Source: Myxococcota bacterium
GTDB taxonomy: Bacteria > Myxococcota > UBA727 > VGSZ01
NCBI GenBank assembly: GCA_046593615.1
Contig: JBKJNL010000120.1
Location: forward strand, 1 to 27,333
DNA: 27,333 nt
Direction: 5' to 3'
Shown here: piece after piece, positions 1 through 27,333 of the stretch
How positions within the stretch are numbered: the stretch's first letter is position 1
How the letters are laid out: each line of letters begins with the position of its first letter
The notes under the pieces: generated by a model
The model's input: only the letters and a program-made list of their open reading frames with translations
Told to the model about the DNA's origin: nothing
Database searches by the model: none
Position numbers and translations under genes: made by a program

Positions 1-387
1 GATGTGGGCCAACAGGTACGTCGTCGTCGTCTTGCCGTTGGTGCCGGTGACGCCGGCCAGCAGCAGCGACGACGACGGATCGCCCGCCAGGCGCTCGGCC
101 AGCTTCGCGACGGCGACGCGGGCGTTGTCGACGATCACGACCGGCACGCCGTGCGGCGCCAGCTCGGCCCGTTCGACGACGACGGCGGCGGCCCCGGCCT
201 TGACGGCCGCGGCCAGGAAGTCGTGGCCGTCTTTGGAGGTCGGCGTGACGCCGCGGGCGGCGACGAACACCACGCCGGGCTTCACCTGGCGCGAGTCGAG
301 CGTGACCCCGACGACGTCGATGGGCTCGCGGGGGGTGACGCTGGGCAGCGTCGGGCCGATGCCCCGGATGAGGTCCCAGAGGTTCAA
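1..387 (-). CDS. murE: UDP-N-acetylmuramoyl-L-alanyl-D-glutamate--diamino acid ligase MurE, N-terminal part (continues past the window start)
   Basis: Not in the ORF track; translated by hand from TTG at 387, overlapping the ftsI stop (TTGA): MNLWDLIRGIG...GVTLDSRQVKPGVVFVAARG...DGHDF...LAGVTGTNGKTTTTYLLAHI. Shows the Mur ligase DSR motif and P-loop GTNGKTT, and lies directly after ftsI as in the dcw cluster. Confidence 0.93.
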   Translation of the reverse strand, partial: MNLWDLIRGIGPTLPSVTPREPIDVVGVTLDSRQVKPGVVFVAARGVTPTSKDGHDFLAAAVKAGAAAVVVERAELAPHGVPVVIVDNARVAVAKLAERLAGDPSSSLLLAGVTGTNGKTTTTYLLAHI

Positions 388-2429
388 CGGTGCGCCCCGC
401 CGTCGGGCGCAGCGGCGCCGGCAAACGCGAGCGTGAGGGCAATGACGCCGTCGCTGCCGCTGCCGCCGGCCGCCACCGCGCCGGCCGCGGGCTCTTGCAG
501 GGTGACGAGGCCGTTGCCGGTGAGGGTGACTTCGAAGCCGGCCGCGGCCGCCGCTTGCAGCGCCTTGCGGGCCGGCATGCCGCGCAGGTCGGGGACGGCG
601 CCCGGCACGACCTCGACGTCGGCGCCGCCGGGGCCGTTGCCGTCGCCGACGTCGACGACGGCGACCGCGGTCGGCTTCTTCTGCTTCTTCGTTTCGGCGA
701 GCGACGCATCGAGTGAAGCGAGGCCGAGCTGGCCCTGGGGCAGCAGCGCGCGCTCGACGATGGCCTTCCAGGCCGGGGCCGCGTTCTGTCCGCCGAACAC
801 CAGGCCGCGGGGCTCGTCGACGACGACGATGGCGACCACCTGGGGATCGTCGGCGGGGGCGGCGCCGACGAACGACGAGAGGTGCAGCAGCTTGCTGTAG
901 CGGCCGGTGACGGGGTCGACCTTTTCGGCGGTGCCGGTCTTGCCGGCCACGCGCATGCCGGCGATCGCGGCGAGGGTGCCGGTGCCGCCTTCTTCGACGA
1001 CGCCTTCCATGATCGACAACAGCGTGCGCGCCGACTCCGCCGACATCACGCGCTCGCCGGCGTCATCCACGTGCTCTTCGACGACGGCGCCGTCGGCGGC
1101 TACCACGCGCTCGATCAGGTAGGGGCGCTTCTTGACACCGCCGTTGGCGACGGCCTGGACGAGGCTGGCCATCTGCAGCGACGACACCAGCACGCCGTGG
1201 CCGAAGCTGACGGTGGCCAGGCGGGCGTCGCCCCAGCGGGCCTGCTGCGGCAAGCGTCCGCCGCTCTCGTCGAGCAGACCGGTGCCCGGGCGGCTGCCGA
1301 AGCCGTAGCGCTTGAGGCTCTCCTTGAGCTTCTCCTCGCCGAGCAGCTGGGCGATCTTGAGCGTGCCGATGTTGCTCGACGTCGCGAACACCTGGGCGGC
1401 GCTGATGATCGACGCCTTGTGCGTGTCGTGGATGGTGTGCTTGCCGAGCTGGAAGCGGCCGTTCTCGCAATCGATGAGGTCGTTTCTGCCGACGACGCCG
1501 GCGTCGAGGGCGGCGGCAAAGGTCGCGACCTTGAAGATCGAGCCGGGCTCGACGGCGTCGGCAAAGGCGTGGTTGCGCTTGTCGCCGCCGGCTCCGGCAG
1601 CGCTGGCGGTGTTGGGGTTGAACGACGGCGACTGCGCAGAAGCGCGAATGGCGCCCGTCTTGGCGTCGAGCACGATGGCCCACACTGCTTTTGCCTCGAA
1701 GGTCTCGCGGGTGCGGGCGAGGATCTCTTCGGCGGCCTGCTGCAGGGGCAGGTCGAGGGTCAAAACGACGTCGTCACCGCTGAGCGTTTGCAGATCGAAC
1801 ACCGGGTCGCCGTCTTCGATGACGGCCACGCGGCCGCCCTTGTTGTCGGCAATGGCGTTCAGCTTGGTGGTGCGGCCGGTGAGGCGATCGTCGAGGCTCT
1901 GCTCGATGCCGCCCTGGCCCTTGCCGTCGACGTCGACGCCGCCGAGCAGCTGTGAGGCCAGCTCTTTGTTGGGCCAGGTGCGGCGCCACTCTTTGCGCGT
2001 GCCGACGCCCGGCAGATCGAGGGCCCGCACGCGGTCGGCGACGTCGGGAGCGACGCGGCGCTCGATCCAGACAAAGGCGCGGTCGTTGGCGATCTTGCTG
2101 GCGACGCCGGTGGCCGGCACGCCGAGGGCATCGCCCAGCGCGCGCGCGGTGGCGTCGACGTCGACGATGCGGCGCGGCTCGGCGTACACCGACCAGGCGG
2201 GCAGGCTGACGGCCAGGGCGCGGCCGGCGACGTCGACGACGTTGCCGCGCGGTGCCGTGACCGGGACCTTGCGCAGGTACTGCTCTTGCGCGAGGCCGCG
2301 CAGGTCGTCGCCGAGCACGAGCTGCAACCGCGCGCTCTTCCACAGCACGCCGACGAAGCCGGCGGCGACGACGACGGCGATGACCCAGACGCGCCAGCGG
2401 GCCGCGGGCGTGGCCGACCGACCCTTCAT
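384..2429 (-). CDS. ftsI: Cell division transpeptidase FtsI (PBP3) with C-terminal PASTA-like domain
   Basis: Start moved to ATG 2429 (MKGRSATP, ATGA overlap with ftsL stop). N-terminal TM, PRGNVVD dimerisation motif, SxxK (GSIFK), SxN (SSN), KTG (GKTGTAEK), C-terminal VPDLRGMPARKA...QEPAAG PASTA pattern; dcw position. Confidence 0.95.
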   Translation of the reverse strand: MKGRSATPAARWRVWVIAVVVAAGFVGVLWKSARLQLVLGDDLRGLAQEQYLRKVPVTAPRGNVVDVAGRALAVSLPAWSVYAEPRRIVDVDATARALGDALGVPATGVASKIANDRAFVWIERRVAPDVADRVRALDLPGVGTRKEWRRTWPNKELASQLLGGVDVDGKGQGGIEQSLDDRLTGRTTKLNAIADNKGGRVAVIEDGDPVFDLQTLSGDDVVLTLDLPLQQAAEEILARTRETFEAKAVWAIVLDAKTGAIRASAQSPSFNPNTASAAGAGGDKRNHAFADAVEPGSIFKVATFAAALDAGVVGRNDLIDCENGRFQLGKHTIHDTHKASIISAAQVFATSSNIGTLKIAQLLGEEKLKESLKRYGFGSRPGTGLLDESGGRLPQQARWGDARLATVSFGHGVLVSSLQMASLVQAVANGGVKKRPYLIERVVAADGAVVEEHVDDAGERVMSAESARTLLSIMEGVVEEGGTGTLAAIAGMRVAGKTGTAEKVDPVTGRYSKLLHLSSFVGAAPADDPQVVAIVVVDEPRGLVFGGQNAAPAWKAIVERALLPQGQLGLASLDASLAETKKQKKPTAVAVVDVGDGNGPGGADVEVVPGAVPDLRGMPARKALQAAAAAGFEVTLTGNGLVTLQEPAAGAVAAGGSGSDGVIALTLAFAGAAAPDGGAHR

Positions 2430-2746
2430 GGCGACACCGGCAACGACGTCGTCACATCCGGCGGAACCAGGCCGAGCTCGGTGCGGGCGATGGCCGCCAG
2501 CCGGGTCGGCCGCAACAGCGCGGTGCGCTCGACCTCGAGGGCCGCGCGCTGCTGCTCGAGCTGCACGAGGCGCGTGCGCTGCCCGTGGATGCGGTAGCCG
2601 ACCTCGATGGCCGTGCTCTTCACGCGCACCATCCACAGCAGCGCCGCGGTGAGCACAATGGTGACGACGATGAGCGCGAACGGCAGCGCCGGCGACGTCG
2701 CCGGCGGGCTCGAGGCATCCATCGGGATCTGGGATCGCTGCTTCAT
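2426..2746 (-). CDS. ftsL: Cell division protein FtsL
   Basis: 106 aa with one TM, then a coiled coil (RLVQLEQQRAALEVERTALLRPTRLAAIARTELGL). Lies between rsmH and ftsI with 4-bp overlaps on both sides. Confidence 0.85.
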   Translation of the reverse strand: MKQRSQIPMDASSPPATSPALPFALIVVTIVLTAALLWMVRVKSTAIEVGYRIHGQRTRLVQLEQQRAALEVERTALLRPTRLAAIARTELGLVPPDVTTSLPVSP

Positions 2747-3813
2747 GCGTCGTCACCCGCTTCGTCGGTGTCGTCGTCGTCTTCGCTGTCGTCTTCGTCG
2801 TCGACTGCGCGGTCTGCTTCGACAGCAGCTTCGACAGCAGAGGTGGCGAACACGGCCACGCGCAGCTTGGCGCTGCGCGAGCGCGGGTTGTCGCGCACCT
2901 CGTCGTCCGACGCCGTCAGCGGCTTCTTGGTCGTCTGCTGAAACGTGCCGGCAGCCGCGGGCGCGTCGTCGTCGCTGGGCCCGTAGCCAGGCCTGTGCGG
3001 TCCCGACGCGGCGTACTTGCGGCGGGTCTTGAACAGCACCTTCACGGCGCGGTCTTCCAGCGAGTGGAAGGTCAAGAAGCCGGCGCGGCCGCCCTCGCGC
3101 AACACGCGCGGCAGGGCCTCGAGCAGGCGGTCGAGCTGCTGCAGCTCTTCGTTGACGGCGATGCGCAGCGCCTGGAACGTCTTGGTCGCGGGGTGGATTT
3201 TGCCCCCGGAGCCGCGGCGGCCACCGACGGCGGACATGACGGCGCTGGCGAGGCCTTCGGTCGTCGTCGGCCGGCGATCCTTGATGTAGCGGGCGATCTT
3301 GCGCGAGCGGGTCTCGCCGCCGTGTTGGAAGATGACGTCGGCGAGCTCGGTGTCGCTGAGGCGCTCGATGAGCGCGGCCGCGGTCTCGCCCTGCGACGTG
3401 TCCATGCGCATGTCGAGAGGCGCGTCGGTGCGAAACGAGAAGCCGCGCGCGCCTTCGTCGAGCTGCATCGACGAGACGCCGAGGTCGGCAAAGACGACGT
3501 CGACTCTGGCCAGGTGCTGGTCGTGCAAGGCGGCCTCGATCTCCGAGAACGGTCGGTGCACGAGAGAGACGTTCGAGAACGCCTTTGCGATTCCGCCGGC
3601 GGCGTCGTCGGCAAAGGCGCGGCGATCGCGATCGAGCCCGACCACGCGACCGCCCGGGCCCGTGGCTTCGGCGAACAAGCGCAGGTGGCCGCCGGCGCCG
3701 GCGGTGCAGTCGACGACGACGTCACCGGCCTGGATGGCCAGCTCACGCACGCACTCGCGCGGCATGACGGGCAGGTGGGCCGGTGCGGCTTCGACGACGT
3801 CCTGGGTCACCAC
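2743..3813 (-). CDS. rsmH: 16S rRNA m4C1402 methyltransferase RsmH (MraW)
   Basis: Motifs DCTAGAGGH, DLGVSSMQLD, RGFSF...PLDMRMD, HPATKTFQALRIAVNEEL, TFHSLEDRAVK, NPRSRSAKLR; dcw position. Confidence 0.97.
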   Translation of the reverse strand: MVTQDVVEAAPAHLPVMPRECVRELAIQAGDVVVDCTAGAGGHLRLFAEATGPGGRVVGLDRDRRAFADDAAGGIAKAFSNVSLVHRPFSEIEAALHDQHLARVDVVFADLGVSSMQLDEGARGFSFRTDAPLDMRMDTSQGETAAALIERLSDTELADVIFQHGGETRSRKIARYIKDRRPTTTEGLASAVMSAVGGRRGSGGKIHPATKTFQALRIAVNEELQQLDRLLEALPRVLREGGRAGFLTFHSLEDRAVKVLFKTRRKYAASGPHRPGYGPSDDDAPAAAGTFQQTTKKPLTASDDEVRDNPRSRSAKLRVAVFATSAVEAAVEADRAVDDEDDSEDDDDTDEAGDDA

Positions 3814-3814
3814 G

Positions 3815-4342
3815 TCAGAGCCCGTGCCGCGCGAGGAAGTCGCGGGTCTCGGCGAGGTCTTGCTCCGCGTGCTTTTTGCGCAGCTCGTCGAAGCGCGGCT
3901 TGCTCCACAGCTCGATCTTGTCGATGACGCCGAGCCACACGGTGTCGCGCTCGAGGCCGGCGTGGTCGCGCAGCTCTTTGGGAATGCTGACGCGGCCGGC
4001 GCGATCGATTGTGACCACCGAGGCGCTGGCGATGACGAAGCGCTTAAAGGCGGCGACCGCGGGGTGCGACGGCGGCAACGCCGCGACCTTCTGGGCCTGG
4101 CTCTGGAAGTCGGCCTCGGTCATGCCGACCAGGCAGGGGTCGTAGAGCGACTGGGTCAAGACGAAGCGGTCGACGACGTCGGTGTCGGCTTCTTTGCCCG
4201 CTTCTTTGCTGGCGTCTCTGCCGGCTTCGTCGTCGGCGCGGCTCACCGCCAGGGCCCGCGGCGCGAGGGCCGGGCGCAACGCGGCCGGAAAGGCCACCCG
4301 CCCTTTCTCGTCCATCAAGCAGTGGTGAAAGCCGAAAATCAT
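3815..4342 (-). CDS. mraZ: Division/cell wall cluster transcriptional repressor MraZ
   Basis: Two DxxGR motifs (MDEKGRVAFPA, IDRAGRVSIPKELR) and GVIDKIELW; first gene of the dcw cluster. Confidence 0.95.
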   Translation of the reverse strand: MIFGFHHCLMDEKGRVAFPAALRPALAPRALAVSRADDEAGRDASKEAGKEADTDVVDRFVLTQSLYDPCLVGMTEADFQSQAQKVAALPPSHPAVAAFKRFVIASASVVTIDRAGRVSIPKELRDHAGLERDTVWLGVIDKIELWSKPRFDELRKKHAEQDLAETRDFLARHGL

Positions 4343-4400
4343 CAGTTATTTCTGGGCAGTTCGACGCGCAGCGCGCCTTCTGCCAACAATCCTGTGGTCT

Positions 4401-4450
4401 TGATCCCGCGTTGATCCCCTGTGATCCCTGAACCTCCACCAAATCCCACG
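4401..4450 (-). promoter_or_regulatory. MraZ-box direct repeat array
   Basis: Minus strand reads CGTGGGATTT GGTGGAGGTT CAGGGATCAC AGGGGATCAA CGCGGGATCA: five GTGGGA-like units at about 10-nt period upstream of mraZ, matching the known MraZ operator architecture. Confidence 0.75.
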
Positions 4451-4453
4451 CGG

Positions 4454-4483
4454 ACAGTAAGGGCGATCCAATTTGGGTGTCAA
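4454..4483 (-). promoter_or_regulatory. Sigma70-type promoter of the mraZ/dcw operon
   Basis: TTGACA (4483-4478), 18-nt spacer, TACTGT (4459-4454). The predicted start near 4447 falls on the first MraZ box. Confidence 0.7.
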
Positions 4484-4721
4484 TGGCGCCGGAGCAGCCG
4501 TCGCACGGCCCAGATCCACCGCTATTCGTTGTGGTGTGAGCGGATGTTCAGCCCATGAACCCGGTGGATCGTGGTGGATCGAATGGCGCTTCCCAACAAG
4601 AACGAGCGTGCCGATCGAAACACGCCGCCCCAGCAGACGACGGCGGCCCCGGCCCGAAGGTCGCCCTGAAATCGCAACGAAACTTGACGGCGAAGGAGCG
4701 GGCGGCGCCAAATGCCCCCCA

Positions 4722-5594
4722 ATGCGGACCTCCCTCCCCCTCTCCCTCGTCGTCGCTGCCGGCGCCTTTGTCGCAGCACCCGCCCTGGCCGGCCCCAACG
4801 ACATCGAGCTGTCAGGGCTCGTCGACAAACAAGACCTGACGAACCCGGTGGTGCGCCAAGAGGACTTCCGCCTGCTGGTCCGCGAGCTCGGCCTGATCTT
4901 CACGCCGTCGTCGATCCAGCCCGCCGAGACCACCGGCATCTCGGGCTTCGACTTCGCGCTGACCTACGGCTTCCACCCCGTCAACGTCGACAAGCCCTAC
5001 TGGCAGGACGCGCTCGAAGAGAAGGGCGTGCGCCTGCCGATGACCATCGGGGCCACCGCCCGCAAAGGGTTCGTGCTGCCGATCCCGTTGGCGTCTGAGG
5101 TCGAGCTCGGCGCGCAATATTTGATCGAGAGCCAGATGGTGAACCTCGGCGCCAACATCCGCGTGGCGCTCAACGAGGGCTTCACCGGCAACCACTGGTG
5201 GATCTTCATCCCCGACATCGCCGTCGAGACCGGCATCAACCGCGTCGTCGGCAGCGACGACCTCGACCTCGTGACGGCGACGGCCGGCGGCTCGATCTCC
5301 AAGGGCTTCGGCGTCTTTGGCTCGTTCAACCTCACGCCCTACGTCGCCTACAAGAGCATCTTCGTGAACGCCTCGACGCGCATCATCGACGCCAACCCCG
5401 ACGTGACCACCAACGTCGAAGACAACGTCGTGTTCGCCATCGTGCCGCTCGCAGAGAACCGCATGGACCGCATCTCTGGCGGCATGCGCGTCATCGTCGC
5501 CCACGTGATGCTGTCGGGCGGCGTCGACGTGAACCTGCTCGGCGAGCAGGGCACCATCATCCAATATGGCCTGCGCATGGGCGTCAGCTTCTGA
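4722..5594 (+). CDS. Probable outer-membrane beta-barrel protein, function unknown
   Basis: Start moved to ATG 4722 (MRTSLPLSLVVAAGAFVAAPALA signal peptide). Alternating amphipathic beta segments, PAETTGISGFDF motif, ends QYGLRMGVSF (terminal Phe, BAM-type signal). Confidence 0.7.
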   Translation: MRTSLPLSLVVAAGAFVAAPALAGPNDIELSGLVDKQDLTNPVVRQEDFRLLVRELGLIFTPSSIQPAETTGISGFDFALTYGFHPVNVDKPYWQDALEEKGVRLPMTIGATARKGFVLPIPLASEVELGAQYLIESQMVNLGANIRVALNEGFTGNHWWIFIPDIAVETGINRVVGSDDLDLVTATAGGSISKGFGVFGSFNLTPYVAYKSIFVNASTRIIDANPDVTTNVEDNVVFAIVPLAENRMDRISGGMRVIVAHVMLSGGVDVNLLGEQGTIIQYGLRMGVSF

Positions 5595-5627
5595 GCTGAA
5601 CGCGGGGCCGCACCACCGACGCGTGGC

Positions 5628-5867
5628 TCAGCCGGAGGCGGCGGGCTCGTCGTCGAACGGCATGCAGACGTTGCTGGCGTTGGGGCTCTGGGCCGGCACG
5701 CACTCGGTGTCGTCCGAGCAATCGTTGTCGTTGGTGCAGGCCTTTCCAACGTCGAGGACGGAGCTGCCGAGCGGGCAGGCCGACAGCAGTGCCGTCACCG
5801 ACAGCAGCGTCGACAGCAGTGCGGCCAGCGCGGTGGGGGACAGGGCAGTGCGGGCGCGCGCGGTCAT
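5628..5867 (-). CDS. Small Cys-rich lipoprotein
   Basis: 79 aa; lipobox LSAC, then GKACTNDNDCSDDTECVP...NVCMP (C-x5-C-x5-C-x11-C); ATGA overlap with the upstream gene. Confidence 0.75.
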   Translation of the reverse strand: MTARARTALSPTALAALLSTLLSVTALLSACPLGSSVLDVGKACTNDNDCSDDTECVPAQSPNASNVCMPFDDEPAASG

Positions 5868-7135
5868 CGGTCGCTCTCTTCTTTGTCGGTCGTGGTCTCA
5901 ACGTCGGCTTCGTCGGCGGCTTCGTCGGCGTCTTCGTCGGGCTCGTCGCCACCGCTGGCGATGAGGATGATGCCGCCGACCAGGGCGCCGGCGCCGATGG
6001 CCGCTGCGGCGCCGCCGGCGGTCGCTACCCAGCGAAACGTCTGGTTCCAGTCGTTGGCGTCCTTGACGAGCGCGGCGCGCAAGTCGGCGGCGCGGCCAGC
6101 GGCCTGGCGCTTCTGCGAGGCGCCCTCGGCCGCCTGATACTCGAGCTGCACCGTCGTCTGCTGCGGCACGTTCTGCGCGTAGCGCACAAACGGCAACGCG
6201 CCGTACACCGCCGTGGCACCGCCGGCGACGAGGACGACGCCGCCGAGGCCCGAGAGGATGAAGCCGCCGATGGGCGGGCCCGCGCCGGGCGGCGGCGGCA
6301 CTTCGTCGTCGATGGAGCGCACTTTGTCGTCGGTGTCTTCGTCGCCTGCTTCGTCGTCGCGCGTCGTCGTCGGCGGCGTCGTGGTCGGAGGGGTCGGCGT
6401 CGTCGTTGGCGTGGTGGTCGTCGTCGTCGTCGTCGTCGGCTCGGTCGTCGTCGGCTCCGCGGCAACGTCGGCTGGTTCTTTGTCTTCTTCGTCTTCTTCG
6501 TCGACGCGCTCATCGATGCGAGCCGGCTCGACTTTGACGGGCTCGGGCTTGACGGGCTCGGGCTTGACGGGCTTCGTCGGCTTCGTCGGCGGCAGCACCG
6601 CTGGCGGCGGCGTCACCACCGCCGCTGAGCCCGAGAGCTTGCAGGTGATCGGGCACTGGTCGGCGTCGACGCGGTTGCCGTCGTCGCAGTCTTCGCCGCT
6701 CTCAAAGGCGCCGTTGCCGCACTCGGGGGCCGGGTCGGTGCACGCCGCGCCCGCGCCGTATTTGGCGATGGCGGCGCGCAGCAGCTCGAGCCGGGTGGCG
6801 ACGCTCGCGGCCAGGCGGTGCGACGCGTGGCGCGACTGGAAGGTCTCGAGGAAGCGCACGGCGCCGGCGCGATCGCCGCCCTGGCCCGCGGCGTCCGAGG
6901 CCGCCAACAGGTTCTCTGGCGTCGGCTGCATCTCGTCGAGCTTCTTGTAGAGATAGGTCGCGTCGCAGAAGCGCTCACGCACCAGCGAGCGATCGGCCGA
7001 GGCCTTGAGCGCCTTTGCCTCGCCCTGCGGTGCCGCCCATGCCGACGTCGACCAGCCGACGGCAGCGGCCCCGGCGCAGGCGACGACGACGACGAATGAA
7101 GATCGGGACGACGGGGAACGGGTCTTCATGCTCAC
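5864..7135 (-). CDS. Exported TPR-like protein with a myxobacterial Cys-rich repeat, Pro/Thr linker and C-terminal hydrophobic helices
   Basis: Signal peptide (start 7135 GTG or 7129 ATG), TPR-like helices, PECGNGAFESGEDCDDGNRVDADQCPITC (DUF4215/Myxo_disulf_rpt pattern), KPEPV repeats, PTTT tract, two Gly/Ala-rich hydrophobic segments. Confidence 0.75.
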   Translation of the reverse strand: MSMKTRSPSSRSSFVVVVACAGAAAVGWSTSAWAAPQGEAKALKASADRSLVRERFCDATYLYKKLDEMQPTPENLLAASDAAGQGGDRAGAVRFLETFQSRHASHRLAASVATRLELLRAAIAKYGAGAACTDPAPECGNGAFESGEDCDDGNRVDADQCPITCKLSGSAAVVTPPPAVLPPTKPTKPVKPEPVKPEPVKVEPARIDERVDEEDEEDKEPADVAAEPTTTEPTTTTTTTTTPTTTPTPPTTTPPTTTRDDEAGDEDTDDKVRSIDDEVPPPPGAGPPIGGFILSGLGGVVLVAGGATAVYGALPFVRYAQNVPQQTTVQLEYQAAEGASQKRQAAGRAADLRAALVKDANDWNQTFRWVATAGGAAAAIGAGALVGGIILIASGGDEPDEDADEAADEADVETTTDKEESDR

Positions 7136-7932
7136 TTCTCAGCCCACAACAGCAGGCGCTTGAACGGGTAGAAGTACGGGCGCTCGTCGACGAGGCGGGC
7201 CATCAGGCGGGCGCGGTAGGCGGCTTCGAAGCTCAGGTAGAGGTCGGGCGGCAGGCGGCGGCGCGGCTCGGTCAACAGCGTGCCCTTGACCCATTCGACG
7301 ACGTCGTCTTTGCATTCGAGCTTGTGTCCGTAGACCTGCACGAACACGCGCTGCTTCGTGAAGCCGAGCTTGTGCAGCAGGCGGGTGTATTCCTCGGCGG
7401 GCAGCACCGGGCGGACCGAGGCCCCGCGCAGGTACGGCGCCCACGGCTGCTGCTCGCAGAGCTCGGCGCAGACGACGTGGCTGGCGTGGTCGTGGTTGAC
7501 CGGCATCTGCACGGCGAGCTGCCCGCCGCCTGCCGAGGTCCGTGCGGCGAGGCGCTCGGCGAGGGCGGCGAACAGCGTCACGTGCTCGGGCACCCAGTGC
7601 AGGCAGGCGTTGCTGAACAGCAGATCGAATTGGCCGCCAGGGATGGACCAGTCGGCGAAGCTCTCGACGTGGGCGAGGGCAAAGCGCAGGCCCGGCTCGT
7701 TCAGCGCGCGGCTCTTCTGCAGCATCTGCTCCGACGAATCGATCCCGAGGGTGCTCTTGCAGCGCAGGGTGCGGTGCAGCTCGAGCGTGGTCTCGCCCGT
7801 GCCACAGCCCAGGTCGACGACGGACATGTCGGGCCGCGCCGACACCAGCTGCAGCAGGTCACGGAAGGGCTGTTGGCGCTCCTCGCGGAAGCGGTCGTAT
7901 TGCCCGGGATCCCAGCCGTCGGCGACAACCAT
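7132..7932 (-). CDS. tam: Trans-aconitate 2-methyltransferase-like SAM methyltransferase
   Basis: WDPGQYDRFREERQQPFRDLL, VVDLGCGTG, GIDSSEQML, DLLFSNACLHWVPEH, GGQLAVQMP, YPFKRLLL are all Tam family motifs. Confidence 0.88.
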   Translation of the reverse strand: MVVADGWDPGQYDRFREERQQPFRDLLQLVSARPDMSVVDLGCGTGETTLELHRTLRCKSTLGIDSSEQMLQKSRALNEPGLRFALAHVESFADWSIPGGQFDLLFSNACLHWVPEHVTLFAALAERLAARTSAGGGQLAVQMPVNHDHASHVVCAELCEQQPWAPYLRGASVRPVLPAEEYTRLLHKLGFTKQRVFVQVYGHKLECKDDVVEWVKGTLLTEPRRRLPPDLYLSFEAAYRARLMARLVDERPYFYPFKRLLLWAEK

Positions 7933-8017
7933 GCCCCTCGATTAGCAGAGCCGGGGCCGGGCGCGAGCGGAGTGTGTTTGTTCGCGCCGGTCGAAGCGAC
8001 GACACGGTCCAGCCGTG

Positions 8018-8045
8018 CACCAGCAGTCCACCAGCAGTCCACCAG
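8018..8045 (+). repeat. 11-bp tandem direct repeat CACCAGCAGTC x2.5 in the tam/crp intergenic region
   Basis: CACCAGCAGTC CACCAGCAGTC CACCAG read directly; ends 23 nt before the Crp-family ATG. Confidence 0.9.
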
Positions 8046-8056
8046 GCGGGGCGGGG

Positions 8057-8062
8057 TAGCGT
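8057..8062 (+). promoter_or_regulatory. Putative -10 box of a leaderless transcript for the Crp/Fnr gene
   Basis: TAGCGT (TANNNT) 6 nt before ATG 8069; no Shine-Dalgarno between them. Confidence 0.45.
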
Positions 8063-8068
8063 GCCGCC

Positions 8069-8836
8069 ATGAAGCGCGAGGACCTCATCGGGCACCTGCG
8101 GCGAAACGAGATCTTCGCCCGCACCGACGCCAAAAAGCTCGAGCAGCTGGCGGCCCTCGCCGACGTCGTCCCCGTCGACAAAGGCGGCCGCGTCCTCGAA
8201 GAAGGCGACGCCTCCGAGCACCTGTTCGTGCTCATCAAGGGCGTCGTCGGCGTCTTCTACTCCTCCGTCGACGGCGTCGACGTGCTCGTGAAGATCTTCG
8301 GGGCGCCGGCAGTGTTCGGTGAGATGGAGCTGATCTTCGGCCAGCCCCGCCAGGAGTACGTCGAGTGCTTCGAGCCGTGTCTGGTTGCTCGCTTGCCATC
8401 GCAGGAATTCATGTCCTTCATGCGCGCCGATTCCGAGGCCTGTTATGTGATGCTGAAAGACGTCGCGTCACGCCTGGCCATCGCCGCGTACAACGAGCGG
8501 GCCCTGGCGTTCCTCGATGCCAACACGCGGCTGGCGGGCCTGTTCTTGAGCTTCCTCGAGGCCTACGGCAAGCGCACCGACGACGGGGTGACGCTGCAGA
8601 TCAAGCTCACCTACGAGATGCTGGCGCGCTGCCTGGGGGTGACGGTGCGCTCCATCGACCGGGCCATGACCGAGTGGGCCAAGCAGGGGTTCATGACAAA
8701 AAACCGCGGCTTCTACACGTTCCATGATCTTGAAAAGCTCGAAGAAAAGGCTGACCCCGATCGGATTGCCTTGTTCTCGAAGCTCGGCCTCTTGCCCCAC
8801 CGCGCCGGCCAGATCCTCGGCCGCGGCGAGACCTGA
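8069..8836 (+). CDS. Crp/Fnr family transcriptional regulator
   Basis: cNMP-binding fold (VLEEGDASEHLFVLIKGVV, VFGEMELIFGQPR), C-helix, RLAGLFL, and HTH region LTYEMLARCLGVTVRSIDRAMTEW. Confidence 0.92.
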   Translation: MKREDLIGHLRRNEIFARTDAKKLEQLAALADVVPVDKGGRVLEEGDASEHLFVLIKGVVGVFYSSVDGVDVLVKIFGAPAVFGEMELIFGQPRQEYVECFEPCLVARLPSQEFMSFMRADSEACYVMLKDVASRLAIAAYNERALAFLDANTRLAGLFLSFLEAYGKRTDDGVTLQIKLTYEMLARCLGVTVRSIDRAMTEWAKQGFMTKNRGFYTFHDLEKLEEKADPDRIALFSKLGLLPHRAGQILGRGET

Positions 8837-8881
8837 ACGCACACCAGCGCGATTCGCCCGTCGCGCCACCACGACGACGTC

Positions 8882-9307
8882 TCAGTTTCCCGGCAGCTCT
8901 TCGCAGGCGGGGTCGGGGTCGAGCACGTCGAACAGCGCGACCTGCACGGTCAGCACCTCAGCGCTCGGCGCGAGCACGACGACGGAGCAGCCGACGAATT
9001 CGGCGTCGGCGGCGGCGCAGGTGGCGGGGCCGTCGCAGGCAAAGACGACGACGGCGGCTTGCTGGCCGGTGGCCTCGGTCTTGAGCTCGTAGGGGACCTT
9101 CTTGTCGCGCGGCGCGAGCACGGCTTCTTCTTCGTCGCCGACCCGCACCAGCAGGCTCTTGACCTCGCTGGTGTCGAGGCTCGCGGTGCTCTCTTCGACC
9201 ACCACCAGCAGCGTCAGCGCCGGGGCCCCACACGCCGACGCCAGGCCGGTCGCCAGCAGCACGGTGGCCCTCAAAGACCAGAGCAAACGGAGCGAACGCT
9301 GGGTCAT
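8882..9307 (-). CDS. Lipoprotein of unknown function
   Basis: Start moved to ATG 9307 (MTQRSLRLLWSLRATVLLATGLASAC, lipobox ASAC); ATGA overlap with the upstream gene; beta-rich with four further Cys. Confidence 0.75.
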   Translation of the reverse strand: MTQRSLRLLWSLRATVLLATGLASACGAPALTLLVVVEESTASLDTSEVKSLLVRVGDEEEAVLAPRDKKVPYELKTEATGQQAAVVVFACDGPATCAAADAEFVGCSVVVLAPSAEVLTVQVALFDVLDPDPACEELPGN

Positions 9308-10185
9308 GGGTCGAGGTCCGCGTCGAGCTGGGAGGCGTCGACCTCGACGGCGGTGGCGCCCCCGCCCGCGCTGGCGGCGACGACGCCGGCCACGACGGCA
9401 GCGACGACGACGACGCCGGCGACGCCCAGGCCGATCACGAGCCACGGCGGGCCTTGGTCTTCGTCGACGCCGCCGCCGCCGGGCTGCACCACCTCGTCGC
9501 CCGCGCCTGAAGCAGAAGACGCCGACGGGGTCGTCAGCGTGAGGTCCATCGGCGCGGTGACGTTGACCTTTTTGCCGGCGCCGCCGACGCCGACCCAATG
9601 GGGGCCGGGCAGCACGTCGAGGACGCCGCCGCGTTCGCCGACGTTGGGCGCGGGCCGGCCATCGAGCACCAGCCCGCCCCCCTCGGCCGAGCGCGGTCCC
9701 TTGACCTCGACGGTGAGCGGCACGGTGGGGCCGGCGAGCAGGCTCTCGCGCAGCTCTTCGAAGCGGGCGACGACCTTGGGGGGCACGAAGCTCTTGTCGG
9801 GTGACCAGGTCGGCCGCACGACGGCGAGGGCCCGCAAGACCTCGTCGGCCTCTGGCTCGCGCGCGAGGCGGCGCAGGGCGAGGGCCCGGGTCACGCGCGA
9901 GTCGGCCCAGGCGGTCCAGCTGGCGTCGTCGTCGCGCCAGGCGGGGCCCTGCTCGAACGCCAGCGCGACGGCGTCGGTGGCGGCGAGGGCGCCGGCGAAG
10001 TCGCCCTCGAGAAAGCGGGCGCGGGCCTCGGCGGCCCCCTGGTGCAGCTTGTTGCCAGCCGGGGCCTGTGCCGCCTTTGACGTCGCCCTCGCCGCCATCT
10101 GCTGGCCAGAAAGCCCCGTCGCCGACGACGGGGTGGAGAGGGCCAAAATGACGACGACGACGAGCACGGGCGGCCAGCAGACCAA
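9304..10185 (-). CDS. Exported protein with TPR-like helices, a PEGA-like domain and a C-terminal TM helix
   Basis: Hydrophobic N-terminus (TTG start, exact start uncertain); ARARFLEGDFAGALA helices; LTVEV...LVLDG...LDVLPGPHWVGV PEGA-like pattern; PPWLVIGLGVAGVVVVAAVVAGVVAA TM. Confidence 0.7.
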   Translation of the reverse strand: MVCWPPVLVVVVILALSTPSSATGLSGQQMAARATSKAAQAPAGNKLHQGAAEARARFLEGDFAGALAATDAVALAFEQGPAWRDDDASWTAWADSRVTRALALRRLAREPEADEVLRALAVVRPTWSPDKSFVPPKVVARFEELRESLLAGPTVPLTVEVKGPRSAEGGGLVLDGRPAPNVGERGGVLDVLPGPHWVGVGGAGKKVNVTAPMDLTLTTPSASSASGAGDEVVQPGGGGVDEDQGPPWLVIGLGVAGVVVVAAVVAGVVAASAGGGATAVEVDASQLDADLDP

Positions 10186-10218
10186 ATTTCCCCCCGACAG
10201 GCTAGGTTTTCAACGCCC

Positions 10219-12978
10219 ATGAGCTCCCAGCCCGCCCCCGGCCAATCCCCAGGCATGGACGCCCCGTCGACGACCGGCGGCGCCATCCCCGAAACGCTGG
10301 GGCGTTACCGGCTGCTGTCGAAGATCGCCAAAGGCGGCATGGCCGAGGTCTTTGCCGCCCGCTCCTACGGCGTGCACGGCTTCGAAAAGACCGTCGCGCT
10401 CAAGCGCATCCTCCCGCGCTTCGGCCAGGACCCGCAGTTCGTGCGGATGATGGTCGACGAGGCCAAGATCTCGGTGCTGTTGAACCACCCCAACATCGCC
10501 CAGATCCTCGAGCTCGGAGAACAAGACGGCGACTACTTCATCGTCATGGAATTCGTCGCCGGCCAATCGCTGTCGGCGATGGTCAAGCGGCTGAAAGAGA
10601 CCAACGAGCGCTTCCCGCGGCTCGAGGCCTGCTTCGTCGTCGTCGAGCTGCTCCAGGGTCTGCACGCCGCCCACAGCCAGACCGACATGAGCGGCAACGC
10701 CGCCGGCATCATCCACCGCGATGTCTCGCCGCAGAACACGCTGATGAGCTTCGACGGCCACGTGAAGGTCATCGACTTCGGCATCGCCCGCGCGCGCGAC
10801 CGGCTCGAGGCCACCGAGGTCGGCACCATCAAGGGCAAGCTCCGCTACCTGGCGCCCGAGATGATCGACCCGGGTCGCTTCACCGAAACCGGCGACTTCG
10901 ACCACCGCGTCGACGTCTTTGCCGCCGGCATCGTGCTCTGGGAGCTCGTCGCCGGCCGCACGATGTTCCCCGGCGACGACGAGCTCAAGGTCTACGACGA
11001 CATCACCGACGGCACGACGCCGGACCTCGTCAAAGAGGGCGCGTGCGACGCCGCGCTGATGAAGATCATCCACAAGGCGCTCGAGCGACGGCTGAGCAAG
11101 CGCTACGCGTCCGCCGAAGAATTCGCCGACGACCTGCGCTCCTACGTCTACCGGACCGATCCGGCGTTCACGCACAAGCGCGTCGCCGCCATGCTCGACA
11201 AGCACTTCCCCGACGAGAAGCACGATCTCACCGCCCTCGAGCGCGGCCAGTCCGCCGCCGACATCGTCGGCCTCAAGGGCCGCGACAGTGCCCAGAACAG
11301 CGCCCAGAACAAGGCTGCTCCGGGGGCTGCAAAGAAGTCGCCGCTCGGGGGCCCGCTGGCGCAGTCGTTGTCGGGCAACCTGCCGGCGGCGTCGGCGCAG
11401 ACGGCGCAAATCGGCGAGACCGATGTCCCGCCACCGGCCGAGACGCGGCACATGCGCTCCGACAAGCACGCGATGCCGCCGAGCCACGGCGGCCGCTCGG
11501 GACCCGGTGCGGCGGCCCCGGGACCCGGGCCGCGCGGGCGCGACGACGGCCTCTCGATGGCCGCCACCCAGCTCGTCGACGTCGACGCCGTCGACCCGGG
11601 CCGCGAGCTTGGCCGCGAGCTGGGTCGCGACCTGCCGCGCAACAAGGACCTCACCGTCGTCACCCTGGTCTCGCGCGAGCACGTGATGGCCACGAGCAAG
11701 GGCAGCAAGCAGGTCTCCGACTCCTCCGGCGTGTTTTCGATGCCCGACGACGCCACCCTGACGGTGACGGCGGACCAGCTGCGCGACCAGCGGGCCCGCA
11801 TCGACGCCCTGCGCGGCGCCTCGAGCGAGCGCGGCGCGGCGCCGACGCGGCCTGAGCGCGCCAACCGCGGGGCCGAGACTGCTGCTCCAGGGCTCGGTCC
11901 CGAGCCGTCCGCTCCAGGACCCGAGACACCGCGCGCGAGCACCGGCGAGCGCCCGCGCCTCGAGCGCTCGAGCAACCCCGCGCCACGCTCGCTCGACGAG
12001 ACGCCGATGACGCGCAAGGCGCTGCCGCTCTCGTCGTCGACCGGCGTCGACCGCGGCACCATCATCCGCAACCGTTTGATTGCGGCTTCGGCGACGGTGG
12101 GCGTGCTGCTGGCGCTGGGGATCGTCGCCGTCATCGAGGGCGCTGCTCGGCTCAAGCCCGGCGACGAGCCGGTGCCGGCGTCGATGACGTCGTTGACGCC
12201 GCCGACGCCGGTTCCCCCGCCGACGTTGACGCCGACTCCGGTTCCAACACCAACACCGACACCAACACCGGTTCCGGCGCCGATGGTCGACACCGGCACC
12301 GTCAAGGTGACGATCCGCTCCACCGTCGCCGGCGCCCTCGTCATCGTCGGCGACCAGCGCGGCCCGGCGCCGTTCACGCTGCAGGCCCGGCCAGGCGACA
12401 GCGTCACGGTGCGCGTGCAGGCGCCAGGCACGCTGGAAGAGGTCGAGACCGTCATGGTCCCGATGCCCGCCGGCGGCGCCGCCGGTGCCGACGTCGTCGT
12501 CGACGTCTCACCCCGCCTGCTCGCGGTGCCGGTGCGGCTGCAGGTCGAGCCCGCCGGCGCCGAGGTGCTCATCGACGGCGAGGTCGTCACCGCCGACACC
12601 ACCGTCGAGCCCGGCGTCTCGGTCGTCGTCGACGTCTCTGCCGCGGGCCACCTGTCGGCGCGGCAGGAGCTGAAGCCGGCGGCCGGCACGCCGCTGCTCA
12701 TCAAGGCCGTGCTGCAGAAATCGGGGCAGAAGAAGCCGCCGCCACCGCCGCCGCCGGTGCTGAAAGGCAACGGCACGCTGGCCTTGAAGACGACGCCGTT
12801 CTGGGGACAGGTCACAATCGACGGCAAGCTTGTCGACGAGCAGACGCCGCTGTCGCTGGCCCTGCCGGCGGGCCGCCATGACGTCGTCGTTTCCCACCCG
12901 CCCAAGGGCCTGGTGCGCAAGTTCAAGGTCGTCGTGAAGCCGGGCGAGACGGTGACCCGCACCATCACCTTTGACTGA
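10219..12978 (+). CDS. Membrane Ser/Thr protein kinase with extracytoplasmic PEGA-like domains
   Basis: IAKGGMAEVF, VALKRILP, HRDVSPQN, VKVIDFGIA, KGKLRYLAPE, DVFAAGIVLWE motifs; long low-complexity linker, one TM (ATVGVLLALGIVAVI), PT repeat stalk, three PEGA-like beta domains. Confidence 0.95.
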   Translation: MSSQPAPGQSPGMDAPSTTGGAIPETLGRYRLLSKIAKGGMAEVFAARSYGVHGFEKTVALKRILPRFGQDPQFVRMMVDEAKISVLLNHPNIAQILELGEQDGDYFIVMEFVAGQSLSAMVKRLKETNERFPRLEACFVVVELLQGLHAAHSQTDMSGNAAGIIHRDVSPQNTLMSFDGHVKVIDFGIARARDRLEATEVGTIKGKLRYLAPEMIDPGRFTETGDFDHRVDVFAAGIVLWELVAGRTMFPGDDELKVYDDITDGTTPDLVKEGACDAALMKIIHKALERRLSKRYASAEEFADDLRSYVYRTDPAFTHKRVAAMLDKHFPDEKHDLTALERGQSAADIVGLKGRDSAQNSAQNKAAPGAAKKSPLGGPLAQSLSGNLPAASAQTAQIGETDVPPPAETRHMRSDKHAMPPSHGGRSGPGAAAPGPGPRGRDDGLSMAATQLVDVDAVDPGRELGRELGRDLPRNKDLTVVTLVSREHVMATSKGSKQVSDSSGVFSMPDDATLTVTADQLRDQRARIDALRGASSERGAAPTRPERANRGAETAAPGLGPEPSAPGPETPRASTGERPRLERSSNPAPRSLDETPMTRKALPLSSSTGVDRGTIIRNRLIAASATVGVLLALGIVAVIEGAARLKPGDEPVPASMTSLTPPTPVPPPTLTPTPVPTPTPTPTPVPAPMVDTGTVKVTIRSTVAGALVIVGDQRGPAPFTLQARPGDSVTVRVQAPGTLEEVETVMVPMPAGGAAGADVVVDVSPRLLAVPVRLQVEPAGAEVLIDGEVVTADTTVEPGVSVVVDVSAAGHLSARQELKPAAGTPLLIKAVLQKSGQKKPPPPPPPVLKGNGTLALKTTPFWGQVTIDGKLVDEQTPLSLALPAGRHDVVVSHPPKGLVRKFKVVVKPGETVTRTITFD

Positions 12979-13151
12979 CGCGCCCGGTCACGAGCACGGG
13001 CCCGCCCGACGGTGACGCTGGCTCCTCTGGCGGCAGCAGAAGCCCCCTCTTCTTGCAACCGAAGCGCGGAAGCTGCATCTCAGTGCCCGCCCGGTGTGCC
13101 GCCTGCGGGCCGACGACGTCGTGGACGCCGCCGCCGACGTCAAAGGAAGCC

Positions 13152-15224
13152 GTGACCGACTACACCCTGCTGCCGAAGAACCAGAAGATCATGACGCTGG
13201 CGGGCACGCTGCTCGGCATGCTGCTGGCGGCGCTTGACCAGACCATCGTGGCCACGGCGGGTCCGTCGATTCAGAAAGACCTGCACATCGACCCCTCGCT
13301 CTACGTCTGGCTGACGACGTCATACCTGGTGGCGTCGACGGTGATGACGCCGATGTGGGGCAAGCTGTCGGACATCTTTGGCCGGCGCACCGTGCTCGTC
13401 ACCGGCATCAGCATCTTTCTGCTCGGCTCGCTGTTCTGCGGCATCTCGCAGAGCACCACGCAGCTGATCCTCGCTCGCGTGGTGCAAGGCATCGGCTCGG
13501 CGTCGTTGTTCACCACCGCCTTTGCCGTCGTCGCCGACCTGTTCACGCCCCGCGAGCGCGGCAAGTACGCCGGCATCTTTGGCGCCGTCTTCGGCCTGTC
13601 GTCGGTCATCGGCCCGCTCGTCGGCGGCTTCATCACCGACAACTTCGGCTGGCACTGGTGCTTCTTCATCAACCTGCCGATCGGCGCCGTCGCCCTCGGC
13701 GTCATCCTCACGCGCATGCCGGCGCTGACGCAGGAGCATCAGGCGAAGCCGACCATCGACTACCTCGGTGCCGCCCTCTTCGCCGTCGCCATCATCCCGC
13801 TGCTGCTGGCGTTGTCGTTCGGCAAGACCCGGGTCGAGCCCGGCGTGCCGGGGTTCTTGTGGCAGTCGTCAGAGATCGTCGGGATGTTCGCGGCCTTTGT
13901 CGTCTTTCTCACGACCTTCATCCTCTGGGAGCTGCGCGCGCGCGATCCGATGATCGACATGCGCATGTTCAAGAACCGGCCCTACGCCATCGGCAACGCC
14001 GCCAGCTTCACCGTCGGCATGGCGTTTCTCGGCGCCATCGTCTTTTTGCCGCTCTTCATGGTGAACGTGGTCGGCTCGTCGGCGACGTGGGCGGGCCTGG
14101 CCACGGTGCCCCTCACCTTTGGCATCGTCGCCGGCAACATCATCTCGGGGCAGGTGTCGTCGCGCACCGGCCGCTACAAATTCTTGATCGTCGGTGCCCT
14201 CGTCGTGCTGATGGCCGGCTTCGCGGTGATGGCGTTCACGGTGCACTCCGACTCCACGCAGCTGGGCATGGCCGGGCGCATGGTGCTGATTGGTCTGGGC
14301 CTCGGCCCGTCGATCCCGCTCTTCAACCTGCACATCTCGAACTCCGTCGAGCCCCACCAGATCGGCGCGGCGACGTCGACGGCGACGCTGGCCCGGTCGC
14401 TCGGTTCGACCATGGGCCTGGCCATCTTTGGCACCGTGTTCGGCACCACGCTGACGGGCGCCATGGAGCAACGCATGGCCGAAGCCACCGCCGGCGTTCC
14501 ACCGGCGATGGTCGCGCAGATGCGTTCGTCGTCGTCGTCGTCGACCGAGAGCGCCAGCGCTGAAGAGGGCGGGCGGGCCGGCACCGTGTTCGATCAGCAC
14601 GCCGTCGAAGCCAACGTGAAGCGTCGCTTCAGCGACCAGCGCAGCGCCATCGACCTGGCGTTGGGCAAAGACGATCCGGTGGCCCTCGCCGCGCTGAAGA
14701 ACAACCCGAACCTCGACGAGCGCCTCAAGGCCATCGTCGACGGCGGCGGCATCACGGCGTCGATCACCGCGGCTTTTGCCGCCTCGCAGCAGAAGGTGGC
14801 CGCCGGCGTCGAGCAGGGGCCCGACGCCGTCGCCGGCCTGCAGAGCGATCCGACGCTGCCGCCGCCGTTGAAAGCGAGCCTCGCCCAGATTCCGCCCGAG
14901 GCCCTCGCCTCCCCCGAAGGACGCGCCCAGGTCCTCGCCACCCTCGCGCACGACATGGCGCCCGCCCGCGACGCGGCCATCACCACGGCCCGCGCCCAGG
15001 CCATCGCTGGCGCCCACCAGGGGCTCGACGCGGCGGAGCAGACGGCGCTGTCGACGGTGGCCAAGGTCGGCGCGGCCCTCAAGGAGGCCTTCACCGACGC
15101 CATCACGCGCGTCTATCTGTTCGGCATTTTCTTTGCGTTGCTCGGTCTGCTGGTGTCGTTGGCGATCCCCGAGCTGCCCCTGCGCGGCGTCGGCCCCGGC
15201 GGCGCGCCGCCGCCGGTGGAGTGA
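13152..15224 (+). CDS. DHA2 (EmrB/QacA) 14-TM MFS efflux transporter with an extended loop before the last TM
   Basis: Start moved to GTG 13152 behind AAAGGAAG. Motifs LLAALDQTIVATAGP, WLTTSYL, WGKLSDIFGRR, ARVVQGIG, GPLVGGFIT, WHWCFFINLPIG, DPMID. Confidence 0.93.
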   Translation: MTDYTLLPKNQKIMTLAGTLLGMLLAALDQTIVATAGPSIQKDLHIDPSLYVWLTTSYLVASTVMTPMWGKLSDIFGRRTVLVTGISIFLLGSLFCGISQSTTQLILARVVQGIGSASLFTTAFAVVADLFTPRERGKYAGIFGAVFGLSSVIGPLVGGFITDNFGWHWCFFINLPIGAVALGVILTRMPALTQEHQAKPTIDYLGAALFAVAIIPLLLALSFGKTRVEPGVPGFLWQSSEIVGMFAAFVVFLTTFILWELRARDPMIDMRMFKNRPYAIGNAASFTVGMAFLGAIVFLPLFMVNVVGSSATWAGLATVPLTFGIVAGNIISGQVSSRTGRYKFLIVGALVVLMAGFAVMAFTVHSDSTQLGMAGRMVLIGLGLGPSIPLFNLHISNSVEPHQIGAATSTATLARSLGSTMGLAIFGTVFGTTLTGAMEQRMAEATAGVPPAMVAQMRSSSSSSTESASAEEGGRAGTVFDQHAVEANVKRRFSDQRSAIDLALGKDDPVALAALKNNPNLDERLKAIVDGGGITASITAAFAASQQKVAAGVEQGPDAVAGLQSDPTLPPPLKASLAQIPPEALASPEGRAQVLATLAHDMAPARDAAITTARAQAIAGAHQGLDAAEQTALSTVAKVGAALKEAFTDAITRVYLFGIFFALLGLLVSLAIPELPLRGVGPGGAPPPVE

Positions 15225-15284
15225 GGCGGATCGCCTGCGACGTCGACGCAGCAACGTGCCCCGGTCGCGTCGCTGCGCGCCAGC

Positions 15285-15308
15285 CGCGCGGCGAAATTTC
15301 ACCGCGCG
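15285..15308. repeat. Near-perfect 24-bp palindrome
   Basis: CGCGCGGCGAAATTTCACCGCGCG matches its reverse complement at 22 of 24 positions; intergenic, 57 nt before ATG 15366. Confidence 0.85.
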
Positions 15309-15365
15309 CCACCTCGAGGCAGCAGTTGCTGGCCAGGCCGGGGTCGAGCGGGCACATCAGCAAGC

Positions 15366-16607
15366 ATGAGCGCACCCCTTCTGCCGTCGCCGTTTTCGCC
15401 TCGCTGCTTCACCGCCATCGCGTTGTTCGTGTCGTCGTTGCTGGTGGCATGCCCATCACCGCCCACCATCGTCGACCCACCGCTCGCTGAGGGTGAGGGT
15501 GAGGGCGAAGGCGAAGGCGAAGGAGAGGGCGAAGGCGAAGCGGTCGGCGAAGGAGAAGGCGAAGCGGTCGGCGAAGGCTTCCCCGCGTGCACCGTCAGCG
15601 GCACCGCCGGCGTGACCTTCACCCGCGACGAGGGAGCGACGCTGGCGCCGACGTCGACGACGCTGTCGGGCACCGTCTACACCTATGGCCTGGCCGCGCT
15701 CGGCGACGGAAACCTCGTGGCCGAGCACGGCGGTCGCTTCTTGCGCTCGCGCGATCAGGGCTGCACCTGGACCGACCTCGGCGCAGCCCCGTTCTCGCCG
15801 ATGCGCATGAGCAGCGGCGCCGGCCGCGCCTACGCCTGGGCCGACAACAACCGCGAATTCGCCCGCATCGACGACGACGACAGCGTCCACGTGCTCACGC
15901 TCGCGCCACCGGGAGTCTGGAAGGGCCTGGCCGTCGACAGCGGCGGCGACGTCATCGCCGCCCTCGACGCGACGCTGCTGCGCTCGACCGACTTCGGCGT
16001 CACCTTTGACCGCGGCACCACACCCGCGTTCGTCGGCGACGACGCCGGCCTCGTCTACCGCGCGTTCTTCGACCCCAAGGACAGCGACCACGTCGTCGTT
16101 GGCGCCGCCACCGCCGGCGGCCGCGTCACCTTTGACGGCGGCGTCACCTGGACGGCCTCCACCGGCCTGTCGGTCTTTCCGTCGGCCACGAAGCAGAAGC
16201 GCGCGAACCTGTTCGAGGGCGTCATCTCGCCCGTCGACGGCGACGTCGTCTGGGCCGCCGGCATCGACGTCGAAGCCACCCTGCCGCCGAATGACCAGGG
16301 CAACGGCGCCCGCCACATCTACCGCTCCGGCGACGGCGGCCTGACCTTCGACGTCGTGGTCACCGCCAGCGCCGAGGTGACGATCATCAATGGACCCATG
16401 ATGGCCGCGAGCCCGTCAGACAAAGATGTCTTCTATTTCGTCTTCGGCACCTATTTCAACGACTACGGCACCGATATCTACCGCGTCGTCGTCGACGGCA
16501 CCGTCACCACCACCCACAACACGTACCACGATATATCGGCGCTGGTGTTTGCCCTGGATGATGTGGATACATTGTATCTTGGTCTGGTGAACGAAGTGAT
16601 CAACTGA
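15366..16607 (+). CDS. Lipoprotein beta-propeller with Asp-box repeats; homolog of dispase autolysis-inducing protein (DAIP)
   Basis: Lipobox LLVAC, Gly-Glu linker, Asp-boxes SRDQGCTW, STDFGVTF, TFDGGVTW, SGDGGLTF. Segments VTFTRDEGATLAPT, GTYFNDYGTDIYR and THNTYHDISAL...LYLGL match my recollection of Streptomyces mobaraensis DAIP. Confidence 0.78.
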   Translation: MSAPLLPSPFSPRCFTAIALFVSSLLVACPSPPTIVDPPLAEGEGEGEGEGEGEGEGEAVGEGEGEAVGEGFPACTVSGTAGVTFTRDEGATLAPTSTTLSGTVYTYGLAALGDGNLVAEHGGRFLRSRDQGCTWTDLGAAPFSPMRMSSGAGRAYAWADNNREFARIDDDDSVHVLTLAPPGVWKGLAVDSGGDVIAALDATLLRSTDFGVTFDRGTTPAFVGDDAGLVYRAFFDPKDSDHVVVGAATAGGRVTFDGGVTWTASTGLSVFPSATKQKRANLFEGVISPVDGDVVWAAGIDVEATLPPNDQGNGARHIYRSGDGGLTFDVVVTASAEVTIINGPMMAASPSDKDVFYFVFGTYFNDYGTDIYRVVVDGTVTTTHNTYHDISALVFALDDVDTLYLGLVNEVIN

Positions 16608-16652
16608 GCAGTCAGGCCCACAGAAGCAGGGGGGGGCGCTCAGCAGGTCTGC

Positions 16653-17933
16653 TCAGACGCGTTCGATGCGCGCGCCCAGGCCCTTGAGCCGCATCTCGAT
16701 GTTGGCGTAGCCGCGATCGATCTGCTGGGCGTTCTGGATGACGCTGCGGCCGTCGGCGACGAGCGCCGCGAGCAGCAGCGCCATGCCGGCCCGGATGTCG
16801 GGCGACGACATCGTCTGGGCGTAGAGGTGCGAGGGGCCCTCGACGATGCAGCGGTGCGGGTCGCAGACGGTGATGCGTGCGCCCATGCTGATGAGCTTGT
16901 CGACCCAGAAGAGCCGGCTCTCGTACATCCACTCGTGGATGAGCACGCTGCCCTTGCACCGCGTGGCCAGCACGACGGCGATCGAGATGAGGTCGGCGGG
17001 GAAGCCCGGCCACGGCGCGTCGTGGATGCGGGCGATGGCCCCGTGCAGACCGTGCTTGACCTCGAGCTCCTGGTCGGCCGGCACAAAGATGTCGTCGCCG
17101 CGGACCTCCCAGGTGACGCCGAGCCGGCCAAACGCCAGGGCGGTGATGCGGTGGTCGTCGGGACGCGCCTTTTGGATGAGCAGCGGCGACTTCGTCATCG
17201 CCGCCAGCGCGATGAAGCTGCCGACCTCGAGGTAGTCGGGGCCGACGTCAAAGGTGGCGCCGTGCAGCTTCTGGCGCCCCTCGACGATCAGGGTGTTGGT
17301 GCCGACCCCGTGGATGCTGGCGCCCATGGCGATGAGCAGGTTGCAGACGTCTTGCACGTGCGGCTCGCTGGCGGCGTTTCGGATCGTGGTCGTGCCCTTG
17401 GCCAACGACGCCGCCATCACGACGTTCTCGGTGGCCATGACGCTCATCTCGTCGAGAAAGATGTCGGCGCCGCGCAGCCCCTTGTCGGCGCGCATCACGT
17501 AGCGATCGGGAAAGACCTCGATGACGGCGCCGAGCTGCTGCAGCGCTGCGATGTGCGTGTCGACGGGGCGACGGCCGATGCGGTCACCGCCGGGCACGGG
17601 CAGGGTGCACGCGCCCATGCGCGCGAGCAGCGGCCCGGCGAGGGCGAAGCTGGCCCGCATCTGCCGGCACAGCTCGAGCGCCGGGGCTGTGCTCTTGATG
17701 TTCTTTGGCGTGACGGCGAAGCGGTTTTTTGCTTGTTCGACGACGTCGACGCCGATGTCCTGCAGCAGGGCCATCATGGTGTGCACGTCGCGGATGCGCG
17801 GGACGTTGCCGAGCACGACGGTGTCGTCGGTCAACACGGTGCAGGCCAGCAGGGGCAGGGCCGCGTTCTTGTTGCCCTCGACGGTGATGCTGCCCGTCAG
17901 CTTCTGCCCGCCCTCGATGATGAAGGTATCCAT
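16653..17933 (-). CDS. murA: UDP-N-acetylglucosamine 1-carboxyvinyltransferase MurA, Asp variant
   Basis: Start moved to ATG 17933 (MDTFIIEGG). Motifs GNKNAALP, MRASFALAGPL, PGGDRIGRRPVDTH, SVMATEN, NAASEPHVQD, PWPGFPAD, DIRAGMALL, IDRGY. Confidence 0.97.
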   Translation of the reverse strand: MDTFIIEGGQKLTGSITVEGNKNAALPLLACTVLTDDTVVLGNVPRIRDVHTMMALLQDIGVDVVEQAKNRFAVTPKNIKSTAPALELCRQMRASFALAGPLLARMGACTLPVPGGDRIGRRPVDTHIAALQQLGAVIEVFPDRYVMRADKGLRGADIFLDEMSVMATENVVMAASLAKGTTTIRNAASEPHVQDVCNLLIAMGASIHGVGTNTLIVEGRQKLHGATFDVGPDYLEVGSFIALAAMTKSPLLIQKARPDDHRITALAFGRLGVTWEVRGDDIFVPADQELEVKHGLHGAIARIHDAPWPGFPADLISIAVVLATRCKGSVLIHEWMYESRLFWVDKLISMGARITVCDPHRCIVEGPSHLYAQTMSSPDIRAGMALLLAALVADGRSVIQNAQQIDRGYANIEMRLKGLGARIERV

Positions 17934-18040
17934 GGTCTTTGCTGCTCCGCGTGGCTCGAGTTGGACGGCGCGCATGGTACTCCCGGAAAGGCCGCTGGCG
18001 CGGGCCGTTTGCAGCAACCAGAAAAATTCCTGACGACGTC

Positions 18041-18076
18041 GACACCGACGACGACACCGACGACGACACCGACGCC
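18041..18076. repeat. 12-bp tandem repeat GACACCGACGAC x3, intergenic
   Basis: GACACCGACGAC GACACCGACGAC GACACCGACGCC between divergent murA and the 18192 ORF. Confidence 0.8.
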
Positions 18077-18191
18077 GAAGTCGGGGGCGACCGCGTCGCT
18101 GTTGCCGTCGTGACAACGAAGCGGGTCGGCGCGCTGTTCCGCAAACGAAGGGTTGAGGTTCGCTGCGCGTGCGCTGCATCATCCGCCCCCG

Positions 18192-18500
18192 ATGGACGAG
18201 AGCGCCCAGGAATTCTGGTGCTACAAGCGCGGCCTGCTGGTGCTGCGTTTCTTGTCGTCGTCAGGCGTGTTCGTGCCGACCAAAGGACCGCTGCCACCCG
18301 AGCGCGATCCCGAAGGCCTGATGAAGCCCTGCACCTTTGCCTCCGGCCAGTTTCTCTCGGTGGAATGGGAGCCGCGGGTGCGTCTGCTGCTCGACCGCTC
18401 GCAAGACCTGGTCGAGCTCATCGAGCTCCTCGAGGATCGCCGCTACGAGGTCGACCTCGAGCCGCCGTCGAAAAAGGCCCGCCCCTTCCGCTTTCTGTGA
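18192..18500 (+). CDS. Small hypothetical protein (102 aa)
   Basis: ATG 18192 (MDESAQEFWCYKRGLL...); normal globular composition and G/C-ending codons; no family recognised. Confidence 0.65.
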   Translation: MDESAQEFWCYKRGLLVLRFLSSSGVFVPTKGPLPPERDPEGLMKPCTFASGQFLSVEWEPRVRLLLDRSQDLVELIELLEDRRYEVDLEPPSKKARPFRFL

Positions 18501-18589
18501 GCGCCGGTCGCGCGTTGATCCTTGCGGCCGGTGACCGTGTCGCTCTGCGCGCCGTGCAACCCGCGGACGCCGCCGGGCATCTCAACGGC

Positions 18590-19135
18590 ATGCGCCATTC
18601 TTTCTGCATCCCGCTTTTGCTGGCCTCGGCGTTCGCCTTTGCTTGCCAGCCCACCACCACCGAGCGGCTCGGGCTCGGTCCGGTCGAGACCGTCGAAGGT
18701 CTCGAGCTCGATCGCTACCTCGGTCGCTGGTTCGAGATCGGCAACTACCCGACGTCGTTCCAGGAGGGATGCAGCGAGACGACAGCCGAATACTCACTGA
18801 AGGACGACGGTGACATCGAGGTTCGCAACAACTGCACCGTCGACGGCGGGCCCAACGAGGCCGTCGGCGTCGCGCGCGCGGTCGACCTCGACGCCGGCAA
18901 GCTCGAGGTCAGCTTCTTTGGCCCCTTCTTTGGCGACTACTGGGTCGTCGAGCTGGGCGAGGAAGGCGGCGAAGAAGCTCCCTACAGCTACGCCGTCGTG
19001 ACGTCCCCGAGCCGTGACTTCCTCTGGGTGCTCTCGCGTGAGCCGACGATGGCTGACGCGACCCTCGACGGCATCTTTGAACGGCTCGACGAGCAATCCA
19101 TCGATCGCGAGCGCTTCGTTCTCACCGAGCAGTGA
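18590..19135 (+). CDS. blc: Outer-membrane lipoprotein lipocalin (Blc family)
   Basis: Start moved to ATG 18590; lipobox AFAC; LDRYLGRWFEI (lipocalin GxW motif), TTAEYSL, GKLEVSFFGPFFGDYWV, LWVLSREP. Confidence 0.9.
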   Translation: MRHSFCIPLLLASAFAFACQPTTTERLGLGPVETVEGLELDRYLGRWFEIGNYPTSFQEGCSETTAEYSLKDDGDIEVRNNCTVDGGPNEAVGVARAVDLDAGKLEVSFFGPFFGDYWVVELGEEGGEEAPYSYAVVTSPSRDFLWVLSREPTMADATLDGIFERLDEQSIDRERFVLTEQ

Positions 19136-19196
19136 CCGAGCAGGCACGCCGCGTTCGGGCTCCACGGCGCCGTGCACTTCAGCTAGGGTGCCCGCC

Positions 19197-20708
19197 ATGA
19201 TTGTGAGCGTGTTGACGGCGCTGCTGGTGGCACAGCTCGAGGTCGGGAATCCGGCGCCCCCCGATCCCCCCGCGGGCGGGGCGGCGGCGGCGCTCTCGGA
19301 CCCTGCGGGGGCTCCGCCGGCGCTGCCGAGCGATGCCCAGCTCAAGGCGATGGCCGAACAAGACATCGAGGCGGCGCGGGCGCCGTTGCGGCGGGCGGCG
19401 CGGACGGCGCCGACGGCAGCCACCCGGGCCCTGGCGCTGCGGCTGTTGGCGACGTCGGACGCGACGTCGGCCACGGGCCGCATCTGCGCCCGCTCGTTGC
19501 GGCTCGATGCCGATCCGCTGGTGCGCCGCTCAGGCGCCGAGTGCCTCGGTCGAATCGGGCCGCGCTTGTCGTCGGCGTACACGGCGGCGCTGACGGCGGC
19601 CCTGACCGACGGCTCCCTCGACGTCGTCACCATGGCCGGCTGGGCCCTCGCCAACGTCGGTGACGCCGGCGCGGTCAGAGACGTTGCCGCCCTCGTCGGC
19701 CACCCCGACGCGCGCGTGGGCCGGCTGTTTCGCGGCTACGCCGAGCGCATGCGCGACCGGCTCGGGCTCAGCTACGCGCTCAAAGCGCCTGTCGAAAACG
19801 GCGTCGCCGGATCCGCCGACGAGCCCACGGCGATCCCGCCCGGCGTGGCCCTCACGTTCCCCGGCCGCGGCCTCGACGTCGCCAGCTCCGCCGGCTGGCT
19901 CGGCGTCTACGGCGCCATGGCCGGTTGGTTCCACGGTCCGTTCTTGCTGGCGGCCCACGGCGGCGAAGGCGGCGCCCAGGCCGGATCACTCGCCGGGCTC
20001 GGTCTCGCGGCCATCGGCGCGGCCTCGTTGTCGGGCTACGGCTACGCCCGCGCCGACTCGTTGCCCCTGGCCCACACCGTCGTGCAGCTCGGCACCCTTG
20101 GCGGCCTCGCCGGCTACGGCGGCGGACAGCTCGTGGGCTTCGCGCCGACGTCGGCGATCGCCGCGGCCAACCTCTCGCTGGTCGGCACCCTGGTCGGCAC
20201 CGGCGTCGGCATGGCGCTCGTCGAGACGCGTCCGCCGACCCTCGGGGCGCTGTCGGCGGGCATGACCGCGGCGGTGTTGGTGGGCGCGTCGTCGGGCGCG
20301 CTGGCGGCGAGCTACGGGTATCCGTTCGACCACACCCTCGGCGTCATGCTGGCCACCGGCGGCGTCGCCGGCGGCGCCACCACGGTGCTGTTGGCGTCGC
20401 AGGACATCGGCCTGTTCCCGACCGCGGGCGCCGGCGTCGGCGGTCTGGTCGGCGGCGGCGCCGCGGCCCTGACCATGGCCCTCGTCGAGTCGAACGGCAC
20501 GACGACGGAGAAGACCGGCTGGGTCATCGTCTCCGGCTTCGCCACCGGTGCTGCCCTCGGCGGCATCGGCGGTTGGCTGTTGCCGCGCGAGCGCGATCCG
20601 CTGCTGGCCGGCACGCTCAAGCTCGATCCGCCGGTGCTCGGCCTGCTGCCCGCGGGCGGCCTGCGCCGTGACCCGACGCCGGTGGCCATGATCAGCGGCA
20701 CGTTCTGA
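19197..20708 (+). CDS. Exported HEAT-repeat protein with a Gly-rich multi-helix hydrophobic C-terminal domain
   Basis: Start moved to ATG 19197. HEAT-like DADPLVRRSGAECLGRIG and LDVVTMAGWALANVGD; about 8 Gly/Ala-rich hydrophobic segments; ends PVAMISGTF. Confidence 0.72.
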   Translation: MIVSVLTALLVAQLEVGNPAPPDPPAGGAAAALSDPAGAPPALPSDAQLKAMAEQDIEAARAPLRRAARTAPTAATRALALRLLATSDATSATGRICARSLRLDADPLVRRSGAECLGRIGPRLSSAYTAALTAALTDGSLDVVTMAGWALANVGDAGAVRDVAALVGHPDARVGRLFRGYAERMRDRLGLSYALKAPVENGVAGSADEPTAIPPGVALTFPGRGLDVASSAGWLGVYGAMAGWFHGPFLLAAHGGEGGAQAGSLAGLGLAAIGAASLSGYGYARADSLPLAHTVVQLGTLGGLAGYGGGQLVGFAPTSAIAAANLSLVGTLVGTGVGMALVETRPPTLGALSAGMTAAVLVGASSGALAASYGYPFDHTLGVMLATGGVAGGATTVLLASQDIGLFPTAGAGVGGLVGGGAAALTMALVESNGTTTEKTGWVIVSGFATGAALGGIGGWLLPRERDPLLAGTLKLDPPVLGLLPAGGLRRDPTPVAMISGTF

Positions 20709-20709
20709 G

Positions 20710-20741
20710 GCGCTGACGCGCTGACTCGCTGACTCGATGAG
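20710..20741. repeat. 8-bp tandem repeat (G/T)CGCTGAC between convergent genes
   Basis: GCGCTGAC GCGCTGAC TCGCTGAC TCGATGAG read directly. Confidence 0.8.
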
Positions 20742-20756
20742 CGCTACGACCGGCTG

Positions 20757-21857
20757 TCAGCGTCGACGTCGTCGACAAAAGGCCAGCAACGCCAGCGCCA
20801 GCGCCGACACGCCGCCGTGGACGCCGCGGCAGCCGCAGCTCTCGGGGGCGGCGACGCCGTCTGCGCCTTCGCCTTCGCCCTCGCCGGTTTCGTCGGGCTC
20901 GCCTTCGCCTTCTGCGGCGGCGGCAGCGTCGACGACGAAGCCGCTGGGAAAGACAAAGATGTCGGCGCCGCGTTGGGCGATCACGTCATACGTGCCGGCC
21001 GACAACGACGACGGCAGGCGTCCGCGCACGGCGCCGGCGCTGTCGACGACGGCGGCCGCGAGCGGTTGTGGGCCGAGCCGCACGGTGGTGTCGGCGGTGA
21101 AGCCGCTGCCGAGGACGACGACGTCGACGCCGCTGCCCGCGTTGGCCCGTGCCGGGATGATGCTCGTGACGGTGAGGACCGCGCCTTCGCCTTCGCCCTC
21201 GGCGGCTTCGCCCTCGCCTTCGCCTTCGCCTTCGCCCTCGCCTTCGCCGCCGCTGGGGACGAAGCGGCAAAAGGAGTCGTCGAGCGGCACGTCGGTCTCG
21301 ATGATCGCCCGGAAGATCCAGTCGCCGTCGACACCGAGGGCGTCGTTGTCGTACCAGCCCGGGCCGCCGAGCCCGTTGGGCGTGAAAATCACCGATTTGG
21401 CGTCGAGGCCGTCGGCGTCGCGGGCGATGCCGGGGAAGCCGTTGGTCCGGTAGACGAGCGACACCCAGAACTGGCCCGACAGCGCCAGCGTCGGCGACAC
21501 CGCGATCTCCGAGAAGTCGGTGTCGCTGTCGATGACCGGCGCGTCGCCGTCGTAGAGGACGGTGCCCGGGTAGCCGTCGGTGGCAAAGACGTCGCTGCCG
21601 TCGGGGGCGTAGACGCGCAGGCCTTCGGTGAGCCCCAAGCCGGGCGTGTCGCTGCCGCCCCAGGCGATGAGCATGCGCAGCAACGTCGCGCCGGCGGGGG
21701 GCGTGAAGCGCACGGCGGCCTCTTCGCCGACGACGAAGCCGCCCTGAAACGCCAACGCGTCGCCGGGGTTGTAGGAGTCCGAGCAGAGGATCCGCTCTTC
21801 GGCCGAGGCTGCGGGCGCGAACAGAGCAACGGCGAACAGCAGGCAGGTGGCACGCAT
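20757..21857 (-). CDS. Surface protein with a beta-sandwich domain, Gly-Glu linkers, IPT/TIG domain and MYXO-CTERM sorting signal
   Basis: Signal peptide MRATCLLFAVALFAPAASA; LTVTSIIPARANAGSGVDVVVLGSGF (IPT/TIG pattern); C-terminal SCGCRGVHGGVSALALALLAFCRRRRR. Confidence 0.85.
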   Translation of the reverse strand: MRATCLLFAVALFAPAASAEERILCSDSYNPGDALAFQGGFVVGEEAAVRFTPPAGATLLRMLIAWGGSDTPGLGLTEGLRVYAPDGSDVFATDGYPGTVLYDGDAPVIDSDTDFSEIAVSPTLALSGQFWVSLVYRTNGFPGIARDADGLDAKSVIFTPNGLGGPGWYDNDALGVDGDWIFRAIIETDVPLDDSFCRFVPSGGEGEGEGEGEGEGEAAEGEGEGAVLTVTSIIPARANAGSGVDVVVLGSGFTADTTVRLGPQPLAAAVVDSAGAVRGRLPSSLSAGTYDVIAQRGADIFVFPSGFVVDAAAAAEGEGEPDETGEGEGEGADGVAAPESCGCRGVHGGVSALALALLAFCRRRRR

Positions 21858-21937
21858 CTCTCGAGGTTACCGGGCCTCCAGAACGCCGCGCAGATCCCCC
21901 GTTTCGTTGCATGTGCGGCTTGGTAGGCACGACGTCG

Positions 21938-24900
21938 ATGTTGCCCCCATCCGTCGTCGCCACGCCCCTCTTTGCTCGCGCGCAAACGCTGCTCTGCGCG
22001 CTGGTGATCGCCTGCGCGTTCGGGGGCGCGCCCGCGCTGCGGGCCGAGGTGATCCTCCAGTACTTCGAGACGTCGTGGAGCGAGGTCGAAGCCCGCGTCC
22101 CCGAGATCAAAGCCGCCGGCTACGACGCCTTGTGGTTGCCGCCGCCGACCAAGGGCACCGAAGGCGTCCGCGACGTCGGCTTCGCCGTCTACGACCGCTT
22201 CGACCTCGGTGACCGCGACCAGCGCGGCACCACCGCCACGCGCTACGGCACGCACGCCGAGCTGCAGGCGCTGGTCGAGACCGCGCACCGCTTCGGCCTG
22301 CGCGTCTACTTCGACGTCGTCATGAACCACCATGGCAACCCGCAGACCATCGAAAACGTCGGCGTCACCGAAGCCGACATCGGCGGCATGGCTGAGCTCG
22401 GCGGGGCCGCTGGCTTCCCCGGGACGTCGGTGTGGGACTTCCATGTGCTGCCTGCGCGCGTGCCCGGCGACGGCCGCTGCCCCGACGACAACAACGCCAG
22501 CGGTTGCGAATTCTGCGCGCGCCAGCCCGCCGAAGCCAGCGCCAACGACGTCTTTGGCGGCCTGCAGTGGCGCGTCGCCAACGACAACGCCGGCAGCGGC
22601 GCCGAGGTCTGCATCAGGCGCGACGGCGGCGAGCTGCGCGTGGCCTCGTTGACCATCGCCGAGGCCATGGCCGATTCGGGCGCGCCGTCGTCGTTGCCGG
22701 GCTACTTCGCCGGCTACACCCACGTGGTGCGCGCGCCTCGCATGGACGACTTCGCCGACTTCGGCTTCGAGGTGACGAACTGGTCGCTGCTGGGCCTGCA
22801 CGACCTCGCCACCGAGCAGTACGCCAACGGCGATGGCCCCCTCGCCAACGACGGCGACAACGCCGTGGTCGGCACCGCGCTGCCCCGCTTCACGCGCAAC
22901 GACCGCGACGCCCTCGACCGCAGCACCTACCGCTTCGGCGACGGCGTCGGCGGCGCCGCCACACCCCACGCCGAAGACACGCGCCAGTGGCTCATCCGCT
23001 GGATCCGCTGGCTCATGATGGACACCGGCGCCGACGGCTTCCGCCTCGACGCCATCAAGCACGTCTGGCCCAGCTTCTACGGCGAGGATTTCCCCGACGA
23101 CCCCATCGCGTTCAACAAGGTCATCCAGGACACCTACGACGAGCTGCATGCCTTTACCGACGTCGACGACTTCGACCTCGTCGACGACGCCGCCATCTTT
23201 GGCGAAGACTTCACCGGCAGCTGCGACGCCTTGAGGCCCTACATCGTCGGCGGGCAGCGGGCCCTCGACTTCCCGTTGTTCTTCAACATCGGCGGGCGCA
23301 GCGGCCTGTTCAGCGGCGACATCGGCCAGCTCTCTGAAAAGGCGCCACCGGGGTGCCCAGGCATCGGCGCCTTTGGCGGGCTGAACCGCTTGAGCGGCAT
23401 CGGCTTTGTGCAGTCGCACGACGAGTGCGGCGCTCCCGGTGGCGCGTTCGCGGCCAGCAACCGCGACCCGCGCTTCTCGCGCTGCGAGGTCGACGGCGGC
23501 TACCGCAGCGGCGCCACCGACCTCAGCCACGCCTTTGTGCTCACGCGCGACGCCGACAGCGCGGTCTTCTACGACGGCAACAACTGGACCTCCGACAGCT
23601 TCGTCCGCTCGGGCCGCGCCGACGCGCTCGGCGAGACGTTCTCGGGCAGCGCCCAGCTCGAGCTGGTGACGACGGTGCGCGCCGCCCGCCGCATCGCCCG
23701 CGGCACGATGGACAACCTCTGGGTCGGCGACAACGCCTGGGCCTACGAGCGCGACGTCGCTGGACCAGCTGGCGCGAAGCTGGCCGCCGGCCTCGTCGTG
23801 CTCAACGACGGACAAGGGGGCGACGTGGGCTTCGGCGACGACGCCAACCAGGGCTCGTTCATCGTCACGCGCTTTCCGCCCGGCACCTTTCTCGAAGACA
23901 TCAGCGGCAACGGCCAGTTCGCCGCCAGCTTGACCGTGCTCGACCCCGACCTGCTGCCCGTCGCCGAGCAGCCCGAGGTCAGCGAGGCCCGCCGCCGCTT
24001 CTCTGTCGTCAACGACGGCGCCAGCACCGCCGGCCTCGGCGTCGTCTTTGCCGGCGTGCCGGCGCGTTCGTGGGTGATGTTTGCGCCGCCGGCCTTTGCG
24101 GCAGGCAGCGAGGTCACCCTTGAGCTGAAGGACATCCCGCTCGCGTCGCTGTCGCCGGGCGTGCACGCCCTGCACGTGCGCTTCGTCCGCGCCGTCGACG
24201 GCGCCGCTGACGCCCACGACGAATTGGTGCTCTCGCTGTGCGTGCCGCTGGCTGGCGACGCTTCGCTGTGCGGGCCGGTTGCCAGCGGGGCCGGCGGGGT
24301 GAGCGTGCCCGCCGGCGACCCCATCGCCAGCGGCACCGTCGCCTTGCTCGTCGACGGCACCGTGCCCGAGCGCCGCAGCGTCGAGACCGCGCCCGGCCGA
24401 CTCCTGCCCGACAACGCTCCCGTGGCCCGCGCGGTCGAGCACCTGGTGGTCGTCGACGGTGACGCCCTCGACGTCGTCGTCAATACCGCGGCGCTGCGGG
24501 CGCCCACGCTGGTGGCCATCCGCCTCGACGACGATGCCGAGCTCGTGCCGGGCACGCCCATCCGGGCCTCGGCCGAGCGCTTCGTCGACGGCTTCGTGCG
24601 CCTGCGCCTGCCGGGTGAGCCGGGCGAAGGCGAGGGCGAGGGAGAAGGCGAGGCGGGCGAGGGCGAAGGCGAAGCCGTCGGTGAAGGCGAAGGCGAAGGC
24701 GCCGAAGGAGAAGGCGAAGGCGAAGGCGAGGTCGACCCCGACGGCGACGACGACAGCGATGGCGTCAACAACGGCGACGACGTGTGCCCGCTGGTGCGCG
24801 ATGCCGATCAACAGGACTTCGACGAAGACGGCGTCGGCGATGCCTGCGACCGCTGCCCCGACGTCATCGGCAGCGACGTCACCGGCTGTCCGGCGCTGTC

Positions 24901-25051
24901 GCCCGACGAGCGGGCCACCGTGAATGCCATTGCCCTGGCCATCGCGCTGCGCAGCGCCGCCACCCCGGCCACCGACGTCGACGACAATGCCATCGTCGAC
25001 ATCCTCGACCTCGACCAGGCGATCGCCGCCGCCATCGAGAAGGAAAACTGA
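21938..25051 (+). CDS. Secreted multidomain GH13 alpha-amylase family enzyme with Gly-Glu linker, TSP3 repeats and a C-terminal dockerin-like Ca loop
   Basis: Likely start ATG 21938 (signal peptide ending ALRA). GH13 regions I-IV intact: DVVMNH (22313), GFRLDAIKH (23036), GEDF (23201), QSHD (Asp at 23420). VGFAVYDRFDLG...RYGT resembles GH13_5 amylases. TSP3 pattern DSDGVNNGDDVCP...DFDEDGVGDACD; DVDDNAIVDILDL at 24974-25012. Confidence 0.92.
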   Translation: MLPPSVVATPLFARAQTLLCALVIACAFGGAPALRAEVILQYFETSWSEVEARVPEIKAAGYDALWLPPPTKGTEGVRDVGFAVYDRFDLGDRDQRGTTATRYGTHAELQALVETAHRFGLRVYFDVVMNHHGNPQTIENVGVTEADIGGMAELGGAAGFPGTSVWDFHVLPARVPGDGRCPDDNNASGCEFCARQPAEASANDVFGGLQWRVANDNAGSGAEVCIRRDGGELRVASLTIAEAMADSGAPSSLPGYFAGYTHVVRAPRMDDFADFGFEVTNWSLLGLHDLATEQYANGDGPLANDGDNAVVGTALPRFTRNDRDALDRSTYRFGDGVGGAATPHAEDTRQWLIRWIRWLMMDTGADGFRLDAIKHVWPSFYGEDFPDDPIAFNKVIQDTYDELHAFTDVDDFDLVDDAAIFGEDFTGSCDALRPYIVGGQRALDFPLFFNIGGRSGLFSGDIGQLSEKAPPGCPGIGAFGGLNRLSGIGFVQSHDECGAPGGAFAASNRDPRFSRCEVDGGYRSGATDLSHAFVLTRDADSAVFYDGNNWTSDSFVRSGRADALGETFSGSAQLELVTTVRAARRIARGTMDNLWVGDNAWAYERDVAGPAGAKLAAGLVVLNDGQGGDVGFGDDANQGSFIVTRFPPGTFLEDISGNGQFAASLTVLDPDLLPVAEQPEVSEARRRFSVVNDGASTAGLGVVFAGVPARSWVMFAPPAFAAGSEVTLELKDIPLASLSPGVHALHVRFVRAVDGAADAHDELVLSLCVPLAGDASLCGPVASGAGGVSVPAGDPIASGTVALLVDGTVPERRSVETAPGRLLPDNAPVARAVEHLVVVDGDALDVVVNTAALRAPTLVAIRLDDDAELVPGTPIRASAERFVDGFVRLRLPGEPGEGEGEGEGEAGEGEGEAVGEGEGEGAEGEGEGEGEVDPDGDDDSDGVNNGDDVCPLVRDADQQDFDEDGVGDACDRCPDVIGSDVTGCPALSPDERATVNAIALAIALRSAATPATDVDDNAIVDILDLDQAIAAAIEKEN

Positions 25052-25053
25052 TC

Positions 25054-25515
25054 ATGCTGGTCCTGCGCGCTCTCTTGCTTGGCGGGCTCTGGTCCGGGGG
25101 CCTGCTCTCCTTGGGCTCGTGCTCGTGCGACCCGCCGCCGGTTCCGCCGCCCGCGGTCACTGCCGCTGGCAGCGTGCGCGTCGACGCTGGCGCCGACACC
25201 GGCGCGGTCAGCGTCGTGCTGGTCGGCCTCGATCAGCCGCTGCGCGCGTTTCAGGTCGACGTCGACGTCGCCGGCGGCAACGCGCTGGCGGCCCTCGGCG
25301 TCGGGCCCGACATCGTCGAAGCCGGCCTTGCGCCCGAAGACGGCGGCCCGAAGAACCGCTTCACGCTCGTCGTCTCCGACACGCGCCGGCTGCCGCTGAA
25401 CAACGGCGTCGTCGGCCGCCTGGCCATCGACAACGGCGCGACCGTCACGCTGACAAAGGCGTTTGGCATCGACCAGCAGGGCCAGAAGCGCCCGCTCACC
25501 GTGGTGGCCCCGTGA
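25054..25515 (+). CDS. Small lipoprotein with a cohesin-like beta-sandwich
   Basis: Start moved to ATG 25054, 2 nt after the amylase stop, with AGAAGGA upstream; lipobox LGSC, Pro linker. VSVVLVGLDQPLRAFQVDVDV, FTLVVSD...LNNGVVGRLAI and VTLTKAFGIDQQG follow the cohesin strand pattern. The ORF is solid; the cohesin call is by eye. Confidence 0.62.
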   Translation: MLVLRALLLGGLWSGGLLSLGSCSCDPPPVPPPAVTAAGSVRVDAGADTGAVSVVLVGLDQPLRAFQVDVDVAGGNALAALGVGPDIVEAGLAPEDGGPKNRFTLVVSDTRRLPLNNGVVGRLAIDNGATVTLTKAFGIDQQGQKRPLTVVAP

Positions 25516-27333
25516 AGCGCGCGCAACGACAGCTCCAGATCCTCGCGGCTTTTGTCGTCGTCACGGCGCTGGTGCCGGCGTGCGGGCCGGCCTGCGGCGT
25601 CGGCGACTTCGTGCCCACGCCCGAAGCCGAAGCCGTCATCACCGGCACGGTCACCGACGTCCCCGAGGCGCTGCGCGCACGGGCCTCGGGCCGCACGCTG
25701 ACGGCGCGGGCGGTCTCGGTCGATGGCGCCGTGCTCGCCGAGGTGCAGACCGGCATCGACGAGAGCTTCACGCTGGCGCTGGGCAAGGGCCTCGATCACT
25801 TCAACGTCCGCGTCGTCGTCGAAGGCGGCTCGTTCGTGGCCAAGGACTTCGTCGCCGAGGCCGCCGCCGGCTCGAGCGTGACCCGCGACGACATGGGCGT
25901 GGCCTCGACGGCCGCGGCCCAGGTGGTCGAGCGCTACGCGGTGCGCGAGCGCCAGTCGTTGGCGTCGACCCCCACCGGCACCCTGCAGGCCGTGCTCGAC
26001 AACGCCCGCGGCCGCGGCGCCGGGGGCGACGACAGCGCCGTCGTCGCCTTTCGCGCCCTCGTCGGCGACGTCTTTGCCGTGCTCGATCCGGCCGGTGGCG
26101 AGCCGGGCTTCGATCGCACCTCGTCCGACGCCAACGACGACGTCCTCGCCGTAGCCGGCGTCGACGCCGCCGACTACGACGCCGCCCTCGAAGCCGCCGT
26201 CGACGCGGCCCTGGTGCCCATCGTCTGCGACCCGAGCCAGGTGAATGTGTTGTTCGCCGTCGACGCCAGCGGGCAGGGCAAGGACGGCAATGGCGCGGCC
26301 CAGTTCATCCGCCAGGCCCCCAAGGAGGGAAAGGTCTTTCTCGGCATCACCCTCGACACGTCGTCGCCAGTGCCGGACTCGGCCGGTGCGCTGCGTCCGC
26401 GCCTGACGCCCAACGATCCCCAGACCGAGATGTTCGACGACGGCGGCGCCCCCTCAGGCAGTGGAGACGAGGTGGCCGGCGATGGGATTTTTTCGACGGT
26501 GCTCGGCCTGCCGCGCGGGATGCGCGTGCTCTACAAATACACAGACGGCTCGCCCAACGAGGGCTTCACCAGCACCGAGGAATGGCCCGGTAACGCCCGC
26601 ATCCTGCAGGTCGACGATGTTCTGACGTCGTCGCAGTCGGGGCAGCCCGATTGCCTGGTCATCCGCCGCGACTCGTTTGGTGACGAGAGCAGCAACAAGA
26701 ATTTCGTGAACCTCAACGCCCGGCTCGGCGGTGGTGCCCTCGGCTACGACGACGACCTCGGCGGCGGCGCGCTCACGCCCGTGTCGGCCGACGACGCTGC
26801 CGCGGGCCTGCTGCCCAACGCCGGCCTCGCCGTCGGCGATGTGCGCACCGAGGCGCCGCTGACGCCGGCCGGCATCGCCGAGGCCCGCGAAAACGGCGTG
26901 TGCACGGTGTGCCCGGCGCCGCTGACGGTGTCGGCCGACGACGACGACGCGCCCCGGCTGGTGGCCGCGCAGTTCGTCGGCGTCGATGAGACGCGCGTGG
27001 TGTTCTCGGAAGATGTCGACGTGCAGAGCGCCGGGCTCGCGAGCAATTTCCTGCTCGTCAACGCCGACAACGACGCCGTGCGCGTGCTCGCGGTGCAGGT
27101 CATCGGTGCCCAGGTGGTGCTCACCCACGAGCGCGTGGACCCGCGCGTCGCCCACCGGGTGTCGGTCAAGGGCGTCACCGACGCCTCGCTGCAGCAGAAT
27201 CCGATCGCCGAGCGCTCGTCGGTGCCGGTCGGTCCCGACCGCACGCCGCCGACCGTGGTCTCGGTGCGCGGCGGCTCGATCGTCGAGGTCAACCCCGCTT
27301 CGCGCCCCGGCGACGCCGTCACCGGCGAGGTCT
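25512..27333 (+). CDS. Large probable lipoprotein with a choice-of-anchor X/CBM-like module and Ig-like domains (3' end beyond window)
   Basis: Not in the ORF track; translated by hand from GTG 25512 (GTGA overlap) with no stop to the edge, over 600 aa. MKRAQRQLQILAAFVVVTALVPAC; MFDDGG...GDEVAGDGIFSTVLGLPRGMRVLYKYTDG...EEWPGNARILQV from 26430; PRLVAAQFVGVDETRVVFSEDVD...SNFLL and DRTPPTVVSV Ig-like (SbsA/Big_5-type) starts. Confidence 0.8.
   Translation, partial: MKRAQRQLQILAAFVVVTALVPACGPACGVGDFVPTPEAEAVITGTVTDVPEALRARASGRTLTARAVSVDGAVLAEVQTGIDESFTLALGKGLDHFNVRVVVEGGSFVAKDFVAEAAAGSSVTRDDMGVASTAAAQVVERYAVRERQSLASTPTGTLQAVLDNARGRGAGGDDSAVVAFRALVGDVFAVLDPAGGEPGFDRTSSDANDDVLAVAGVDAADYDAALEAAVDAALVPIVCDPSQVNVLFAVDASGQGKDGNGAAQFIRQAPKEGKVFLGITLDTSSPVPDSAGALRPRLTPNDPQTEMFDDGGAPSGSGDEVAGDGIFSTVLGLPRGMRVLYKYTDGSPNEGFTSTEEWPGNARILQVDDVLTSSQSGQPDCLVIRRDSFGDESSNKNFVNLNARLGGGALGYDDDLGGGALTPVSADDAAAGLLPNAGLAVGDVRTEAPLTPAGIAEARENGVCTVCPAPLTVSADDDDAPRLVAAQFVGVDETRVVFSEDVDVQSAGLASNFLLVNADNDAVRVLAVQVIGAQVVLTHERVDPRVAHRVSVKGVTDASLQQNPIAERSSVPVGPDRTPPTVVSVRGGSIVEVNPASRPGDAVTGEV

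What the first reader, a model, noticed from the sequence alone, without database searches (positions are those of the whole stretch)
15366..16607. Membrane-anchored homolog of Streptomyces dispase autolysis-inducing protein (DAIP)
Seen: an Asp-box propeller lipoprotein. From memory, the similarity to S. mobaraensis DAIP spans the whole mature protein: CTVSGTAGVTFTRDEGATLAPT...YTYGLAAL, RSRDQGCTW, FFDPKDSDHVVVG, ANLFEGVISPVD, GTYFNDYGTDIYR (16446-16484), THNTYHDISAL, LYLGL. Established: DAIP is a 7-bladed propeller that triggers autolysis of M4 neutral metalloproteases such as dispase and thermolysin. Inference: a lipid-anchored version on a GE spacer could shield a Gram-negative predator's surface from prey or competitor M4 proteases, or control its own. 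The match rests on my recall, not on an alignment.
Basis: partly seen in the sequence, partly recalled or inferred. Interest (0 to 1): 0.75.

Follow-up and report, generated by a model that had tools for sequence, protein, structure and literature searches.

The report
Lipid-anchored DAIP homolog in a myxobacterium
This gene encodes a membrane-tethered copy of a Streptomyces propeller protein (DAIP) that makes thermolysin-type proteases destroy themselves; it is a genuine but fairly ordinary member of that small family, and its action on proteases is predicted, not shown.

Summary
The ORF at 15366-16607 (+) is real and encodes 413 aa. Residues 71-408 align end to end with S. mobaraensis DAIP (PDB 5FZP/6FHP, E 2.4e-64). 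Identity to a Streptomyces DAIP ortholog is 47%. The AlphaFold model superposes on 5FZP (TM 0.93, rmsd 1.8 A); the next folds, Ycf48 and GH74, reach TM 0.65 or less. The N-terminus is a lipoprotein signal (lipobox LVAC, Cys29) followed by a 45-residue Pro/(GE)n spacer.

All Myxococcota homologs examined carry a lipobox plus a low-complexity spacer. Acidobacteriota and Actinomycetota homologs have plain signal peptides. NCBI already names some lipobox-bearing Myxococcota MAG homologs "dispase autolysis-inducing protein".

The (GE)n spacer is not specific to this gene: 138 open frames in this genome carry it.

The five transglutaminase-reactive glutamines of DAIP are not kept. Neither a transglutaminase nor an M4 protease was found in this 77%-complete MAG.

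A complex prediction with mature thermolysin passed (ipSAE 0.88, best control 0.00). A related complex is already solved, so this may be model memory.

The phylogeny does not require recent transfer from Actinobacteria.

Verdict: a new member of a known family. The recalled similarity is confirmed; the protective role against foreign M4 proteases is plausible but untested.

The parts
15366..15452 (+). Lipoprotein (type II) signal peptide, residues 1-29. It has an n-region with Arg13, a hydrophobic helix at 12-25, and the lipobox L26-V27-A28-C29 (nt 15441-15452). Cys29 is the predicted lipidated first residue of the mature protein.
   Evidence: Sequence. AF2 places a helix at 12-25. The same signal + lipobox + spacer layout is found in the closest homologs P0002-P0004 and in all Myxococcota homologs examined.
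15453..15587 (+). Disordered spacer, residues 30-74. It has a Pro-rich start (PSPPTIVDPP), then a (GE)n/(GEAV) low-complexity stretch at residues 42-71 (nt 15489-15578).
   Evidence: Composition is 13 G, 13 E and 6 P in 45 residues. pLDDT is 33-49. Spacer length and composition vary among homologs: GE, G/T, T/S/E or D/A/T, 15-115 aa.
15588..16604 (+). DAIP-type seven-bladed beta-propeller, residues 75-413 (about 36 kDa, pI 4.4). It carries the family-invariant Cys75/Cys133 pair.
   Evidence: phmmer to 5fzp_A E 2.4e-64. Foldseek to 5fzp_B E 3.3e-39, TM 0.93, rmsd 1.8 A. AF2 pLDDT about 90. Invariant columns are listed.
15747..15770 (+). Asp-box 1 (SRDQGCTW, residues 128-135), which contains Cys133.
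   Evidence: Regex on the translation; invariant S128, D130, G132, C133 and W135.
15984..16007 (+). Asp-box 2 (STDFGVTF, residues 207-214).
   Evidence: D209 and G211 are invariant.
16128..16151 (+). Asp-box 3 (TFDGGVTW, residues 255-262). This is the only stretch that touches the Pfam BNR model, and it scores below threshold.
16326..16349 (+). Asp-box 4 (SGDGGLTF, residues 321-328).
   Evidence: S321, G324 and G325 are invariant.
16434..16484 (+). Most conserved non-Asp-box motif of the family, residues 357-373 (YFVFGTYFNDYGTDIYR). Residues 361-367 lie in the predicted contact surface with thermolysin. Asn365 replaces the transglutaminase-reactive Gln298 of DAIP.
   Evidence: Invariant Y357, F360, G361, G368 and T369. 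Per-residue conservation over 226 family members. Interface list. Gln298 context from PMC8229434 and the alignment.

Best explanation
The gene encodes an exported lipoprotein of a soil Myxococcota MAG. After Sec export it is predicted to be lipidated at Cys29 (lipobox LVAC). It is held on the membrane by a 45-residue proline/(GE)n polyanionic, disordered spacer. The remainder is a 36 kDa seven-bladed Asp-box propeller orthologous in fold and motifs to Streptomyces mobaraensis DAIP. By homology, the propeller face carrying the conserved residues Y231, N281/F283, N342-G343 and the loop G361-Y367 binds thermolysin-like (M4) neutral metalloproteases. The predicted contact covers the protease's active-site cleft and C-terminal helical domain. 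Binding would inhibit or distort the protease so that it autolyses. Because the host genome shows no M4 protease, the likeliest role is protection of the cell envelope against M4 proteases secreted by soil competitors. In S. mobaraensis DAIP is cross-linked by transglutaminase. Here, and in all Myxococcota homologs examined, tethering is by a lipid anchor plus spacer instead. Shown: the ORF, family membership, the fold, lipobox conservation, and loss of the transglutaminase Gln sites. Inferred: lipidation, which membrane and which side, binding of M4 proteases, and the protective role.
For: Sequence: 5fzp_A/6fhp_A E 2.4e-64 over query 71-408; 47% identity to a Streptomyces DAIP ortholog, which itself matches 5fzp_A at E 1.3e-157. 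Fold: AF2 pLDDT about 90 in the propeller; Foldseek 5fzp_B TM 0.93, rmsd 1.8 A, 41% identity, against TM 0.65 or less for Ycf48 and GH74. Family-invariant residues, including C75/C133 and the YFxFGTYFxxYGTD motif, are kept. Anchor: the lipobox is present, and all Myxococcota homologs examined carry a lipobox plus a low-complexity spacer. These include Polyangium, Nannocystis, Archangium and MAGs. Acidobacteriota and Actinomycetota homologs have plain signal peptides. Binding: complex prediction with mature thermolysin gave ipSAE 0.88 in three runs, with the best of 3 controls at 0.00. That mark was reached by 51 of 78 solved complexes and 2 of 108 mismatched pairs. The interface uses Y231, N281, F283, N342, G343 and 361-367. 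On thermolysin it uses mature residues 114-119, 146-160 and 269-294. The 6FHP entry is DAIP with a C-terminal thermolysin fragment, whose residue numbers span at least 258-310. No M4 domain and no microbial transglutaminase were found in the own genome. DAIP's established activity on bacillolysin and thermolysin is stated in PMC4757070.
Against: No experiment bears on this protein. The complex pass may come from model memory of 6FHP, as the tool itself warns. The predicted interface as a whole is not more conserved than the rest of the protein (mean 0.47 against 0.51, Mann-Whitney p 0.77); only its core residues are. For a diderm, a lipoprotein may face the periplasm, where foreign proteases would not normally reach, and topology is unknown. 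Genomic context gives no functional link: the neighbours are an MFS transporter, murA and a lipocalin, and the MFS neighbours in other phyla are not orthologous. The MAG is only 77% complete, so absence of an own M4 protease is not proven. Only one family member has ever been characterised, so conservation of activity at 47% identity is an assumption. No RNA evidence of expression was found.
Confidence: 0.58

Rival explanations
1. It is a true DAIP-family propeller lipoprotein, but with a different ligand. In this reading the family's common function is binding some other extracytoplasmic protein or polymer, and action on M4 proteases is a speciality of the Streptomyces branch.
For: Only one member has been characterised. 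Identity to it is 47%. Peripheral interface residues vary across the family. In Thermoanaerobaculia the gene sits with an acyltransferase, an MFS transporter or an S10 carboxypeptidase rather than anything pointing to M4 proteases. The nearest other fold, Ycf48, binds an unrelated peptide.
Against: The core of the predicted thermolysin contact (Y231, N281, F283, N342, G343, G361, F364, Y367) is conserved in 63-95% of 226 family members. The thermolysin complex prediction passed with controls at 0.00.
Confidence: 0.27
2. It regulates or disposes of the organism's own secreted metalloprotease. This would be self-protection or timing of an endogenous M4 or M4-like enzyme, rather than defence against foreign ones.
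For: Polyangium and Nannocystis genomes that carry the gene also carry 2-4 M4 proteases. S. mobaraensis itself secretes a metalloprotease alongside DAIP.
Against: No PF01447 or PF02868 match was found in the own genome at 77% completeness. Of three other carriers in the same family, two have none and one has only a 30-bit match. Two non-carriers do have an M4 protease. No protease gene neighbours it in the window.
Confidence: 0.08
3. It is a sialidase/BNR-type glycoside hydrolase or glycan-binding protein, as many database names for family members suggest.
For: It has four Asp-boxes. Database names for homologs include 'sialidase family protein' and 'exo-alpha-sialidase'. There are weak sub-threshold hits to BNR, Sortilin-Vps10 and the F510_1955 glycosylhydrolase model.
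Against: All those hits are far below the curated cut-offs: 18.5 against 27, 14.9 against 33, and 27.5 against 175 bits. Foldseek to GH74 enzymes gives TMq at most 0.54, rmsd 5-9 A and 13-17% identity, against TM 0.93 to DAIP. DAIP has no reported glycosidase activity (own knowledge).
Confidence: 0.04

Closest known systems
Dispase autolysis-inducing protein (DAIP) of Streptomyces mobaraensis (UniProt P84908; PDB 5FZP, 6FHP)
   Same: There is end-to-end homology (E 2.4e-64; about 41-47% identity). The seven-bladed Asp-box propeller superposes at TM 0.93. The N-terminal Cys/blade-1 Cys pair is conserved, as are the GTYFxxYGTD, NLF, NG and THN motifs. Both proteins are exported.
   Different: DAIP is a secreted Gram-positive protein that transglutaminase cross-links through Gln39, 65, 144, 298 and 345. 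Here those positions are Ser101, Leu126, Thr203, Asn365 and a non-Gln residue near 411. No transglutaminase was found, though that search had no positive control. The protein instead has a lipobox and a 45-residue (GE)n spacer. Activity on M4 proteases has not been measured here.
Database homologs already named 'dispase autolysis-inducing protein' by NCBI in Myxococcota/Deltaproteobacteria MAGs (P0173, P0240) and Thermoanaerobaculia MAGs (P0214, P0220, P0251)
   Same: They belong to the same family (42-48% identity, about 99-100% coverage). P0173 and P0240 also have a lipobox and an acidic low-complexity spacer.
   Different: They sit on different sub-branches: the window protein belongs to a well-supported six-member clade with L002, L003 and P0002-P0004. 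The spacer composition differs, GE here against D/A/S/T there. None of them has been studied.
Ycf48/HCF136 photosystem II assembly factor (PDB 2XBG, 5OJR)
   Same: It is also a seven-bladed BNR-type propeller that binds a partner peptide on one face. It is the next-best structural match (E about 3e-11).
   Different: TM is only 0.65 at best, rmsd about 7 A and identity 12-13%. P0001 has no PF14870 hit. The biology is unrelated.
GH74 xyloglucanases and sialidase-type BNR glycosidases
   Same: They share Asp-box repeats and beta-propeller blades.
   Different: GH74 enzymes are two-propeller proteins of about 700 aa. TMq is at most 0.54 and identity 13-17%. Family models score far below threshold.

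Membership tests
DAIP family (S. mobaraensis DAIP, PDB 5FZP/6FHP) | Significant sequence similarity over the whole mature chain | tested here: met
   phmmer E 2.4e-64, query 71-408 against chain 8-342 of 348. BLASTP gives 47% identity over 341 aa to a Streptomyces ortholog, which is itself E 1.3e-157 to 5fzp_A.
DAIP family (S. mobaraensis DAIP, PDB 5FZP/6FHP) | Seven-bladed beta-propeller superposable on the DAIP crystal structure | tested here: met
   The AF2 model has propeller pLDDT about 90. Foldseek to 5fzp_B gives TM 0.93, rmsd 1.8 A over 349 columns; the next fold reaches TM 0.65 at best.
DAIP family (S. mobaraensis DAIP, PDB 5FZP/6FHP) | Conserved cysteine pair (N-terminal strand and first Asp-box) and the conserved aromatic loop GTYFxxYGTD | tested here: met
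   C75 and C133 align with the two Cys of DAIP and are invariant in 16 homologs. The loop at 361-370 is conserved. Disulfide formation itself is not testable here.
DAIP family (S. mobaraensis DAIP, PDB 5FZP/6FHP) | Export out of the cytoplasm | tested here: met
   An N-terminal signal with a lipobox is present. Signal peptides occur in all full-length homologs examined.
DAIP family (S. mobaraensis DAIP, PDB 5FZP/6FHP) | Binds M4 neutral metalloproteases and triggers their autolysis or inhibits them (the defining activity) | tested here: inconclusive
   Only an in-silico test was possible. Predicted complex with mature thermolysin: ipSAE 0.88, best of 3 controls 0.00; the mark was reached by 51 of 78 solved complexes and 2 of 108 mismatches. 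The pass may reflect memory of 6FHP. Biochemical activity is not testable with these tools.
DAIP family (S. mobaraensis DAIP, PDB 5FZP/6FHP) | Substrate of microbial transglutaminase through Gln39/65/144/298/345 (a property of the S. mobaraensis protein, not necessarily of the family) | tested here: not met
   The Gln contexts come from PMC8229434. The aligned positions here are S101, L126, T203, N365 and a non-Gln residue near 411. PF09017 was not found in the own genome, but that search had no positive control.
Bacterial lipoproteins (signal peptidase II substrates) | A positively charged n-region, a hydrophobic h-region and a lipobox [LVI][ASTVI][GAS]C near residue 15-35 | tested here: met
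   R13, hydrophobic stretch 14-25, and L26-V27-A28-C29. The equivalent lipobox is conserved in all Myxococcota homologs examined.
Bacterial lipoproteins (signal peptidase II substrates) | Actual acylation, and sorting to the inner or outer membrane | not testable with these tools
   This needs globomycin or palmitate labelling and cell fractionation. The +2 residue is Pro, not the Lys that I recall as the inner-membrane retention signal in Myxococcus (own knowledge).
Sialidase / BNR glycoside hydrolases (incl. NCBIfam F510_1955, GH74) | Score above the curated family threshold and fold match to a glycosidase propeller | tested here: not met
   BNR 18.5 against 27 bits; Sortilin-Vps10 14.9 against 33; F510_1955 27.5 against 175. 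GH74 structures give TMq at most 0.54 and 13-17% identity.
Ycf48/HCF136 | PF14870 match and close fold match | tested here: not met
   P0001 has no PF14870 hit at E up to 1. Foldseek gives TM 0.65 at best and 12-13% identity.

The most novel reading that the evidence does not exclude
Myxococcota as a phylum have turned the DAIP propeller into a lipid-tethered device held on a long disordered spacer. All Myxococcota homologs examined share this layout, with spacers of unrelated composition. The device would patrol the cell surface or outer-membrane vesicles and disarm thermolysin-type proteases of competitors or prey. It would be a Gram-negative counterpart to transglutaminase cross-linking of DAIP into the Streptomyces wall. 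In this lineage the tether uses a genome-wide (GE)n linker idiom found in more than 100 exported proteins.
Probability: 0.35. Interest if true: 0.6.

Novelty: new member of a known kind. Interest (0 to 1): 0.42.

Why it matters
DAIP is the only known protein that disarms thermolysin-like (M4) proteases by provoking their autolysis, and it has been studied in a single Streptomyces species. M4 proteases include many secreted enzymes of soil competitors and of pathogens. This analysis shows that the family is small, at about 370 clusters at 50% identity. It is patchy: 7 of 401 Myxococcota genomes and 2 of 401 Actinomycetes genomes carry it. It also spans Myxococcota, Acidobacteriota, Actinomycetota and Planctomycetota. 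The Myxococcota branch is uniformly lipid-anchored on a spacer. If activity is conserved, these proteins would be a second, membrane-tethered solution to the same defensive problem, and a source of natural variants for anti-protease applications. The family has no Pfam or NCBIfam model and is inconsistently named in databases (sialidase, Ycf48-like, WD40/BNR, DAIP). A curated model would therefore correct many annotations.

Tried and rejected
1. The first word-based homolog search was swamped by the GE repeat and gave only 21 hits with no Streptomyces. Repeating it on residues 72-413 gave 133 hits.

2. The two primary DAIP papers (JBC 2016, FEBS J 2018) are not held. I could only show that the Tyr/Phe-rich loop is conserved and lies in the predicted interface.

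3. A conserved neighbour was sought by all-against-all BLAST of flanking ORFs from 55 loci. An MFS transporter lies next to the gene in the window, in L002 and in several Thermoanaerobaculia loci. These transporters share only 26-31% identity over about 150 aa, so they are not orthologs, and in L002 the gene is inverted. This lead was rejected as a functional link.

4. I tested whether the predicted interface is more conserved than the rest of the protein. It is not (p 0.77).

5. Own-genome searches for M4 protease domains and microbial transglutaminase were negative. The MAG is 77% complete, and the transglutaminase search had no positive control.

6. Recent transfer from Actinobacteria is not supported. 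Actinomycetota and Acidobacteriota each form their own clades, and a single Myxococcota clade is not rejected.

7. The promoter/terminator scan of 15000-16900 found no promoter-like site. It found two terminator-like sites, about as many as in shuffled sequence and neither at the gene's ends. No clear Shine-Dalgarno sequence precedes the ATG.

8. No RNA run holds the gene, so there is no expression evidence.

9. Earlier findings of this scan hold nothing on this sequence or topic.
Full report
**1. Observation**

The ORF 15366..16607 (+) exists. It encodes 413 aa and begins at the first start codon after the upstream in-frame stop. Its codon-position GC profile is that of a real gene in this 70% GC window (GC3 0.84).

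The N-terminus reads as a lipoprotein signal. It has Arg13, a hydrophobic stretch at 14-25 (predicted helix 12-25) and the lipobox LVAC ending at Cys29. Then follow 45 residues of Pro-rich and (GE)n low-complexity sequence (13 Gly, 13 Glu). AlphaFold leaves most of residues 1-71 at pLDDT below 50.

**2. Is the DAIP similarity real?**

Yes. phmmer against all PDB chains gives the two DAIP entries at E 2.4e-64 and 3.2e-64. The match covers query 71-408 against chain 8-342 of 348. Everything else has E above 0.01 and is caused by the GE repeat.

A Streptomyces protein (P0194), itself E 1.3e-157 to 5fzp_A, is 47% identical over 341 residues.

An AlphaFold2 model built on 16 homologs has pLDDT about 90 across the propeller. 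Foldseek against PDB returns 5fzp_B, 6fhp_A and 5fzp_A first (E 3e-39 to 6e-38, TM 0.91-0.93, rmsd 1.7-1.9 A, 41% identity). The next hits are Ycf48 and GH74 xyloglucanases at E about 1e-10 to 1e-11, TM 0.65 or less, and 12-17% identity.

Pfam and NCBIfam have no model for this family. Only sub-threshold BNR, Sortilin-Vps10 and F510_1955 hits appear, both for this protein and for Streptomyces and MAG homologs.

**3. The family**

An exhaustive HMMER scan of 1.84 billion cluster representatives finds 373 clusters at E up to 1e-3 and 95 at E up to 1e-30. It is a small family.

A pattern-seeded scan of one genome per species found 55 loci. They fall in four phyla:
- Myxococcota: Polyangium, Nannocystis, Archangium and several MAGs.
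- Acidobacteriota: many Thermoanaerobaculia and one Blastocatellia.
- Actinomycetota: Sphaerisporangium, Actinophytocola and Actinocrispum.
- One Planctomycetales MAG.

The patterns used bias this list toward close relatives.

The gene is rare:
- 7 of 401 sampled Myxococcota genomes carry it, own genome included; in the window's own genus, 2 of 5 others do.
- 2 of 401 sampled genomes of the class containing Sphaerisporangium carry it, including the centre genome.

The window's MAG (6.0 Mb, 1046 contigs, 77% complete) has one copy.

The word-based search restricted to the propeller shows that NCBI already names several homologs 'dispase autolysis-inducing protein'. Two of these are from Myxococcota/Deltaproteobacteria MAGs (P0173, P0240) and three from Thermoanaerobaculia. 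Others are called sialidase, exo-alpha-sialidase, WD40/YVTN/BNR-like or photosystem II assembly factor-like. No paper in the searchable library discusses DAIP homologs outside Streptomyces.

**4. The anchor**

I classified the N-termini of database homologs and of ORFs from named genomes.

Every Myxococcota sequence examined has a lipobox followed by a low-complexity spacer of about 25-115 residues. This holds for the window clade, Polyangium, Polyangiaceae MAGs, Nannocystis, Archangium minus and Deltaproteobacteria MAGs. The spacer composition differs by lineage:
- GE in the window clade (P0002-P0004).
- Gly/Thr in Polyangium.
- Thr/Ser/Glu in Nannocystis.
- Asp/Ala/Thr in several MAGs.

Acidobacteriota homologs have an ordinary signal peptide and a short Arg-rich junction. 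Actinomycetota homologs have ordinary signal peptides. In total, 46 database homologs met my lipobox criteria.

The membrane-anchored architecture is therefore a trait of the whole Myxococcota branch, not a peculiarity of this gene.

The GE spacer itself is generic in this organism. In this genome 138 open frames of at least 100 aa carry (GE) repeated four or more times, and 44 of them carry it directly after a lipobox-like motif. Two other proteins in this window have such linkers.

**5. What was lost relative to DAIP**

The five transglutaminase-reactive glutamines of DAIP (Gln39, 65, 144, 298, 345; contexts from PMC8229434) align here with Ser101, Leu126, Thr203, Asn365 and a non-Gln residue near 411. 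No microbial transglutaminase domain was found in the genome, although that search had no positive control.

A lipid anchor plus spacer can be read as an alternative way of immobilising the propeller at the cell envelope. This is inference.

**6. Phylogeny**

A maximum-likelihood tree of 60 sequences gives these groupings:
- Acidobacteriota form one clade (99*).
- Most Actinomycetota, including the Streptomyces DAIP orthologs, form one clade (96*).
- The window protein sits in a strongly supported six-member clade of Myxococcota MAG and metagenome sequences (100*).

Deep nodes are unresolved. Myxococcota appear in several pieces, but a tree holding all 25 Myxococcota sequences together is not rejected (delta lnL 3.5, p-AU 0.40). 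I named that group by taxonomy after seeing the tree. There is thus no evidence for a recent transfer from Actinobacteria into this lineage. The pattern fits an old, frequently lost accessory gene.

Between the window and its closest syntenic relative L002, murA is 90% identical, the MFS transporter 71% and the DAIP-like protein 65%. The DAIP-like gene therefore evolves comparatively fast.

**7. Function**

DAIP is established to destroy neutral metalloproteases such as bacillolysin and thermolysin by triggering autolysis (PMC4757070). PDB 6FHP is DAIP bound to a C-terminal fragment of thermolysin. A secondary source lists residue numbers 258-310 for that chain. The mechanism paper is Fiebig et al., FEBS J 2018, PMID 30171661, cited. 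It is not held, so details of the mechanism rest on my memory.

- The score was ipSAE 0.88 in all three runs, against 0.00 for the best of three controls.
- The tool's mark was reached by 51 of 78 solved complexes and 2 of 108 mismatched pairs.
- The tool warns that a pass may come from memory when a similar complex is solved. The pass therefore shows likeness, not that this copy binds.

On the propeller, the interface comprises residues 144-145, 159-161, 228-231, 248-249, 281, 283, 300-313, 335-343 and 361-367. Its core is conserved in 63-95% of 226 family members (N161, Y231, N281, F283, N342, G343, G361, T362, F364, Y367). Its periphery is variable. Overall the interface is not more conserved than the rest of the protein (p 0.77).

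On thermolysin, the contacts translate to mature residues 114-119, 146-147, 150-160, 165 and 269-294. From textbook knowledge of thermolysin's zinc ligands and substrate-binding residues, these are the active-site cleft and the C-terminal helices.

**8. Context**

The neighbours, in window order, are:
- mraZ-rsmH-ftsI at 384-4342 (-).
- A Crp-type regulator.
- A Ser/Thr kinase with a PEGA domain.
- A 14-TM-type MFS transporter directly upstream, separated by a 141-nt gap.
- murA, convergent downstream.
- A lipocalin lipoprotein, a HEAT-repeat protein, a TIG-domain protein and an alpha-amylase-like protein.

None points to a function.

No M4 protease domain was found in the MAG. Among relatives of the same family, carriers mostly lack M4 proteases and two non-carriers have one. 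Polyangium and Nannocystis have both. This gives no support to 'controls its own M4 protease' and is compatible with a role against foreign enzymes. The samples are small and the MAGs incomplete.

The DNA is found in soil metagenomes from one study, and no RNA run holds it.

**9. Verdict**

The protein is a bona fide member of the DAIP family, carried on a lipoprotein anchor and a disordered spacer.

The functional reading is neutralisation of foreign thermolysin-like proteases at the envelope. It is the best-supported mechanism (confidence about 0.6), but it rests on homology at 47% identity and on one in-silico complex. The membrane, the topology and the natural target are unknown.

It is a new member of a known kind. 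The one point of wider interest is that the whole Myxococcota branch uses lipid tethering where Streptomyces uses transglutaminase cross-linking.

Noticed in passing
whole genome G000; in the window 15489-15578 (+), 21210-21251 (-), 24623-24652 (+): A genome-wide (GE)n linker idiom. 138 open frames of at least 100 aa carry (GE) repeated four or more times, and 44 of them carry it directly after a lipobox-like motif. Many repeats sit between Cys-rich modules. Three proteins in this window have one: the DAIP-like protein, the TIG-domain protein and the alpha-amylase-like protein.
   Followed up: partly
L013, L024, L029, L037, L039, L040 (about 5300-9000); L021, L027, L040 (about 5000-9000): In Thermoanaerobaculia the DAIP-like gene follows, on the same strand, an MFS/OATP-like transporter and a PF01553 acyltransferase. 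In other loci it lies beside a divergently oriented S10 serine carboxypeptidase. This synteny is specific to that clade and is not shared with Myxococcota.
   Followed up: partly
L002:5578-10874 versus window 13053-18500: The closest syntenic relative has the same MFS / DAIP-like / murA neighbourhood, but the MFS gene is inverted. Identities are murA 90%, MFS 71% and DAIP-like 65%, so the DAIP-like gene diverges fastest.
   Followed up: no
window 384-2756 (-): The FtsI-like class B penicillin-binding protein of the mraZ-rsmH-ftsI cluster carries a C-terminal PASTA domain (30 bits, residues 721-762). As far as I know, that domain is more typical of Gram-positive PBPs and kinases.
   Followed up: no
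window 10219-12978 (+): A Ser/Thr protein kinase of 919 aa with a C-terminal PEGA domain lies two genes upstream. Paralogous kinases lie near the DAIP-like gene in Polyangium loci, which probably reflects only the abundance of kinases in Myxococcota.
   Followed up: no
database-wide: The DAIP family has no Pfam or NCBIfam model, and its members are named inconsistently. Names include sialidase family protein, exo-alpha-sialidase, WD40/YVTN/BNR-like, photosystem II stability/assembly factor-like, and dispase autolysis-inducing protein.
   Followed up: partly
The genome search sample of the phylum: The same GTDB order as the window's 6 Mb genome contains a family (f2) of genomes of only about 0.3-3.4 Mb at 87-100% estimated completeness. 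That is an odd size range for Myxococcota and I have no explanation for it.
   Followed up: no
window 4473-5594 (+), 5864-7135 (-), 9059-10222 (+) / 9304-10185 (-), 24924-27332 (+): Several long open frames with gene-like GC3 have no Pfam match. At 9059-10222 it is unclear which strand codes.
   Followed up: no

What the first reader, a model, noticed from the sequence alone, without database searches (positions are those of the whole stretch)
21938..27333. Candidate amylosome-like surface complex: dockerin-tailed GH13 amylase, cohesin-like lipoprotein and glucan-binding-type lipoprotein in one coupled operon
Seen: three genes coupled by a 2-nt gap and a GTGA overlap. The amylase ends in D-V-D-D-N-A-I-V-D-I-L-D (24974-25009), with Asp/Asn at loop positions 1, 3, 5, 9 and 12, followed by a short helix. 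The next gene is a lipoprotein that is almost entirely one beta-sandwich with a cohesin-like pattern. Established: that loop pattern is the dockerin Ca-binding motif, and cohesin-dockerin pairs assemble cellulosomes and the Ruminococcus bromii amylosome. Inference: the secreted amylase is tethered to the membrane through the cohesin-like lipoprotein, and the third protein captures alpha-glucan (starch or prey glycogen). I know of no such assembly described in Myxococcota. Caveat: only one Ca loop is visible, whereas canonical dockerins have two.
Basis: partly seen in the sequence, partly recalled or inferred. Interest (0 to 1): 0.85.

Follow-up and report, generated by a model that had tools for sequence, protein, structure and literature searches.

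The report
Amylase docked to a lipoprotein socket
A soil myxobacterium encodes a starch-cutting enzyme whose tail looks like a shortened "dockerin" plug, immediately followed by a small lipid-anchored protein with the matching "cohesin" socket fold, so the enzyme is most likely hung on the cell membrane by a docking pair until now known mainly from Gram-positive cellulose and starch degraders.

Summary
The core reading holds up in silico. The 153-aa lipoprotein models confidently as a cohesin: its top 16 matches among solved structures are all cohesins (Z up to 13.8, first non-cohesin 8.7). No sequence profile detects this. The amylase tail is a conserved helix, Ca-loop, helix module. Its best structural matches are dockerins lacking the first loop, but the scores are weak. 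A distant orthologue reaches Pfam Dockerin_1 just under threshold. A complex prediction scored 0.92 against 0.04 for the best control, with contacts on cohesin strands 3, 5, 6 and 8. In 401 Myxococcota genomes, the tail and the lipoprotein both scored strongly in the same 11 genomes. They are adjacent there, and in the four distant pairs examined as well.

Two parts are not supported. The third protein shows no glucan-binding signal. "Amylosome" overstates a one-plug, one-socket pair. Surface versus periplasmic location and calcium dependence remain untested.

This is a new variant of a known kind. The scan noted lipid-anchored cohesins and dockerin-tagged amylases before in other phyla, but not this family.

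The parts
21938..25051 (+). Secreted GH13 alpha-amylase-like enzyme, 1037 aa (1046 aa from the alternative ATG at 21911)
   Evidence: PF00128 at 1.6e-13 and NCBIfam PRK09441 alpha-amylase at 5.5e-37. The nearest solved relatives are Bacillus-type alpha-amylases.
21938..22045 (+). Sec signal peptide with a signal-peptidase-I site (A-L-R-A | E)
   Evidence: The A-x-A|E site just before the conserved I-L-Q-[YF]-F-E strand is kept in 8 orthologues. The Cys residues in the window's h-region are not conserved, so the enzyme itself is not a lipoprotein. Read by eye; no signal-peptide predictor was available.
22313..23425 (+). GH13 conserved regions I to IV: DVVMNH 22313-22330, GFRLDAIKH 23036-23062, IFGEDF 23195-23212, FVQSHDE 23405-23425. 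The insertion between regions I and II is unusually long, about 235 aa.
   Evidence: Motif positions. Region II aligns to the nucleophile motif of solved amylases. Regions III and IV were read by eye.
24611..24733 (+). Acidic (Gly-Glu)n flexible linker
   Evidence: Seen directly in the translation and conserved in orthologues.
24734..24859 (+). Two thrombospondin type-3 Ca-binding repeats
   Evidence: phmmer to thrombospondin-2 and COMP structures at 2.4e-19. Pfam TSP_3 is sub-threshold here and over threshold in an orthologue.
24884..25048 (+). Dockerin-like C-terminal module: G-C-P-A-L-S, helix 1 (24902-24955), Ca loop (24974-25009), helix 2 (25010-25048)
   Evidence: AF2 predicts helix-loop-helix with pLDDT 86-92. 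The top 6 of 48,161 chains by VIA-align are dockerins, best 2vn5_B with Z 5.3 and rmsd 1.7 A over 46 residues, aligned to dockerin residues 13-61. The module is conserved. A distant orthologue scores 22.5 bits on PF00404 against a cut-off of 22.9.
25040..25044 (+). Shine-Dalgarno-like AAGGA inside the last codons of the amylase gene, 9 nt before the lipoprotein ATG
   Evidence: Sequence. GGAGG-type sites sit at the same place in orthologous loci.
25054..25515 (+). Cohesin-fold lipoprotein, 153 aa: signal peptide plus lipobox L-G-S-C (Cys23 at 25120-25122), a second conserved Cys25, a Pro-rich stalk (25132-25152), and a nine-strand beta-sandwich (about 25165-25512)
   Evidence: AF2 mean pLDDT 89.4. 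Foldseek PDB top hits are cohesins, best E 3.6e-5. VIA-align gives Z 13.8 and 13.7 to C. perfringens cohesins, the top 16 are all cohesins, and the first non-cohesin is at Z 8.7. AFDB clusters are named cohesin. Lipoboxes are present in all orthologues seen.
25360..25398 (+). Family signature F-T-x-V-V-x-D-T-R-R-L-P-L (strand 6 and the following loop), at the centre of the predicted docking face
   Evidence: F103, V106, D109 and R111 are nearly invariant. Residues 103-106, 108 and 110-112 are in the predicted interface. Interface columns are more conserved than the rest of the domain.
25512..27333 (+). 5' part (607 codons) of a lipoprotein that is about 1400 aa in relatives. It runs off the contig end.
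   Evidence: A lipobox and a 4-nt overlap with the cohesin gene are conserved in 8 of 9 loci. A weak choice-of-anchor X match here is clear in the full-length orthologue, together with Big_5. No carbohydrate-binding module was detected.

Best explanation
This is a minimal, dedicated cohesin-dockerin-type docking pair in a soil Myxococcota bacterium.

Shown by the sequence:
- The GH13 alpha-amylase-like enzyme has a Sec signal peptide cut by signal peptidase I.
- It ends in a flexible (Gly-Glu)n linker, two Ca-binding thrombospondin type-3 repeats, and a 55-residue helix, Ca-loop, helix module.
- That module corresponds to a dockerin without its first Ca loop.
- The next gene is translationally coupled to the amylase gene. 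It encodes a small lipoprotein that is a single cohesin-fold module on a short Pro-rich stalk.

Inferred:
- After export, the tail folds around calcium. Its two helices bind the strand 8-3-6-5 face of the lipid-anchored cohesin.
- The otherwise soluble amylase is therefore held on a membrane at a 1:1 ratio.
- The most likely site is the outer membrane and cell surface. There it would sit beside two large lipoproteins and a second GH13 enzyme anchored by a MYXO-CTERM-like tail, all encoded downstream in relatives.
- The function would be to keep alpha-glucan (starch or glycogen) hydrolysis close to the cell.

It works like a cohesin-dockerin tether. It is not a multi-enzyme amylosome.
For: Fold of the lipoprotein:
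- The AF2 model has pLDDT 89.4.
- Nearly all of the top 21 Foldseek PDB hits are cohesins.
- VIA-align gives Z 13.8 and 13.7, the top 16 hits are all cohesins, and the first other fold is at Z 8.7.
- AFDB clusters are annotated as cohesin.

Tail:
- A conserved helix-loop-helix whose loop has Asp at positions 1, 9 and 12 and Asp or Asn at 3.
- The top six VIA-align hits of 48,161 chains are dockerins, aligned to dockerin residues 13-61.
- The orthologue in G088 scores 22.5 bits on Dockerin_1 against a cut-off of 22.9. The one in G040 hits EF-hand_5 and Dockerin_1 weakly.

Binding:
- The complex prediction scored 0.92 in three runs, with a best control of 0.04. That mark was reached by 58 of 80 solved complexes and 2 of 110 mismatched pairs. 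The tool says these counts hold only roughly here, because my own alignments were used and a Ca ion rode along.
- Contacts fall on cohesin strands 3, 5, 6 and 8 and on both tail helices.
- The cohesin interface columns are more conserved than the rest of the domain (entropy 1.15 against 1.93; 0 of 10,000 random sets did as well).

Linkage:
- In a sample of 401 Myxococcota genomes, the lipoprotein (E 2.7e-27 or better) and the tail (E 2.1e-18 or better) hit the same 11 genomes, side by side.
- Four more distant pairs (G088, G040, G011, G058) keep GH13, TSP3 and tail next to a canonical-lipobox homologue (hhalign probability 96.7 %, E 3.9e-10). Genes 3 to 5 are replaced in three of these four loci.
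- The gap or overlap between the two genes is within a few nucleotides in every locus.

Precedent: functional single-Ca-loop dockerins exist (PMC12270676).

Surface context: the downstream GH13 of relatives ends in Cys-x-Cys, a transmembrane helix and an Arg-rich end. That is the architecture of MYXO-CTERM tags, which direct cell-surface anchoring (PMC11980579).
Against: - No sequence profile places either module in its family. PF00963 matches none of 39 lipoprotein family members at E up to 1. PF00404 does not match the window's tail.
- The tail's structural matches are weak in absolute terms (Z 5.3, where the tool warns that Z under 8 can be a common arrangement). Foldseek finds nothing significant.
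- The complex score may partly reflect the model's memory of solved cohesin-dockerin complexes (caveat).
- Position 6 of the window's loop is Ala where most orthologues in the alignment have Gly.
- Only one Ca loop is present.
- Nothing here shows binding, calcium dependence, enzyme activity, or on which side of the outer membrane the pair sits.
- The family is known only from metagenome-assembled genomes.
Confidence: 0.65

Rival explanations
1. The pair docks as described, but in the periplasm. The lipoprotein faces the periplasm and holds the amylase there to trim imported maltodextrins or periplasmic glucans. This would be a tethered analogue of periplasmic amylases, not a surface display system.
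For: The amylase has only a Sec signal, and nothing in the window shows transport across the outer membrane. Many lipoproteins of diderm bacteria face the periplasm (general knowledge). One distant locus has a MalK-type ABC sugar importer a few kb downstream.
Against: In the closest relatives the operon partners include a GH13 with a MYXO-CTERM-like surface-sorting tail and very large Ig-domain lipoproteins. That fits a surface apparatus (PMC11980579). A 1000-aa enzyme with a long flexible linker also suits polymeric extracellular substrates.
Confidence: 0.2
2. The two proteins do not dock. The tail is just a Ca-binding EF-hand-like cap that stabilises the TSP3 repeats. The lipoprotein is an independent beta-sandwich binding module, for example for carbohydrate or another protein. 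The predicted interface is carried over from solved cohesin-dockerin complexes.
For: No Pfam membership for either module. Low Z for the tail. The tool warns that look-alikes of solved complexes can pass from memory. Carbohydrate-binding modules appear lower in the fold lists.
Against: Cohesins outscore every carbohydrate-binding module by 5 or more Z units. The most conserved surface of the lipoprotein is the predicted docking face. The tail and the lipoprotein are adjacent in all 15 genomes where either scored clearly and the locus was examined, even where the rest of the operon differs. The tight start/stop coupling is conserved.
Confidence: 0.12
3. The lipoprotein is a secretion or folding helper. 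It grips the amylase tail only transiently during export, like a pilotin or chaperone, rather than acting as a permanent anchor.
For: Strict 1:1 gene pairing and translational coupling are typical of enzyme and helper pairs.
Against: The fold is that of a stable docking module, not of a known pilotin. The interface lies at the far C-terminus behind a flexible linker, remote from the catalytic domain.
Confidence: 0.08

Closest known systems
Non-cellulosomal cohesin-dockerin pairs of Clostridium perfringens glycoside hydrolases (cohesins 2vo8, 2w1n, 2jh2, 2o4e; NagJ-NagH complex 2ozn)
   Same: These are the best structural matches of the lipoprotein (Z 13.8 and 13.7). Single cohesin modules pair glycoside hydrolases outside any cellulosome. 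The NagH dockerin is among the tail's top six matches.
   Different: Those cohesins are modules inside large multidomain enzymes of a Gram-positive bacterium, and their dockerins have two Ca loops. Here the cohesin is a free-standing lipoprotein of a diderm bacterium, and the plug has one loop. Sequence identity is 9-18 %.
Type I cohesin-dockerin pairs of clostridial cellulosomes (1ohz, 2vn5, 2ccl, 4dh2)
   Same: Nine-strand jelly-roll socket. The plug helices are predicted to lie on strands 8-3-6-5. The loop is of dockerin type, with Asp rather than Glu at position 12. The tail superposes on 2vn5_B residues 13-61 at 1.7 A.
   Different: There is no first Ca loop, no internal duplication (so no dual binding mode), no scaffoldin with several cohesins, and no Pfam match.
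Ruminococcus flavefaciens group-2 naturally truncated dockerins (9gvb; PMC12270676)
   Same: A functional dockerin with a single Ca-binding repeat and a helix-loop-helix shape. This shows that one loop can suffice.
   Different: In RfDoc2 the order is Ca loop, helix, loop, helix, and two copies bind one cohesin. Here the order is helix, Ca loop, helix. Stoichiometry is unknown, and the module follows TSP3 repeats.
Ruminococcus bromii amylosome (PMC4611034, PMC9112005)
   Same: GH13 amylases are positioned by cohesin-dockerin docking for alpha-glucan degradation.
   Different: The amylosome has 26 dockerin proteins, several cohesins, scaffoldins and wall anchoring. Here one plug and one socket per genome were found, with a lipid anchor.
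Bacteroides Sus-type surface amylase SusG
   Same: A GH13 enzyme is held on the outer membrane of a diderm bacterium by a lipid anchor, next to other surface lipoproteins. This is a functional analogy drawn from general knowledge.
   Different: SusG carries the lipid itself. Here the lipid would sit on a separate adaptor. No SusC/SusD-type genes were seen.

Membership tests
Cohesin (PF00963) | Nine-stranded beta jelly-roll fold of cohesin modules | tested here: met
   The AF2 model has nine strands and pLDDT 89.4. Cohesins fill the top of the Foldseek and VIA-align lists, with Z up to 13.8 against 8.7 for the first other fold.
Cohesin (PF00963) | Match to the family's sequence profile | tested here: not met
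   There was no PF00963 hit for the protein, for any of 39 family members at E up to 1, or in the whole genome. The family profile also found no cohesin among PDB sequences.
Cohesin (PF00963) | Binds a dockerin on the strand 8-3-6-5 face | tested here: inconclusive
   Predicted only. The score was 0.92 against a best control of 0.04, with contacts on strands 3, 5, 6 and 8 by strand order. Binding itself is not testable with these tools.
Dockerin (PF00404) | Two tandem 22-residue repeats, each a Ca loop plus helix | tested here: not met
   Only one canonical loop is present. The stretch before helix 1 (x-x-x-G-C-P-x-[LV]-[ST]-x-x-E) lacks the Asp/Asn ligands.
Dockerin (PF00404) | Ca loop with Asp/Asn at positions 1, 3, 5, 9 and Asp at 12, followed by a helix | tested here: met
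   The loop lies at 24974-25009. In the alignment of 11 orthologues, Asp at positions 1, 9 and 12 is invariant and position 3 is Asp or Asn. A helix follows. Calcium binding itself was not tested.
Dockerin (PF00404) | Match to the family's sequence profile | tested here: not met
   No hit for the window's tail at E up to 10, and none in the genome. A distant orthologue reaches 22.5 bits against a cut-off of 22.9, on the second repeat of the profile.
Dockerin (PF00404) | Dockerin fold | tested here: inconclusive
   The top six VIA-align matches are dockerins (rmsd 1.7 A over 46 residues), but the best Z is only 5.3. Foldseek found nothing significant.
Amylosome / cellulosome-type multi-enzyme complex | Several dockerin-bearing enzymes and scaffoldins with cohesins in one genome | tested here: not met
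   The own genome (77 % complete) has one tail and one cohesin-like gene. Each of the 10 related genomes has one strong match to each, and one of them (G069) has an additional weak cohesin-profile match elsewhere.
GH13 alpha-amylase | Catalytic (beta/alpha)8 domain with conserved regions I-IV, including the Asp nucleophile, Glu acid/base and Asp | tested here: met
   PF00128 and NCBIfam alpha-amylase hits and PDB amylase hits. Region II aligns to solved enzymes. Regions I, III and IV were located by eye. Activity was not tested.
Bacterial lipoprotein | Signal peptide ending in a lipobox with an invariant Cys | tested here: met
   L-G-S-C in the window. A lipobox Cys is present in all orthologues examined, including canonical L-V-S-C, F-G-A-C, L-L-A-C and A-S-A-C in distant ones. 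Read by eye; no predictor was available.

The most novel reading that the evidence does not exclude
A docking system invisible to Pfam is native to several families of Myxococcota. A free-standing, lipid-anchored cohesin on the outer membrane would capture a secreted enzyme through a helix, Ca-loop, helix "half-dockerin" fused to thrombospondin type-3 repeats. This would be the first cohesin-dockerin tether characterised in myxobacteria. It would also be a second, independently arranged natural single-loop dockerin, which bears on how the duplicated dockerin arose.
Probability: 0.45. Interest if true: 0.72.

Novelty: new variant of a known kind. Interest (0 to 1): 0.62.

Why it matters
Cohesin-dockerin docking is the textbook way Gram-positive anaerobes build cellulosomes and the R. 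bromii amylosome. Outside them it is mostly a sequence annotation with unknown partners.

Here both partners are named by genome context. They are adjacent, translationally coupled, present once per genome, and co-inherited across several Myxococcota families. That makes the pair directly testable with two small recombinant modules.

If the pair binds, three things follow:
- It shows how an aerobic soil diderm bacterium can retain a secreted polysaccharide hydrolase on its membrane through a separate lipid-anchored adaptor.
- It adds a second natural design of single-loop dockerin.
- It adds a compact orthogonal docking pair (about 115 and 55 residues) to the toolbox for designer enzyme assemblies.

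It is also another case where structure prediction finds cohesins that profile searches miss, as recently reported for ruminococci (PMC13463774).

Tried and rejected
- Sequence searches for cohesin or dockerin membership were negative. This covers Pfam and NCBIfam on both proteins and on cut-outs, phmmer and profile searches against PDB sequences, Pfam on all 39 family members, and PF00404 and PF00963 over the whole genome.
- A profile search of 1.8 billion representatives found only 31 proteins, nearly all about 150-aa stand-alone relatives and no scaffoldin. Its weakest hit, P0043, is an unrelated He_PIG Ig-repeat protein. P0040 looks like a chimeric fragment with CBM_48.
- Foldseek on the tail model gave nothing significant.
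- A word-based search for other proteins carrying the tail found only the amylase and one orthologue. The own genome has no second copy.
- Weak tail-profile hits were inspected in four further genomes of other families (G187, two places; G347; G232; G014). They fall in unrelated open frames with no lipoprotein after them; two resemble cysteine desulfurases by eye. They were dropped.
- I considered that the amylase is itself a lipoprotein, because of V-I-A-C in its signal peptide. I rejected this because the Cys is not conserved, whereas an A-x-A|E signal-peptidase-I site is.
- Glucan binding by gene 3 found no support: no CBM in Pfam or NCBIfam, nothing among PDB sequences, and nothing useful in the ESM Atlas.
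- The search for related loci with the deep alignment failed for lack of a conserved word. The shallower alignment worked. Its 36-residue Solirubrobacterales hit was not pursued.
- No RNA run holds the region; the three holders are soil metagenome runs whose kind is only guessed as DNA. Co-transcription therefore could not be checked.

Full report
**Observation**

The window is a whole 27.3-kb contig of a 77 %-complete metagenome-assembled genome with about 70 % G+C. The only sequencing runs that hold the region are soil metagenomes. Relatives carrying the same genes are recorded as Myxococcales or Myxococcota MAGs.

- The amylase gene runs 21938-25051 (alternative ATG at 21911), followed by a 2-nt gap.
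- A 153-codon ORF runs 25054-25515.
- A third ORF starts at GTG 25512 in a GTGA overlap and runs off the contig.
- An AAGGA site lies 9 nt before the second start.

The loop D-V-D-D-N-A-I-V-D-I-L-D sits at 24974-25009. A pattern for such loops hits only 8 times in 8.1 million residues of open frames in this genome. This is the only C-terminal hit.

**The amylase**

- Family. It matches PF00128 and NCBIfam alpha-amylase models, and Bacillus-type alpha-amylases among solved structures.
- Catalytic motifs. GH13 regions I to IV are present. Region II aligns to the nucleophile motif of solved enzymes. The segment between regions I and II is about 100 residues longer than I recall for Bacillus-type alpha-amylases; this comparison is from memory and was not tested.
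- Export. The N-terminus is a Sec signal with an A-x-A|E cleavage site conserved in eight orthologues. The Cys residues in the window's signal peptide are not conserved, so the enzyme is exported as a soluble protein.
- C-terminal modules. After residue 900 come a (Gly-Glu)n linker and two thrombospondin type-3 repeats (2.4e-19 to thrombospondin-2). The conserved tail follows.

**The tail**

I aligned 11 orthologues from three genera of the window's family and one genus of a second family. The consensus is G-C-P-x-[LV]-[ST]-x-x-E-[RQL]-A-x-[VI]-x-x-I-A-x-x-I-A, then about 9 residues, then D-x-[DN]-x-x-G-x-[VI]-D-[VI]-x-D-L-[DE]-x-A-I-x-x-A.
- Asp at loop positions 1, 9 and 12 is invariant in this alignment, and position 3 is Asp or Asn.
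- Asp rather than Glu at position 12 is the dockerin habit; this point is from my own knowledge.
- The window's copy has Ala at position 6 where most orthologues in the alignment have Gly.

AlphaFold2 gives a helix (residues 998-1012), a loop and a second helix (1031-1043), at pLDDT 86-92.

Foldseek finds nothing significant for the tail. An exhaustive VIA-align search of 48,161 chains ranks six dockerins first. The best is 2vn5_B, with Z 5.3 and rmsd 1.7 A over 46 residues. The model aligns to dockerin residues 13-61, which are helix 1, the linker, the second Ca loop and helix 3. The Z values are low for such a small module, so this is suggestive and not proof.

Pfam does not match the window's tail. 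The tail of a distant orthologue (G088) scores 22.5 bits on Dockerin_1, just below the 22.9 cut-off, on the second repeat of the profile. Another (G040) hits EF-hand_5 and Dockerin_1 weakly.

The module therefore looks like a dockerin that lacks the first Ca loop. Functional single-loop dockerins are documented in R. flavefaciens group 2, although with a different element order and two copies per cohesin (PMC12270676).

**The lipoprotein**

- Anchor. It has a signal peptide, lipobox L-G-S-C, a nearly invariant second Cys two residues later, and a Pro-rich stalk.
- Family size. The family is small. A word-based search found 10 clusters. A full HMM scan of 1.8 billion representatives found 31 proteins, nearly all about 150 aa.
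- Model. With a 39-sequence alignment, AlphaFold2 gives a nine-strand sandwich at mean pLDDT 89.4.
- Foldseek against the PDB. Nearly all of the top 21 hits are cohesins, with a best E of 3.6e-5.
- VIA-align. It gives Z 13.8 (2vo8) and 13.7 (2w1n). The top 16 hits are all cohesins and the first other fold comes at Z 8.7.
- AlphaFold DB clusters. The matching clusters are mostly named cohesin.
- Sequence profiles. No sequence method sees the relationship.

**Do they bind?**

I submitted one complex prediction with lipoprotein residues 35-153, tail residues 983-1046 and one Ca ion.
- It scored 0.92 in three runs. The controls scored 0.00, 0.00 and 0.04.
- That mark was reached by 58 of 80 solved complexes and by 2 of 110 mismatched pairs in the tool's calibration.
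- The tool warns that the counts hold only roughly here, because my own alignments and a small molecule were used. It also warns that look-alikes of solved complexes may pass from memory.

The contacts on the lipoprotein are residues 64-67, 87, 89-91, 96, 103-106, 108, 110-112, 137-139, 143 and 145. By strand order these are strands 3, 5, 6 and 8, the classical dockerin-binding face; that identification is inference from strand order. Both tail helices take part.

The cohesin interface columns are clearly more conserved than the rest of the domain (entropy 1.15 against 1.93; none of 10,000 random subsets did as well). They include the family signature F-T-x-V-V-x-D-T-R-R-L-P-L. On the tail side the difference is not significant.

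**Genomic linkage**

I searched an even sample of 401 genomes of the phylum.
- The lipoprotein profile hits 11 genomes strongly.
- The tail profile hits the same 11 at E of 2.1e-18 or better, always directly next to the lipoprotein and once per genome.
- Intermediate tail hits led to four more divergent pairs (G088, G040, G011, G058). Each has GH13, TSP3 and a tail with loops such as D-V-N-L-D-G-V-V-D-V-R-D-F.
- Each is followed by a small protein with a canonical lipobox that is homologous to the family (hhalign probability 96.7 %, E 3.9e-10).
- Weaker hits that I inspected, in other families, were spurious.
- In every locus the two genes are separated by an ATGA-type overlap or by at most a few nucleotides.

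In the window's family, in G151 of a second family and in G011, the pair is followed by three more genes:
- a lipoprotein of about 1400 aa (Big_5, choice-of-anchor X);
- a Big_5 protein of 625-740 aa;
- a GH13 of about 1330 aa with PKD and TSP3 domains, ending in Cys-x-Cys, a membrane helix and an Arg-rich tail.

The last of these is the architecture of MYXO-CTERM surface-sorting tags (PMC11980579).

In the three other distant genomes these three genes are replaced by others. One of those loci has a MalK-type ABC sugar importer nearby. The amylase and lipoprotein pair is therefore the conserved unit.

**What is not supported**

- Glucan binding by gene 3. I found no sign of it: no CBM hit, and nothing among PDB sequences or in the ESM Atlas.
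- The amylosome analogy. It fails on number. Only one plug and one socket per genome were found, and no canonical cohesin or dockerin elsewhere in this genome.
- Location. Whether the pair sits on the cell surface or in the periplasm cannot be decided from sequence.

**Comparison and novelty**

- Mechanism. The pair resembles a type-I-like cohesin-dockerin pair. The cohesin is structurally closest to the non-cellulosomal cohesins of C. perfringens glycoside hydrolases.
- Membership. It fails profile membership for both Pfam families and the two-repeat definition of a dockerin. I file it as "works like", with divergent membership at fold level.
- Literature. A full-text search for cohesin, dockerin and Myxococc* returned 22 papers. 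Of the 15 listed, I opened one and read the others by title and abstract; none described such a pair in myxobacteria.
- Known background. Non-cellulosomal cohesin and dockerin modules in many phyla are known; that is my recollection, and the paper title is cited in the papers returned. Structure-only detection of divergent cohesins has been published for ruminococci (PMC13463774).
- Earlier notes from this scan. They record a lipid-anchored cohesin in a Ruminococcus and dockerin-tagged amylases with a divergent cohesin in Muribaculaceae. They do not record this family or phylum.

**Verdict**

This is a real, conserved feature and a new variant of a known kind. It is of moderate to high interest, and a simple experiment could settle it.

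Noticed in passing
window 25120-25128; also 25581-25595: The cohesin lipoprotein has a second, nearly invariant Cys two residues after the lipobox Cys (C-x-C, in 90 % or more of 39 family members). Gene 3 also has paired Cys just after its lipobox (C-G-P-A-C here, C-G-L-E-A-C in relatives). The role is unknown; a disulfide or a second acylation site are possibilities.
   Followed up: partly
L015:1985-5995 (-), and the equivalent in L016, L018, L020, L021, L029: The fifth gene of the operon in relatives lies beyond the window's contig end. It is a second GH13 of about 1330 aa (PF00128 at 1.8e-51) with PKD and TSP3 domains and a MYXO-CTERM-like end (C-G-C, membrane helix, R-R-R-R).
   Followed up: partly
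L016:3301-8454 and the equivalent in other loci (C-terminus of gene 3, outside the window): Gene 3 orthologues end in a strongly conserved D-x-D-G-D-G-[KR]-I-V-[IVL]-[DE]-N-L-F-G-D-E-I-T-F-K-R-K-T-G-F motif. Its start resembles a shifted Ca-binding loop. I could not test whether it also docks to something.
   Followed up: no
window 24611-24733: A run of about 40 residues of Gly-Glu dipeptides links the enzyme body to the TSP3 repeats and the tail. It is conserved as a low-complexity acidic linker in orthologues.
   Followed up: no
window 22331-23035: The segment between GH13 regions I and II is about 235 residues, which I recall to be some 100 more than in Bacillus-type alpha-amylases (from memory, not tested). 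It has no Pfam match. It may be an expanded domain B or an inserted module.
   Followed up: no
window 10219-21857: Neighbouring genes by Pfam: a Ser/Thr protein kinase with a PEGA domain (10219-12978 +), an MFS transporter (13053-15224 +), a MurA-type enolpyruvyl transferase (16653-18182 -), a lipocalin-domain protein (17939-19135 +), a HEAT-repeat protein (19014-20708 +), and a TIG-domain protein divergent from the amylase (20757-21857 -). The HEAT gene and a minus-strand gene also precede the operon in G120.
   Followed up: partly
G069:C116:12256-12642: A weak second match to the cohesin-lipoprotein profile (E 1.7e-5) lies inside a 941-aa open frame elsewhere in a related genome. It may be a cohesin-like module embedded in a larger protein.
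   Followed up: no
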